Shown piece after piece: positions 1 to 64,000 of a stretch of DNA of 64,000 nucleotides; position 1 is the stretch's first letter; each line of letters begins with the position of its first letter. Position numbers and translations under genes: made by a program. The notes under the pieces were generated by a model, which did no database searches, was not told where the DNA came from, and saw nothing but the letters and a program-made list of their open reading frames with translations. Source of the DNA: an uncultured Chthonomonas sp. (GTDB lineage Bacteria; Armatimonadota; Chthonomonadetes; Chthonomonadales; CAJBBX01); assembly GCA_903951425.1 (NCBI GenBank), contig CAJBBX010000118.1, positions 7,702-71,701 on the forward strand, in the 5' to 3' direction.

Positions 1-1
1 G

Positions 2-1120
2 GGCCGCAACTTCCAGGCCGCCGACGAGTTCTTCCGCTTCAGCCTGCCCTACTCCCGCGAGCGGGTCCGCGTGCTGCTGAGCCTGGACAACGCCCGGTCG
101 GCGGCCTTGCAGGGCATCGATCGCCTGCCCCGGCTCCGTGAGGACGAGGACTACGCTGTGGCCTGGGTGCGCAACTACGGCCGCGGGCGCGTCTTCTACT
201 CGTCCATGGCTCACAATCCCAAAGTCCTCTGGGATCCGGCCATGCTCAAGTTCTACCTGGCCGCCACGCAGTTCGCCCTGGGCGACCTGCCCGCGCCCAC
301 GGCGCCCAGCGCCAAGCTGACTCCGGCCATCCGGGCCCAGGAGAAGCTGGGATGGCGGCTCGGCATCGAGGCCTACACCCTCAGCCGCTTCACGCTCGTT
401 GAGGCCATTGAGAAGACGGCTGCGCTCGGCCTGCCTTACATGGGCGGGCTCAGCTTTCAGAAGGTGGGCGGCGGCATCGACAAGAACTTCGAGCCCGGCC
501 TCAGCGACGAAGAACTGCAGCAGGTTCGCATGAAGCTCGACGCCCACGGCGTACGGATGCTTACCTACTTCATCCAGGACATCCCCGGCGACGAGGCCGG
601 CTGCCGCAAGGTCTTCGAGTTCGGCAAGAAGATGGGCATCGAGGTCTTCATGGCTGAGCCCGCCCTGGCCGCACTCGAGACGATCGACCGCTTCTGCAAC
701 GAGTACGGCATCAAGGTGGGCCTCCACAACCACGACCAGAAGGCCTCGCCCAACTACTGGAACGCTGATGCGATCCTCAAGAGCTGCCAGGGCCGGAGCA
801 AGATGATCGGCGCGGCGGCCGACGTGGGTTACTGGATGCGCGGCGGCCTCGACCCCATCGCCGGCATCCGGAAGCTGGGCGACCGGCTCATCACGCTGCA
901 GATGCACGACCTCCACGAGATCACTCCGCAGGGTCACGACGTGCCGTGGGGCACCGGCGCGGGCAGGTCCGAGGCGCTCCTCCTGGAGATGCACAAGCTC
1001 GGCATCAGGCCTGTCATGTTCGGCCTCGAGTACAGCTACAAGTTCGAGAACAACCTGCCAGAGATCGCCCAGACCATCCGCTTCTTTGACGGCCTGGCGC
1101 TGCGGACCGCCAAACCTTGA
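2..1120 (+). CDS. ThuA-like domain fused to a xylose-isomerase-like TIM-barrel (sugar phosphate isomerase/epimerase) domain; 5' end outside window
   Basis: The frame is open from nt 2 (GRNFQAADEFFRFSLPYSRE...), so the tracked ATG at 71 is internal. The N-part has a ThuA-type block, WVRNYGRGRVFYSSMAHNP. After a Pro/Ala linker comes a TIM-barrel part (GWRLGIEAYTLSRFTL, VGLHNHD, ITLQMHDLHE). The stop TGA at 1118-1120 overlaps the next start. Confidence 0.7.
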   Translation, partial: GRNFQAADEFFRFSLPYSRERVRVLLSLDNARSAALQGIDRLPRLREDEDYAVAWVRNYGRGRVFYSSMAHNPKVLWDPAMLKFYLAATQFALGDLPAPTAPSAKLTPAIRAQEKLGWRLGIEAYTLSRFTLVEAIEKTAALGLPYMGGLSFQKVGGGIDKNFEPGLSDEELQQVRMKLDAHGVRMLTYFIQDIPGDEAGCRKVFEFGKKMGIEVFMAEPALAALETIDRFCNEYGIKVGLHNHDQKASPNYWNADAILKSCQGRSKMIGAAADVGYWMRGGLDPIAGIRKLGDRLITLQMHDLHEITPQGHDVPWGTGAGRSEALLLEMHKLGIRPVMFGLEYSYKFENNLPEIAQTIRFFDGLALRTAKP

Positions 1121-2454
1121 GCGCCGGCAACGGGCTGACGCGGCGCGATCTGGCGCTGCGGGCGGCGGCGGCGGGTCCGTTGCTGCTCCCGTGGGCCGCG
1201 CGAGGCGCCCCGGCGCCCAGCGCGCGCATCACGGTGGCCGTCATCGGGCTTGGGGCCATGGGATCGGGCCACCTGGCTTACTGCGTGGGCGACCGTTCAG
1301 TGCAGTTGCTGGCCCTCTGCGACGTGGACCGCGTGCGGCGCGACGACGGCATGCGGACCGTGGCGGCCTCCTACGGGGCCCAGGGCGCCACGAACGTGAA
1401 GCCCTACAACGACTACCGCGAGATCCTGGCCCGGCCCGATATTGACGCCGTGCTCATCGCCACGCCGGACCACTGGCATACGCCCATCTCGGTCCACGCG
1501 GCGCAGGCCGGCAAGGACGTCTACTGCGAGAAGCCGATCAGCATGAACATCGCCGAGGGGCGGCGCCTCGTGAACGTCGTGCGTGAGCACGCCCGCGTCT
1601 TCCAGACCGGCACGCAGTACCGATCTATCACCACCATCCGCAACGTGGTGCGCTTCGTGCGGCGCGGCGGGCTGGGCAACGTGAAACACGCCTTCACGCT
1701 CTGGTCACGCACCGAGGGCTCCTACACGCCGGTGAGCTACCCGCTGCCGGCCGAGCCCGTGCCCGACGGGCTGGACTGGGACCTCTGGGTCGGCCCCGCC
1801 CCGTGGCGGCCCTACAACAGCCGCTTTCACCGCAACCCCGTGCCGGGCGTGGTGCCCTGGGCCTTCTGCGAGGACTTCGGCGTGGCCTCCGTCACCTGGC
1901 ACCACTCCCACGCCGCCGATGTGGCGCAGTACGCGCTGGGCGTGGAGGAGACGGGCCCGGTGGAGATCATCCACCCCTCCGCCAATCGCTTCCCGACGCT
2001 CACCTTCCGCTATGCAAACGGCACGCTACTCCACCTCGTCGAGGACTGGGGCATGGTGAAGAACGCGTACCACGCCGTGCCCGCCGACGCCCGGCTGGAG
2101 GGCAACTTCGGCGCCCTATACGTGGGCGAGCGCGGCTGGGTCACCTCGATGTACGGCTCGGGCCGGCTTGAAGGCGCGCCCGAGAGCCTCTTCGAGGAGA
2201 TGGGCATGCCGCGCCACGAGGGGGGCTGGGGACAAGACCACCACGGCGACTGGCTGGAGTGCATCCGAACCCGGAACCGGACGCGCACCGACGGCGAGGT
2301 CGGTCACCGGGCGGCCTCGTTGGGCCACTTGGCGCACATCGGCTTCAAGCTGCAACGAAGCCTCAAGTGGGACCCCGTCCGCGAGGTCTTCCCCGCCGAC
2401 CCCGAGGCCAACCGTCTCTGCTCGCGCTCCATGCGTGAGCCGTGGCGGCTGTAG
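1117..2454 (+). CDS. TAT-exported Gfo/Idh/MocA family oxidoreductase
   Basis: TTG start overlaps the upstream stop (TTGA). Twin-arginine leader LTRRDLALRAAAAG. Rossmann motif VAVIGLGAMGSGH. Family motif VYCEKPIS and ATPDHWH. Confidence 0.85.
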   Translation: MSAGNGLTRRDLALRAAAAGPLLLPWAARGAPAPSARITVAVIGLGAMGSGHLAYCVGDRSVQLLALCDVDRVRRDDGMRTVAASYGAQGATNVKPYNDYREILARPDIDAVLIATPDHWHTPISVHAAQAGKDVYCEKPISMNIAEGRRLVNVVREHARVFQTGTQYRSITTIRNVVRFVRRGGLGNVKHAFTLWSRTEGSYTPVSYPLPAEPVPDGLDWDLWVGPAPWRPYNSRFHRNPVPGVVPWAFCEDFGVASVTWHHSHAADVAQYALGVEETGPVEIIHPSANRFPTLTFRYANGTLLHLVEDWGMVKNAYHAVPADARLEGNFGALYVGERGWVTSMYGSGRLEGAPESLFEEMGMPRHEGGWGQDHHGDWLECIRTRNRTRTDGEVGHRAASLGHLAHIGFKLQRSLKWDPVREVFPADPEANRLCSRSMREPWRL

Positions 2455-2463
2455 GAGGCCCCT

Positions 2464-4779
2464 ATGCGACCCATCCTAGCCGCCCTGCTCCTCTGCCTGG
2501 CCGCCGCCACCTGCTCCGCCGAGCGCTCCCCGGTGAAGCTGAATGAGCATACGCGCCTGGGCCAGCGCTTCACCTCCAAGTTGCCCGTGGCCGATGTGTA
2601 CGTCTCCATGCCCAGCTGGTCCGACAACGAGGGCGGGCTCACTCTCACGCTCTGGGACAGCCCCGCACGCGGCCGCTCGCTGGCTCGGCGCGTGCTGACG
2701 GGCGTGCGGGACAACGAGATGGTCGCCGTCCGCCTGACCCGCTCGCTACCTGCCGGCTCCTACTACTGGGAGATCAGCGACCGCACGGGCCTGACCGCCA
2801 TCGGCCTCTACTGCGACGACCTGCCCGCCGACACGGTGGACTGCGCCTACACCGACGGCGCCCCCAATCCTCGGCGCGCGTTCCTCTTCGAGGTGGCCAC
2901 GTCGCTCACACCCATGAAGCGCGAGGCGCTGCTGATCGCCGACCTGGCGCCGGGCAAGCCGCGGGCCGTGCGGGAGCAGGCGTGCCGGGGCCTGGCGCGC
3001 GTGGGCTCCGCCGCTTGCGTGCCCGCGCTGAGCCGGATGCTGGACGACGCCGACCTGGCACACATGGCGCGCTTCGCGATGGAGGGTCTGCCCTCGCCCG
3101 CCGTCGATGCGGCCTTCCGGGCCGCCCTGGCGCGCCTGAGCGGGCCGAGGCTGGTGGGCGTGATCAACTCCGTGGGCGTTCGGCGCGACAACGCGGCCGT
3201 GCCCCGGCTCGCCCAGCTCCTGAAGGCCGGTGACGCCGCAGTGGCCGCCGCGGCCGCCGCCGCGCTGGGGCGCGTCGGGTCGCTCGAGGCCGCCTCTGCG
3301 CTGACGCGGGCGTGGACGTGGGCTCCCGCCGCGCTGCGGCCCTCCGTGGCCGAGGCGAGCCTTGAGTGCGCCGCCGGGCTGATGGCCGCAGGTAACGCGG
3401 CCGCCGCTGCCCCGCTCTACGACCGCCTCTGCGCCCTGGGATCGCCTCGGCAGTTCCGCGCCGGGGCGGCGCGGGGGTCGATCCTCTGCCGGGGCAAGCA
3501 GGCCGCCGCACGGCTGGTGGCGCTGCTGCGCGGGTCCGACGACGACCTGCGCGACGGGGCGCTCTGGGCCGCGCGGCACGATCTGCCCGGAGCCGAGACC
3601 ACGCGTGCGCTGACCTCGGCGCTGGCCGGCCTGCCTGAGGCGACCCAGCTCAGGCTGCTGGAAGTGCTTGCGGGACGCGGCGACGTGGCCGCCATGCCCG
3701 CCCTGCGCGCCTGCGCCGCCGTGGCATCGACGCCGATGCGCGTGGCTGCGGCAGGCGCCATCGCACGGGTGGGCGGCGCTTCCGAGGCCGTGGCGCTGGT
3801 GGCGCTGATGGACGACAAGGCCTCCGAGGTGCGCCAGGCCGCGCAGGAGGCGCTGGCGAGCCTGCCCGGCCGCGAAGTGGCCGCCGCCGCGGCCAAGCTC
3901 CTGACGCACGCCCAGCCCGCACGAAGGGCCGACGGCGCCGCTCTGGCCCAGCGGCTCAAGCTCACGGCGCTGGCTCCGGCGTTGGCCGGCGCCCTGCGCG
4001 ACCCATCCGCCACGGTACGGACGGCGGCCGCGCGCGCCCTCTCCGAGCTGGGCAATCCCGAGCAGGCTCCGGCGCTGTGCGCCGCGCTGGCGGCGGGGAG
4101 CGGTGGCCCGGACTGCGACGCCATTGAGCAGGCGCTGACCGCCATCGCGGCCCGCGCCGGCGACCTGGAGGCCGCCGCAGCGCCGGCCGCCGACGCCCTG
4201 TCTCAAGCCACGCCCTCGGGCAGGGCTTCGCTCCTCCGCGTGCTGGGCAGCATCGGCAGCGGCCGCGCGCTGCAGGCTGTGCGGGCGACGCTGGCCGGTC
4301 CCGACCCGGCAGCCCGAGCCGCGGCAGCGGATGTACTCTGCTCGTGGCCCGGCGAGGCGGCCGCGCCGGACATGCTCACGCTGGTGCAGGGCGCGGGCAG
4401 TCCCGCCGAGCGGACCAAGGCATTGCGGGGCATCCTGCGGCTGGCGGGCGCGGCCGAGCTACCGGCGGACCGCCGCCTGGCCCTCTGCGCCCAGGCCGCG
4501 CCGCTGATCCAGCGCGACCCCGAGCGGCAGATGCTGCTCAGCGCACTGGCGGGCATCGCGGCCTGGCCCGCGCTGGAGCTGGCGCTGCCGCTGCTGGAGA
4601 GCCCCGGAGTGAAGGAAGAGGCCTGCGCCACCGTGACGGCCATCGCGGCGGGCCTGGCCGACGGTCCCGGCAGCGCCAAGCTGACACAGCCGCTGGCGCG
4701 GGTGATCGCCGCCTCGCCGGCACAAGCCACCGCCGAGAAGGCGCGGGCGCTGGTGGAGAAGGTGCGGCAGTATCGGTAG
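2464..4779 (+). CDS. Secreted HEAT-repeat (PBS-lyase-like) protein with N-terminal beta-rich domain
   Basis: AGGAGG lies 6 nt upstream of the ATG. Signal peptide MRPILAALLLCLAAATCSA. A long Ala/Leu-rich region has recurring helical repeats of the type R..AA.ALG.LG...A.PAL. Confidence 0.7.
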   Translation: MRPILAALLLCLAAATCSAERSPVKLNEHTRLGQRFTSKLPVADVYVSMPSWSDNEGGLTLTLWDSPARGRSLARRVLTGVRDNEMVAVRLTRSLPAGSYYWEISDRTGLTAIGLYCDDLPADTVDCAYTDGAPNPRRAFLFEVATSLTPMKREALLIADLAPGKPRAVREQACRGLARVGSAACVPALSRMLDDADLAHMARFAMEGLPSPAVDAAFRAALARLSGPRLVGVINSVGVRRDNAAVPRLAQLLKAGDAAVAAAAAAALGRVGSLEAASALTRAWTWAPAALRPSVAEASLECAAGLMAAGNAAAAAPLYDRLCALGSPRQFRAGAARGSILCRGKQAAARLVALLRGSDDDLRDGALWAARHDLPGAETTRALTSALAGLPEATQLRLLEVLAGRGDVAAMPALRACAAVASTPMRVAAAGAIARVGGASEAVALVALMDDKASEVRQAAQEALASLPGREVAAAAAKLLTHAQPARRADGAALAQRLKLTALAPALAGALRDPSATVRTAAARALSELGNPEQAPALCAALAAGSGGPDCDAIEQALTAIAARAGDLEAAAAPAADALSQATPSGRASLLRVLGSIGSGRALQAVRATLAGPDPAARAAAADVLCSWPGEAAAPDMLTLVQGAGSPAERTKALRGILRLAGAAELPADRRLALCAQAAPLIQRDPERQMLLSALAGIAAWPALELALPLLESPGVKEEACATVTAIAAGLADGPGSAKLTQPLARVIAASPAQATAEKARALVEKVRQYR

Positions 4780-4861
4780 GGCCGCCGGCAACAGGGCCAA
4801 CCCGGTCCCTGAGGCCTGTGACGTTGTTGACGGGGTTGACCTTGTTGTCGATGGACGGCGC

Positions 4862-7483
4862 TTAGCGGCGCCCGGGCTCGCCGAGTAGGATCAGGCGTGT
4901 GTCGCCCTTCTTCAGGTTGAGGCGCAGGTCCGTGCCCTTGCCCAAGGGCGCTCCGGTGAGGGCGTCCCGCATGGATGCCGCCCTTGGGAGCCGCACGCGG
5001 ATGGGGCCGTCCTGCGTGGCGTGGAGGCCCACGACCGGGCCGTTGGCGGTGACGAGGCAGTCCGTTTCCGTGTAGAGGTGCGCGCCCGCCGCCCGTGCGG
5101 CCAGGCGGAGCAGCTCCGTGGAGAGGCCGGGCACGCCGCAGAAGAGCGAGGCGCCCCCCTTGTCACGTCGCAGGGCGACGGCGACCGAGCCGTCGGCGTA
5201 GGTGGCCAGCGCTTCGCCGGGGCGAGCGTCGGCGGCGTGGAAAAGGGGCTTCACGGCCTTGGCGACGCCGAACGGCTGCGTCAGGCCCAGCCGCTTGCCC
5301 GCGAGGGTGGGGGTCGCCATGGCCTGTTCGGGCGAGCAGGGCTCCAGCCGGAAGCCCGTGAGCGCACGCATGGCCTCGGGCGAGGGTCCGGCGTCGTCGA
5401 ACGCGCCGGGGGCGTAGCACCAGAGCCGCACGGCGCCCGCCGTGGCCTTGCCGAGGTCGGCGCGTTGCTTAGTCGTGAGCCGCCAAGTGTTCAGGAGCAC
5501 GTAGAGCCGCGCCTTCACCTTGCCGGCGGCCACGTCGTCCAGGAGGTACTGTCCGAAGGGCGCGCCCATGCGGCCCAGCGCGTGGCGGGCCATGTAGACG
5601 GCGGGGTTCAGGGCGTCCATGGCCCAGGGAGCGGCCAGCATCTGCGACCGCTCGTCGAGCACGGCGGCCACCTGCGGGCGGAAGGGGATCGGCGCCTGCA
5701 CGAAGGGCCGGTCAACGGCGGCGAGCCGCTTGTTCAGGCGCCACATGCCGGGGTCGTCGTACCATCCCGCCATGCCCAGGTCCATCCACCAGGTGCCGAA
5801 GTTGCGGGCGGCCTCGTTCACCACGTTTCGCGCCAGGACGTTGTAACTGGCCTCGGGCGTGGATGTCCGGGCGATGGCGTCCGGGCCGTCGGGGCTCATG
5901 TGGGTGCGCGTGTCGTCCTCTTGCAGCCACATCTTGCCGGCGATGGCCACGCTCTCGGCGCAGGACATGGTGGGGCCGGTCTGGCCGAGCCCGCGGTCGC
6001 CGTAGGAGATGGGCGAGCAGACGATGTCGATGTCCGGGCAGCTGAGGATGCGCCGCATGGCGTAGTGGCCGCTGGTGCCCGATCCCAGGGCCACCGCGCC
6101 GAACTCGAACGCATAGCCGTAGAAGACCACCACCAGCTTGCGCCCGCCGGAGGCCTTCCGGCACGCGCCGGCGATGCGCGTGACGAGGTCTGCCATGGCC
6201 GCCTGCTGGTATTCGGTGAAGTCGATGAGCCGTTGCTCGGCGCCGGGTACACGTAGGACGCCGTTGGGCGCGGCGCGGCGGCTTGCGGCGTCCGGCACGG
6301 TGGCGGCATCGAGGGTCGCCGCTGGGGCGCGCCAGGCGGCCTGTAGGGCGGCATTGGTCCCGTAGAGGCGCCTTAGCCAGACGCGCCAGGCGTCGCGGTC
6401 GGCGGGGGCGTAGCCGTTCAGCCGGTTCTCCCAGGTGTCGAGGTAGAACCACTCGCCGGTATTCTGGCCGCAGGGGTGGTAGCCCGCCATGCGGTTGGGG
6501 TAGCGCGCCTCCAGGTGTTCCACCAGCGCTCGGGCGGCCTCGGCGGCGTCGCGCTGGTAGGTGGGCGAGGCGGGCACAGCGCAATACTGGCGCAGGCCGC
6601 TCTCCCACTCCATCATGTCGTCGGGGTGCGCCTTGGCCCACCAGGCGGGCGGCTCCATGCCGAAGCGGGGGATGCAGAGGGCGCGCGGATTGGCCGCCAG
6701 TACGCGGTCCACCTCGGCGTCCACGGGCGCCCAGTCCACCGGTTTGCCCGGCTCGGGCCAGGGCGTGGGCACGATGAAGGTGACGAAGTCGACCCCTGCT
6801 GCTGCGGCGAGCTTGATCTGCGACTCGAAGCGTCCGGGAGGTCCGCCCAGGTGCAGGAAGACCTCACCGGGCTTATAGAAGGCCACCGATATCTGCCGCG
6901 CCGGCTCGGCCCTGCACCAGAATGAGACGTGGTACGTGCGGCCCTTGGCCAGGGCCAGGTTGGCGGCGTGGTAGATGTGGTAATCGGGCCATGCGCCGGA
7001 GGGCGGGGCCTTGAGACTTACGCGCAGGCCGCCGGAGCCGCCCACGCCCGCACCGGGCTCGACGCCCTCGGTTCCCACGGCATTGCGGGCATCCTCGGGG
7101 AAGCGTATCCATTGTGCGCCGAAGCTGCCCGGGCCTTGGTCGAAGTTCGAGCCCACTACCACGTTGCCGGTCTCGGCATCGGTGACGCGAATGTCGTCCA
7201 CGTCGATGACGCCGGGGTTTTGGCCGAAGCGGAAGTGCATCGTGCCCTGCCCTTCGGAGTCGGCCCCGGCCTCGAAGTCGAACTCAACGCGGCGGCCTTG
7301 CGAACCCACGTCGATGGGGTTCGAGCCCGGCCCGCCGAAGAACATCCGGGCGCGGACGGGTTTGCCATTCACCAGCAACCGCGGCGCGCCGTTGACGACC
7401 GAGACCCGCGCCGTCAGCTGGGCTATGGCCCCGGCGGCAGCGACGGCAAGCGCCAGAGCGAACGCCGGCTTTGAATAACGCAT
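4862..7483 (-). CDS. Secreted glycoside-hydrolase-like protein with N-terminal carbohydrate-binding-type beta-sandwich (GH42/beta-galactosidase-like; family unassigned)
   Basis: I chose the internal ATG at 7483, preceded by AAGGAGA, giving MRYSKPAFALALAVAAAGAIA (signal peptide). The 56 codons upstream in the track ORF look non-coding. The central part, FYGYAFEFG...CSPISYGDRG...WLQEDDTRTH, resembles GH42-type amidotransferase-like/trimerisation regions. The family call is tentative. Confidence 0.55.
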   Translation of the reverse strand: MRYSKPAFALALAVAAAGAIAQLTARVSVVNGAPRLLVNGKPVRARMFFGGPGSNPIDVGSQGRRVEFDFEAGADSEGQGTMHFRFGQNPGVIDVDDIRVTDAETGNVVVGSNFDQGPGSFGAQWIRFPEDARNAVGTEGVEPGAGVGGSGGLRVSLKAPPSGAWPDYHIYHAANLALAKGRTYHVSFWCRAEPARQISVAFYKPGEVFLHLGGPPGRFESQIKLAAAAGVDFVTFIVPTPWPEPGKPVDWAPVDAEVDRVLAANPRALCIPRFGMEPPAWWAKAHPDDMMEWESGLRQYCAVPASPTYQRDAAEAARALVEHLEARYPNRMAGYHPCGQNTGEWFYLDTWENRLNGYAPADRDAWRVWLRRLYGTNAALQAAWRAPAATLDAATVPDAASRRAAPNGVLRVPGAEQRLIDFTEYQQAAMADLVTRIAGACRKASGGRKLVVVFYGYAFEFGAVALGSGTSGHYAMRRILSCPDIDIVCSPISYGDRGLGQTGPTMSCAESVAIAGKMWLQEDDTRTHMSPDGPDAIARTSTPEASYNVLARNVVNEAARNFGTWWMDLGMAGWYDDPGMWRLNKRLAAVDRPFVQAPIPFRPQVAAVLDERSQMLAAPWAMDALNPAVYMARHALGRMGAPFGQYLLDDVAAGKVKARLYVLLNTWRLTTKQRADLGKATAGAVRLWCYAPGAFDDAGPSPEAMRALTGFRLEPCSPEQAMATPTLAGKRLGLTQPFGVAKAVKPLFHAADARPGEALATYADGSVAVALRRDKGGASLFCGVPGLSTELLRLAARAAGAHLYTETDCLVTANGPVVGLHATQDGPIRVRLPRAASMRDALTGAPLGKGTDLRLNLKKGDTRLILLGEPGRR

Positions 7484-7494
7484 TTTGATCTCCT

Positions 7495-7537
7495 TTGACC
7501 TTATTGACAGTACTGACAGTATTGTCAGTGAGGTCAA
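7495..7537 (-). promoter_or_regulatory. AT-rich nested palindrome between the metallopeptidase stop and the glycosidase start (terminator/attenuator or operator)
   Basis: TTGACC(7495-7500)...GGTCAA(7532-7537) encloses ACTGACA-GTAT-TGTCAGT and the 8-bp palindrome CAGTACTG. The right arm overlaps stop codon 7534-7536. The SD and ATG of the next gene follow directly. Confidence 0.3.
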
Positions 7538-8247
7538 GGGCGGGCCCCCCTGCGCCCCCAGACCTGCTCCATCAGGGAGTAGCCTTCGGGGTCGTGGGCT
7601 TGCAGTTCGGACCTCGTGAAGGGGCAGAAGTCGTTCTTGCCGAACCAGCACTCCGTCATCTCGGCGAAGTACTCCATGGGGTTAGTGAGGCAGTAGGCGC
7701 GCCTCTTGTCGCCACGGACGTGCGGCACCGAGTCGTAGATGCCCTTCGCTCGGGCGGCTTCGAAGGCGGCGCGGACGGCGTCGTCCTTACCGGCCAGGGC
7801 GAAGTGGTGGTAGGCGTGGGCCAACTCGTGCAGCACCATCATGGGCTGGTCGACGCTCCAGGAGACGAAGTTGCGCACGTTGTTGATCTCCACGCAGCCG
7901 GCCTTGTCCGTGTTGTAGCCATTCTCGCTCAGCCACTGGCGGGAGGGATGGAACTCGGCCGCGCCGTTGGGCTTGGCGTTCCACTCCACCCAGAGGCGCA
8001 CCTTGCGCAGGACCGCCAGCCGGTCGGGAGGGACGAGCCCGGTGATCTCCTTGAGCTTGGCGGCCAGCAGCTTCAGGGCGTCGGATGCCTCCGGGTGTTC
8101 CAGCGCCTCCGGGTTCACCAGGACCCGAAAGCCGCTCATGCTCCTGGTCCGGTAGGCGCGCGTGGGAGTTGGGCCCGGCGCCTGGCATCGCGCGGACAGG
8201 ACGGCCGCGACGAGCAGGCAGGCTGTGACGACGTAGGTTGCGGTCAT
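7534..8247 (-). CDS. Secreted zinc metallopeptidase, anthrax-lethal-factor-like (ATLF-type) HExxH...EYFAE
   Basis: The ATG at 8247 overlaps the upstream stop (ATGA), giving MTATYVVTACLLVAAVLSA (signal). Motifs are VLHELAHAYHH and a downstream third-ligand-like block NPMEYFAEMTECWF. The upstream 105 codons of the track ORF overlap the preceding gene and were dropped. Confidence 0.65.
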   Translation of the reverse strand: MTATYVVTACLLVAAVLSARCQAPGPTPTRAYRTRSMSGFRVLVNPEALEHPEASDALKLLAAKLKEITGLVPPDRLAVLRKVRLWVEWNAKPNGAAEFHPSRQWLSENGYNTDKAGCVEINNVRNFVSWSVDQPMMVLHELAHAYHHFALAGKDDAVRAAFEAARAKGIYDSVPHVRGDKRRAYCLTNPMEYFAEMTECWFGKNDFCPFTRSELQAHDPEGYSLMEQVWGRRGARP

Positions 8248-10934
8248 CGGGCAAATGCCTGTAGCTCGGCCACACCCATCTGGCCGCCCTCCTGGTTCTC
8301 GCCGTCCGGCTTGATCCCGCGCACGCGGATCTTGGTCGCCGCTACCGGGGCGAACTTGTGCTCCCGCCAGGCGTCGGCCGCGCCTGCGCCGTCGGCCACG
8401 GTCACCCATTCGCCGGCCTCGGTGAGGAGGGCCAGCTGGTAGTGCGTCGCCCAGGTGCGGGCGAAGAGGACCTTCAGCCGACCCAACGTCGTCGGTCTCT
8501 GCAGGTCGACCTCCAGCGTCCAGGCCCATTCGTACGCGCCCTGCGCCGCGGTGCCCGCGCATGCGTCGACGGCGTTGGAGGCCCAGGCGGTGCCGCTGCT
8601 GGGAACCAGTTCCTTGCTGCCGTCCAGGCTCAGGAGACGGGCGGGCTTGCCCTCGGCCAGGTTGCCGGGGGCCTTCAGGTCGGCGGGAAGCTCCGCAGGG
8701 ACCGGGGCCTGCCGGGCCCGCGGCATGGCTCGGGCCAGATCAACCTGGAAGATCGTGGAGACCGCATCGGCCGTCACGCCGCGTGTGTCGATGGTCAGCG
8801 TGGCGCCCTCTTGCCGGAAGGGCACGGCGCGGCCGGCGTTCAGCCAGGTCACGCGCTCCACGTGCATGGGGAAGGGCCCGGCGGAGAGCTTCTCGGCGGG
8901 GAGGCCGGTCTTTCTCCGCTCAGTCTTCAGCGCGTGGAGGTAGACGCGGCGCGGGTTGGAGGCCGACACCATGGCGTAGCCCCAGGCGGCGGGCTTCAGG
9001 GCGGCGGGGTCCACGTCGGTATAGGAGGGCGTGAGCGGCGGGCGGCCCTCCGGCGCGGCCCAGTCGGCCATGCTCCGATGCGCGTCGAGGAGGTGCGAGG
9101 TCGCGTAGGAGGTGGTGGTCTCCTTGTCGGTATTGGGGAACGCTCCGGTCTGCGGGCTGTGGTCCAGGTTGGCGATGCGCCCCTCTCCGACCAGCGAGAT
9201 GGTGAGGCGCAGGTAGTCCTGCCAGTCGGGCAGCAGGTCTCGGCGGCCGTTGTAGGGCCAGAGCATCACCCGCCAGGTCTCCAATGCGTGGCGCTTCGGC
9301 CAGGTGTCCAGCACGCGCTGAAGGATCGGGTCCAGCGTGCCCGGCCAGCGCCCCCAGCGCTTCTCGGGGACGAAGGAGTAGTCCTCCACGCAGCAGATGT
9401 CCCAGTCGCCGTGGGTGGGGCGGTCGAAGCCGTTCACGACGATCACCGTGTCCGGCAGCAGCGTGCGCATCATGCTGTAGACGGCGTCCAACGAGCTGTG
9501 GTCGATGGCGAGCCAGTCGAACCAGATCGCCGCGGGCTTGAAGCGCTTGCAGACATCCTCAAGCATGAGGATCACCTGCTCGTAGCTGAACTGCGGGGCG
9601 GCGAACGTGTTGCCGATGTAGATGCCGAACTTGAGCCCCTCGGCCTCCAGCGCCTCCTTGACGCGCCCCAGTGTGGCGGCGCCCTCGGCGTTCGGCTCGA
9701 AGCGCGACGGCCACCGGAAGACCCAGTCGCCGTTGCCGTAGCTGATGGGGAAGCCGGTGGTGTAGCCCTGGCGCTTCATCAGCTTGGCCAACCGGGGCCA
9801 GTCGGCCGGGGCGAACCGCTCGGGCGCGTGGATCAGGCCGTGGAGCCGGGCGCGCTCGTACCATCGGTTGGGCCGCTCGCGCACCGTCATCTGGAGCGCG
9901 CCCTTGGCGCGGCTTCCGGCGGCGTCGGTCACGCGGAGCGTGAAGGCGTGTTTGCCCAGACGGGCGACGCTCGCGACGGTCCCGCTGATGCCGCCTGTGG
10001 GCTCCAGCACTAGTCCTGCGGGCAGCTTGCCTGCGGCCAGGCTCCAGCGGTAGGGCGGCTTGCCTCCGGCGGCCTGGAGCGTGTAGCCCGACGCCTGCAG
10101 CGTCAGGTTCAGGCGCTGACGGGTCTCCGGCGTCCGGGCGGCAAGCTTGGCGACCAGCGGGTGGTCGGCCTTGACGTAGGGCCACTCGCGGAACGCGACC
10201 GGCAGTCGCTCGGCGCACCCCTCCATCCGCGAGGAAGCCACCGCCAGGGGGCCGTCCGGCGATGCGGCGCTGACGAGGCCGGGCAGGGCATCGCCCTTCT
10301 CGTCGCAAAGGCGGGCATAGAAGCCGAGCATCCCCTCCTCGCGGTTGCCGACCTTCAGCAGGAGGAGGTTCCAGCCCCGGCGCACGTTCACGGGCATGGC
10401 CGACGTGTCCTTGCCCGCGTTGTCGCGCTGGATGCGGAACCAGCCGTCCGGGAAGCCCTGCGGCATGGGCGGCGGGTCGGTGACGCGCTGCGGGTTTCCC
10501 ACATCGGAGCCGCCGACGGGCGCGCCGTTCCAGAAGGCGCGGAACATGCTGTCGGCGCCCACGCGGAGGGTGGCCGTGCGGGCGGCGGGTGACCATATCC
10601 AGTTGGCCGCGTAGACGGCGACGCCTGCGGCGGACTTGCCGAGCAGGGCGCGGTAGTAGCTGAAGAGGTCGACGTAGTCGTCGTAGTTCCGGGAGAAGCA
10701 GCGGTCATCGAACGGCGTCCAGCCGGCCCCCGCCGTCACGGCGCCGGGCTTGGGCCTGGCAGCCTCGACCTTGAAGGGGTGCTCGTCCATCCGAGTGCCG
10801 GCCGTGTTGGCGAACGTGCCCAGCACCAGCCACTGGTTCAGGAACGGGGCCGTGCCGTCAACGCGGGTGCTCGGAGCGGGAAGCGCCCAGAGGCTGAGGC
10901 CGGCGGCGGCCGAGGCGATGACTTCGAGCGACAT
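8244..10934 (-). CDS. Multidomain glycosidase-like protein: N-terminal jelly-roll, Ig-like (dystroglycan/cadherin-type) domain, GH29-like (alpha-L-fucosidase-like) catalytic region, C-terminal F5/8-type-C (discoidin) domain
   Basis: Start ATG at 10934 is preceded by GGGAGGAAAC. Ig-type repeat YTLQAAGGKPPYRWSLAAGKLPAGLVLEPTGGISG. GH29-like blocks GLKFGIYIGN and AIWFDWLAID. Discoidin-like tail ...HYQLALLTEAGEWVTV...ATKIRVRGIK...GVAELQAF. Confidence 0.6.
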   Translation of the reverse strand: MSLEVIASAAAGLSLWALPAPSTRVDGTAPFLNQWLVLGTFANTAGTRMDEHPFKVEAARPKPGAVTAGAGWTPFDDRCFSRNYDDYVDLFSYYRALLGKSAAGVAVYAANWIWSPAARTATLRVGADSMFRAFWNGAPVGGSDVGNPQRVTDPPPMPQGFPDGWFRIQRDNAGKDTSAMPVNVRRGWNLLLLKVGNREEGMLGFYARLCDEKGDALPGLVSAASPDGPLAVASSRMEGCAERLPVAFREWPYVKADHPLVAKLAARTPETRQRLNLTLQASGYTLQAAGGKPPYRWSLAAGKLPAGLVLEPTGGISGTVASVARLGKHAFTLRVTDAAGSRAKGALQMTVRERPNRWYERARLHGLIHAPERFAPADWPRLAKLMKRQGYTTGFPISYGNGDWVFRWPSRFEPNAEGAATLGRVKEALEAEGLKFGIYIGNTFAAPQFSYEQVILMLEDVCKRFKPAAIWFDWLAIDHSSLDAVYSMMRTLLPDTVIVVNGFDRPTHGDWDICCVEDYSFVPEKRWGRWPGTLDPILQRVLDTWPKRHALETWRVMLWPYNGRRDLLPDWQDYLRLTISLVGEGRIANLDHSPQTGAFPNTDKETTTSYATSHLLDAHRSMADWAAPEGRPPLTPSYTDVDPAALKPAAWGYAMVSASNPRRVYLHALKTERRKTGLPAEKLSAGPFPMHVERVTWLNAGRAVPFRQEGATLTIDTRGVTADAVSTIFQVDLARAMPRARQAPVPAELPADLKAPGNLAEGKPARLLSLDGSKELVPSSGTAWASNAVDACAGTAAQGAYEWAWTLEVDLQRPTTLGRLKVLFARTWATHYQLALLTEAGEWVTVADGAGAADAWREHKFAPVAATKIRVRGIKPDGENQEGGQMGVAELQAFAR

Positions 10935-11048
10935 GTTTCCTCCCATTGGGCGATGCACGGGCGCAGTGCCGTGACCTCCCACACTATACTGCCCACCCGG
11001 TAGAATGCGACGCGAACCACGGGCGCCCGTAGCGACGTATGCCATTGC

Positions 11049-11660
11049 ATGGCCACGACCCGGAACTGCCGAAACCTCACGCCCGCGCCTCGGGGCTTGC
11101 CTCGGGTGTGGCGGGTGGCGGCATGGTTGGCGACACTTGCCGCGCTGGCCTACTCCAGCGTACCCATGCCCGAGGCGACCTGGCTCCTGGCGCCCTCGCC
11201 AAACTGGGACCAACGTGCGGATGGCATGCGGCCGGACACGGTGGTGATCCACTCCACGGCTGCGTCCGGCCTCTGGCTCAATGTGCGCTACCTGCGGAAG
11301 CCTGAGTCGCAGGTCTCATCGCACTTCGTCATCGGGAAACATGGCCAGATCGTCCAGCTCGTGGGACTGGGGCGGCGGGCGTGGCACGCGGGCGTCTCGG
11401 AGATGGATGGGATGCGCGACGTGAACAGCCGCAGCATCGGTATCGAACTGGTGAACCTGAACGACGGGCGCGACCCATACCCCGAGGCGCAGGTGCGGAG
11501 CACCGCGGCGCTGATCCGGTGGATGCGGCAGATCTACGACATCCCGAATGAGAACATCGTAACGCACGCCGAGGTCGCCCGGCCGCTCGGCCGCAAGAAC
11601 GACCCCGTGGGCTTCAATATGCGCGCTCTGCGGCGCAGGAGCATGCCGACGGACGGGTGA
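11049..11660 (+). CDS. N-acetylmuramoyl-L-alanine amidase (Amidase_2 / AmpD-AmiD-PGRP fold), membrane-anchored or secreted
   Basis: PDTVVIHSTA, SSHFVIGKHGQIVQLV, AWHAGVS, SIGIELVN, THAEVA..GRKNDPVGF. N-terminal hydrophobic segment VAAWLATLAALAY. Confidence 0.85.
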   Translation: MATTRNCRNLTPAPRGLPRVWRVAAWLATLAALAYSSVPMPEATWLLAPSPNWDQRADGMRPDTVVIHSTAASGLWLNVRYLRKPESQVSSHFVIGKHGQIVQLVGLGRRAWHAGVSEMDGMRDVNSRSIGIELVNLNDGRDPYPEAQVRSTAALIRWMRQIYDIPNENIVTHAEVARPLGRKNDPVGFNMRALRRRSMPTDG

Positions 11661-11663
11661 AGG

Positions 11664-13154
11664 TCAGGCCTTGGGCAGGATCGTGCGCTGCTCGGACTGG
11701 ATCAGGCGCTTGAAGCGCGCCCGCAGCGCCGGATCGCCGTTCTCGACCATGTCGTGCGTGAGGACCACGGTCTTGAAGAGGCGCACGAACCTCAGGAGCC
11801 GTGACTGCTGGATCTCGGCATCCAGGCCCGCGCGTCCCGCGTCGGCGTTGGCCTTGAGCGCCTCCTCGATTGCCGCGTACCTGCCGGCTGCCCGCTCGGC
11901 GGGCATCGCCTTGAGCGCGTCGGCATAGGCGGCCTGAAAGCCGGCGCTGTTCCTGTCGGCCAGCGCGGGCCGGCCTTGCTTGAGGTCGTTGCCGGCCGCG
12001 CGTAGCGCCAGGACCAGCGACCGGAACCAGCGCCCGCCGCGGGCCATGCCTGCCGGCGATCGGGCATCCCGGTACCGGGCGAATGCAACCGTGCCGCGGT
12101 CGTCGCCGTCCAGCTTGAGCTGCGCCGACAACTCGGTCAGAGCTCCGGCCTGCGCCGGGGTGGCCCAGGCGAGCGCGTCGCGGTATGGGCGCGCCAGCAG
12201 GTCGGCGTCGAGCGCCGTCGTGTTCGCCCGCAGGAAGACGTCCGACGTGCAGACCGGCACGTCGATGGACTTGTCGTTGATCAGGGCGTAGCAGAAGGCC
12301 TCATCCATGCCCACGCGCCCGTCGCGGTTGGCGTCGGCGCCCGTGGTCCTGCGTCCGAGCCGGTCGATGCCGGTCAGCGCGGCGAAGAAGTAGGAGGTGA
12401 AGTCGTGGTAGTCGGCCTCATTCACCTCCGGCGTGCAGCCTGCGGCGGGCAGGTTGGGTAGCGATGCGAAGAATCCGGCGATGTCGCGCTCCAGCGGCGC
12501 GCCTTTGGGCTTCCCATCCTGGAAGAGGAGGTTGCCGAACGAGCCGGAGAAGCACTGGACCATGACGAGCGCCACGGGCTGCTTGGCCGGAAGTTGCGCG
12601 ACCTCGGCGGCCAGCTGCTGCACGGAGTAGCCCGTGCCGCCCCAGAGGTCGTATACGTTGTTGTCCAGGTTGCCGCCCTTGTCCATGCTGCCGTGACCGG
12701 TGAAGTAGAGCAGCAGCGGGCCGGACGAGGGCTTCTGGGCTCGTAGCTCCGCGAACGCCTTGGTGACCGCATCCGTGCTCGAGGGGCCATCGATCCGGCC
12801 GATCTCCGGCGCCCGGTACGTGGTGGAGGGAGCAGCCGAGGCGCCCGGGCCGTTCAGGAGCATCGTGAGCAGCTTCTCGTCGTCGGATGCGGGCGCGGCG
12901 GAGACCTCGGCCAGAACCGACTTGGCCTTGGCGTCGCCGTCGGCGTAGAGCACCGTGCGGGGCGCCTTGCGCGGCAGGAGCCTGTCCACGTAGCGAACGT
13001 TACTCTCGATCGACACCTGGTTGTGGGCCAGATCGGGTCCGCCTCCCACGATCAGGGCTCGGGAGACCATGGAGCGCGGGCCCGCGCCGGCAAGGCCCGC
13101 CGCCAGTGCCGCGAAGGTCCCAAACACCCAACGGGCGATCGATGCGGCTCTCAT
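11664..13154 (-). CDS. Secreted clan-CD cysteine peptidase, legumain (C13)-like, with long helical C-terminal region
   Basis: Start ATG at 13154 follows GCGAGGA. Signal MRAASIARWVFGTFAALAAGLAGA. Catalytic-dyad-like blocks LLLYFTGHGS (His-Gly) and VMVQCFSGSF (compare legumain ACESGS). An EF-hand/dockerin-like DANRDGRVGMDEAF is present. Confidence 0.6.
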   Translation of the reverse strand: MRAASIARWVFGTFAALAAGLAGAGPRSMVSRALIVGGGPDLAHNQVSIESNVRYVDRLLPRKAPRTVLYADGDAKAKSVLAEVSAAPASDDEKLLTMLLNGPGASAAPSTTYRAPEIGRIDGPSSTDAVTKAFAELRAQKPSSGPLLLYFTGHGSMDKGGNLDNNVYDLWGGTGYSVQQLAAEVAQLPAKQPVALVMVQCFSGSFGNLLFQDGKPKGAPLERDIAGFFASLPNLPAAGCTPEVNEADYHDFTSYFFAALTGIDRLGRRTTGADANRDGRVGMDEAFCYALINDKSIDVPVCTSDVFLRANTTALDADLLARPYRDALAWATPAQAGALTELSAQLKLDGDDRGTVAFARYRDARSPAGMARGGRWFRSLVLALRAAGNDLKQGRPALADRNSAGFQAAYADALKAMPAERAAGRYAAIEEALKANADAGRAGLDAEIQQSRLLRFVRLFKTVVLTHDMVENGDPALRARFKRLIQSEQRTILPKA

Positions 13155-13351
13155 GCCAATCCTCGCTTCACGGTTCCAGTCACTCGCTGCGCCCGGCACG
13201 CCTGTGCTCGGCGATGGCGGCGGCTACCGCCGCCTTGATGCCGGCATCGATGCGCCGGAACAGCTTGCCTCGCTCAAGATGACTCATGCGATGACCTCGG
13301 TGACACGGCGCCAGACTTCTGATAGTAGGAGCAATGCCCACTCCTGCCCCA

Positions 13352-15520
13352 TCACCGGCCGCCGCCCTTTGCGTCGCCCAGGCGGAAGCCGATTTCCGAT
13401 GCGGCGGGCTCGGGGTGCGTCAGGGGCAGCGCGTCCTCGGTCCACGAGAGACGATAGCGGGCCTGGCTTCCCACGGCCACGACGCGGACGGCGTGTGCGC
13501 CGGGGCGCAACCCGCGGAGGCTGACCGTGGCCTTCTCAGCAACCGTTGCGGCGACGGGCTTGCCGTCCAGCAGCACTCGGAACGACCGGGGTCGCTTCCC
13601 GACCCAGAGCCACTCCACCGTGAGCGCTTCTCCTGTGACGACCTGCCGGTTCAGCGGCCTGGCGATGGTCAGCACGGTGGTCGTCGGCACAGGCCGGCGG
13701 TAGAGGTCGACCAGCGCCCGGAGCAGGTTCAGGTAGTAGAAGCCCCATCCGCCCTCGCCGCGGTAGGCCGGCGTGGTGAGCGAAGTGGGCTCGATATCGT
13801 CGCTCAGCTCCGCGCTGTAGCTGTCCACGTAGACGTTGGGCTGGGCCACCGGCTTGCCCTCGAGCTGCCCCGCGAACTCCTGGAACTGGTGCACCTGCAG
13901 GAACCGGGGGCGGTGTTTCAGCGCCGCGCGCCAGTCCTCGACCAGGGTTGCGCCGTTGCGGTGGCCTCGGGCGTCCTTGCCGAGCCAGCCTGCGGCCCCG
14001 AAGCAGCCCACCGAGACGGTCATCCCTTCGGCGCGGCCGTCACGCATGGTGGGCTCCGGCGTCTGCGAGTCCATCCAGGACCAGAGGCCCAGGTCGTCGG
14101 TCTTGCTGATGTCCTGCTGCACGCCCATGAAGCGGATCGTGAACCGGTCGTCCAGCTTGAAGCCCTCCTTCAGGTAGCTCGCACCCAGGTCCAGCGAGAG
14201 TACCAGCGGCTTGCCGTCGAACTCCTGCCATAGGCCCTTGTACCGGGGCTCCTGCACCAACGTGTCCCAGATGTATGCCAACTGCCGGTTCACCACCACC
14301 GGCCCTTCGGGGCGCAGGTGCCCCACGCCGGTCAGCAGCGACATCCTGGGCACGGCGTAGCCCTCGGCGCGCATGCGGGCCATCTCGTCCAGCATGACGC
14401 GGGTCGCGTCGATCAGCTCCGCGACGCCTGCGCCGGGCGCCCACTCCCTGGCGAACCAGATGTTGTTGGACCAGTCGGCGATGATGCAGTCCACGCCGGA
14501 CTCGATGAACCAGATGAGGTGTTGCCGAGCCACCTCGGGCATGCGCGCGTCGTAGAAGCCCATGAGCGGCACGGCCTGGGCGGTCTGCCAGAAGGCGTTG
14601 AGCGGCGTGAACCACTGCTCCCACTGCATGGCGACCAGCCGGTCGGGGTCGGTGGGCGGGCGGTGCAGCGCACGGCGGAGGACCGTCACATTGACCGGCG
14701 CCGAGACGGCGGCATCCGACGGCAGCGGCGTGCCCGCGATGCGCTGGGCGGCGGCGATGCTGGGCCAGGGGCGCGGCATGGTGGCGCCCGCATCGGCTCG
14801 GCCGTAGGCGGTGGCCGCCTCGCCTCCGGCGCCGACCCGGGAGGGCCAACCCTCGGGCTTCGAGCCGAAGACCCGCCACTCGGTGTTGGTGACCACCTCT
14901 TTGCGGCCGGCGGCGGTGTCGGCCGAGAGGCGCACCAGGAGGCCGCAGGCGCCGCCACCGTTGGTGGCATCGACGGACAGGACGTTCTCGCCGACCCGGA
15001 ACAGGGCCGGGTCCAGCGCGATGGCGGCGTTGTTGCTCCAACCCACCTTCTCGCCCACCTTGGCGCCGTTCAGGTAGACGATCGCGCCGTCGTCCACCGC
15101 CAGCCATAGCGCGCCGCGCCTGGCCGGCTGATCGAGGCGGAAGATGCGCTGCAGGTAGATGGCCTCGGGCACGTTCTGGCGGTTCGACCAGATCCAGTAG
15201 TCGTCCGGCCCGCCCGGCTTGGGGCGGGCCTGAACCCGGATGGCGGCCTTGCCGGGGGTCGGCAGGGGGATGCGGAAGAGGGCGCAGCCCGCGGCGTCGG
15301 CGAACTCGTGCGGGCCCCAGCGCCTGTCGTTGACGTAGGGCAGCATCTCCCACCCGGCGGCGGGCTTGCCGTTCGCTTGCCTCGCCACTGCCGCGACGAC
15401 CACGGTGCGGCCCATGCCGATGCGCGGCTGGTCCACCTTGATCGTCACTGTGGGCGCCGGCGCACCCGATGGCACCAGGGAGAGCATGGCGGAGACGGCC
15501 GGCAACGCGGCCATGATCAT
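13352..15520 (-). CDS. Secreted glycoside-hydrolase-like protein (N-terminal beta-sandwich domains + TIM-barrel-like region + C-terminal Ig-like domain; family unassigned)
   Basis: The ATG overlaps the GH78 stop (ATGA at 15517-15520). Signal MIMAALPAVSAMLSLVP. A jelly-roll block LWLAVDDGAIVYLNGAKVGE is present. The barrel-like block is MGFYDARMPEVARQHLIWFIESGVDCIIADWSNNIW. Confidence 0.55.
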   Translation of the reverse strand: MIMAALPAVSAMLSLVPSGAPAPTVTIKVDQPRIGMGRTVVVAAVARQANGKPAAGWEMLPYVNDRRWGPHEFADAAGCALFRIPLPTPGKAAIRVQARPKPGGPDDYWIWSNRQNVPEAIYLQRIFRLDQPARRGALWLAVDDGAIVYLNGAKVGEKVGWSNNAAIALDPALFRVGENVLSVDATNGGGACGLLVRLSADTAAGRKEVVTNTEWRVFGSKPEGWPSRVGAGGEAATAYGRADAGATMPRPWPSIAAAQRIAGTPLPSDAAVSAPVNVTVLRRALHRPPTDPDRLVAMQWEQWFTPLNAFWQTAQAVPLMGFYDARMPEVARQHLIWFIESGVDCIIADWSNNIWFAREWAPGAGVAELIDATRVMLDEMARMRAEGYAVPRMSLLTGVGHLRPEGPVVVNRQLAYIWDTLVQEPRYKGLWQEFDGKPLVLSLDLGASYLKEGFKLDDRFTIRFMGVQQDISKTDDLGLWSWMDSQTPEPTMRDGRAEGMTVSVGCFGAAGWLGKDARGHRNGATLVEDWRAALKHRPRFLQVHQFQEFAGQLEGKPVAQPNVYVDSYSAELSDDIEPTSLTTPAYRGEGGWGFYYLNLLRALVDLYRRPVPTTTVLTIARPLNRQVVTGEALTVEWLWVGKRPRSFRVLLDGKPVAATVAEKATVSLRGLRPGAHAVRVVAVGSQARYRLSWTEDALPLTHPEPAASEIGFRLGDAKGGGR

Positions 15521-18500
15521 CGAACCCCTCCCGACCGTCCAACTGCGGCCTCGAACTTGTACGCGCCCGGCGCCAGCTCCAGTCGGACCGTGTCAGCGCC
15601 CTCGCCCAGCACCTTCACGCCGTGCGACTTGGCAATGGGCTCGCCGCCTTCGCTGAGGGTGTTCAGCGAGCGGCAGGGCACATAGGCCACCGCGGTGGAG
15701 CCGGGGGGCACCGTCACCGCCAGCGTGAACCGGTTCGGGTCCGCCTGCCAGGCCACGCTGATGATCCCGTACATGGATCGGTAGGAGCCCTTGGCCCGGC
15801 GAAGCGCACCAACGCGCGGGCGGATGGTGAAGCGCCGGAAGCCCGGCCCCTCGGCGCTGGGCGCGATGCCGAGGATCGCCTCCATCATCCACTGAGCCAC
15901 CAGGATGTAGCCGGGGTGGTTGTAGGAGTTCATGCCCGGGTCCTGGAAGGGGCCCTCGACGATGTGGGTCTCCCATGGATGAACGGCTTGCCACCGGAGC
16001 CGCTCCGCGGGCCCCTGCCGCTCGGGCGCGTAGCCGTCCCATCGCTCCCAGATGGCAGTGGCTCCGTTCCGCAGCATGTAGCCCCACGAGGGGCACTCCG
16101 GACCCGTCACCAGCCGAAGCGCCGTCTCGTGCCGTTCGGACCGGCTCAGCTCCTGCAAAAGCAGATGCGAGGTGATGTTGCCCGTGGTGAGCCTGCCGCC
16201 CGACCGAGCGATGGCGGCGTCGAGGTGCGCCACGGCCCGTGCGCGCAGACGGTCAGGCATGACGCCGAAGGCCAGCGCGATGGCGTAGCCGGCCTGCGTG
16301 TCGCCCTGCACGCGGCCTTCATCGTCGATGAACTCCCGCTCGAAGGCCTCGGCGAAGCGGCGGAAGAGATCCTGGAAGCGCTCGGCGTCCTCCTCCTCGC
16401 CCAGCGCGCGGGCTATGCGGGTGACGATGGAGACGGAGTGGGCGAAGCAGGCGGTGCCCATCACCTCCATGGGGATGGCGCACCCTTCGCGCTCCCAGCC
16501 CTCCATCAGCACCGTCTCGCCGTTGAGCCAGTCGCCGAAGGTGAAGCCGCGGCTGATGTAATCGGGGCAGACCTCCACCACGCGCTCCGCCCATCGCCGC
16601 GCGGCCGGGTAGTGCTGCTCCAGCAGGCGGCGGTCGCCGTAGGTCAGGTAGTGGGACCAGATCATCCAGATGCCCGACGCCTCGCCCCAGCCTGGGACGG
16701 CCTCCATCATCTTCAGGGCGTTGGGCGCCATGTTCGGGAAGCCGCCGTCGGCCAACTGCGCGGAGCGTATCTCGGCGGCCGCGCGGGTGGCGAACGCGGC
16801 CATGTCGGCGGCGTAGAACTCGGCCTGGTTGATGTCCGGGATAACCCAGGGCAGGCGCTCATCGCGGTCGCAGCAGTCGGTATGAACGCTTATGGTGTTG
16901 CTGCGGAGCGTGCGGTCCACAGCCTGCCAGAGCGTGTTCAGCGTGGGATCGGAACACTCGAACATGCCCGCGCCGGGAAGGTCCGTGCCGAAGGCGACGC
17001 CCACCGCCTCGGGCGCCGAGGCCGGGCCGGTGACCTCGGTGTAGCGCAGGCCGTGGTAGGTGAAGTGGGGCTCCAGCGTCTCGCCCTCGGCGTCGCCGCG
17101 GAGGGTGTAGCGGTCCGTCTGCAGCGCTCCGCGCAGGTCGGCGAAGTGGACGCGGCCGTCGGCGTCGAGCGCCTGCCCATGCCGCACCGTGACCACCGCG
17201 CCCGCAGCCCCGGCACACCGGAGGCGCACCCATCCGGCGAAGGACTCGCCGAAATCGAACACGAAGACGCCCGGCTCCGGCTCCGTGACGGCGACCGCCG
17301 GCAGCTCATTGCGCGCCCGGACGGGCTGGCACATCTCGGCCACGCGCTCGGGGTTCACTCCGGCATCGACCTGCGCGGGTTCCCATCCTGCCGCGTCGAA
17401 GCCGGGCTCGTCCCAGCCCGGCATGGATCTGCGGGCGTCGAAGGCCTCGCCGTCGTAGATGTCCGACGAGCGGATGGGCCCCTCCAGCGTGGTGTGCCAG
17501 CCCTCGTCGGTGGCGATCACCTGCCGGCTGCCGTCGGCCATCTCGACCTCCAGCTGGGCCAGCAGGCGCGGTTGCCGCCCGTAGATGCCCCGGAGGCGGC
17601 CCCGGAAGACCTGCGCCATGGCCACGCGGCCCGCGTACCAGCCGTCACCCGCGACGGCTCCAATGGCGTTGGCGCCGGGGCGCAGCAGGTCGGTCACGTC
17701 GAAGGTCTGGTACTGTACGCGCCGGTCGTAGTCGGTCCAGCCAGGCGCCAGCAGGTGGTCGCCCACCCGCGCGCCGTTTATGCGCATCTCGTAGAGGCCC
17801 AGCGCCGAGGCGGTGAGGGTGGCCCGGCGCACGTCGCCTTCGATGCCGAAGTCCCTGCGGAACATCGGCGCGGGGAGCGGCACCGCAGGGCCGGCCGGGT
17901 GGGGCCAAATGTCGCCGTCGGTGAGCCGGTCCGCCGACCAGGTCGCGTCCTCCAGCGGCTCCTGGGCGGTCACCAGTGCGCCGAGGGCGAGGTTCTCCTC
18001 GCCATCCAGCGCCTCCAGCTCGGCCAGGGCGAAGGCATAGCCGTCGGCGGCGCACTGCTGGAGCCGCGTCACGGTGAGGCGGACGTAGCGCGCCTCCACG
18101 CGGTCGAACCTTAGCGTCCAGGGCTGGCAACCCGGGTTCACCACGTCCTGCTCCGTGCATTCGATCACGGTGCTGCAGGGCTCGAACGACGGCTCCGACG
18201 CGACGTCGATGCGGAAGCGGGTCGGGAAGAGGTATCCCGGCGCGTCGGGGGGGATGATGTCGAACGGCCGTGCGCCGGTCAGCCGGACGCCGTCGATGGA
18301 CCGCTGCGCCTGCAGGTCGACCACCACGGAGCGCTCGCACTCGGCGGCCGGCGCGGGCAAGCAGCGATAGCCGTTGTGCGCGCGGCTGTCCGGCGGCGGC
18401 GGTACGGGGTTGCCGATCCAGTCGGCCTGCCAATCGGCGGGCTCGAGCAGGCCCATACTCCAGAAGCCCGGTCGGCTCCAGGGCGAGGGCAGGCCGTGGG

Positions 18501-18867
18501 AGTCCCACGTGCGGACCTTCCACCAGCAGGTGTCGCGCGACTGCAACGGTCGGCCCTCGTAGAGGATGTGGCAGCTATCGCGGGAGTGGACCTTGCCCGT
18601 GTCCCAGAGGTCGCCGTCGAGCCGCCCCAGTGCCGTGCGGCTTGAGGAGACGACGATCTGGTAGGCGTTCTGGCGGGCTCGCCGCCGCGTGTCGCGCACC
18701 TCCCAGGAGAGCCGGGGTTGGAGCACGTCGATGCCCAGCGGGTCCGCCAGGTACTCGCACCGTAGCCGTCCCGGCGCCTTGAGCCGCTTGTCCGCCTCGC
18801 CGTCCCGTATGGCCAATGCTGTCACCCCCTCCGGCAGGCCGCGCCCGCCGATCCGATGCCTATGCAT
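15517..18867 (-). CDS. Alpha-L-rhamnosidase (GH78) with an inserted discoidin-like domain
   Basis: Canonical GH78 N-terminus LRCEYLADPLGIDVLQPRLSWEV. Later blocks are LYEMRINGARVGDHLLAPGWTDY and a six-hairpin region ...WGEASGIWMIWSHYLTYGD. The insert ...ARYVRLTVTRLQQ...AFALAELEAL is F5/8-C-like. The start is uncertain: no SD before ATG 18867, and a TTG after GGAGGGGG about 45 nt downstream is possible. Confidence 0.85.
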   Translation of the reverse strand: MHRHRIGGRGLPEGVTALAIRDGEADKRLKAPGRLRCEYLADPLGIDVLQPRLSWEVRDTRRRARQNAYQIVVSSSRTALGRLDGDLWDTGKVHSRDSCHILYEGRPLQSRDTCWWKVRTWDSHGLPSPWSRPGFWSMGLLEPADWQADWIGNPVPPPPDSRAHNGYRCLPAPAAECERSVVVDLQAQRSIDGVRLTGARPFDIIPPDAPGYLFPTRFRIDVASEPSFEPCSTVIECTEQDVVNPGCQPWTLRFDRVEARYVRLTVTRLQQCAADGYAFALAELEALDGEENLALGALVTAQEPLEDATWSADRLTDGDIWPHPAGPAVPLPAPMFRRDFGIEGDVRRATLTASALGLYEMRINGARVGDHLLAPGWTDYDRRVQYQTFDVTDLLRPGANAIGAVAGDGWYAGRVAMAQVFRGRLRGIYGRQPRLLAQLEVEMADGSRQVIATDEGWHTTLEGPIRSSDIYDGEAFDARRSMPGWDEPGFDAAGWEPAQVDAGVNPERVAEMCQPVRARNELPAVAVTEPEPGVFVFDFGESFAGWVRLRCAGAAGAVVTVRHGQALDADGRVHFADLRGALQTDRYTLRGDAEGETLEPHFTYHGLRYTEVTGPASAPEAVGVAFGTDLPGAGMFECSDPTLNTLWQAVDRTLRSNTISVHTDCCDRDERLPWVIPDINQAEFYAADMAAFATRAAAEIRSAQLADGGFPNMAPNALKMMEAVPGWGEASGIWMIWSHYLTYGDRRLLEQHYPAARRWAERVVEVCPDYISRGFTFGDWLNGETVLMEGWEREGCAIPMEVMGTACFAHSVSIVTRIARALGEEEDAERFQDLFRRFAEAFEREFIDDEGRVQGDTQAGYAIALAFGVMPDRLRARAVAHLDAAIARSGGRLTTGNITSHLLLQELSRSERHETALRLVTGPECPSWGYMLRNGATAIWERWDGYAPERQGPAERLRWQAVHPWETHIVEGPFQDPGMNSYNHPGYILVAQWMMEAILGIAPSAEGPGFRRFTIRPRVGALRRAKGSYRSMYGIISVAWQADPNRFTLAVTVPPGSTAVAYVPCRSLNTLSEGGEPIAKSHGVKVLGEGADTVRLELAPGAYKFEAAVGRSGGVR

Positions 18868-18913
18868 CAGTATAGTGGACGATCCGGCAACAGGCGGGGC
18901 TCAGGCGCGGCAG

Positions 18914-21046
18914 TCAGTGGGCCACGACGCGGAGACCCTTGAACTCCACGGTGTCGTCGGGGTCGCACAGCTGCCTGGGCGCGGTTAGCGCGACAGCCAG
19001 GCGGCCCTTCGCGTCGGTTTGCGCGGTCACCACCAGCCGGTTCCATCGAGCGGACCAGGCGCCGAGGGCCTCGACGCGCCCGGGGCCTTGCGGCGGGCCG
19101 GCCGACAGCCGGTAGTCCATGCGGCGACCCGATGCCTGCGCCATGCAGACCACGGTGTGGGGCGTGCGCGGCTTCAGGCCGGTCAGCGTTCGGCGCACCG
19201 CCGCGGCGTCGCGCATGGGCCGCAGGACGGCGGCGACCGGCAGCTTCGGGGATCTCGCGGCGCCCTGGCCCATGCCTGCGACCTCCAGGTAGAGTACGCT
19301 GTTGGCTTGCAGGACGGTGTCGATGGTGGCCGTGCCCGCGACTACGGCGACCCGGCGCGTGGCCGTCGGGGCGAGGCCGTCGCGCTTTCGGTACTCGGCG
19401 GAGCGCTCCAGCCACAGCGGCACGTCCTCGGTTCGGAGCGTGCCGGCCACGTCGCCGTGCCATGGCGCGTACTCCGGCTTGTAGAGGATGCCCGCGCCGA
19501 GGTGGCCGCTGTTGGCTCCAGCCACGTAGGGAAGTCCGTGCGCCTCGCGCCACCGCTTCCAGTCGGCCCACCAGTTGTTGTGCGTGGAATCGATCCGATA
19601 CTCGGTCAGGTGCACCGACGCCGCGCCTGTGAGGCCCGCCAGGCGAATGCGTACGCTCTCCGAGCCGCCCGCGTCGAAGCGCTCATTGAAGTTCACGGCG
19701 ACCACGCGGTAGGCGACGCCGGGCTCGTCGGTGGCCGAAGCGATCACGCGGACGTCGTTGGAGGCGTCGCCTGTCGCGCCCGCCCGCCGGACAGGCAGCA
19801 TCCGCTCGCCTTCCAGTTTCTTCTCGATGCGGATGGCGTGGAAGATCGGCGCCTTGGCCTTGTCGGCGTAGGCGCTCGACAGGTCGCCGGTCCCGAGGGC
19901 GTAGCGGTTCCATGCCCACCGGAGGCGCGGGCATTCGGCGTAGGCGATGGTCCGCATGGTTCGAAGTGCCGCGCCCCGGTGGTCGGCGTAGATCACGTCG
20001 CACGGCACGTCGGCGCCGCTCGGGTTCACGCCGCCTTTGATGTCGAAGTAGCCCGCCTCGGGTAGTCCAATCTCCATGGCTCCCGGCAGGCCGGCCGCGC
20101 CCATGCCTCCGGCGATGTGCCTGTACTTCCAGGCGAGGCCGCCGGCATAGGCGCCGGAGGTCTCCACGTTGCCCTGGGCCTGCCGCCGGCGCATGCCGCT
20201 GAGGCTGAAGGGGTTCTTCTCGTCGATCCCCACGAGCGTCCAGTCCGAGAACCCGCAGAACGCGATCCGTGTGCCGGTCTGGCCGGTGGCGAAGTTGCGG
20301 CCTCTGGCCCAGTGCGCGAGGTAGTCGTCGGCCTGCGTCTCGAACGCGCAGTAGATGCCGACGTAGACCGTGGGGCCGAGCACGTTCTCGCACGCGGCAT
20401 GGAAGTGGTCGACCAGCCGCATGTACTCGCGGCGGTTGTCGGCAGGGCTCATATCGGTCTGCGTGCCGGGGACGACGGCCTTGGCCTGCCAGTCTGCCTC
20501 GATGCCGAAGACGAAGGTCCAGGTCTTCACGTTCGAGCGGCCGTACTGCTGCACGAGCCACCGGAGCGCCGACTCGACGTAGCGCTGCCACTTGCCGTAG
20601 TCGCTGGGCTGGCGCACGTTGTAGCCGTACTGGCCCTCTCGATAGCCGCCCTGCACCAGGGGTTCCGGCATGGTGTTGGTGGCCATGACGACCGCAGGAC
20701 GGACCCCAGCCCGGATCGCCCACTCATCAATGGCGGGCGCTGTGCCGGGACTTGGCTTGAACCGGTACTCGCCCGCGGCGTCTACCTCGTAGTTGTTGCG
20801 CGGGTCGCTCAGCAGCCACCAGTCGGCCATCTCCCGGATCGTGCCTTCGAGCCGGTCCACTGCCCAGTTCCGCGGCAACGCAGGCCGGTCGCGCCAGCCG
20901 CCGCGAGCCCACGTATCGTCCACATGCCGGAAGACCCGGTTGCCGTCGACCTGCGCGCGGGTATCCGCGGTGAAGGTCGTCCGAACCGCTGCCGCGGGCG
21001 CCGAGGCCAGCGCCAGAGCGCAGAGCGCCAATGTGCATGCATCCAT
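18914..21046 (-). CDS. Secreted glycoside-hydrolase-like protein, clan GH-A-like (GH39-like?) barrel plus C-terminal beta-sandwich
   Basis: ATG at 21046 is preceded by GGGGAGG and gives MDACTLALCALALASAPAAA (signal). WTFVFGIEADW resembles the acid/base WxxExWNE block of clan A. The family is not assigned. Confidence 0.5.
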   Translation of the reverse strand: MDACTLALCALALASAPAAAVRTTFTADTRAQVDGNRVFRHVDDTWARGGWRDRPALPRNWAVDRLEGTIREMADWWLLSDPRNNYEVDAAGEYRFKPSPGTAPAIDEWAIRAGVRPAVVMATNTMPEPLVQGGYREGQYGYNVRQPSDYGKWQRYVESALRWLVQQYGRSNVKTWTFVFGIEADWQAKAVVPGTQTDMSPADNRREYMRLVDHFHAACENVLGPTVYVGIYCAFETQADDYLAHWARGRNFATGQTGTRIAFCGFSDWTLVGIDEKNPFSLSGMRRRQAQGNVETSGAYAGGLAWKYRHIAGGMGAAGLPGAMEIGLPEAGYFDIKGGVNPSGADVPCDVIYADHRGAALRTMRTIAYAECPRLRWAWNRYALGTGDLSSAYADKAKAPIFHAIRIEKKLEGERMLPVRRAGATGDASNDVRVIASATDEPGVAYRVVAVNFNERFDAGGSESVRIRLAGLTGAASVHLTEYRIDSTHNNWWADWKRWREAHGLPYVAGANSGHLGAGILYKPEYAPWHGDVAGTLRTEDVPLWLERSAEYRKRDGLAPTATRRVAVVAGTATIDTVLQANSVLYLEVAGMGQGAARSPKLPVAAVLRPMRDAAAVRRTLTGLKPRTPHTVVCMAQASGRRMDYRLSAGPPQGPGRVEALGAWSARWNRLVVTAQTDAKGRLAVALTAPRQLCDPDDTVEFKGLRVVAH

Positions 21047-21087
21047 CCTGGTGACCTCCCCTGGGGGCCGACGGCGCAACCGGCTGA

Positions 21088-23151
21088 TCAGTCCTTGAGC
21101 CGTCTCACGGCCAGGTTGCGGAACTCCACGCTGCCGCCGCGCGCGAAGAGGTAGGCCCGGCCCTGCCCGAGCGGTCTCGCCCGGCGCGAGATCATGGTGC
21201 GGCGGCCTCCGATGCAGACATCCACCAGATCATCGCGGAGGATCACTTCCAGCGTGAAGGAGCGGTCGAGGCCCGTCACGTTGCGGATGGCGAAGTCGTG
21301 CCCCTCATGCGGCGGGCGGAGCGAGTCGGGCGCCGGGCCTCCGTCGGCGGGCGTGCCGAACTGCACCGAGGCTGTGGCGGGGTCGAAGCGGATCTCGCAG
21401 TTGTTCGCCCACGCGCCGGAGCTGCCGAAGGCCAGCCCGAAGGCGGCGGCGCTGCGCGGGATCACGGTCAGCGTCAGTAGCGTCCGGGGCGCCACCTCCT
21501 CCAGCGCGGCGCAGGCCTGCCCTTCGCCCCCGCGGATCAGCAGTCCGTCGCCGTGGCGCCGCACCACGCCGGAGATCGGCGTCGGCCTGGGCCTGCGCAC
21601 GGCGCCGCACGCGGGCATCAGCTCGGGCAGGAAGCGCGTGCCGAGCGAGCCGTCGGGGCCCTGCACCAACTCGCGCAGCACCAGGTGGCCGCCCCATCCG
21701 TAGCCCGGCCCGCCCAGCCAGCCCGCCAGCAGGCATCGGCCGTCGCGGTAGGGCGCGGCCTTGGGCACGTAGAGGCCGTCGTAGAGGTCCGGCGCCAGGG
21801 ACTCCCACGGTCCGATGGCGTGGTGCGAGGTCCAGACGGCGCATCGGCCCAGGATGAAGTAGTGCCTGCCGCCCCAACTGAAGTGGTTCGGGCACTCCTC
21901 GCTCACGTCTGGGCCCGGCTCCACGAAGTCGCCGGGCACGTCGGTCCAGTGCCGCAGGTCGTCCGACTCCAGCCGGTTGCCGCCTCCGCGCACCAGGTGG
22001 AACCTGCCGGTCTCGGGGTCCTGGAAGACGTCGCAGTCGTGGCCCGGGACGATGGGGAGATGGTCCTTCTTGAAGTGGACGCCGTCGCGGCTGGTGGCGG
22101 CGTAGATCCACGCGCCTCGGGCGGGCTTGTCACGGTACTCGCACCTCGAGCCGCAGTCGGTGTAGAAGATATGCGTTACGCCCTCGTGGCGGATGATGTC
22201 GCCGGTGCCCATGGCGCACTCCCAGGGCGCGGTGAGCGGCACGGCCATGGGCTGCTCATTCCAATGCACCAGGTCGACGGTGCTGAAGTGGGCATACTGG
22301 TGAGCGCCCTGGGTCCAGCGGCTGGCGTGGTGGCGGCGATCGTAGAGCCAGAAGAGGTGAAAACGCTCGCCGTCGAAGAATGGCATGCAATCGCCGGCCG
22401 ACGTGTTGTGCCCGCGCGGCGCCCAGTACTGGCGGAAGGGCCGGTCGGGGCCCAGTATCTCGCGCCGGCGCCGGTTCGCGTTGCGCTTGCCGCCGGCAAG
22501 GCGGCAGACCTCGTCGTCGCTCAGCGCCCTCGCCCAGACCGCGACGCACTCCACACCATCGGCTGCGGCTCCGAGCCGAAGCGGAGGCAGGAGGCTGAGC
22601 AGGTCGCCGTGGGGCCACTCCTCGTCCACCAGCACGCCGTCGACCCAGAGCTGCAGGTGCGGCGAGGCGTAGCGGACCAGCAGGTCGTGACGACCCGCGC
22701 CGATGCGCTCCATGGGCGCCGAGACGCGAAGCCGCCCCTGCGCCAGGTCGCACCAGGGCTGCCCTGAGGCCGACAGGCGGCGAGCCCAGTCGGCGGCGTC
22801 GGGCTGCACGCGCTCGGCCAGCGGCGTGGTGCGGAACGTGAAGACGACGGCGTCGGGCTTGCGCTCCAGCACCGGCTCGTCTCCTTGCGAGAGGAGGGCG
22901 CCTGTGGGTCCGTCGGCGGGCAGATCCAGGCGCATGGCGAGCGTCATGGCCTGTCCGGCCAGGCGCACGTCGCCGATCGCGCCGGGCAGGGGAACGGGGC
23001 CGCCGTCCGACCGCTGTTCGAAGCCCGTCAGGCCGCGCCGCAACGCTGCGGCCATGTCGTGGCCCGCGAGGCGCCGCGTGCGGGAACCGCCGGGGTCCGG
23101 CGCGTCGGCCGGCAGGAAGAGCAGGTCGGGATTGCGTAATGGCGAGTCCAT
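21088..23151 (-). CDS. GH32-family glycosidase (beta-fructosidase/levanase-like) with N-terminal LamG/concanavalin-like domain
   Basis: Start ATG at 23151 (MDSPLRNPDLLFL). GH32 blocks: AGDCMPFFDGERFHLFWLY (nucleophile block), DVFQDP (RDP-type), SEECPNHF (EC block). The track ORF 21088..24636 extends antisense through the real SBP gene and was truncated. Confidence 0.75.
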   Translation of the reverse strand: MDSPLRNPDLLFLPADAPDPGGSRTRRLAGHDMAAALRRGLTGFEQRSDGGPVPLPGAIGDVRLAGQAMTLAMRLDLPADGPTGALLSQGDEPVLERKPDAVVFTFRTTPLAERVQPDAADWARRLSASGQPWCDLAQGRLRVSAPMERIGAGRHDLLVRYASPHLQLWVDGVLVDEEWPHGDLLSLLPPLRLGAAADGVECVAVWARALSDDEVCRLAGGKRNANRRRREILGPDRPFRQYWAPRGHNTSAGDCMPFFDGERFHLFWLYDRRHHASRWTQGAHQYAHFSTVDLVHWNEQPMAVPLTAPWECAMGTGDIIRHEGVTHIFYTDCGSRCEYRDKPARGAWIYAATSRDGVHFKKDHLPIVPGHDCDVFQDPETGRFHLVRGGGNRLESDDLRHWTDVPGDFVEPGPDVSEECPNHFSWGGRHYFILGRCAVWTSHHAIGPWESLAPDLYDGLYVPKAAPYRDGRCLLAGWLGGPGYGWGGHLVLRELVQGPDGSLGTRFLPELMPACGAVRRPRPTPISGVVRRHGDGLLIRGGEGQACAALEEVAPRTLLTLTVIPRSAAAFGLAFGSSGAWANNCEIRFDPATASVQFGTPADGGPAPDSLRPPHEGHDFAIRNVTGLDRSFTLEVILRDDLVDVCIGGRRTMISRRARPLGQGRAYLFARGGSVEFRNLAVRRLKD

Positions 23152-23217
23152 GGGCGCCCCTCGTTGAAGCGGTCTTGCCGAATGCGGCGGAACGCGTGTA
23201 CCATACCCGGTGTATCC

Positions 23218-23233
23218 TTGGCTGCGTAGCCAA
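23218..23233 (+). promoter_or_regulatory. Perfect 16-bp palindrome TTGGCT-GCGT-AGCCAA 15 nt upstream of the SBP start
   Basis: Read directly in the 96-bp divergent GH32/SBP intergenic region. A nearby direct repeat is GTGTACC...GTGTATCC. Candidate operator or 5'-UTR hairpin. Confidence 0.25.
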
Positions 23234-23247
23234 ACAGGGGGTGGGGC

Positions 23248-24573
23248 ATGAGGCCGGCATGGCGGAACGGACGATGGGCGCTGGCGGTTGCGGCCTGCGC
23301 GGCGGCGGCGTTGCTGCCCGGATGCAAGGGCGGAGGCGAGGGCAAGTCGGGCGACCAGGTGATCCACGTCACCCGCAACATCGGCGGGCGCGCGGGCTTC
23401 CAGAAGCACTGGGACGCATGGAAGGCTGCCTTCGAGAAGAAGAACCCCGGCTGGAAGCTGGAGCTCACCGACCTGGGCAACGCCGACGGCGCCGAGTACT
23501 ACAAGTCGCGCATCGCCACCGACGACCTGCCCGAGATCGTCATGACCTGGCAACTCACCAAGATGCTGGCCGATGCAGGTAAGCTGCAGCCGCTTGACGA
23601 CGCCTACTACACGCGCATCGGCCTGCCGCTTCCCACCGCCTACCAGGGCAAGCGCTACACCAGCCAGGGCGGCACGCAGATCCAGGGCATCGCCGTCAAC
23701 AAGGCCATGTGGGCCAGGGCCGGCATCACCCGCCCGCCCGCCACTTGGGACGAGCTCGTGGCCGACCTGCGCGCCATCAAGGCCAAGGGCATGCGCCCGC
23801 TCGTCTTTGGCTCCAAGGAGTGGTCGGCCAGTATGCCGCTCTGCTATGCCATCGCCACGAACCTCTTCTACGACCCGCCGAAGGCCGGGCAACGTTCCTG
23901 GACGATCCTGCGCGACCAGGGCAAGGCGAAGTTCGCCACCGACCCCACCATGCGCAAGGTGATGGAGAACGTGGTGGCCTTCGTCGGTGAGTTCGTCGAC
24001 AAGGGCGCGGGCAGCGACGGCTACAACGAGGAGCAGCGCGACTTCTACGGCGGCAAGGGCGCCACGTGGCTCATGGGCTGCTGGCTGGGCGGCGATATCG
24101 AGGCCAACAAGGTCGACTTCGACATCGAGTACTGGCCCATCCCGAGCATGACGGGCAAGGCGCCGGCCTACCTCATGACCAGCGGCATCCCGTCCGGCTG
24201 GGCCATCACCACCACCGCCAAGGGGCCGAAGCTGGCCAAGGCCCGCGACGCGCTGGAGCTCTTCTGGGACCCGCAGGTCTTCCAGCTCTTCCTCAACGGC
24301 GAGAGCCAGTTCGGCACGGCTGCTAAGGTCGCCGCCACCAAACCCCAGAGCTCCTGGGCGCCCGCGCAGAAGCTCTTCGACAACATGGACGCCAACATGC
24401 GCAAGTACCGCCTGACGCCCGGCTACCACCTGGCGCTGGACGACTTGCCGCCCATGTCGTTCGTCCAGTCGACCCAGGCCGTGGTCCAGGAAATCGTCTC
24501 CGGCACCAAGGACGTCGACAAGCTGCTGAAGATGCTCGACGACGACTGGGAGGCCGCCCGCAAGGGGATGTAG
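23248..24573 (+). CDS. ABC-transporter extracellular solute-binding lipoprotein (carbohydrate type)
   Basis: Lipobox AAALLPGC. The profile is typical of sugar family-1 SBPs (YYKSRIATDDLPEIVM, GIAVNKAMW, WDELVADLRAIKAKG, WLMGCWLGG). No permease or ATPase genes are adjacent. Confidence 0.85.
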   Translation: MRPAWRNGRWALAVAACAAAALLPGCKGGGEGKSGDQVIHVTRNIGGRAGFQKHWDAWKAAFEKKNPGWKLELTDLGNADGAEYYKSRIATDDLPEIVMTWQLTKMLADAGKLQPLDDAYYTRIGLPLPTAYQGKRYTSQGGTQIQGIAVNKAMWARAGITRPPATWDELVADLRAIKAKGMRPLVFGSKEWSASMPLCYAIATNLFYDPPKAGQRSWTILRDQGKAKFATDPTMRKVMENVVAFVGEFVDKGAGSDGYNEEQRDFYGGKGATWLMGCWLGGDIEANKVDFDIEYWPIPSMTGKAPAYLMTSGIPSGWAITTTAKGPKLAKARDALELFWDPQVFQLFLNGESQFGTAAKVAATKPQSSWAPAQKLFDNMDANMRKYRLTPGYHLALDDLPPMSFVQSTQAVVQEIVSGTKDVDKLLKMLDDDWEAARKGM

Positions 24574-24602
24574 GCGCGGGGTGCCGAACGGGCACCTTGC
24601 GC
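24574..24602 (+). terminator. Stem-loop immediately after the SBP stop codon
   Basis: GCGCGGGGTGCC-GAACG-GGCACCTTGCGC forms a 12-bp stem (two G-U pairs) with a 5-nt loop and a short TT after the inner stem. Confidence 0.45.
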
Positions 24603-24708
24603 ATGCCCTGTCAGTACGCTCAGTAGGGTCGGGCACACTGCGGTCCGACGGCCGCCATGCCCAACCCGTCCAGCATTACGCGCCCGTAGAGGGCGAAGGA
24701 GCAAGTCC

Positions 24709-25764
24709 ATGCCGAAAGCCAGAGCCTACGCCGCCGCCGGAGCCACCACTCCGCTGGCTCCCGAGACCATCCTCCGGCGCGACACCACAGACCGCGACGT
24801 CCGGATCGACATCCTCTACTGCGGCGTCTGCCACTCCGACATCCATCAGGTCCGCAACGAGTGGAGTACCATGATCTCCACGACTTACCCCTGCGTGCCC
24901 GGCCACGAGATCATCGGGCGGGTGACCGAGGTGGGTTCGGGCGTTACGCAGCACAAGGTCGGCGACCTGGTGGGTGTGGGATGTCTGGTCGACTCGGACC
25001 ACGACTGCCCGAGCTGCCGCGCCAACCTGGAGCAGTTCTGCCCGAACTCGGTCTTCACCTACAACGGTCCCGACCGGCACCTGGGCGGCGTTACCTACGG
25101 CGGCTACTCGGAGCAGATCGTCGTCGACGAGCGCTTCGTGCTTCGCGTGCCGGGCAACCTGGACCCCGCGGGAGCCGCGCCGCTCCTCTGCGCGGGGATC
25201 ACCACCTACTCTCCCATGCGCCACTGGGGCGTGGGACCCGGCAAGAAGGTCGGCGTGGTGGGCCTCGGCGGACTGGGCCACATGGGCGTGAAGTTCGGCG
25301 ACGCGCTGGGCGCCCACGTGGTGGTCTTCACCACCTCGGCCTCCAAGATCGAGGATGCCCTGCGGCTGGGCGCCGATGAGGTCGTGCTATCCACCGACGC
25401 GGCTGCCATGGGGCGCCACGCGGGCACGTTCGACTTCATCCTCGATGCAGTCTCCGCCGAGCACGACCTGAACGCCTACATCCGCCTCCTGGGCCTGGAC
25501 GGCAACCTGACCGTGGTCGGCGCGCCCGAGAAGCCCCTGCCCGTGGGCATCTTCGGCCTTCTCTTCGGCCGGCACAGCCTCTCCGGCTCGCTCATCGGCG
25601 GCATCGCCGAGACGCAGGAGATGCTGGACTTCTGCGGCGAAAATGGGATCACCGCCGACGTGGAGGTCATCGCCATCCAGCAGATCAACGAGGCCTACGA
25701 GCGGATGCTCCGCTCCGACGTGAAGTACCGATTCAGCATCGACATGGCCAGCATCCGGGCCTGA
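24709..25764 (+). CDS. Zinc-dependent NAD(P) alcohol dehydrogenase (cinnamyl-ADH / YahK-like)
   Basis: YCGVCHSDIH, PCVPGHEIIG, structural-zinc block DSDHDCPSCRANLEQFC, cofactor loop VGLGGLGHMGV. Confidence 0.9.
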   Translation: MPKARAYAAAGATTPLAPETILRRDTTDRDVRIDILYCGVCHSDIHQVRNEWSTMISTTYPCVPGHEIIGRVTEVGSGVTQHKVGDLVGVGCLVDSDHDCPSCRANLEQFCPNSVFTYNGPDRHLGGVTYGGYSEQIVVDERFVLRVPGNLDPAGAAPLLCAGITTYSPMRHWGVGPGKKVGVVGLGGLGHMGVKFGDALGAHVVVFTTSASKIEDALRLGADEVVLSTDAAAMGRHAGTFDFILDAVSAEHDLNAYIRLLGLDGNLTVVGAPEKPLPVGIFGLLFGRHSLSGSLIGGIAETQEMLDFCGENGITADVEVIAIQQINEAYERMLRSDVKYRFSIDMASIRA

Positions 25765-25785
25765 CATCCGCTCGCCGCCAGTCCC

Positions 25786-25813
25786 GCCGCCCGGCTTGTA
25801 GTCGCCGGGCGGC
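25786..25813. terminator. Bidirectional hairpin between convergent ADH and GH5 genes
   Basis: GCCGCCCGGC-TTGTAGTC-GCCGGGCGGC forms a perfect 10-bp stem. Confidence 0.4.
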
Positions 25814-25842
25814 AGGGAAGCGGCAACCTCATCACGCGGGAA

Positions 25843-27084
25843 TCACATCACGCCGGCATGCAGCCGGTTGAACCGGGCGATGCGGCGTGTGAGGGCCGGG
25901 TGGGTCGCGCCGCTCACGGTCAGCTCCGGCTGCCACGGGAAGTGCCAGACCCAGATCGCCGCCAGGGCGACGCTCTCCTGCTCCAGCGCGTCGATGCCGG
26001 CCACGGTCCAGGCCGCGCCGTGGTCCGCCGCAAAGCTGGGCTTCATCTGGCCGAACTCGCCGAAGAACACCGGAACCCGCGCCGCCTGGGTGGCACGGGA
26101 CAGCACCCGTACCATCTCTGTCGCGGTGAGGCCCCACAGCTTCCAGGGCTCGTCGGCCACCGGGGCGCCGTAGAAGTGGTAGCTGGCCACATCCAGCGGC
26201 TCCGGCTGCGAAGCCAGGTTGTTCGCCAGCATCTCCCGCAGCGTGTCATTGCGGTAGCGGAAGTCGGGGAACGTCTCCCGGCGGCTGGTGCATTCGGGTC
26301 GTGTGGAGGCGTCTCCGCTGGTCACCAGGTGGTTCGGGTCCAGCCCCTTGATGAAGGAGGCCTGTTCCCGGTAGATGCGCAGGATCATGTCCCAGGTCAG
26401 GCTGTCCTCGCGAACGCCCTTCTCGCGGACCTGGGCGCCCGGCGAGTAGACCGCGCGGGGAAGCAGGGCGGCGCCCGCCAGGTCCACGTCCGCCGCGAGC
26501 ATGGCCTCGTTCTCCAGTTCCCACATGAGGATGGTCGGGTCATCCCGGTAGCGGGTCACGAACTCGCGGATGTACTGGTGGGTGGCCTTGTAGGTCTTGG
26601 ATGCGGGGTCCAGGATGGCCTGCGCCGTCTCGCCGCAGTAGTGGTACCAGCCATTGACGGAGTGGAGCGAGGGGACCAGCCCGATGCGCCGCCGCCGACA
26701 CTCGGCGACCAACTGGTCCATCTGCCGCCAGTAGGCCTCCTTGTCCCTGGCGTAGATCAGGTCCGTGTCGCGGGGGTAGCCAGGGCTGGCGAAGAACCGG
26801 ACGAACGCGATGCCGCTCTTGGCGGCGTCATCTAGCGCGGCCAGCATGGCCTGCTTGGCGCGCGCCGGCGTGCCGTAGATCTGCTCGACGTGGAACCAGG
26901 TGCCGAGGTAGGCCTGGTGCAGGTGCGGGATGTTCACGCCGATGGCGCGGTAGGGCTTGCCGTCGCGGAAGAGCGCAGGGCCCTTCCGGCTGACAAAGCC
27001 CGGTCCGGCCGGCGCCGCCACCGCGGTCTGAGCCGCCGCCAACGTCAGGGTCAACCAGAAAGCCAACGCATGGCGGTTCGCCAT
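25843..27084 (-). CDS. Secreted GH5-family glycosidase (cellulase/mannanase-like)
   Basis: Signal MANRHALAFWLTLTLAAAQTAVA. (beta/alpha)8 pattern with the acid/base block ILMWELENEA. Downstream blocks are SYHFY and FFGEFG (nucleophile-type). Confidence 0.8.
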   Translation of the reverse strand: MANRHALAFWLTLTLAAAQTAVAAPAGPGFVSRKGPALFRDGKPYRAIGVNIPHLHQAYLGTWFHVEQIYGTPARAKQAMLAALDDAAKSGIAFVRFFASPGYPRDTDLIYARDKEAYWRQMDQLVAECRRRRIGLVPSLHSVNGWYHYCGETAQAILDPASKTYKATHQYIREFVTRYRDDPTILMWELENEAMLAADVDLAGAALLPRAVYSPGAQVREKGVREDSLTWDMILRIYREQASFIKGLDPNHLVTSGDASTRPECTSRRETFPDFRYRNDTLREMLANNLASQPEPLDVASYHFYGAPVADEPWKLWGLTATEMVRVLSRATQAARVPVFFGEFGQMKPSFAADHGAAWTVAGIDALEQESVALAAIWVWHFPWQPELTVSGATHPALTRRIARFNRLHAGVM

Positions 27085-27154
27085 AGCTCACGCTCCGTGC
27101 GGAAGGATTGGCCCTATCCTAGCACCGCCCGACGCACGCGGGCAAGGGCGAGCG

Positions 27155-27184
27155 CCGTGCCCTCCTCACCGCCGCTCCGGGCCC
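27155..27184. repeat. Left copy of a perfect 30-bp direct repeat CCGTGCCCTCCTCACCGCCGCTCCGGGCCC
   Basis: Identical to 32164-32193. Here it is non-coding, 70 nt from the GH5 start. It is followed by TTTTGA, which echoes GGCCCTTTGA preceding the right copy. Confidence 0.95.
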
Positions 27185-27385
27185 TTTTGAGGGCAATGGT
27201 CGGTTGAGCGATCTGGAACCAAGTGTTCATAACTGCCGCAACAGGGGATGTGCCTCCGAGTTCTACTACCGGCCGTAGGCCGAAGCAGGAATACGTACCA
27301 AGACCGGTGTACTGTGGATGTGTCGAATCTCAAGCTGCTGTTCGTCAGTTCTCGCGGGCAAGCGTTCACCCAGAAGGAGGTCGTC

Positions 27386-30300
27386 GTGTTTGGTACTGGG
27401 AGGTCTTGGCGTCGGATGGGGCCGACCACGGTGGTGCGCATCGTGGCGTCGGCCGTTCTATGTGTCGCACTCGGGGTTTTCACCGTCCCTGCTCGAGCCG
27501 ACGGCTCTGCGCGGGCTTGGGGGATGAACCAGCGCGGCCAACTTGGGGACGGTACCACGGCTGATCGGTCGACGCCGTGCCTTGTCACAGACTCCGCGGA
27601 TGTCGTGGCGGTATCGGCGGGCGACTCATTCAGCATGATGCTGCGCACAAACGGAACGGTGTGGGCGTGGGGCTAGAACCAGGTGAGTGGCGGAGGTCAG
27701 TTGGGCGACGGCACGTCGGTCGACAGGTGGACCCCGGTCAAGGTCTTGGGCCTGACCGATGTGGTCGGAATCTCGTGCGGCAACGTCCACTCCCTCGCGG
27801 TCAAGTCCGATGGCTCGGCTTGGGCGTGGGGTACGGACCAGAACGGGCGGCTGGGCGACGGAACGACCGCCACCAACAGAACCACGCCGGTTAGGGTCGT
27901 GGGCCTAACTGGGATCACCTCGGTCTCCGGCGGGTCGGGCCATAGCCTGGCGCGCAAGTCCGACGGCACTGTTTGGTCGTGGGGGCACAATCTGCACGGC
28001 CAACTCGGAGACGGGGGCACGACTGACCGAAACACCGCTGCGCAGGTACCCGGTCTGTCCGCCATTGTCGCAGTCAGCGCGGGGTACTACCACAGCCTTG
28101 CCCTGAGATCGGATGGCACCGTCTGGGCATGGGGCGACAATGCTGGGAGCCAACTCGGTGATGGGACGACACAGGAGAGGCGGACCCCGGTCCAGGTGCA
28201 AGGGCTCTCCGGCATCGTAGCCATCTCGGCCGGATGGTGGCACAGCCTGGCGCTACAGGGCGATGGCACAGTTTGGGCGTGGGGCGGCAACGAGGCAGGC
28301 GAGCTAGGCGATGGGACTATCACCCGCCGTTTCGCGCCCGTGCAGGTACAAGGGCTGGTTGCGCCGGTCGCCATCGCGGCGGGCGCCGCCCAGAGCCTCG
28401 CCGTGTTGCGCGGTGGCACGGCCATGGCGTGGGGGTCGAATAGCCACGGGGAGTTGGGCGACGGTACGACGACCGACCGCTTGATCCCGACAGCCGTGCC
28501 CGGCCTTGGAGGCGTTACCGCAATCGCGGGCGGGCTCTACCACACGGTCGCGGCAACGAATGCGCAGCCCCTCCTTAACTTCCAGACAGGCGTCGGTACC
28601 GTCGGGCAACGGGACTCTGCCCTCTGGGTCCAAGGGAACTGGATCTACGTAGCCAGCGAGGCGTGGGTGACGGCTGTCGCCCTGTCCCTCCAGCGCCCAT
28701 ACATCATCAACCAGAACGCAGCCTGGCATAGCCCGATCCCGGGCGGACACTATGTATCCCCGTCCAGCACAGGGTCGGGCGCACGGGGAGGCTACGAGTA
28801 CTTTGTGGAGTTCAACCGCCCTGTCGGGCCGGGTACTACCACTCTGGACCTCCAATGGCAAGCCGATGATGCCGCACTTCCTAATATTAACGGCATCTAT
28901 GTTCCTAACATGTACGCGAGTTATTTCAAGGCTGAACACGAAGTGCGTGATATCAGTGCTCTAGTGCAACCAGGGGTGAACCGGTTGAGCTTCTTCGTCT
29001 GCAACGTCTCAGGTCCCACGGCGCTTGACTGCAAGGTCCTGATCACGTTCCAGCCGTCTCCTACCGGCCAGATCACGGTCGAGACCACATCGGGCGCACC
29101 TGGGGCGCTTGTTCCGCTCAGAGCGACACTTACGGCCGACGGCCAGCCGCAGACCGGTAAGACCGTTGCGTTCACCGTTGGCGGGCAGGTGATGGGCTCT
29201 GATCAGACCGATCTGACCGGCAAGGCGACGCTCGAGATTGGCGTCCCGGACACACTGGGTGCGGGCGATGTCGAGGTACGTGCCGCCTTCGCGGGTGATG
29301 CCGGGTGCGGCGCGACGACCGGTACGGGCGCGCTTACGATCCTGAAGGGTGATACGAGGCCCTACGTGGTCGTGCGCTCGGGTCTGATCACGGACTCGGT
29401 GCGCCTGAAGGCCTGGCTGAAGCGCCTGACCGACAACGCATGGCTGGTCGGACGCACGGTGGAGTTCGCGATCGACGGCGCTGCGGTCGGCACGGGCACG
29501 GTCGGCGCCGATGGAATGGCCTACCTGGACTGGATTATCACGGCCGGGCCGTCGGAGCGGACCATCACGGCTAGCTACGCGGGCGAGGCAGTGTACAACC
29601 CGTCAACCGGCTCTGCACCACTCCTGGCGCTGACCACCAACACGAAGCTGTACGTTCCGGACAGGACGGCAGCGATCTACGACTACACGGTCCTCAAGGC
29701 GTGGCTGTACAAGAACCCCGGTAACGTGCCGATAGGCGGCAAGCCCCTGGCGTTCACGGTTGGCGGCACCGACCTCGGCAAGGCCACGACGATCAGCACC
29801 GGGCAGGCGCAGATCTACTACACCATTCCCGTGGCATCTGGAGCCGGTACTCGGCCCATCTACGTTACATGGTCCGGCGACGCAGGCTATATGCCAAGCG
29901 CGTCTTCGGCCGTTCTGAACGCTCTGTACGCCCGAACCTACCTCTGGACCGGCGACCGCACGCCGCTCCGTGGAGAGGCGATCTTTGTCAAGGCGCTACT
30001 TCGGTGCCTGCCCAGCTACGCCCCCGTGATGGGTCTGCCGGTGAGCTTCCAGATTGATGGCACCGGCATTGGGTCGGCGCCGACGGCTGTGACCGGGTGG
30101 GCCGGGGTCAACTGGACGGTGCCGGAATCGATGACCGGTACGCACCAGATCAAGGCGGACGCGCCGGGCGATGCGACCTTCGCACCGGCTTCGGCCACGG
30201 CGACCCTGACGCCGAAGGCAATGGTGCCGACCTATCTATGGACAGGCGACCGCACGCTTCGGCCCGGGCAGGTCCTCACCATCGTTTCACTGCTCCGGCG

Positions 30301-31009
30301 AACCTCCGACTACGCGCCGCTGTCTGGCCGAACAGTGGATGCCGCGATCGACGGGACCAGTGTCGGCTCCGGGGTGACCGCAGTCGATGGTTGGTCACAG
30401 GTCAGTTGGACGATGCCCGTGAACATGACGGGCCAGCATGTGATCAAGGTCAGTTACGCGGGTGAAACGCTGTACCAGCCGTCTACGGGCACAGCCAAGC
30501 TGGCGCCGTATCCGGACATCGTCGTGAACGGGAGCTTCGAGTTCGGCGTGAACCCGCCCAATATCGACGGTAGGTCTCTCAGTGCAGGCTCCACGGACCT
30601 GGCGGGCTGGAGTATCGTCAAGGAGCAGATTGACTGGCTGGGACCCACGCGCTGGATTGCATCGGATGGGAGCCGGTGCCTTGATATGAACGGGACGCCA
30701 GGGGTCGGCGCCATTCAGCAGGTTCTGCCCACAGTCGCCGGGCAGGACTACGTGCTCAAGTTCGACCTCGCGGCCGAACCCGACCTTGGCCCGCGCACAT
30801 CTTGGATCCGGGTTCAGGTAGGCAGCCTCACGCACGACTTCTCGGCCGTCACCACGTCAAGCAACACGCCATCGAACATGGGATGGACGACACAGACGCT
30901 GACGTTTCGGGCCACCGCGTCAACGACTGCTCTGACGTTCACGAGCTTGGACACGACCTTCACAGACACGGGTCCGAACCTCGACAACGTTCGCGTCAAC
31001 GCGTACTAG
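27386..31009 (+). pseudogene. Giant secreted RCC1 7-bladed propeller / 5x Ig-like repeat / choice-of-anchor-C (DUF642)-like protein, interrupted by one in-frame TAG (27674-27676)
   Basis: AAGGAGG lies 6 nt before GTG 27386. Signal ...VVRIVASAVLCVALGVFTVPARA. Seven WxWGxNxxGQLGDGT blades occur, with blade 1 upstream and blades 2-7 downstream of the TAG in the same frame (track ORFs 27248..27676 and 27683..31009). The C-terminus IVVNGSFE...GW...IDWLG...DMNG...GPNLDNVRV is choice-of-anchor-C-like. Confidence 0.7.
29066..30505 (+). repeat. Five tandem ~96-aa (about 290-nt) Ig-like coding repeats inside the RCC1 gene
   Basis: The units each contain ...V.F.(V/I)(G/D)G..(V/L/I)G...T...G.A...(W/Y/I)..P...G.......(Y/F/W)(A/S)GD(A/E)... 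The last two units begin ...TYLWTGDRT... Confidence 0.75.
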
Positions 31010-31044
31010 GCCTTAGCATCACTGGCGTGGCGTAGCTCGGCTCT

Positions 31045-31073
31045 GGCGCATGGCGATCCTGCCGCCATGCGCC
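31045..31073. terminator. Bidirectional hairpin between the RCC1 gene and the convergent three-ORF cassette
   Basis: GGCGCATGGCG-ATCCTGC-CGCCATGCGCC forms a perfect 11-bp stem. Confidence 0.45.
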
Positions 31074-31154
31074 GGGCAGAGCACGGCTAACAGGCTACAC
31101 GCCGGGCCGCTTCAGTACGATCGACGCGTGCGCCGCGAACAGGTCTGCGTATTC

Positions 31155-31523
31155 CTAAAGGATCGCGAACCTGTCCCGGCGGCCACTGGGAGCCAGGACC
31201 TCAGAGTGCCCGGTGGCGCGGTCGACTCGTCCGGAGCACCGGAGGCCGTGTTGCTCGAAGCCGTCGAGGTTGATCGCTGCCATGCGGTAACCGGCGGAAA
31301 GCAGCGTCTCGGCAGTGGCCTCCGGCGTCGGGGGATCGCGTCGGCTGTTGATCGTATGCTGCAGGGCGCCGCGGGCGGACCCGCAAACGTCGCACCGGTA
31401 GAGCGAGGGTCCCCTCTCGTTCAGCCCGCTGCGCAGGACGAACGCGGCCTGCAGGTCGAGGTCGCTCACGCGCGTAGCGATGACACAGAATGCGAGTCGA
31501 TTCGCCGTTGCATGGCGTTCCAC
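31155..31523 (-). CDS. Hypothetical protein (island ORF c, ~122 aa)
   Basis: GTG at 31523 is preceded by GGAGG at 5-nt spacing, 12 nt after the ORF b stop. Third-position G+C is about 80% by hand count. It contains ...LAFCVIATRVSDLDLQ...YRCDVCGS... I recognise no family. The track ORF starts at TTG 31562. Confidence 0.45.
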   Translation of the reverse strand: MERHATANRLAFCVIATRVSDLDLQAAFVLRSGLNERGPSLYRCDVCGSARGALQHTINSRRDPPTPEATAETLLSAGYRMAAINLDGFEQHGLRCSGRVDRATGHSEVLAPSGRRDRFAIL

Positions 31524-31539
31524 GACTACCTCCGGCGGA

Positions 31540-31866
31540 TCAGACTGGGACGGCCTGAGCAAGCCAGCGGACGACCCGGACTACTGCGTCCCGCAGGGGC
31601 AGACGGTCACGACTCAGCCGAGCGCCGGATAGCCCCTGCAGAACCGTGTACGCTCCCTCGTCGTCCCCGTCGACGATGATCGTGAGTACCGTCCGGCTGT
31701 TACGCCAGGTCAAGAACAGGCGCCCATCGGGGTCCGCACTGACGGTGGCATCCTGCCACGGCGACGAGCCGGAACATGTCACGGCCCAAGCAGTGCCAAC
31801 CACCGTCATGGCGCAAGTGTCCGTGCCGCTTGTCGCGTCGCCCGCCTGGTCCATCGGATCGACCAT
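31540..31866 (-). CDS. Hypothetical protein (island ORF b, ~108-120 aa)
   Basis: High third-position G+C. Possible starts are ATG 31866 (TGATG overlap with the ORF a stop), ATG 31884 (MDRLRV...) or the track's TTG 31902. It contains ...ADPDGRLFLTWRNSRTVLTIIVDGDDEGAYTVL... No family recognised. Confidence 0.4.
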   Translation of the reverse strand: MVDPMDQAGDATSGTDTCAMTVVGTAWAVTCSGSSPWQDATVSADPDGRLFLTWRNSRTVLTIIVDGDDEGAYTVLQGLSGARLSRDRLPLRDAVVRVVRWLAQAVPV

Positions 31867-31982
31867 CACGCGGAGACGGTCCATGGCGTGTGCCAGCCGC
31901 AACAGGACCTCGGCATCGCCTCTACCGCCGCCTGACCGGCGCGGCTCGGCTTCAATGAAGACTGAACGGCTGTCTGCGTCAT
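31866..31982 (-). CDS. Possible 38-aa leader ORF (island ORF a)
   Basis: ATG at 31982 is preceded by GAGGAG at 8-nt spacing. Sequence MTQTAVQSSLKPSRAGQAAVEAMPRSCCGWHTPWTVSA. The stop overlaps a downstream ATG (TGATG). It is below the 60-aa track threshold and very tentative. Confidence 0.2.
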   Translation of the reverse strand: MTQTAVQSSLKPSRAGQAAVEAMPRSCCGWHTPWTVSA

Positions 31983-32163
31983 CGCGTGGTCTCCTCGCCG
32001 GATCGGCGGGGTGGTCTGCGCGCCATTCAATTCACTGCGGCGCCCTGCTTGCTCAAGCCCGCTCCGCGGGGCGCAACAACCCGCCGTCCTCAGGCTAACC
32101 CACTATGCGTCAGGTGTGCACGCATCGGCCACGTCCATACAGCCCGCCCGCCAGGCCCTTTGA

Positions 32164-32193
32164 CCGTGCCCTCCTCACCGCCGCTCCGGGCCC
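32164..32193. repeat. Right copy of the perfect 30-bp direct repeat
   Basis: Covers the last six codons (GPERR + stop at 32175-32177) and 11 nt of 3' flank of the 1104-aa gene. Identical to 27155-27184. Confidence 0.95.
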
Positions 32194-35100
32194 CGCCTCG
32201 CCGCCCGCACTCGAGCCTCCTGACTGGGGAAGGCGTCCTGCATGTACTCGCGCTTTACCACCGGGGCCGTGGCCATGCGCGGGAGGATGGGCCACCGGTC
32301 CGCCTCGAACGGGGCCGGGTCCGGGTCGGCCATGGCGCGTATCTCCGGCTCGCCGCGATAGGGGCAGAGCAGGTCGATCCAGGCGGTGAGCTTCTGCAGC
32401 GACACCGGGTCCAGCGCCACTCCGTGGTGCTTGCCGCCCATTACGAGGGCCACCAGCGGGCTCCGGTAGGAGAGCGTGGTCATGGGCGCCACGGTCTTCA
32501 GCATCGCGTCGCGGGGCATGGCGGCGGGGATCAGGCTACCGGCGATGCCCGCCGCGCCCACGGGCGGCCAGTCGAACCCGGTGGGATTGGCCAGTCTGCC
32601 CAAGACGAGCGTGACGTAGGGCTCCTTGAAGACGCCGGCGCCGGGGCGCAGCGTCAGATCGTACGCGGCCCGAGCGGAACCCGAGCCCTGGTGGCAGGAG
32701 CCGCAATGGCGGTCCAGGATCGGCTGGATGTCCCTCTCGTAGCCCAGCGTGTAGCCGGCGCCCCACGGCGGCGGGTCGATGGCCCGGGGGCGCCTGGCCA
32801 TGGCGGCGGGAGTGGCGGCCTGCGGCGCGGAGCTGTGCATCTCGTGGCAACCGACGCATCCCCGCCGCTCGCCGGGCATGACGTTGGCGAACGAGCGCAT
32901 GGTCTGGATGGCCAGCCCCCGCTCGTCGAGCAGTTGGAAGTGGAGGGCCCGGCCGGGCGGCGCGTTGAAGCAGACCGAACCATCGGCCTCGATGGGCACC
33001 GTGCCGAGGATGCGCTTGATGCCGTCGACCACCGTCACCGACAGCGGCGGACCGCCCAGCATGATGGGCTGGGTCACGGTGTCGCCCGGCTGCTGCGATT
33101 TGCGCCCCAGGGTGAAGGTGGACGAGTCCTGCTGGATGACCCGCAGGTACCGGGCCGCGCCGCGCGGCACATTCGGCAGCCCGGCGTAGACGTCGGCGCT
33201 GAAGACGACGCCGGGAGCCACGGGCCGCCCCTCCGCCTCGGCGCCGGGCCATGCCACCCGGTCGGGGATGGCCGGCGGCCTGCGCCGCGCGCGGAGCGGC
33301 ATGGCGTGAAGGATGTTGTACGCGCCCTCAGTGATCAGCTCGCGGTTGCCCTCGACGTCCATCAGGTAGAGGCCGAAGTGGGGTGCGTCGCTCCGCCGGG
33401 CCGAGACCAGGAAGAGCGACGGGCTGAGCGGATAGGGCGACCGATAGGCCGCGAACCGGCCCGACGCATGGTAGCCCGCGCGCTCCGGCCGCTCGCCGGG
33501 ACCATCGCCCACCTCGGCCCAGGGCACATCGGGCGTCACTTTGGTCAGGCCCGCCGGGTAGTTGAGCCCGACGGCGCGGTCCACGATCCCTATGCTCCCG
33601 CTGAAGACGTCGTGGTGGCCCACGCCGGCGAACATGACGCGCCGGCTCCCGGGGATCGACCTCGCCTCGAAGAGCATGTCCGGCCAGAAGCTCTGGTTGC
33701 CCCAGTAGGCGCTGACGGCCGTGCCGTCCGGGTTGGCGGTCCAGAGGCTCTGCACCCGGATTTGCTCCTTGTCCGTGTACTCCCAGCGCGTGTAGAGCAG
33801 CCGCCCGTCCGGCAGCACGGTGGGGGTGTAGTCCGGCTCGTTGTTGGCGCTGATCAGATAGATGCCGCGGCCGTTCGCATCGCACTTCGCCAGCACGGTG
33901 CTCTCGATGTAGGGCCCGCAGCGGACGAAGCTGTTGGCCCGCGTGGTGCAGAACCGGATGGAGCCGTCCGGGGCGTAGACGGGGCTGATGTCGTCGTACT
34001 GGCCGGAGGTGAGCTGCCGTAGCCCCGCGCCATCGGAGCCGACCTCGTAGAGATGGTACGTCTTGTCGGCGTGGGGCTTGAAGCAGAAGAGGACCCGCCG
34101 CCCGTCGAAGGAGACATCCGGCCGGCCGAGCGCGCCGGCGCCGGGCATGAGCCGCGTGAGCCTTCCGCCTGGGTGGAGCCCATCCAGCGTGAGGAGGCGC
34201 CCCCCGCTGGATGCCCGCTTGCCCAGATGGTGGAGCGCCTCGTGGGGCCATTCACCGCCCTGCGGGTAGGGAGTGTCCACCAGCAGCAGGCGGCTGAAGT
34301 CGACGGCCGGATCGCGCAGCAGGATGCGCCGCTTGACCTGCCGAATCGCCAGGTAGAGGTCCCGTGCGGCGGCTCCGTCCGGCGGACCGGCGAACCGGCG
34401 CACGCGTTGCGCGAGGCGGTTCAGTTCGGCCACGTCGGCCGCGAGCCCCGGCCGGGCGCCGGCGGAGGCGATGCGCGCCGCCACCTTGCGCGCCCAGCCG
34501 ATCTCGTCGCTCGCCCGCCTGAGTAGCGGCGCGCCCTGGGCCTGGTAGAGCCAGTCGCGCCGGAGCGCCTCGGTAGCCTCGGTGGGCGTGAGGGTCCGCG
34601 TCTCCGGCGTGGCGTCCTCCGCCGTCATGGCGATACGCTCATCCGGCTGGACCGAAGCCGCCGCGCCGCTCGCAAGGGCGATGCCGTACTTCGCCGCCAG
34701 GTAGCCCCGAACCTGCGCGCACTCCTCGGCGCTGAGGGCCTCGTTGTAGATCAGCAACTCGGCGATGTCGCCTGTGAGGAACTCCGTGGGGACCCCCGCC
34801 TGCGGGCACGCGCCGATGAAGAGGGGCAGGCCGTTGGCAAGGATGCCCGCCGAGGCCGCGACGCCCCTGCCCGGCGCGCCGTTCAGGCCCTGCGTGATAC
34901 GGCGTCCGTCGAGGCGCAGTTCCACGATGGAGAGGCGCTCCAGGCCTCCGCTGTGCTGCAGTTGGGCCCCTCGCGTTGTGCCATCGCGCTCCAGGCCCAG
35001 GTGGGTCCATGGGTGCAGGCCATCGCGATTGACGGCGATCCCGTAGCCGCTCCAGGGCGGCCCCCAGCTGTTCCTGCTGGAGAGCCACATGTTGTTGGGG

Positions 35101-35489
35101 CCCGCATCGGCTCGCGCCACAACGAAGGCCGTGAGGCGCCGTGTCGTCAGCGATGCGCCTGAGCCGGCCGAGAGGTACTGCCCGTGGGCCGCATCGAACC
35201 GTACAGTGCGCAGTCCGGTGGCGGCGTCAACGCGCACCGCCGGCCTGCGCTCAACGTCCGGCTGAGAGGCGTGGTTGCCATGGCCGCTCTTGTCGGCCCA
35301 GACCGACTGCCCCGCATCGCCGGGGTCCTGGGCATCGAGCCAGAGGACCAGGCGCGGACCGGTGACTGGCCCGGCGGCAGGCGATGGCTTCGGGGCTGCC
35401 AGTGCATACAGCGCCAGCAGGCCGGCAGACACGCAGGCGGCCACGCCGGTAATGCATCGTCTCCGAGTTGGTCTGTGGGCGCTCATCAT
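32175..35489 (-). CDS. Secreted LamG-domain / PD40-type beta-propeller protein with C-terminal double CxxCH module (planctomycete cytochrome-c-like)
   Basis: N-terminal signal/anchor ITGVAACVSAGLLALYALA. LamG block GDIAELLIYNEALSAEECAQVRGYLAAKYG. Propeller blocks YHLYEVGSDGAGLRQLTSG and YAPDGSIRFCTTR. CxxCH motifs: CVGCH (about 32843-32860) and CGSCH (about 32689-32709). Paralogous to 40606..44658. Confidence 0.75.
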   Translation of the reverse strand: MMSAHRPTRRRCITGVAACVSAGLLALYALAAPKPSPAAGPVTGPRLVLWLDAQDPGDAGQSVWADKSGHGNHASQPDVERRPAVRVDAATGLRTVRFDAAHGQYLSAGSGASLTTRRLTAFVVARADAGPNNMWLSSRNSWGPPWSGYGIAVNRDGLHPWTHLGLERDGTTRGAQLQHSGGLERLSIVELRLDGRRITQGLNGAPGRGVAASAGILANGLPLFIGACPQAGVPTEFLTGDIAELLIYNEALSAEECAQVRGYLAAKYGIALASGAAASVQPDERIAMTAEDATPETRTLTPTEATEALRRDWLYQAQGAPLLRRASDEIGWARKVAARIASAGARPGLAADVAELNRLAQRVRRFAGPPDGAAARDLYLAIRQVKRRILLRDPAVDFSRLLLVDTPYPQGGEWPHEALHHLGKRASSGGRLLTLDGLHPGGRLTRLMPGAGALGRPDVSFDGRRVLFCFKPHADKTYHLYEVGSDGAGLRQLTSGQYDDISPVYAPDGSIRFCTTRANSFVRCGPYIESTVLAKCDANGRGIYLISANNEPDYTPTVLPDGRLLYTRWEYTDKEQIRVQSLWTANPDGTAVSAYWGNQSFWPDMLFEARSIPGSRRVMFAGVGHHDVFSGSIGIVDRAVGLNYPAGLTKVTPDVPWAEVGDGPGERPERAGYHASGRFAAYRSPYPLSPSLFLVSARRSDAPHFGLYLMDVEGNRELITEGAYNILHAMPLRARRRPPAIPDRVAWPGAEAEGRPVAPGVVFSADVYAGLPNVPRGAARYLRVIQQDSSTFTLGRKSQQPGDTVTQPIMLGGPPLSVTVVDGIKRILGTVPIEADGSVCFNAPPGRALHFQLLDERGLAIQTMRSFANVMPGERRGCVGCHEMHSSAPQAATPAAMARRPRAIDPPPWGAGYTLGYERDIQPILDRHCGSCHQGSGSARAAYDLTLRPGAGVFKEPYVTLVLGRLANPTGFDWPPVGAAGIAGSLIPAAMPRDAMLKTVAPMTTLSYRSPLVALVMGGKHHGVALDPVSLQKLTAWIDLLCPYRGEPEIRAMADPDPAPFEADRWPILPRMATAPVVKREYMQDAFPSQEARVRAARRGPERR

Positions 35490-36565
35490 GGGCTGTGGTT
35501 CCCGTTCTCACTACTCAATGGGTCGTGGTTGCAGAGCCCGATGAGTCCATACTGACACAGACGGCGGTCGGGCGCGGCATTCGCCCATCCACACCTGGAT
35601 GTAGCGAGGCTTGCGCAGAAGGGGCGGTGCGATGGCCCATCCTCAACGAGACGCGTTCTGCATTCCGGTGGCGCGGTGAGACGCGGGGAACTGAGCCCCG
35701 GTCTGCTGCGCAGGATCGTTGAGCGGCTGGGTCTGTCGGGGGCGCCGGGGGTCGACCACGAGGGCCTTCGGGCGCTCTATGCGGGCTGGTGCCTGAACGT
35801 TCCGTTCGACAATGTGCGGAAGTTCATCGCGCTGCGCACACCGGACGCTGAGTTGCCCGGCCGAGACGCCGGCGAGTTCTTCGAGCAGTGGCTTGAGCAC
35901 GGCGCCGGCGGCACATGCTGGGCGACCAGCAACGCCCTCTCTTCGCTGGCCGGCGCGCTCGGCTTCAGCGCGAGGCGGGTGGCCGGTTCCATGCGGGACA
36001 CGGGTGTCCTGAGCCACGGCACCGTCAAGGTTCGGACCGAAGGGCGCGACTGGCTGGTCGATACGTCCATGCTCTGGGGCATACCGGTCCCACTGGGCGA
36101 TCAGGCTACGCTGCACTCTGAGGGCGCCTTTGTGGTGGAGGTGGAGCCGGCGGCGGACTCGCATCTATTCTGGTCGGGCATGCGGCCCGGCACGGCTGAT
36201 CTGCCCTGCCGCCTTCTGGTGGACCCGGCAGACGATACGCTGTACGATGCGCGGCATGAGGCATCGCGACTGCGAAGCCCCTTCAACAACCGTCTCTACG
36301 CGCACCGGAACCGGCCGGCGGAGGTGGTGATCCTGAACGGGCACACACGCACAAGCCACACAGCCGATGGGCAGAGGTCCCACGAACTCACGGGCGACGA
36401 AGTGTGCCGGGCCCTGCACGAGGATATCGGCATCTCCGAGGCGCTGATCCGGCAATGGGTCAGGTGCGGCGGTCTCGATGCCGCCTTTGAGGGGCCTAAG
36501 TGCGCGCCCATGCCCGAGATCGCGCAAAAGCCGCCGTCGCAACGCGAGTGCAAGGACGCCCTCTC

Positions 36566-40318
<3,753 letters not shown>

Positions 40319-40605
40319 ACGCTTCCTCCGGGGCCTCAGCGCCGCGCCACGCAGGCGGGGGCGCGGCGAGGCCGCTTCCATTCAGGCAACAGCCCGAACG
40401 TGGTGCTAAGAGGCTGCAAGGCGGCACGCGGAGAGGTAACGGACGGATAGCAGGTGCGTGGGGTGCGCCACGCCCAATCGGGCCGCGCATCCAAGAAGAG
40501 TGTACAACAGATACGGCTCCCGCGGCCCCTGGGGGAGGCCGCGGCCTTTTCCGGCCCGGCACAGGGCAGGAATGCCGGCGCGGCGCGGCTAACCTTGTAT
40601 GTGTG

Positions 40606-43600
40606 ATGTCGGCTCTGACGAGCCGGCGCGGATGGAGGCAGGCCATGCATCTCCCTTGGGATCGGTTGACCGGCAAGCGGGCTCTCGGGGCGCTTGCGCT
40701 CTGCGGGGCCTTTGGCCTGACCTGGGCCGCCGTGCGGGGCGCGCCGGAGATGGTGAGCCTCTACGCCCACGCGCCCAACGTGGTCCGCTTCCCGGCCAGG
40801 CAGGCGCGCTTCGTGCGTCTCGAAGTGCGCCACGCGGCGGGCGGGCAGGCGTGCATCGACGAGCTGGAGGTCTACGCCGAGGGCGGCTCGGAGAACCTGG
40901 CCCATGCCGTCCACGGCGCCAAGGCCACCGCCTCGTCGTGCCTCCCCGGCTTCGCCATCCACCGCATCCGCAACCTGAACGACGGCCTCTACGGCAACCG
41001 CCACAGCTGGATTGCCGGCACGTCGGACCCCGGCGAGTGGGCGCAGATTGAGCTCGCCGCGCCGGCCAACGTGGACCGCATCGTCTACTCCCGCGACCGG
41101 CAGGGCGAGTACGCCGACCGCGTGGTGGACGACCTCCGCGTGGTCACCTCCATGGACGGCAAGACGTGGGAGGCGGCCGCCGAACTCACCGGCCGCGTGG
41201 TGGCGGTGAATACCTCGGCGCCCTCGGTCACCGCGCCGTTCGGTCAGCAGCACGCCCGCTACGTGCGCCTCTGCGTGCTGGGCACCTCGGACGGCGCGCC
41301 GCCTGCGCTGGATGAGGTGCAGGTCTACGGCAAGGAACCTGAGCTGGACCTGGCCTCGAAGCCGGCGGGCGGCGCAGTCGCCGTCTCATCGACGTCCGCC
41401 GGAAGCGCCGCCGCGCTGAACGACGGCCGCTACGGCCCCGACGCGGGCTGGCGGGCGGCGCGGCCCGAGCGGCAGTGGGTGCAGGTGAACCTGCCCGGTC
41501 GCGTGGAGGTGAACCGCCTCGTCTTCTCGCGTGACCGCACCGGCTCACGGCGCGACGGCGCCCCGGCGGTCTACGAGGTCCGCATCTCGCTGGACGGCCG
41601 CCGCTGGAAGACCGTGGTCCGCTGGGGCCAGCCGCCCGTGGCCGGGCCCGCGCCCGGCCCAAGAATCGCAGGCGGACCGGACAGCGCTCTCCTGAGCGCC
41701 TACGTGGGCGAGGAGATGGCGTCGCTGAAGACCTACGGCCGCGCGGACTGCGACCCGGGTCTCACCGAGTACGTCCGCGTCTGGCAGTACCCCGAGCACG
41801 TTGCCGATGATATTGTGCCCCTGCCCGAGCTGCCGTCGGCGCCCGACCTGGCCGCGCCGGCGCCGGCCGGCGCATGGTCGCGGGCCAGCCGGGGCCTCGT
41901 CCGTGCGGTCTTCTACGCGCCCTTCTCCGTTGGCCCCATGGTCGAGCAGAGCGTCTGGGCCGGGCGCTCGGGGACGTCGGTCTACCTGAGCGTGCAGGCC
42001 AACCGGATGCTCAGCAGTCACGTGGCCGTGCTGTCCTCAGGCGACTGGTCCGGATGCGGCGTGCTGGCCATGGAGGGGCAGGGGCTACGGTTCCGCCGCT
42101 ATGCCTACCGGCCCGACGGCGCACTGGCCGTCAGCGACGACCAGGCCGTTGAGGGCCGCGTAGACGCCGACGCCGGCGTGGTTACCGCGCGGCTGCCCGC
42201 GAGCTGGTTCCCCGGCCTCGCCAACTACGGCCTCCGTGTGGGGCTGGGCCTGGGCGGCAAGCACACCTCGGCGCTGGGCAGGCCAGTGCTCTTTGAGTGC
42301 TCCGACCTGGGCGTAGCGCAGGCCGGATCGCCGGTGGGCGACATCGTCGCCTATCGCCTCTCCCTGGCCGCCGGCTCCGCGCCGCGCACTGTCTCGCTCT
42401 CCGCCCATGGCGCGACGCGCAGCGTGGCGCTGCAGCCCGGCCGCACGGTCGGCATCGCGCTCCCCACGCGCCGCGGCCCGCTGGGGCCCGAGGCCATAGT
42501 GACCGTACAGGACGGGGCCGCGCTCTGGCAGGCCCACGCCTTCCGGTACGACGCCGCACAGCGGGGCCTGGAGCAGTTGGCCGGGCTCGTGGCGCGCCTT
42601 GAGGCGCAGGGCGTGAGCGCCGTAGCCGAGCGCGCCGAACTGACGCGCCTGCAGTCCGACCAGTCGGCGCGCCTGGCGGCCCCTCCCGACGTCCGAACGG
42701 AGCGGCAGGCCTTCCTGGCGGCCCGCACCACCAAGCGCAGGGCCTTCATGCGGCTACCCGAGATGGCCGCCGCCCAGCGCATCCTCTGCGTCCGGCGGCA
42801 CCCCTTCGCGCCCAGCCACAACTACAGCGACCTGCTCGACAACACCGGGGCGCCGGGCGGCAGCGTTGAGGTGGTTGAGATCCCCCGCATCGGCGGGCGG
42901 CTGGAACCCGAGGCGGCGGGCACGCGGCGCCTCTTCGACGCGGGCCAGGGCGTCATCCGCGACCCCGCGGCCGACTTCGCCGCCCGCACGGTCACCTTCG
43001 CCTGGCGCAGGACGCTCTCCGACCCATTCCACCTCATGAGCGTGGGCGCCGACGGCTCCGGCCTGAAGCAGATCACCGACGGGCCGTTCCATGACTTCTA
43101 CCCGACGCCCATGCCCGACGGCGACCTGGCCTTCGTCAGCACCCGCTGCCGCGCCCGGTATCTCTGCTGGCGCCCGCAGGCCTACGTCCTTTTCAAGCGG
43201 CAGAAGGCCGGGGCCATCGCTCCGCTCTCCTACGCCAACCTTAGCGAATGGGCGCCCAGCATCATGCAAGACGGTCGCCTGCTCTGGACCCGTTCTGAGT
43301 ACCAGGACAAGGGCGCCGACTTCAACCACACCCTCTGGTCGATCCGCCCCGACGGCACGGACTGCGACCTGGTCTTCGGCAACAGCATCATCCAGCCCAA
43401 CGGCTACGTGGGCGGCCGCGAGATGCCCGGCGGCGGCAGCCTCTGCTGCACGCTGATCAGCCACTTCGGCGACCTGAATGGCCCCATCGCGCTGATCGAC
43501 CTCTCCAAGGACAAGTCCGACGCATCCGCCATCCGCAGCATCACGCCCGAGGTGCCCTGGCCCGGCTCGCCGCCCGGCGAGGAGTGCTTCCGCGATCCCT

Positions 43601-44658
43601 ACCCGATCAGCCGCGACGTGCTGCTCGTCTCCCACGCACCCGACCGCAAGTTCGGCGTCTACGCCATCGACCGCTTCGGCAACCGCGAGCTGCTCTACGC
43701 CGACCCGGCGATCTCAGTGATGAGCCCCACTGCCCTGCGGCCGATGCGCCCGCCTGTCAGCCCGGCGGCGGTGGCCCGGACCGGGTCCGACGACGCCGAG
43801 CTATTCGTGGCCGATGTCTACAAAGGCCTTGAGGGGAACGTGAAGCGCGGCTCCGTGAAGTGGATTCGCGTGAGTCAGGAGGTGCGGGCCGACCTGGAGC
43901 AGCTCTCGCCGGGCAGGTACCGCGACGACCACCCGGACTTCACGGACTGGTACGCAACGCCGATCCACCTGGTGAACGGCCCCTACGGATGGCCCAGCTA
44001 TGTGGCCAAGGCGTCCTGGGGCCTGGCGCCCGTGGCTCCCGACGGCTCGGCCCGGTTCCGCGTTCCCGGCGGCAAGATGCTCTACTTCTCGGCGCTGGAT
44101 GCCGACTTCAACGAGGTCCAGCGCATGCGGAGCATCGTGCAGCTGGCGCCCGGCGAGCGGAGGAGCTGCATCGGATGCCACGAATCGCGCACCAAGTCGC
44201 CCACGCGAGGCATCCGGCCCGCCGGCGTGCGGCTGGCGCAGGTCCAGCGCGCATCGTGGGAGGGAGCGCCCTTCTCCTACGAACGCGTGGTGCAGCCGGT
44301 GCTGGACAAGCACTGCGTCCGCTGCCACAACAGCGCCTCTGGCGACGGCCTTGACCTCTCCGGCACACTGGCCGAGGACCGCGTGCCCGAGTCCTACCGG
44401 ACCATCATCTCGCAGGGGCTCGTCCACTACCACGACTGGAGCTACAACCCCGGCGGCAACGAGAAGGCGGCGCCCCTCACCTTCGGGTCGGTGCGCAGCA
44501 AACTCGTGAAGTTGGTCGACTCGGGTCATCAGGGCGTGCGCCTGAGCCGCGACGAGACGCTCAGGCTGAAGGCGTGGATCGACCTGAACTGCCCCCTCTG
44601 GCCCGACTACATCCACCGGCCGGAGCGTCCCATCAGCGGCCGGGTGGCGGGCCGCTAG
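40606..44658 (+). CDS. Secreted discoidin (F5/8-C) x2-3 / PD40-type beta-propeller protein with C-terminal double CxxCH module; paralog of 32175..35489
   Basis: Start ATG at 40606 (or 40645). The signal is ALGALALCGAFGLTWAAVRG. The 109 upstream codons of the track ORF are Arg/Gly-rich and overlap the kinase start. Discoidin blocks: ARFVRLEV...IDELEVY and ARYVRLCV...LDEVQVY. Propeller blocks: FHLMSVGADGSGLKQITDG and MPDGDLAFVSTR. CxxCH motifs: CIGCH (44167-44181) and CVRCH (44314-44328). Confidence 0.75.
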   Translation: MSALTSRRGWRQAMHLPWDRLTGKRALGALALCGAFGLTWAAVRGAPEMVSLYAHAPNVVRFPARQARFVRLEVRHAAGGQACIDELEVYAEGGSENLAHAVHGAKATASSCLPGFAIHRIRNLNDGLYGNRHSWIAGTSDPGEWAQIELAAPANVDRIVYSRDRQGEYADRVVDDLRVVTSMDGKTWEAAAELTGRVVAVNTSAPSVTAPFGQQHARYVRLCVLGTSDGAPPALDEVQVYGKEPELDLASKPAGGAVAVSSTSAGSAAALNDGRYGPDAGWRAARPERQWVQVNLPGRVEVNRLVFSRDRTGSRRDGAPAVYEVRISLDGRRWKTVVRWGQPPVAGPAPGPRIAGGPDSALLSAYVGEEMASLKTYGRADCDPGLTEYVRVWQYPEHVADDIVPLPELPSAPDLAAPAPAGAWSRASRGLVRAVFYAPFSVGPMVEQSVWAGRSGTSVYLSVQANRMLSSHVAVLSSGDWSGCGVLAMEGQGLRFRRYAYRPDGALAVSDDQAVEGRVDADAGVVTARLPASWFPGLANYGLRVGLGLGGKHTSALGRPVLFECSDLGVAQAGSPVGDIVAYRLSLAAGSAPRTVSLSAHGATRSVALQPGRTVGIALPTRRGPLGPEAIVTVQDGAALWQAHAFRYDAAQRGLEQLAGLVARLEAQGVSAVAERAELTRLQSDQSARLAAPPDVRTERQAFLAARTTKRRAFMRLPEMAAAQRILCVRRHPFAPSHNYSDLLDNTGAPGGSVEVVEIPRIGGRLEPEAAGTRRLFDAGQGVIRDPAADFAARTVTFAWRRTLSDPFHLMSVGADGSGLKQITDGPFHDFYPTPMPDGDLAFVSTRCRARYLCWRPQAYVLFKRQKAGAIAPLSYANLSEWAPSIMQDGRLLWTRSEYQDKGADFNHTLWSIRPDGTDCDLVFGNSIIQPNGYVGGREMPGGGSLCCTLISHFGDLNGPIALIDLSKDKSDASAIRSITPEVPWPGSPPGEECFRDPYPISRDVLLVSHAPDRKFGVYAIDRFGNRELLYADPAISVMSPTALRPMRPPVSPAAVARTGSDDAELFVADVYKGLEGNVKRGSVKWIRVSQEVRADLEQLSPGRYRDDHPDFTDWYATPIHLVNGPYGWPSYVAKASWGLAPVAPDGSARFRVPGGKMLYFSALDADFNEVQRMRSIVQLAPGERRSCIGCHESRTKSPTRGIRPAGVRLAQVQRASWEGAPFSYERVVQPVLDKHCVRCHNSASGDGLDLSGTLAEDRVPESYRTIISQGLVHYHDWSYNPGGNEKAAPLTFGSVRSKLVKLVDSGHQGVRLSRDETLRLKAWIDLNCPLWPDYIHRPERPISGRVAGR

Positions 44659-44705
44659 CCGGGCCCGGCTCAGAGTCTCGTGGAGTATACTAACCGTTCA
44701 TTCAA

Positions 44706-46010
44706 ATGAGGGACCGGTTCGCAGCGGCGGTCCTTGGAGGTGGCGGATTGGACAAGCTGATCGTCGGCGGTGGCAGCCGGCTGGAGGGCGTTGTGACCGC
44801 GGGCGGAAGCAAGAACGCGGCGCTGGCGCTCATGGCGGGAGCTGTTCTGGCCGACGGCGTCGTGACGCTGCACAACGTACCGCGCATCGGCGACATCAAG
44901 ACGATGGTGGAGCTGCTGAACGGCCTGGGCGCCGTGACGCGCTGGACGGACGACCATACCGTCACCATCGACGCATCAGAGATACATAATCTGGAGGCGC
45001 CCTACGAGCTCGTGCGCAAGATGCGCGCCTCCTTTTGCGTGCTGGGGCCGCTCCTGGCGCGCTTCGGCTTCGCCCGCGTACCCGTGCCGGGCGGCTGCGA
45101 CATCGGGGCCAGGCCCGTCAACTTCCATGTAGAAGGCCTCCGCAAGCTGGGCGCCGACCTCCACGTGGAGCACGGCATCTACTCCGCCGAGTGCGAGAAG
45201 CTCATCGGCGCGCCCATCTACCTCGACTTCCCGAGCGCCGGCGCCACGCAGCACCTGATGACCGCAGCCGTGCTGGCCAGGGGCGTCACGGTCATCGAGA
45301 ACTGCGCCACCGAGCCCGAGGTCGCCGCGCTGGCCGCTTTCCTCATCTCGCTGGGCGCCAAGGTGGAGGGCGCGGGAACGACCACGCTCACCATCGAGGG
45401 CGTGGAGCGGCTCGGCGGCGGCGAGTGCGAGGTGATCCCGGACCGGCTCGAAGCCGGCACCATGGCCATCGGCGCTGCGATCACCAACGGCGACGTGCTC
45501 ATCGAGCGAGCCAGGCCCGACCAGATGCGCGCCACGATCACCAAGCTCCGGGAGGCCGGCGTCGATGTGGCGGTGGACGGAACCTCCATCCGCGTCAGCA
45601 GCAAGGGCCGCCCCAAGGCCATCGAGATCAAGACTAATCCGCATCCGGGCTTCCCGACCGATATGCAGCAGCTCTTCGCGGCGCTCCTCTGCACGGCCGA
45701 CGGCACATCCGTCATCACCGAGAACATCTACGAGAGCCGCTTCCGCTACGTCAACGAACTGAACCGCATGGGCGGCGATATTCGGGTGGGTGGGCGTTCG
45801 GCCGTCATCACCGGCGTGCCCATGCTCACCAGTGCGCCCGTCACCGCCACCGACCTCCGCGCCGGCGCCGCGCTCATCTGCGCTGCACTGGCGGCCGACG
45901 GCGAGACGGAGCTCTCCGGCCTGGAGCATATCGACCGCGGGTACGAAGACATCGTGGGCAAGTTCACGGGCTTGGGCGCCCGGATCCGGCGCGAGCCGGA
46001 ACCCGACTAG
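44706..46010 (+). CDS. murA: UDP-N-acetylglucosamine 1-carboxyvinyltransferase
   Basis: LDKLIVGGGSRLEGVVTAGGSKNAALALMAGAVLA; active-site loop VPGGCDIGARPVNFH; full-length colinear MurA pattern. A TTG at 44748 with GGAGG 7 nt upstream is a likely alternative start. Confidence 0.95.
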   Translation: MRDRFAAAVLGGGGLDKLIVGGGSRLEGVVTAGGSKNAALALMAGAVLADGVVTLHNVPRIGDIKTMVELLNGLGAVTRWTDDHTVTIDASEIHNLEAPYELVRKMRASFCVLGPLLARFGFARVPVPGGCDIGARPVNFHVEGLRKLGADLHVEHGIYSAECEKLIGAPIYLDFPSAGATQHLMTAAVLARGVTVIENCATEPEVAALAAFLISLGAKVEGAGTTTLTIEGVERLGGGECEVIPDRLEAGTMAIGAAITNGDVLIERARPDQMRATITKLREAGVDVAVDGTSIRVSSKGRPKAIEIKTNPHPGFPTDMQQLFAALLCTADGTSVITENIYESRFRYVNELNRMGGDIRVGGRSAVITGVPMLTSAPVTATDLRAGAALICAALAADGETELSGLEHIDRGYEDIVGKFTGLGARIRREPEPD

Positions 46011-46088
46011 CGGCCCGCCGCACCGAGCAAGCGGCTCCGACCGGAGCCGTGGGCGCCGCCGGGGCGTCCTGAAAGGTCATTTGGATCC

Positions 46089-47111
46089 GTGTTCTCACTC
46101 ATTCCAGAACTAGGCATCGACCTGGGGACGGCGAATATCCTCGTCTACCAGCGCGGTCGCGGCATCGTGCTGAACGAGCCCTCCGTGGTCGCCATCAACC
46201 AGACCACCAAGAAGGTGCTGGCCGTCGGCGAGGAGGCGCGCCTCATGCTGGGGCGCACACCCGGTAACATTGTGGCCATCCGCCCCATGAGCGAAGGCGT
46301 CATCGCGGACTACACCACAACGACGCGCATGCTGGAGCACCTGATCCGCAAGGTCGTGGGCCGCAAGCGCCTCTTCAAGCCCCGCGTGCTGGTCTGCGTG
46401 CCCTCAGGCGTCACGGATGTGGAGCGGCGCGCCGTGAAGCAGTCTGCCAAAGAGGCGGGCGCCGGCGAGGCCTACACCATCGAGGAGCCCATGGCTGCGG
46501 CCATCGGCGCGGGTCTGCCCATCGCCAGCCCGGGCGGCAACATGGTGGTCGACATCGGCGGCGGCACCAGCGACATCGCGGTCATCTCCCTCGACGGCAT
46601 CGTCATTTCGCAGAGCCTGCGTGTGGGCGGCAACCGCATGGACGAGGTCATCATCCGGCACATCCGCGCCAACCACAACCTCTGGGTGGGCGACCGGTCT
46701 GCCGAAGAGATCAAGATGAAGATCGGCTCGGCCTACCCGCTGGACGAGGAGATGACCATGCCGGTCCGCGGTCGCGACCTGGTGGCGGGCCTGCCGCGCA
46801 CCGTCACCGTGGCGTCCGAGGAGATCCGCGAGGCCCTGTCCGAGCCGGTGACGCAGATCGTCGAGAAGGTGCGCGCCGTCCTGGAGCAGACGCCGCCCGA
46901 GCTTTCGGCCGATATCATCGAGCGCGGCGTATGGCTTACCGGCGGCGGCGCGCTGCTGCGGGGGCTGGACAAGCTCCTGTCGGCTGCCACCGATATCCCC
47001 GTATACGTGGCGGAAGACCCGCTCTCTTGCGTGGCGACCGGCACCGGCCGCGCCCTCGAGGAGTTGGAGGCCATCCGGCAGAGCGACGCCCGGCAGGTGG
47101 TGGTGGGATGA
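46089..47111 (+). CDS. mreB: Rod-shape-determining actin homolog MreB
   Basis: [60 protein letters not shown]. Confidence 0.95.
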
Positions 47112-47776
47112 CGGCCGTCCGGCGCGGGATGCTCCTCCTCGCGGCCTTGGTTCCGCTCCCGGCCGCCGCGCAACGCGACGTGCCCGCCGGGCACTGGGCC
47201 GCCGAGCCGGTGGCCGCCATGGTGCGTCTGGGTGTCATGCCCCTCGCCGCCGGCAGGTTCAACGGCTCCGCCAAGGTGACCCGCGCTCAGATGGTGGGCA
47301 TCGTCGCCCGCATGGCGCGTTCGCTGGAGGCCGGCAAGTGGGCCGGTGAGTCGCCGCCGCAGCCTTCCACGGGCAAGGTCGATAAGAGCACGCTCAAGGG
47401 GCCCGTCAGTCGGTACGACCTGGCAGCTGCCGCCTACCGCATCGGCGTCTTTACGGCTCGCGCCCTGCCGCCCTTCGCCGGCAAGGCCACCAACGTATCC
47501 GAGGCCTTGGTCCGAGCGGCCATGCCCGCCAAGCCGGCCGCAGGCCCGCTCCGCACCGAGTTGGCCTTCCTGGTGACCAATCGGTTCGTGCACAAGGGTT
47601 CGCCGCTCCTGAAGGCCGATACCCAGGCGTTGACCGGACTTGAGGCCTCGCGCGCCTTGGCGGAGATGATCAGCGGGCTCAATGCGCGCCGCACCGACGA
47701 GCCCGAGAAGCGCATCCAGCTTGAGCGGCCCGGCGGCGAAGGGCACACTCACGCGCCGGCCGACCCCAAGCCCTAG
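47108..47776 (+). CDS. Secreted SLH-domain protein
   Basis: The ATG overlaps the mreB stop (ATGA). Signal [25 protein letters not shown] motif [46 protein letters not shown]. Confidence 0.7.
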
Positions 47777-47820
47777 CCTGTCTGGGCGGGCGCGGTTCGC
47801 TAATGAGGGGAGTGCCGGCC

Positions 47821-49764
47821 ATGGGTCCGAAGGCGCCGCGTACGGCTTCGCCACTCCGCGCAATACTGGTCGGGGCGGCCCTGCTGCCGATCAACGCGTG
47901 GTGGCTCGTGCGCGTCGAGATGGCCTCCTCGGGCAGCGCCCGCGGTACCACCGCTAACGGCCCGTACCCTTCCAGCCTCTCGCTCTTCGCCAACGTCATC
48001 TGCGCGCTGGCCCTGCTCACCTTCGCCAATGCCGCGCTGAAGCGCTTCCGGGCGCGCTTGGCGCTGGAGCAGGCCGAGCTCCTCGTCATCTATGTGATGC
48101 TCACCATCGGCACCTGCCTGACGAGCATCGACTTCTTCGACGTCCTCGTTCCCATGCTGGGCCACGCGGCCCGCTACGCCACCCCGGCCAATAACTGGGA
48201 TAGCCTCTTCGTCTCCTCCATGCCGAAGTGGCTCCGCGTGGCCGATCCCGCCGCCGTCAAAGGCTGGTACGAGGGCTCGTCGAACCCATGGACCTGGGCG
48301 ATCCTGCGGGCCTGGCTGCCTCCGCTGGCGATCTGGGGCGCGGTAGCCTTCGCCCTGCTCGGTGTGATGCTCTGCCTCAACACGCTCCTGCGGGTGCAGT
48401 GGACCCAGAACGAGCGGCTCAGCTACCCGGTCATCGAACTGCCCATGGAGATGACTGACGAGCGGACGCCCTTTTACCGCAGGCCCGCCATGTGGGCCGG
48501 GTTCGCCGTGGCGGGCGGCATCAGCCTGCTCAACGGCTGGGCTGTCCTGGCTCCGGGTGTGCCGTCCGTGCCCATCAAGGCCGTTGACATCGCGCCATGG
48601 TTCCCCAACCCTCCGTGGAACGCCATGGGTTGGACGCCGCTGGCCTTCTATCCCTTCGCCATCGGCCTTGGCTTCCTGCTGCCGGCCGACATGCTCTTCT
48701 CAAGCTGGTTCTTTGCGCTGGCCTGGCGCGCCGAGAGGGTGCTCAGCGCCTTCTACGGCCTGCAGCAGACCCGCCCGAACTTCCCCTATGTGAACGAGCA
48801 GTCCTTCGGCGCCTACATGGCCGTGGCCGTGCTTGCCCTCTGGGGCGCCCGGAAGCACCTGGCGACCATGGCCGTCTCCGCCTGGCGCGGGAAGCGCGGC
48901 GCGAATGACCCCATGAGCCCCCGGGCCGCGCTGGCCGGGGCCGTGCTGGGATTCGGGGCCCTCTGGGCCTTCTTCGCGGTCGCCGGGCTACCGTTCTGGT
49001 TGGCGCCCGTGGCGCTGCTGATCTACATGGCCATCGCCGTGGCATGTACGCGCATGCGCGCCGAGCTGGGTCCGCCCGCCCACGACCTGCACAACGGCGG
49101 CCCCGACGCCATCCTCACGGCCTGCCTCGGCACGCGCATGTTCTCTCCGCAGGCCATGGCCGCGCTCACATGGTTCTACTGGTTTAACCGCGCCTACCGT
49201 AGCATCGCCATGCCCTACCAGATGGAGGCCTTCAAGATGGCTGAGCGGCGCGGCGTGGCCATGCGTTGGATGGCCGCCGCGCTGGTGGTGGCCGCGGCCG
49301 TGGGGATCGCCTCGGGTCTGGCCATGCTCTACGCCATGCCCTTCAGGCTGGGCGCCGAGGCGCGGATGGCGTCGCATGTGACCTACTTCGGTTGGGAGGC
49401 GTACAACCGGCTGGCCGGCTGGGTGGCGAGCCCGCGCGATACGGATGTGCCCGCGGTCGGAGCGATCGGCGTGGGCGCCGCCTTCACGATGCTGCTGCAG
49501 GCCGGCCGCATGCGCTTCGGTTGGTGGCCCTTCCACCCGCTGGGCTTCGCCATCAGCGGAAGCTTCTCCATGAGCACGCTCTGGCTACCCATGGCCATCG
49601 CCTGGGTCTGTAAAGTGAGCGTCATGCGCTACGGCGGGCTACGGCTCTACCGCTCCGCCATGCCCTTCTTTTTGGGGCTCATGCTGGGCGACTACGCCTT
49701 TGGCTGCGCGTGGCCCATGGTGGGCTGGCTGCTGGACGCGAACACCTATAGCTACTACTTCTGA
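47821..49764 (+). CDS. Polytopic inner-membrane protein of unknown function (about 14 predicted hydrophobic segments)
   Basis: ATG at 47821 follows GAGGGGAG at 8-nt spacing (the track start 47803 is also possible). It has many hydrophobic helices (ILVGAALLPINAWWLV, VICALALLTFANA, LLVIYVMLTIGTCL ...). It may belong to the DUF6785-like family, from memory and unverified. Confidence 0.7.
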   Translation: MGPKAPRTASPLRAILVGAALLPINAWWLVRVEMASSGSARGTTANGPYPSSLSLFANVICALALLTFANAALKRFRARLALEQAELLVIYVMLTIGTCLTSIDFFDVLVPMLGHAARYATPANNWDSLFVSSMPKWLRVADPAAVKGWYEGSSNPWTWAILRAWLPPLAIWGAVAFALLGVMLCLNTLLRVQWTQNERLSYPVIELPMEMTDERTPFYRRPAMWAGFAVAGGISLLNGWAVLAPGVPSVPIKAVDIAPWFPNPPWNAMGWTPLAFYPFAIGLGFLLPADMLFSSWFFALAWRAERVLSAFYGLQQTRPNFPYVNEQSFGAYMAVAVLALWGARKHLATMAVSAWRGKRGANDPMSPRAALAGAVLGFGALWAFFAVAGLPFWLAPVALLIYMAIAVACTRMRAELGPPAHDLHNGGPDAILTACLGTRMFSPQAMAALTWFYWFNRAYRSIAMPYQMEAFKMAERRGVAMRWMAAALVVAAAVGIASGLAMLYAMPFRLGAEARMASHVTYFGWEAYNRLAGWVASPRDTDVPAVGAIGVGAAFTMLLQAGRMRFGWWPFHPLGFAISGSFSMSTLWLPMAIAWVCKVSVMRYGGLRLYRSAMPFFLGLMLGDYAFGCAWPMVGWLLDANTYSYYF

Positions 49765-49795
49765 GCCTGCCGGCGGCGCAGAGCCACCGGCAGGC
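49765..49795. terminator. Bidirectional hairpin between the convergent membrane-protein and ric genes
   Basis: GCCTGCCGGCGG-CGCAGAG-CCACCGGCAGGC pairs 11 of 12 bp and starts right after stop codon 49762-49764. Confidence 0.4.
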
Positions 49796-49803
49796 GGGGT
49801 TCG

Positions 49804-50526
49804 CTACGCGGAGGCCAGTTGGGCCTCGCGGGCCGCGGCGCGGGGATGGAGGATGCTGTTCTCCTTGTGGATATGCAGGTGCAGGTCCTGCTCAAGTCGT
49901 GCCAGCGCATCCGTAAGGGCGCGGTAGGTGTTGCAGACGTCGTCCGGCGTGCTGTAGCCGTCGGTCAGCTCGCGCAGGCGTGCCAGCACGGCGCCGGCGT
50001 TGTCATGCTCGTGCTCCATGACGGCAATGGGGTTCTTGACCGAGCCGCAGTGCAGTTGCGGAAGCTCGGAGGAGCCTTCGAGTAGCCGGATCATGGGGAA
50101 GAGGATCACCTCCTCCTTCTGCAGGTGCCCCTCCAACTCCGCGCGTAGCGCCTGGAACAGCTCGGCCACTTCGATGATGTTGGGGTGAGCCGCGCCGTGG
50201 GCCGCCGCGGTCTTCGTCGCGAGGGCGCTGATGCGGGGTAAATCGGACTTCAGATATGTGTGGTGCGTCGCCTCGATGTGCGCCATGAGTTGCGCCAGCG
50301 ACGCCGTCGACCAATCGGCCTCGTCGGCTCCGCGAGGCTCGGCGTCCACGGCCGCCAACTTGGCCAGCACGGACTGCAGGTCGGCTCCCGCCTTCAGGCA
50401 AGCCTCGCTCAGCGCGTCGGCGCCGTTGCAGCAGTAGTCCACGCCGTTCTGCTCGAAGACGCGGGCGCGGGCGGGGCGCTCGGTGACCAGATCGCCTACG
50501 GTGGCGTCTGCGGTGTTGTCTGCCAT
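49804..50526 (-). CDS. ric: Iron-sulfur cluster repair di-iron protein (RIC / YtfE / ScdA family)
   Basis: ATG at 50526 is preceded by GGAGGGAACC. ScdA_N block FEQNGVDYCCNG. Hemerythrin-like ligand blocks HHTYLK, EEVILFP, MEHEHD, HIHKENSILHP. Confidence 0.9.
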   Translation of the reverse strand: MADNTADATVGDLVTERPARARVFEQNGVDYCCNGADALSEACLKAGADLQSVLAKLAAVDAEPRGADEADWSTASLAQLMAHIEATHHTYLKSDLPRISALATKTAAAHGAAHPNIIEVAELFQALRAELEGHLQKEEVILFPMIRLLEGSSELPQLHCGSVKNPIAVMEHEHDNAGAVLARLRELTDGYSTPDDVCNTYRALTDALARLEQDLHLHIHKENSILHPRAAAREAQLASA

Positions 50527-50727
50527 GTGGTTCCCTCCGGGTGAGCGCCGCCGGACAGGCCCGGCCCTCCAGCGCTCAAATACACGACAAGTATATCCGA
50601 TTATCCGCCGGAGAGGTTCCCGTTGGCCGCCGATCGCCGTCAAACATCGCCCCCATACCTCATCCGGCACGGTCATAGGCCATGATGCTATGGTTGTTGA
50701 GTACAACCCGCCCCGCGGGAGGCACCT

Positions 50728-51666
50728 GTGAGAAGACGCAGTCAAGCGACGCCCGAGCTGACCCAGCGCAGATGCGCCCGGATGTTGCGACGCCTCGGTA
50801 GCCGCCGCGCCGACGTCCGCGCCAAGGGCGCCGAGGAGCTTGCCGCCGGCGGCGAGGTGGCTTGGCCCATGGTGGCCACGCTGGTGCGCCGGCAGGCCGA
50901 CAACCGTTTGCTGCTCCTCATACTCCTGGGCGTGTTACTGGCTTGCGTGGTGGGAGCGGCCCTGGGTGAAGCCCTCATCGGGGTCACCGGGCCTCTCCTC
51001 TACGGGCTCACCAACTCGGCCGCATCCATCACCGGTATCGTCGCCGCGGTCGTTCTGGGGATGCTGATCGTCTCCGCCATCGTGGGCCTGGTCTACCTCG
51101 ACCAGCGCCGGGGCGTGCAGCGGGCCGCTGAAGCTGCGGCCACGGTGGGCGGTTCCCATGCGCTTGGCTTCCTGCTGGACAGCGGCGCCGGGGGGCTCTG
51201 TCTGGCCAACTGTCTGGAGGACGCCGAGCGTGATGCCTACGGCCGGCTGGACTTCGACCAGCTCCGATCGTTGCGCGGGACGCTGGCCGCCTCCGGCGAC
51301 GGGGCCGTGGTTCGCGCTGCCCTGGGCTTCTTCGAGCGCCATGGCGGCCCGGAGGATCTGCCGGCGGTCCGGTCGCTCTTGCGCATGGGCAAGGGCCTCT
51401 ACGCGCCGCGCCGCGTCGGCTCTGGCGTCAGGGCGGCGGCCGAGCGGGCCATCGAGGCCATGCAGGAGCGCGCCATGGCCGCCGGACGGCACCGCCACCT
51501 GCTCCGAGCCGCCGAGGCGCCGGGATCGCCTGCCGAGACTCTGGTGCGCCCGGCGCACTCCGTGGGCGGCAACGAGAAACTGCTGCTCCGCCCCGCCCCG
51601 GTGGAGGCCCCGGAAGCCGCTCCCGCCGAGCAGCCCGAGGGTGAGGTCGCCGCGCGGCAGGTATAA
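50728..51666 (+). CDS. Hypothetical membrane protein (N-terminal HEAT-like helix pair, two or three TM segments, Ala-rich C-terminal domain)
   Basis: GTG start with GGGAGG 5 nt upstream. TM stretches LLLLILLGVLLACVVGAAL and ITGIVAAVVLGMLIVSAIVGLVY. No family recognised. Confidence 0.55.
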   Translation: MRRRSQATPELTQRRCARMLRRLGSRRADVRAKGAEELAAGGEVAWPMVATLVRRQADNRLLLLILLGVLLACVVGAALGEALIGVTGPLLYGLTNSAASITGIVAAVVLGMLIVSAIVGLVYLDQRRGVQRAAEAAATVGGSHALGFLLDSGAGGLCLANCLEDAERDAYGRLDFDQLRSLRGTLAASGDGAVVRAALGFFERHGGPEDLPAVRSLLRMGKGLYAPRRVGSGVRAAAERAIEAMQERAMAAGRHRHLLRAAEAPGSPAETLVRPAHSVGGNEKLLLRPAPVEAPEAAPAEQPEGEVAARQV

Positions 51667-51750
51667 TGCCTCGCCCAAATCCCACTTGCACCGGGGATGC
51701 TCTTGCCCACCGAACCGACCACAGCGCCCACAGCCCTGCCCAGGGGCTTG

Positions 51751-53361
51751 ATGATGGACAGCCGCCTCACCCTCGACGCGATCCTTCGGCGCGCCTCCCG
51801 CGTCTACGCCGACAAGAGGATCGTCAGCCGCGGCAATGACCTGGCCGTCAGCGCCGCGACCTATGCCGAGCTGAGGCCCCGGGTCGCGCGCCTGATGAAC
51901 GTGCTGCGGAGCCTGGGTGTGAAGCCCGGCGACCGCGTGGCTACCTTCGCGTGGAACCATGCCCGCCACATGGAGCTCTACTTCGCGGCGCCGGCCATGG
52001 GTGCCATCCTCCACACGCTCAACATCCGCCTCGCGCCGGGGCAACTACGGTTTATCGTGGACCACGCCGAGGATGCCGTGATCTTCTACGACCGCTCCCT
52101 GGCGCCCAACCTGCGCCCCCTGCTGGAGCGGCCCGACCGGCGCGAGGCGTTCATCTGCATGGACGACGGCGCGCCCGATGTGGAGCCCCTGCCCGGTTCG
52201 CTGGAGTACGAGGTCCTGATGGCCGAGGCCGATGACGCCGAGCGCTTCATCGACGCCGATGAGAACGCCGCGGCGGCGCTCTGCTACACCTCCGGCACCA
52301 CCGGCGATCCGAAGGGCGTACTCTACACGCACCGCTCGCTCTACCTCCACAGCGTGGGCATCTGCATGGCCGACAGCCTGGCCATCAGCGAGTGCGAGAC
52401 AGTCCTGCCCGTGGTGCCCATGTTCCACGCCAACGCCTGGGGCATCCCCTACGCCTGCGCCCTCACCGGCGCGTCGCTGGTACTGCCCGGTCCGCACGTG
52501 GTGGGGAAGCCCCTGGCAGACCTGATCGAGAGCGAACGGGTGACGCTCACCGCCGGCGTTCCGTCGGTCTACACCGTGCTGCATCAGTACCTGCGCCAGC
52601 ACCCGCACGATATCTCAAGCCTCCGCTCGCTGGTGATCGGCGGGTCGGCTGCTCCGGCTGCGCTCATCGAGGCGTGGCGGCGCGACTTCGGCGTTCCCGT
52701 GATCCACGCCTGGGGCATGACCGAGCTCTCGCCCGTGGGCGCCGTTTGCCGCCTCCGCGCTTCGATGCAAGACCTGGAGCCCGCCGAGCAGTTGCCAATA
52801 CTCGCCAAGCAGGGCATTCCCGTCCCCATGGTGGAGGCCGACGTCCTGGACGAATCCGGCGCCCCCGCCCCGTGGGACGGCAAGACCACCGGCGAACTGG
52901 TCGTCCGCGGCCCATGGGTGGCTCGCGCCTACTACAAGGAGGAGGGCGCCCCCTCGCCACTGACCGACGATGGCTGGTTCCGCACCGGCGACGTGGCGCG
53001 GATCGACCCGCAGGGCTACGTGGAGCTGACCGATCGCAAGAAGGACGTCATCAAGAGCCGCGGCGAGTGGATCAGCAGCGTCGAGATGGAGAACGCCGTC
53101 ATGGGCATGCCGGGCGTGCTGGAGGCCGCCGTCATCGGCCGCCCGCACGCGCTCCGGGGCGAGGTCGCCGCCGCCTTCGTGGTGCGTCGTTCGGGCACGG
53201 AGCCGATCACGGGAGCCGACGTGCGCGACCATCTGGCCGCCACCTTCGCCCGATGGCAGCTCCCGCGCCTGAAGGACATCCACTTCGTGGACGCCCTACC
53301 CAAGACCGGGACCGGCAAGTTCGACAAGAAGGCGCTCCGCGCCGGGCTTCAGGCATCGTAG
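51751..53361 (+). CDS. Fatty-acid / acyl-CoA ligase (AMP-binding superfamily)
   Basis: AMP motif LCYTSGTTGDPKGVLYTH. Further blocks: GMTE, GELVVRGPWVARAYY, FRTGDVARIDPQGYVELTDRKKDVIKSRGEWISS, PKTGTGKFDKK. ATG 51751 (MMDSRLTL...) is preferred over the track start 51697. Confidence 0.9.
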   Translation: MMDSRLTLDAILRRASRVYADKRIVSRGNDLAVSAATYAELRPRVARLMNVLRSLGVKPGDRVATFAWNHARHMELYFAAPAMGAILHTLNIRLAPGQLRFIVDHAEDAVIFYDRSLAPNLRPLLERPDRREAFICMDDGAPDVEPLPGSLEYEVLMAEADDAERFIDADENAAAALCYTSGTTGDPKGVLYTHRSLYLHSVGICMADSLAISECETVLPVVPMFHANAWGIPYACALTGASLVLPGPHVVGKPLADLIESERVTLTAGVPSVYTVLHQYLRQHPHDISSLRSLVIGGSAAPAALIEAWRRDFGVPVIHAWGMTELSPVGAVCRLRASMQDLEPAEQLPILAKQGIPVPMVEADVLDESGAPAPWDGKTTGELVVRGPWVARAYYKEEGAPSPLTDDGWFRTGDVARIDPQGYVELTDRKKDVIKSRGEWISSVEMENAVMGMPGVLEAAVIGRPHALRGEVAAAFVVRRSGTEPITGADVRDHLAATFARWQLPRLKDIHFVDALPKTGTGKFDKKALRAGLQAS

Positions 53362-53410
53362 TGACCACCCCGCGCAGACGCCCCGCCGCCGCGGCCGGAG
53401 CCGGCGTCGT

Positions 53411-56400
53411 ATGATGCTCAAACGGCTGAACCTGGCGGGCTTCAAGACCTTCGCCGACAAGACGGAGATCGAGTTCGGCGAGGGCATGACCGCCGTGGTT
53501 GGGCCCAACGGCTGCGGCAAGAGCAACGTGGCCGACGCCCTTCTCTGGGTCATGGGCGAGCAGAACCCGCGCCTGCTCCGAGGCGCCGAGGGCCGGGACG
53601 TCATCTTCAGCGGCACCGACAAACGGCGGCAGCTGGGCATGGCCGAGGTCCGCCTCACGGTCGATAACGAAGACCGATCATTGCCCGTGGAGTACAGCGA
53701 GGTCACGGTCACGCGGCGGGTCTACCGCTCGGGCGAGTCCTACTTTGCGATCAACAACACGGCCTGCCGCCTGAAGGACATCGTTGAGCTCTTCCTCGAT
53801 ACCGGCGTGGGCAAGGGCGCCTACTCCTTCGTCACCCAGACCGAGATCGACGCCGTCCTCTCGGCCAAGGCCGAGGACCGCCGTGAGCTGTTCGAGGAAG
53901 CCGCCGGGATCAAGAAGTACCGGGTCAAGAAGCGCGAAGCCGTGCGCAAGCTGGAGCAAGCCGAGGGGCACCTGACCCGCGTGCGCGATATCGTCCACGA
54001 GTTGGAGCAGCAGCGCGAGCCCCTGTGTCGGCAGGCCGAGCAGGCCCGGCGCTACCTGGAGCTGACGGCGCGGCTGCAGCAGATCGAGATCGACCTCCTG
54101 GTGGCCGAGGCCCAGAAGGCCGACTATGAGCTCTACGCGGCCTCCCGCGACCGCGAGCTGGCCACAGGCGCCATCGACGCCCTGAGCCAGGAGATCACCG
54201 AAGGCGAGACCGAGGCCGACCTCCTCCGCTCGGAATTGGCGGCCGCCGACGCCTCGCTGGAAGAGGCCGCCGCCGAGCGTGCCCGCCGCCGGTCCGCAGT
54301 GGAGCGCGCCGAGAGCCGCCTGCAGGTGGCCATCGAGCGGGGCAAGGGCGCCGAGCAGAGCGCTGAGGCTCTTGATGGCGAGTTGAAGGAGCTGGCGGGC
54401 CGCATCGCCGGTCTTGTGCGCGAGGAAGAGCAGTTCGTCCAGGCCTCCGGGAAGGCCGAGACCGCCGAGGCGGAGAAGCGGCAGGCCCTCCATACGGCGC
54501 GTGGACGCCTGGCCGAGCTTGAGAAGGCGCTGGCAGCCGCCAACCGCCTGGGCCAGGACCGGCAGGGGGCCATCCGGCGCCTTTCCGAGGAGCGGTCCAA
54601 GCGCGAGAGCGCGCTGGCCGCCTGCACCGGCCGCCTGCAGGAGACCGAGGACCGCCTGGTCCGGCTCCGGACCGAGCGCGAGGCGCTGGAGGCCCGCGCA
54701 GCCGAAGCCGCGACCCGGCTCCAGACCGCTCGGCAGGCCGCCGAAAGCTTGACGCAGGCCCGAACCGCCGCCGACCAGGCCCGGACCGCCGCCGCCGCCG
54801 ATCGCCGCGCCCAGCAGGACGTCCACGCGCAGTCGCGGCTGGCGCTGGACGCCGCGCGCCGCAAACTCGCCGAGCGCGAGAGCCGTCTGGCCACGCTGAG
54901 GGAGCTGCAGCAGTCCGGCGAAGGCTTCTACCAGGGCGTCCGCGCCCTCCTGACCGCCGTCCGCAAGGGAGCCCTGAAGGGCGCCTACTTGCCTGTGGTC
55001 GACCTCTTCAGCGTGCCCGAGGGGCTCCGCGTGGCCGTGGAGGTGGCCCTGGGCGGCAGCGCGCAGGATGTGGTCTGCGAGACCGAGCGTGAAGCCCGCG
55101 ACGCCATCGAGTGGCTCAAGCGCGAACGCGCCGGACGCGCCACCTTCCTCGCCCTGCCCATGCTCCGGCCTTCAACCGCGCTCGAGGTCCGCGACCGCCC
55201 CGTCGGGTTCCTCGGCGTGGCCGCCGACCTCGTCGGCTTTGAGCCGAAGCATGACCCCGTGGCGCGGCTGCTCTTGGGCCGCGTGGCGGTCTTCGAGAGC
55301 ATGGAGAGCGCCATCGCGGCCTCGCGCCGCATGCAGGGCTGGAGCCGCATCGTCACGCTGGAGGGCGAGCTGATCACGCCGGGAGGCGCCATGACGGGCG
55401 GCTCGCTGCAGGGCCGAGGGGCGCACCTCGTGGGGCGCAAGGGCGAGATCGATGACCTGAGCCGCGCCATCCCGGGCATCCGCGCCGAGGCCGAGGCAGC
55501 CGCCAACAGCATCGATGCCTGCGCCTCCCGCGTGGCGGCCGCCGAACGCGCCCTGGATGCCGCCGGCGTGGCCCATTCGCAGTCCCAAGCGCAGTTGGCA
55601 GCCGCCGAGAGCGACGTTCGCTCGGCCGAGCGCGAGGACACGCGGGTGCGCGCCGAATTGGCCGACTTCGGCGCCGAGGTGACGCGCTTGACCAACGCCC
55701 GTCAGACCCTCGCACGGGAGGCCGACGAATGGACCGCCGCGCTGGCCGCCCACCGGGAGCAGGATACCAACTTGGACGACGCCCTGGGTGCCGCGCAGGC
55801 TGAGGCCCAGCGGCTTTCCGATGAGCGCGACACGGCCCGGTCGGACGCCGTGGGGCTGGAGGTCGAGGTGGGCCGCACAGCCGAAAAGCGGTCGGGCCTG
55901 CGGCGTTCCCTGGCCGCCGCGCAGGAAGGCCTCCGCCAAGCCCGGGCGAGCCAGGCCGCCAAGCAGACCGCGCGGGAGATGGCCGGCGGCCGGTACGCCT
56001 CCTCGGAAGAGGAGCAGCGGGCGATTCTGATCGAGCGCGAGGAGGCGCAGCGCCTCGGCGCCGATGCCGACGCCGCATGGGATGCCGCGCGGTCGCACCG
56101 GGCCGGGCTGGCCCAGCAGAGCGCCGAGGCCGGAACCGCCCTCCGAGCCGCCACAGCCAAGCGCGAGGAGTTGCGCCGCGACCTGCACGACGCCGAACTC
56201 CGCTTCGCCCGCATGGAGGTGCGCTTGGCTCAGACGTCCGAGCGGCTGATGGAGGAGTACAGCATCGAGATCAAGGATGCCCTGGCGCGGCCCGATCCTG
56301 GTCCCATGGAGCGCAACGTCGTCAACGAGGTCGCCCGACTTCGTCGCGAGGTGCGCTCCATGGGGCAGGTCAACACAGGCGCCGTGGAGGAGTACGACCG

Positions 56401-56998
56401 CCTCTCGGAGCGGTGCGCGTTCCTCGTGGAGCAGCGCGGCGACCTGGAGAAGGCCCGCGAGTCGCTGCTGGGCACCATCACAGAGATCGACGACAGCACC
56501 CGGGGCGTCTTCATGGAGACCTTCGAGGCCGTCACCACCGAGTTCGCGCTCCTCTTCGAGCGGCTCTTCGGCGGCGGCTCCACACGGCTCACGCTCTCGA
56601 ACCCCGACGATGTGCTGGAGACCGGCATCGAGGTCTTTGCCCAGCCGCCCGGCAAGAAGCCCCAGCACCTCTCGCTGCTCAGCGGCGGCGAGCGGGCGCT
56701 CACGGCTACGGCGCTGCTTTTCGCCTTCATGGCGGTGCGCCCGAGCCCCTTCGTCGTCTTGGACGAGGTGGACGCGCCGCTGGATGGCCCCAACGTCGAG
56801 AAGTTCGTGAAGCTGGTGGCCGACTTCAGCGACCGCACGCAGTTTCTCGTCATCACGCACAATCCGGTGACCATGGAGCACGCGCCGCGCTGGTACGGGG
56901 TCACCATGCAGGAGGCGGGGGTCAGCCGCGTGCTCTCCTACCGTGTGCCGTCCGATACGCTGGAGAGCGAGCCGGAGGAGCCCATCCTCCCGGCCTGA
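53411..56998 (+). CDS. smc: Chromosome partition protein SMC
   Basis: Walker A VVGPNGCGKSNVADA. Long Ala/Glu/Arg-rich coiled coils. Hinge ...YLPVVDLFSVPEGLRVAVEVALGG... Signature LSGGERALTATALLFA. Walker B FVVLDEVDAPLD. 1195 aa. Confidence 0.95.
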   Translation: MMLKRLNLAGFKTFADKTEIEFGEGMTAVVGPNGCGKSNVADALLWVMGEQNPRLLRGAEGRDVIFSGTDKRRQLGMAEVRLTVDNEDRSLPVEYSEVTVTRRVYRSGESYFAINNTACRLKDIVELFLDTGVGKGAYSFVTQTEIDAVLSAKAEDRRELFEEAAGIKKYRVKKREAVRKLEQAEGHLTRVRDIVHELEQQREPLCRQAEQARRYLELTARLQQIEIDLLVAEAQKADYELYAASRDRELATGAIDALSQEITEGETEADLLRSELAAADASLEEAAAERARRRSAVERAESRLQVAIERGKGAEQSAEALDGELKELAGRIAGLVREEEQFVQASGKAETAEAEKRQALHTARGRLAELEKALAAANRLGQDRQGAIRRLSEERSKRESALAACTGRLQETEDRLVRLRTEREALEARAAEAATRLQTARQAAESLTQARTAADQARTAAAADRRAQQDVHAQSRLALDAARRKLAERESRLATLRELQQSGEGFYQGVRALLTAVRKGALKGAYLPVVDLFSVPEGLRVAVEVALGGSAQDVVCETEREARDAIEWLKRERAGRATFLALPMLRPSTALEVRDRPVGFLGVAADLVGFEPKHDPVARLLLGRVAVFESMESAIAASRRMQGWSRIVTLEGELITPGGAMTGGSLQGRGAHLVGRKGEIDDLSRAIPGIRAEAEAAANSIDACASRVAAAERALDAAGVAHSQSQAQLAAAESDVRSAEREDTRVRAELADFGAEVTRLTNARQTLAREADEWTAALAAHREQDTNLDDALGAAQAEAQRLSDERDTARSDAVGLEVEVGRTAEKRSGLRRSLAAAQEGLRQARASQAAKQTAREMAGGRYASSEEEQRAILIEREEAQRLGADADAAWDAARSHRAGLAQQSAEAGTALRAATAKREELRRDLHDAELRFARMEVRLAQTSERLMEEYSIEIKDALARPDPGPMERNVVNEVARLRREVRSMGQVNTGAVEEYDRLSERCAFLVEQRGDLEKARESLLGTITEIDDSTRGVFMETFEAVTTEFALLFERLFGGGSTRLTLSNPDDVLETGIEVFAQPPGKKPQHLSLLSGGERALTATALLFAFMAVRPSPFVVLDEVDAPLDGPNVEKFVKLVADFSDRTQFLVITHNPVTMEHAPRWYGVTMQEAGVSRVLSYRVPSDTLESEPEEPILPA

Positions 56999-57064
56999 AC
57001 GCGGTAGGTATACTCAGACCCACCGAGCAAGGGCCACAGAGCGAGCGCGGGAGGGAGCCAGAGC

Positions 57065-58438
57065 ATGCGGGTCGTCCACATCGCCGCCGGAGCCGGAGCC
57101 ATGTACTGCGGAGCGTGCAAACGCGACGCCGGGCTGGCGCGAGGCTTGGCGGGCCTCGGCCACGACGTTGAGGTGGTGCCGATCTATACGCCACTCCGTG
57201 TGGATGACATCGAGCCGCCGAACGTAGGCCGCGTCCGCATGGGCGGCGTCAACGTCTACCTCCAGCACCGGATCCCGTTGCTCCGCCACACGCCCGCGTT
57301 CCTCGACTGGTTCTGGGACACTCCGGGTGTGCTGGCCGCGGCCTCCAAGTTCGCCGTACGGACGAAGGCGGCAGACGTGGGCGCCATGGCGGTACAGGTG
57401 TTGCGCGGCATGCGCGGCACCCAGCGCAAAGCCGTTAACGGTCTGATCGCTTACCTGGAGGCGCAGCCCAAGCCCGAGGTGATCAGTCTGACCAACACGC
57501 TGCTCTCAGGCATGGCGTCGGAGATTCACCGGCGCATGGATGTCCCCGTGGTCGCCTCGGTGCAGGGCGAAGACGGCTTCGTCAAGCAGATGCGCGACCC
57601 CTACCGCGCCCGCGCCATCGAGGTGCTACGGGCCAACGCCAAGGCGCTCGATCTTGTCCTGTGCCCCTGCGAGGCGTACATGGAGAGGATGGAGTCTTTC
57701 CTTGACGTGGAGCGGTCCCGCATGGCCCTGGTTCGTCCGGGCATCTATGCCCCGGCGTACCGGCGCCCCAAGGGAGCCCGTCCCGACGGCCCGCCCATCG
57801 TGGGCTTCCTGGGGGCGGTCACCTTCGTCAAGGGCATGGACCTCGTGGTCGAGGCTGCCGGGCGCCTGAAGGCCAAGGGAGCGCCGCCGATCCGCATCCT
57901 GGCCGCGGGATCGCTGCTTGACAAGCGCTACCTGAAAGCCGTGGAGCGGCGCGCCCACAAGCTGAACCTCGACGGCGTCTTCCAGTACTGCGGCGAACTC
58001 GACTTCGCGCAGAAGGTCCAGATGCTCCAGACCTGCGATATCGTCTGCCTGCCCTCGCGGGCGTGGGAGTGTCGGGCCATGGCCGGCCTCGAGGCGCTTG
58101 CGGCAGGCTGCCATCTGATCGCACCCAACAGCGGCATCTTCCCCGAGCTGGCCGACGCCACCGGCAATGTGACTACCTTCAAGTCCGACGACTACCGCTC
58201 CCTCTCGGATGCCATCCGCCAGGCGGTCAAGGGCCTGCCGGAGCTGGGCGCGCGGGGCGCCGACGCGGCAGACGCCGTGACCCAACGGTACAGCATCGAA
58301 GCCATGGCAACCGACGCGCAAGCCGCGCTGGTCAAGGCCAAGGAACGGTACGTGGTGACCAGGGAACTGCGCGAGCAGAGGCGGGCCGCATCCGAGGCCG
58401 CCACGGCCGAGGCGGAGAGCCGGACCGACAAACCGTAG
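57065..58438 (+). CDS. Glycosyltransferase, GT-B fold (GT4-like)
   Basis: N-terminal MRVVHIAAGAGAMYCGAC...GLGHDV. C-terminal half has the typical GT4 pattern VGFLGAVTFVKGMD...LPSRAWECRAMAGLEALAAGCHLIAPNSGIFPEL (EX7E-like). Confidence 0.75.
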   Translation: MRVVHIAAGAGAMYCGACKRDAGLARGLAGLGHDVEVVPIYTPLRVDDIEPPNVGRVRMGGVNVYLQHRIPLLRHTPAFLDWFWDTPGVLAAASKFAVRTKAADVGAMAVQVLRGMRGTQRKAVNGLIAYLEAQPKPEVISLTNTLLSGMASEIHRRMDVPVVASVQGEDGFVKQMRDPYRARAIEVLRANAKALDLVLCPCEAYMERMESFLDVERSRMALVRPGIYAPAYRRPKGARPDGPPIVGFLGAVTFVKGMDLVVEAAGRLKAKGAPPIRILAAGSLLDKRYLKAVERRAHKLNLDGVFQYCGELDFAQKVQMLQTCDIVCLPSRAWECRAMAGLEALAAGCHLIAPNSGIFPELADATGNVTTFKSDDYRSLSDAIRQAVKGLPELGARGADAADAVTQRYSIEAMATDAQAALVKAKERYVVTRELREQRRAASEAATAEAESRTDKP

Positions 58439-58449
58439 CCCGCCATGGC

Positions 58450-58492
58450 GCGAGGGGGCCGTTCTGCCCGGTCGGCAGAACGGCCCCCTCGC
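58450..58492. terminator. Strong bidirectional hairpin between convergent GT4 and oxidoreductase genes
   Basis: A perfect 19-bp stem (GCGAGGGGGCCGTTCTGCC / GGCAGAACGGCCCCCTCGC) with a 5-nt loop CGGTC. Confidence 0.6.
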
Positions 58493-58516
58493 TACGTGTC
58501 CGTCGCCGGTGCGAAC

Positions 58517-59839
58517 CTACAGGATGTAGTCGGTAGCGGGGATCTCGATGCGCATCTGCTTCGTCATGGCCTCGTTGGCCCGGATGCCCGACACTGCGGC
58601 GCGCAGCCCGTCCTTCCAGCCGCACGAGACAGGAGCGCCGGTGCGGACGCTGTTGAAGAAGTCCTCCATCTCCAGCAGGTAGTCGTCCTTCCCGGCGACC
58701 GCGCCGGTGATCACCTTCTCGCCTACCCTGGCTCCCGTGCCACCCAGCTTCTTCGTCGCCTCCGGGTCGAGCTTCAGGCCGCTCTGTCCCCGGGCGCCGG
58801 TCTGCTTGTTGGCGGGGTCCTTCATCCAGTCCTCGGCCTTGGCGGTGGGCTCGCGGTAGTACTGCCCGCCGCTCTCCTGCGACACGATGAGCGTGCCGTC
58901 TGTGCCCATGAACTGCTCGTAGAATCCGTCGTACTGATTGGTGGTGAGCGAGGTGTAGTTGAGCTTCACCTTGCTGGGGTACTCGTAGACCACCTCCACG
59001 TTGTCGAAGACCGTGCGACCGTCCTTCCAGTAGTCGATCCCGCCGATGCCCACCACGGCGCAGGGCGCCTCGTCCAGGTACCAGTTGGCCACATGGATCT
59101 GGTGCGTTCCCAGCTCTGCCATGAGGCCCTGGGAGTACTCCTTATAGAGGCGCCAGTTCCAGCGGCGGTCGGTGGTGTCCGCGGGCACGGGCAGGCGCCG
59201 CCAGGAGCCGTTGCGGTTCCACTGGGCTCGGATGTGCGTCACCTTGCCGCAGACCTTGACCTTGTTCAGTAGCTCCCAGCCATGGTTGTAGATCAGGTTG
59301 GAGCGGCGCTGGTGGCCGATCTGTAGGATGCGCTTGCCTGCGATGGAGGCCCGGGCCATGCGCTTGGCGTCCTCGATGGTGTAAGCCATCATCTTCTCGC
59401 AGAAGACGTGCTTGCCGGCCTTGAGCGCGTCGATGGCAATGGGCGCGTGCATGAAGAGCGGCGTGGCGATGAGCACGGCCTCAATGTCCTTGCGTTGGAG
59501 CACGGCCCGGTAGTCGGCATAGCCCTTGGCGTCGGGGCAGAGGGCCAGTGCGCGCTTCAGATTGGGCTCGTAGTTGTCGCACAGCGCCACCATCTTAACG
59601 CCCGGCACGCTGAGGGCGCGCTTCAGGTCGAAGGTGCCCTGCGAGCCGACGCCGATGAAGGCGCAGTTGACGGGGCGGGTCTCCTTGAGACCTTCGGCGC
59701 GGCGGCCCTGGGCCAGGGCGGCCTGATGCAGGTCTATGCCGAACGCGGCGGCGATGGCGGCGCCGCCCTGCAGCAGGTCGCGGCGGCTCATGTCGCTGGC
59801 GGTGAACGACAGATGCGGCTCGATGCGGTCGTTGCTCAT
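58517..59839 (-). CDS. TAT-exported Gfo/Idh/MocA family oxidoreductase
   Basis: The ATG at 59839 gives MSNDRIEPHLSFTASDMSRRDLLQGGAAIAAAF (twin-arginine leader). Rossmann CAFIGVGSQGTFD. FCEKMMA (EKP-type block). C-terminal GFO_IDH_MocA_C-like region. Confidence 0.85.
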   Translation of the reverse strand: MSNDRIEPHLSFTASDMSRRDLLQGGAAIAAAFGIDLHQAALAQGRRAEGLKETRPVNCAFIGVGSQGTFDLKRALSVPGVKMVALCDNYEPNLKRALALCPDAKGYADYRAVLQRKDIEAVLIATPLFMHAPIAIDALKAGKHVFCEKMMAYTIEDAKRMARASIAGKRILQIGHQRRSNLIYNHGWELLNKVKVCGKVTHIRAQWNRNGSWRRLPVPADTTDRRWNWRLYKEYSQGLMAELGTHQIHVANWYLDEAPCAVVGIGGIDYWKDGRTVFDNVEVVYEYPSKVKLNYTSLTTNQYDGFYEQFMGTDGTLIVSQESGGQYYREPTAKAEDWMKDPANKQTGARGQSGLKLDPEATKKLGGTGARVGEKVITGAVAGKDDYLLEMEDFFNSVRTGAPVSCGWKDGLRAAVSGIRANEAMTKQMRIEIPATDYIL

Positions 59840-60168
59840 TTCAGTCCCCCCGATAGGAGCCCTAGCGCCTAGTGCGCACGGCCTATTGCAGACATAATAC
59901 ATCACCGAGCACCGGGGTCGGCGCGGGAACCAATGGACCCATGGACTCGTCTGTTACGTTGGCGACCGGCACCAGTCAACTACTGGACCGCAAGCGGACA
60001 TAGAGGTCCCAGTCGCTGGATGTCGGGCCTATGTGTTGTGTTATGGCAGCCATGTTGTTCTCGCGGTATAGCTTTACTTGTTCTGATAGGAACTGCCATG
60101 CCCAGCTGTACGCCAAGCCTTGCGTCGACGCCTTACCGGCGCCCACAGGCGCCGTCTGGTAGCTTGCC

Positions 60169-60450
60169 ATGAGCGACCGTTATGTGAACTGCCCCAAATG
60201 CCTCTTCGTCAGCGCTGAGCTTCGCGGCGTGAACTGGCGCGTCGTATGCCGTGTGGCGCTCGCGACCATCCTTGCGGGGATATTGCTGGTCGAGGCCATG
60301 CTGCGCGATTACCAGTTCGTCAACCACATCATCGCCTCGGCGCCTGTCACGTTGCTGCTGCTGATCGGCTCGTTCATCCTACCGGTGCCCTGGGTCTACT
60401 GCCCCCGATGTGCCGAGGAGCGAGCCAAGGCCCGGCGCAAGAAGGAATGA
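60169..60450 (+). CDS. Small membrane protein with split zinc-ribbon (CPxC ... CPxC) flanking two TM helices
   Basis: NCPKC at the N-terminus and YCPRC near the C-terminus. TM segments VALATILAGILLVEA and APVTLLLLIGSFILPV. Basic tail KARRKKE. Third-position G+C is about 85%. Confidence 0.55.
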   Translation: MSDRYVNCPKCLFVSAELRGVNWRVVCRVALATILAGILLVEAMLRDYQFVNHIIASAPVTLLLLIGSFILPVPWVYCPRCAEERAKARRKKE

Positions 60451-60878
60451 CCCGCCGCCTGTTGCTTGTGGGCCTGCTCATGGCTGCCGAGACCGCCTTG
60501 GCAGGCCCGCCCGGCAAAGCTCCGCAACGGCAGGTGACGGTTACCTTCCTCCACCGCGATGTGCGTTGCCGCGATTGCTTGCGCATGGAGCAGTGGGGTA
60601 GGGACGTGGTTGTCTCCGCCTTTGCTCCGGAACTGGCCTCCGGCGTTCTTGCCTGGCGTGTGCTCAACCTCGACGCAAGCGGCAACCTGCGCCTGAAGCA
60701 TGAGTACAGCCTCCGGACGTCGTCCCTGGTGCTCGTTGAAACGGTGGGCGGCAAGCGGGTAAGGTGGAGCCGTCTGGATGGCGCGTGGGAGTTGCTGAAG
60801 AGCCGTCAGGCCTTCGCGACCTATGTCACTGCGTCGATCCGGTCGTTCAGGCGCGAGCAGGCCCCCGCATCACCATAG
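60447..60878 (+). CDS. Secreted small CxxC protein (thioredoxin-like?)
   Basis: The ATG overlaps the upstream stop (ATGA). Signal MTRRLLLVGLLMAAETALA. The CxxC is in VTFLHRDVRCRDCLRMEQW. The upstream part of the track ORF 60246..60878 was dropped. Confidence 0.5.
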   Translation: MTRRLLLVGLLMAAETALAGPPGKAPQRQVTVTFLHRDVRCRDCLRMEQWGRDVVVSAFAPELASGVLAWRVLNLDASGNLRLKHEYSLRTSSLVLVETVGGKRVRWSRLDGAWELLKSRQAFATYVTASIRSFRREQAPASP

Positions 60879-60911
60879 GCCGGGCGGGCCGCGCCGGAAA
60901 GGCCTGCCGCC

Positions 60912-63900
60912 ATGATCCTCGCCCTCCTTGCCTGCTTCGCACTGGTCGGCTCTCCGTCGCAATGGAAGCACCCCCTGTACCTCGGTGGCGGCGGCGTCTG
61001 GCGCCTGCGGGTCGCCGTTACGGTGCGCAACGCCGGCGCACACGCGGCATCGGGCGCGCCGGTGTCCATTCGCGTGGGGGATGGCCCCGGCGAACTGCAT
61101 GTGATCGGGCAGGCGGCGGCGGCGCTTCGCGTGACTGACGCCGCCGGGGTCGAGATGCTGCATGATGTCGTGGGTCCCACCGGCGCCCCGGCTCGGACGG
61201 GCGCACTACGGTTGGGCTCCACCCTGGTGATCCCCGCAGAGTGCGCCGCAGGATCCCACGCCACCTACTACGTCTACTGCGCCAATCCGTCGGCCTGGGC
61301 CGTGCCGGACTGGCTCGAGAGCGGCGGCGCGCTTCGCAACGGCGGCGTAGAGGAGGGCGAAGGCGACACGCCCGCAGGCTGGGCTCACGATGCGACCGAC
61401 CCTGGCCACCGCGCCGATTGGTCCGCCGAGGATCCACACACGGGTCGCCGATGCCTGAAGACCGTCGTTCGCGAGGGCGCCGAGCCCTCCTGGATCGCCA
61501 CGCGCCAGAGCGCCATTCGCATCGAGGGCGGCTCACGATACCGGATGAGCGCCTGGGTCCGGGCCGAGGGCGTCCGGGGCCTCTGCGGTTGGTACATCCA
61601 CATGGGCACGACGGCGAACCCCATGATTGAATCGCCCATGCTCAGCGCGGGCGAGGGCTCCTTCGGCTGGCGGCAGGTGCAGGCCGAGTTCACCGCCCCG
61701 GCCGAGGCCGACCGGGCCGACCTCGGCACGGTCCTTCGGGGCACCGGCACGGCGTGGTTCGACGACCTGGAGCTTGAGCGGCTGGACGCAGGCGCGCCCG
61801 TCCTTTCCACAGAAGCGGGCGAGCCGGAGAAGCTGGGCGTGACCCCTGCATTCCCCCGGACGCCCTGGCCGTCGGCGCCAAGTCCCGAGGCGTCCGCCCG
61901 CCTGCGCACTCCAATCCGTCTGCTCAACACATCCGACCGGCCCACCGAGGGCATCGTCTGCGTAGAGGCTCCCGCCGTCCTATCGCGGTTGCAGGCGCCC
62001 GGCGCCCTGCTTCGGGTCGTTGCCGACGGCAAGCCGACGCCCCACTACCGCCTCCGCGACGTGCTTCTGCTCAAGGCGGCGGCGCCGGCCCGCACGGAAC
62101 GGGTGTTCCACGCCTACGTCATGCCGGCCGCGTCGCCCGTGCGGGGCGCAGCACGCGCCGCGGTCCAGTACGCCCTGAACCCGGCCGTGCCCGGCGGTGC
62201 GAACGTAGCCGCGGGCGGCATGTCGGTGAAGGAGTACGCAGCGCTGCTGTCCGCCGTGCCGTCGCTCGTGCAGAACGCCGGGTTCGAGGAGGGCGCGGGC
62301 CCACCGGCCGACTGGCAGGGCGGTTCCGAAGGCGAGAAGCCGGCCGGGACGGAGATGACGACCGTCGACGGCGGCCTCTTCGGCAAGCGGTGCGCACGCA
62401 TCGCAGTACCGGCCAATGCCACGCCTAGCTGGACCGGTTGGCGGCAGGATGTGCCCGTTCGTCCGGGCCGCACCTACCTGTACGCCGCGTGGCTCCGGTG
62501 CAAGGAGCTCTCCGGCGGGGTACAGCTCCACGCGCACATGCGGACCGCCTCGGGCGAGCTCTGCAAGCAGAGCCCCATGGTGGGAGCGGGGCCGCCCATC
62601 TCCGGCGACCAGGGCTGGACGCTCATCACCGGCCTCTTCCGCACCCCGGACGACTGCGCCATCTTCCAGGTCCACCTGACCATGATGGCCACCGGCACGG
62701 TGTGGCATGACGGCGTGCTCCTCACCGAAGTGCATTCCGCCGAGGCGCTTCCTTCAGAAAGCCACCCGGGGGTCGAACGCGGCATCGCGGCTTGGGCAGT
62801 CAACCCCATCGTGAAGGTCTTCCGCGAGGACACGCCTCCCGGCGCGCCCGCCCTTGCGGCGGTCACCGCGGCCGGCGGCGAGCGGGAGCCCGTGCAGGTG
62901 GCGCTACGCTCCGGCCGGGCCATGGGCGGCGTGCGCGTCGTCGTCGATGCTCCCGTGGGCCCCGGCGGCCGGAAGCTGAGCCGGTACGAAGTGGGCATCG
63001 TGGGCTACGTGCCCATCGACCAGGCGACAAACTACTACAGCGACCGCGGGCCGGCCTACACACGCAAGGTCCCGAACGCACCCGCGGGCTCAGACGGCTG
63101 GCCAGGCTGGTGGCCTGATCCCATCCTGCCCGGCGACCGGTTCGACCTCGCCGCCGGCCGCACACAGCCGGTATGGGTCACGTTCAGCATCCCGCGCGGT
63201 TGTCCGGCGGGGCTCTACAAGGGCGCCGTCCGGTTCCTGGCACAGGGCAAGGAGATCGCTCGAATGCCCGTCGCCGTCCGGGTCTGGGGCTTCGAACTGC
63301 CCGAGCGGCCCAGCCTGAAGGCGATCTACGACTGCCGGCAGTCCGGCCCCATGTGGCGGCTCCCAGGCAAGAGCGAGCAGGAGAGCCGCCAGGCCTTCTG
63401 GCGCTTCATGGCCGAGCGGCGCACCTGCCCCGACGGAGTAAAGCCGGAGCCCGAGTTCCGCATGACCGACGGCGTCGTCACCGCCGATTTCGCTGAGTAT
63501 GACAAGGCCGCCCGGGTCTACTTCGACGAGCTGCATTTGCCACACTCCTACACGCCCTGGTTCTTCTACTCGTTCGGCTGGGGCCACCTGCCCGCCGAGA
63601 AGCTGGGTATCCAGCCCTACGCGGGCGTCTACCCCTTCGACGGCGCCGACCGCCGGAAGCTGAACCCCGCCTACAAGAGGGCCTACCAGGACGCCCTGCG
63701 CCTCTTCTGGAGCCACGTCAAGGAGAGGGGCTGGGCCGACAAGATCACGCTCTACATCTCCGATGAGCCGTTCGACACCGACCCGAAGATCCGCGACCAG
63801 ATGCTGGCCGTCTGCGAGATGATCCGCGAAGTCGACCCGGCGATCCCGATCTACAGCAGCACCTGGCACCACCAGCCCGCCTGGGACGGCGCCCTGAGCG

Positions 63901-64000
63901 TCTGGGGCATCGGCCACTACGGCGTCGTTCCGGAGGCCGCCATGCGGCGCATCCAGTCCGGCGGCGCGACGATCTGGTGGACCACCGACGGCCAGATGTG
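60912..64000 (+). CDS. Large secreted protein with two CBM4/9-like carbohydrate-binding modules and a DUF4091/GH123-like C-terminal region; 3' end outside window
   Basis: Not in the ORF track, because it has no stop in the window. I translated it by hand from ATG 60912 (MILALLACFALVGSPSQW...). The frame stays open to nt 64000, and no other plus-strand track ORF shares this frame. CBM-like blocks: NGGVEEGEGDTPAGWAHD...GTAWFDDLELE and QNAGFEEGAGPPADWQG...GTVWHDGVLLTEV. DUF4091-like block: KITLYISDEPFDTDP...IPIYSSTWHH. Confidence 0.7.
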   Translation, partial: MILALLACFALVGSPSQWKHPLYLGGGGVWRLRVAVTVRNAGAHAASGAPVSIRVGDGPGELHVIGQAAAALRVTDAAGVEMLHDVVGPTGAPARTGALRLGSTLVIPAECAAGSHATYYVYCANPSAWAVPDWLESGGALRNGGVEEGEGDTPAGWAHDATDPGHRADWSAEDPHTGRRCLKTVVREGAEPSWIATRQSAIRIEGGSRYRMSAWVRAEGVRGLCGWYIHMGTTANPMIESPMLSAGEGSFGWRQVQAEFTAPAEADRADLGTVLRGTGTAWFDDLELERLDAGAPVLSTEAGEPEKLGVTPAFPRTPWPSAPSPEASARLRTPIRLLNTSDRPTEGIVCVEAPAVLSRLQAPGALLRVVADGKPTPHYRLRDVLLLKAAAPARTERVFHAYVMPAASPVRGAARAAVQYALNPAVPGGANVAAGGMSVKEYAALLSAVPSLVQNAGFEEGAGPPADWQGGSEGEKPAGTEMTTVDGGLFGKRCARIAVPANATPSWTGWRQDVPVRPGRTYLYAAWLRCKELSGGVQLHAHMRTASGELCKQSPMVGAGPPISGDQGWTLITGLFRTPDDCAIFQVHLTMMATGTVWHDGVLLTEVHSAEALPSESHPGVERGIAAWAVNPIVKVFREDTPPGAPALAAVTAAGGEREPVQVALRSGRAMGGVRVVVDAPVGPGGRKLSRYEVGIVGYVPIDQATNYYSDRGPAYTRKVPNAPAGSDGWPGWWPDPILPGDRFDLAAGRTQPVWVTFSIPRGCPAGLYKGAVRFLAQGKEIARMPVAVRVWGFELPERPSLKAIYDCRQSGPMWRLPGKSEQESRQAFWRFMAERRTCPDGVKPEPEFRMTDGVVTADFAEYDKAARVYFDELHLPHSYTPWFFYSFGWGHLPAEKLGIQPYAGVYPFDGADRRKLNPAYKRAYQDALRLFWSHVKERGWADKITLYISDEPFDTDPKIRDQMLAVCEMIREVDPAIPIYSSTWHHQPAWDGALSVWGIGHYGVVPEAAMRRIQSGGATIWWTTDGQM

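Follow-up and report, generated by a model that had tools for sequence, protein, structure and literature searches.

The 64-kb stretch of uncultured Armatimonadota DNA analyzed here (the window) contains two 30-bp direct repeats about 5 kb apart, one of which lies across the stop codon of an HzsA-related gene. This arrangement raises the question of whether the interval between the repeats is a later arrival in the genome and, if so, by what mechanism it entered. The host belongs to a near-clonal freshwater population of Chthonomonas-like Armatimonadota. The features of the locus are collected in Table 1.

Table 1. Features of the insert and its flanking genes (positions in the window)
Feature	Position	Strand	Evidence
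GH5 glycoside hydrolase, 413 aa, downstream neighbor at the empty site	25843..27084	-	Pfam Cellulase
Left 30-bp direct repeat, attL-like junction, GH5-proximal, noncoding	27155..27184	.	Exact match
Motif GGCCCTTTTGA, left repeat end plus first 6 nt of the insert	27180..27190	+	1 occurrence in window, 0.07 expected
4,979-bp insert, missing from sister species, foreign composition	27185..32163	+	Empty sites, GC, tetranucleotide, GC3
Secreted RCC1-repeat/Big_3_5/DUF642 (choice-of-anchor C) protein gene, pseudogene	27386..31009	+	Translation, Pfam
Orphan ORF o135 (135 aa; gene finder: 122 aa at 31155..31523)	31095..31562	-	Coding-like GC by codon position
Orphan ORF o120, immediately upstream of o135, 23-nt overlap	31540..31902	-	Coding-like GC pattern
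Small ORF of doubtful status, 54 aa (38 aa if started at an internal ATG behind GGAGA)	31866..32030	-	ORF list only
Motif GGCCCTTTGA, final 10 nt of the insert	32154..32163	+	1 occurrence in window, 0.08 expected
Right 30-bp direct repeat, attR-like junction	32164..32193	.	Exact match
Target gene, 1104-aa HzsA-related beta-propeller/CxxCH protein, 3' end in the right repeat	32175..35489	-	Pfam HZS_alpha, PD40

Direct repeats and a short motif mark the insert ends

The repeated sequence, CCGTGCCCTCCTCACCGCCGCTCCGGGCCC (plus strand), occurs in two directly oriented copies that are identical at all 30 positions, and their flanks diverge directly beyond the repeat edges. The left copy begins 70 nt upstream of the GH5 ATG. 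The right copy comprises 16 coding nucleotides of the HzsA-related gene (five codons and 1 nt), the TGA at 32175-32177, and 11 nt of 3' flank. No further copy exists in the window at up to three mismatches (0 matches in 100 shuffles), and half-sites of the 30-mer occur there at chance level while the full 30-mer is confined to the two sites, so the repeat is not a dispersed one within the window. Searches of genome_contigs, metagenome_contigs, and viral_contigs returned no match to it.

The insert starts and finishes with TTT(T)GA, and the GGCCC that precedes TTTGA at the right end is identical to the 5 nt with which the repeat ends at the left junction. The motifs GGCCCTTTTGA and GGCCCTTTGA each occur once, where about 0.07 to 0.08 occurrences would be expected. 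Together with the bases before it, GGCCCTTTGA makes up an incomplete, degenerate version of the repeat's 3' part; the local similarity of the right insert end to the repeat plus junction has a P value of ~0.01. GGCCCTTT(T)GA is confined to the two ends of the insert, and joining them into a circle would therefore place the motif on both sides of the core. The original prediction, made from the sequence of the window, had described perfect repeats, their placement relative to the two genes, and a short motif at both ends, and it is upheld on each of these points.

The site is uninterrupted in sister species

The site is uninterrupted in two sister species of Armatimonadota, with DNA identities of about 94% and 90%: the MAG LacPavin_0920_WC57_MAG_69_10 (L019) and the uncultured Chthonomonas sp. 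LaPlata-b_bin-0775 (L018). The alignment with L019 covers window positions 35502-32173 and then passes straight to 27184-25836, while that with L018 covers 35465-32173 and then 27183-17189; the breakpoints or overlap fall inside the 30-mer in both cases. The gap between the stop codon and GH5 is 81 nt in L019 and 80 nt in L018. This is exactly the junction that had been forecast on removal of the interval and one repeat copy, namely, the stop codon, about 80 nt, and the GH5 start. A single diverged copy of the 30-mer is present at the uninterrupted site in L019 (26/30) and L018. GH5 also follows the gene after ~80 nt in at least six of seven further contigs of the L018-type species (three of them represented by DNA sequence); it directly follows the gene in L082-L083, again with a single repeat copy. 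The surrounding synteny is intact in the sister species, orthologs of the HzsA-related gene share 95% (L019) and 90% (L018) amino acid identity, and the window and L019 are 100% identical over the 70 nt upstream of GH5.

The 5-kb block is an insertion relative to these two species, bounded on either side by a 30-bp copy of host sequence. Of the four repeat positions that differ in L019, the window agrees with L018 at three, either by base or through the post-stop GGGCAC string (offset by an indel); the repeat is the host lineage's own, fast-evolving post-stop sequence. The insertion point harms neither gene, as the stop codon is kept and the GH5 upstream region is preserved. Integrative elements aimed at the 3' ends of genes typically spare the genes in this way.

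The insert is foreign in composition and its genes are decaying

The composition of the insert is foreign to the host. Its GC content is 0.6505, compared with a mean of 0.701 (sd 0.0135, minimum 0.668) across all other 4,979-bp windows (z = -3.75), and its tetranucleotide distance from the rest of the window (z = +7.9) exceeds the maximum of 99 control windows. GC3 is likewise lower, at 0.72 to 0.80 (about 0.78) in the insert genes versus 0.87 to 0.94 (mean 0.88) in host genes. These values bear out the earlier impression that the interval is AT-richer than its surroundings.

The RCC1 gene has a GTG start after AGGAGG and is a pseudogene because an in-frame TAG (27674-27676) interrupts its reading frame, with Pfam matches on either side. 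The TAG is fixed, being found in every strain locus that covers the position, and L002-type strains carry an extra 1-bp deletion at 30139. No close homolog of the gene was found, the best full-length match being 35% identical.

Outside the RCC1 gene, the insert amounts to just 1.15 kb, with two orphan ORFs. A premature TAG at 31155-31157 truncates o135, and homology to its sole homolog, P0091 (77% identical), goes on past this stop: the read-through frame EYADLFAAHASIVLKR aligns with EHADVFAAHATITLKR of P0091. Searches with o135 gave no family, defense-system, or PDB match, and its AlphaFold2 (AF2) model has a pLDDT of 39. A weak CxxC...H zinc-finger-like stretch is present in the protein. The neighboring o120 has one remote homolog, P0098 (42% identical over 67 aa), and the contig of P0091 carries a partial gene in the position matching o120. 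The AF2 model of o120 is a beta-meander with a C-terminal helix (pLDDT 59) and has no significant fold match in the PDB. The doubtful small ORF sits in the 260 bp adjoining the right repeat and had no matches in the Pfam, PHROGs, NCBIfam, and PADLOC searches of the insert ORFs. The nonsense mutations in the RCC1 gene and o135 indicate that the insert genes are decaying.

No recombinase or recognizable core sites accompany the insert

Profile searches of the insert ORFs (Pfam, PHROGs, NCBIfam, and PADLOC) detected no recombinase, integrase, relaxase, or transposase, in agreement with the original prediction that none is visible inside. No recombinase gene was found in any large ORF of the 64-kb window, which also contains no tRNA or tmRNA. 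Neither another copy of the element nor a circular junction nor a related element at a different site was found in the contig sets searched. The insert has no terminal inverted repeats, its inverted-repeat alignment score equaling the shuffle mean, which argues against a DDE (cut-and-paste) transposon. The best 11-6/8-11 dyad in the repeat matches at 6/11 (P = 0.25), though natural cores can be weakly symmetric, and the dyad symmetry of the reconstructed attP and attB is no better than that of shuffles. The 30-mer, attP, and attB thus have no recognizable core-type binding sites.

Several known classes of element were considered and rejected: a tyrosine-recombinase genomic island with its own integrase (no integrase gene in the insert), an IMEX or Xer-exploiting element (no dif-like dyad and a site that overlaps a coding 3' end), a DDE transposon or insertion sequence (no terminal inverted repeats, no transposase, and a 30-bp duplication), a casposon (no Cas1 casposase, family B polymerase, or terminal inverted repeats), and a prophage or phage satellite (no significant PHROG match and no relatives in viral_contigs or phage records).

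A relic of site-specific integration is the favored explanation

We favor, with a probability of roughly 0.6, the reading that the insert is a small horizontally acquired islet left by Campbell-type site-specific integration and comparable to a CIME. The islet lies between the HzsA-related stop codon and the GH5 upstream region and comprises 4,979 bp plus the 30-bp duplication. It would have entered as a circular molecule whose attP contained these 30 bp between direct repeats of GGCCCTTT(T)GA. Recombination would have taken place at a chromosomal attB overlapping the gene's stop codon, where integration spares both neighboring genes. The recombinase may either have been lost through internal deletion or always have been provided in trans; both routes would yield a CIME-like relic that keeps attL and attR and is missing the integration genes. 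The islet is probably no longer mobile on its own.

Random insertion would not readily account for the presence of GGCCCTTT(T)GA at both ends. The original prediction had offered three origins, of which a decayed island or an element mobilized in trans is favored by the two nonsense-bearing genes; integration encoded by the small ORFs finds no such backing, as the HMM and structure searches proposed for them revealed no recombinase signature or fold. Against site-specific integration stand the lack of a recombinase, of a dyad core, of a second copy, and of polymorphism. All insert-carrying strains are 99.96 to 99.99% identical to one another, and there is consequently no within-population presence/absence polymorphism to show mobility. 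A repeat that matches the host's own post-stop sequence would also fit a target-site duplication just as well, without needing an attP match.

Such a duplication is an unlikely alternative. It would require a trans-acting enzyme (casposase/Cas1-like or another, unknown integrase) to make 30-nt staggered cuts, gap repair of which would duplicate the host 30 bp around an element with the ends TTTTGA...TTTGA. Both copies are indeed native host sequence, including the lineage-specific post-stop bases, and the shared TTT(T)GA ends and the lack of a recombinase or core-type symmetry suit this reading. Casposons and other long-duplication elements similarly produce a long direct host duplication at a gene 3' end. 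However, the islet has no Cas1, PolB, transposase, or terminal inverted repeats, its 30 bp exceed the 14 to 15 bp usual for casposons, and the GGCCC at the right end that matches the last 5 nt of the repeat must be ascribed to coincidence or target preference. To our knowledge, the target duplications of known bacterial transposons are all shorter than 30 bp.

Similarly improbable is an insertion that needed no recombinase and never involved a dedicated mobile element. Circular or concatemeric DNA with ~30 bp of host-derived sequence could have entered through one RecA-type crossover or through illegitimate recombination at the GGCCC microhomology. An aberrant excision at an earlier time is one possible source of the host-derived 30 bp. 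Homologous recombination has a minimal length close to 30 bp, no recombinase, symmetry, or second copy was found, and the GGCCCTTT(T)GA ends could represent the terminal redundancy of a slightly over-unit molecule (spacing, ~4,974 bp). Yet this route needs an unexplained prior capture of exactly this host segment, and it leaves unexplained why the insert landed, without damage, precisely after a stop codon and ahead of the following gene's upstream region.

We regard it as very unlikely that the islet remains mobile and represents a new type of minimal integrative element, in which the o120/o135 pair or an unrecognized host factor binding the GGCCCTTT(T)GA repeats would recombine the 30-bp core with no known recombinase family. 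The nonsense mutations and the lack of other copies make this so; were it true, it would be important. It is likewise very unlikely that the block is ancestral and that the L019 and L018 lineages each lost it separately through recombination of the two 30-bp repeats. Such a deletion would account exactly for the single copy seen, but two independent precise losses would be required, the composition is strongly nonhost with no drift toward the host, the single copies of the relatives have diverged normally amid intact nearby synteny, and close relatives of the cargo are absent from this lineage.

The insert structure does not stem from misassembly. In de Bruijn graphs built with k = 31, k-1 is the length of the exact 30-bp repeat, and an assembler might have threaded a separate 5-kb circle sharing that repeat into the chromosome, but this is barely credible, because the same two junctions occur in at least 18 contigs from different samples and from independent MEGAHIT (final k, 141) and metaSPAdes assemblies, in which a 30-bp overlap is unable to join contigs. 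Strain differences also affect each repeat copy separately: a SNP at 27156 reduces the left repeat to 29/30 in L003, and in variant P0233 the TGA of the right repeat is TGG and the gene reads 24 codons into the insert.

Relation to known elements and significance

CIMEs are elements that have lost integration and transfer genes and kept attL and attR (PMC5704250). Like the CIMEs and decayed elements at streptococcal ICE/IME sites, the islet has attL/attR-type direct repeats that include a target gene 3' end, no integration or transfer genes of its own, decaying cargo, and a degenerate third partial repeat adjoining one end, as after element accretion (PMC5704250). Removal of the element would restore a single site, as seen in L019, L018, and L082-L083. 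Unlike these CIMEs, it targets a protein-coding gene of an uncultured Armatimonadota and is just 5 kb long with orphan genes; no cognate ICE, IME, or integrase is known to have this specificity, and the contig sets searched yielded no related element.

Tyrosine-recombinase islands at the 3' ends of tRNA, tmRNA, or protein genes, such as the ssrA islands of Dehalococcoides, similarly duplicate the gene end into which they integrate, have atypical composition, and have relatives with an empty site, whereas the islet has no integrase beside an att site, no tRNA or tmRNA, and no dyad-symmetric core (PMC3146451). IMEX elements (CTXphi, TLCphi, and the Legionellales dif elements), which use host XerCD at dif, likewise encode no recombinase and are bracketed by repeats of ~28 to 30 bp (PMC5357621, PMC9765430). 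In contrast to theirs, the islet repeat is GC-rich, has no two-arm dif dyad, and overlaps a stop codon instead of dif.

Most probably, the islet is what remains of a small integrative element in decay, an already well-known kind. With both the filled and the empty sites known, it could help calibrate integrase-reliant island finders, which miss islets without an integrase. For an uncultured freshwater lineage of Armatimonadota, it provides a clean case of recent gene gain resolved to the base pair, and it marks an integration site at the HzsA-related gene's 3' end in a phylum whose mobile elements are almost unstudied.

Foreign DNA inserted recently and precisely

Between the target gene and its GH5 neighbor, foreign DNA has been inserted recently and with precision: the 4,979-bp block is flanked by a duplicated 30-bp stretch of host sequence, its genes are decaying, and it encodes no recombinase. 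By Pfam, the 1104-aa target protein is related to HzsA, with HZS_alpha, PD40, and a CxxCH motif, and the gene downstream encodes a GH5 cellulase-family enzyme. The original prediction had bracketed the block with 30-bp direct repeats, and the two copies of CCGTGCCCTCCTCACCGCCGCTCCGGGCCC are identical at 30/30 positions, with the locations and anatomy it described (see the table). A third copy is absent from the whole window at up to three mismatches, and a shuffled sequence likewise gave no match. Exact scans of genome_contigs, metagenome_contigs, and viral_contigs also returned no match to the 30-mer, and a relaxed 25-mer covering the variants of the window and of L019, a sister species, had 0 matches in metagenome_contigs.

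The GC content of the insert is 0.6505, compared to a mean of 0.701 (sd 0.0135, minimum 0.668) for all other 4,979-bp windows (z = -3.75), and its tetranucleotide distance is 0.304 versus a mean of 0.132 and a maximum of 0.182 elsewhere in the window (z = +7.9). GC3 ranges from 0.72 to 0.80 in the insert ORFs and from ~0.87 to 0.94 in most host genes (mean 0.88). The insert is thus foreign DNA that has not drifted toward host composition. The insert and all large ORFs of the window lack an integrase, transposase, or relaxase. The window contains neither a tRNA nor a tmRNA, Rfam families are absent from the region, and plasmid, phage, and viral-contig collections contain nothing similar to the insert.

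Features of the insertion locus and blastn alignments to the sister species
Feature	Window position	Strand	Position in relative	Description
GH5 gene	25843-27084	-		downstream neighbor
Promoter-like TTGCCC-18 nt-TAGGAT	27116-27145	-		weak sigma-70-type appearance
Left 30-mer copy	27155-27184	+		non-coding; 70 nt upstream of the GH5 ATG
Insert	27185-32163			4,979 bp
RCC1/Big_3_5/DUF642 gene	27386-31009			1,207 codons; GTG start at 27386 after AGGAGG
o135	31155-31562	-		orphan ORF; coding-like GC pattern
o120	31540-31902	-		orphan ORF; coding-like GC pattern
Right 30-mer copy	32164-32193	+		last 16 coding nt, TGA (32175-32177), and 11 nt of 3' flank of the target gene
Target gene	32175-35489	-		HZS_alpha paralogue
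Lineage-specific segment	~35600-36565			~1 kb, directly upstream of the target gene
327-aa ORF	35676-36659	+		weak Acetyltransf_2 match; GC3 0.80
Second HZS_alpha paralogue	40645-44658			HzsA-related
L019 block 1	35502-32173		9988-13317	94.4% identity
L019 block 2	27184-25836		13297-14645	94.7% identity
L018 block 1	35465-32173		2739-6023	89% identity
L018 block 2	27183-17189		6004-15998	90.5% identity

Sister species carry the empty site

Two close relatives emerged from a protein-guided scan of species-representative genomes, Armatimonadota MAG LacPavin_0920_WC57_MAG_69_10 (L019) and uncultured Chthonomonas sp. LaPlata-b_bin-0775 (L018), with target orthologues of 95% and 90% amino acid identity, respectively. 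Both have the predicted empty site, in which the target gene stop is followed by about 80 nt and the GH5 start: a 413-aa GH5 ORF directly follows the orthologue after a gap of 81 nt in L019 and 80 nt in L018. Seven further contigs are listed for the L018-type species, and GH5 lies ~80 nt after the target gene in 6/6 of those shown. The two blastn blocks of each relative overlap within the repeat, placing the breakpoints inside the 30-mer, of which each relative possesses one diverged copy (26/30 in L019). At three of the four L019 differences, the window agrees with L018, either in the base or in the post-stop GGGCAC string (indel-offset), indicating that the duplicated 30 bp are the host lineage's own sequence. 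From the repeat to the GH5 start, the window and L019 match at 100% over 70 nt, and the insertion therefore occupies a slot that harms neither gene. Target-gene relatives with 63-70% identity (P0002-P0004) share no synteny, making the site uninformative in them.

The genes of the insert are decaying

The RCC1 gene encodes a secreted protein that combines an RCC1 propeller with five Big_3_5 domains and carries a DUF642/choice-of-anchor C domain at its C-terminus (Pfam). An in-frame TAG at 27674-27676 interrupts it within an RCC1 blade, and because this TAG is fixed in every strain locus covering the position, the gene is a pseudogene, or at best expressed minus its signal peptide. Decay has gone further in the L002-type strains (L002, L006, and L015), where an extra 1-bp deletion at window position 30139, with a nearby SNP, divides the gene into 835-aa and 198-aa calls. 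No homologue of the protein exceeded 35% identity at full length, and the genomic context of the 35% homologue is unrelated.

The 1.15 kb of the insert outside the RCC1 gene holds the minus-strand ORFs o120 and o135 and a doubtful 54-aa ORF. The sole homologue of o135 among 5.8 billion proteins is P0091 (77% identical), whose gene follows a partial gene in the position of o120 on a 737-bp contig of GCA_041442895.1. The TAG of o135 (31155-31157, minus strand) is a sense codon in P0091, 19 more homologous codons lie beyond it, and the o135 frame past the TAG, EYADLFAAHASIVLKR, aligns with EHADVFAAHATITLKR of P0091. Since homology persists beyond the TAG, o135 also carries a nonsense mutation, the second in the insert. 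Recoding of the two in-frame TAGs was rejected because both genes themselves end naturally at a TAG, coinciding with the end of the DUF642 profile for the RCC1 gene and of P0091 for o135. o120 has a single remote relative. Neither the small ORFs nor the insert had a meaningful match in Pfam, PHROGs, NCBIfam, PADLOC, PDB sequences, Rfam, or plasmid or phage records. The AlphaFold2 model of o135 is unusable (pLDDT 39), and that of o120 (pLDDT 59) shows a modest beta-meander and a helix; its best matches among PDB folds are FABP-like beta-barrels (E = 0.3, TM ~0.28), which are uninformative and unlike recombinase folds.

Insert ends and the mode of integration

The empty site in L019 and L018 and the foreign composition support the predicted site-specific integration. 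We consider it probable, at roughly 0.6, that a circular foreign element entered by Campbell-style, site-specific recombination with an attB that overlaps the stop codon of the target gene, and that its recombinase was later lost or was supplied in trans throughout. The circle junction would read ...CCCGCCAGGCCCTTTGA + 30-mer + TTTTGAGGGCAATGG..., and a restored empty site would read ...GGGCAAGGGCGAGCG + 30-mer + CGCCTCGCCGCCC....

Within the 64 kb, GGCCCTTTTGA and GGCCCTTTGA are each found a single time (~0.07-0.08 expected); one lies across the boundary of left repeat and insert, the other makes up the final 10 nt of the insert, and the motif common to both ends is GGCCCTTT(T)GA. Together with the bases ahead of it, the right-hand motif makes a degenerate version of the repeat's 3' part (P ~0.01). 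A circularized element would read GGCCCTTTGA-[25 nt]-GGCCCTTTTGA, and these direct repeats around the core suggest putative protein-binding sites, or the trace of an earlier integration or accretion; purely random insertion is unlikely to have produced the arrangement. A terminal-inverted-repeat model was rejected, as the insert ends carry no such repeats, and so was a dif-like site, since neither the 30-bp repeat nor the reconstructed attP and attB have dyad symmetry beyond chance level.

An enzyme cutting with a 30-nt stagger could have left the repeat as a target-site duplication, consistent with its host origin and asymmetric core, but the inverted repeats are lacking, no such enzyme was found, and GGCCC is common to both ends, and we regard this route as unlikely. 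We give an equally low rating to recombinase-independent insertion, whether homologous or microhomology-mediated. A minimal integration system of a new type, either specified by the orphan ORFs or reliant on a host factor recognizing the GGCCCTTT(T)GA repeats, appears quite improbable. An ancestral block precisely lost twice in the relatives is contradicted by the composition and is slightly less plausible still.

Exact-protein look-ups recovered the locus from at least 18 contigs of numerous ENA lake metagenomes, put together with MEGAHIT (k141) and metaSPAdes; gene order is unchanged in all of them, and all show both junctions. The strain loci are 99.96-99.99% identical to the window, indicating a nearly clonal population. 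Samples with this population include SAMEA6872939, SAMEA6872936, SAMEA6872902, and the runs underlying ERZ27313478, and the lineage is also represented in ERZ1426771, an assembly with a 316,820-bp contig. An assembly artefact is excluded, as a 30-bp repeat is unable to join contigs at these k-mer sizes, both junctions recur across the assemblies of both programs from many samples, and single strains carry private SNPs in one repeat copy only (27156 in L003; the stop codon lost in the right copy of P0233, a target protein variant).

Site-specific integration remains our preferred reading, and the insert behaves like the decayed, integrase-less islands of ICE/IME biology. It loosely resembles the recombinase-less IMEX elements (PMC5357621, PMC9765430) but fails the dif-site test. 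The features tested speak against a transposon, a casposon, and a prophage, and, with just two copies of the 30-mer in the 64-kb window, the repeat is probably not a REP element either.

The surrounding locus

A second lineage-specific segment adjoins the target gene; its 327-aa ORF overlaps the end of a histidine-kinase gene, and in place of the segment L019 and L018 show no more than a ~75-100-nt spacer. Downstream of GH5, the window and L018 both continue with ADH, SBP, and GH32 genes, whereas L019 loses synteny with both over 14646-23312 at host-like GC, which points to another rearrangement at the locus. The two HZS_alpha paralogues lie within 10 kb of each other amid polysaccharide degradation genes (GH5, GH32, GH39, rhamnosidase, and GH123), and the HzsA-related family is widespread in MAGs of Planctomycetota, Verrucomicrobiota, and Armatimonadota.

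In the P0233 variant, seen in one assembly, the target gene TGA in the right repeat is TGG, giving an 1128-aa protein that runs on for 24 residues into the insert. Upstream of GH5, the fully conserved 70 nt contain the promoter-like TTGCCC-18 nt-TAGGAT, which matches at 8 of 12 positions, below the threshold of a promoter scan that reported none. If this promoter is real, GH5 would retain its own promoter in spite of the insertion.
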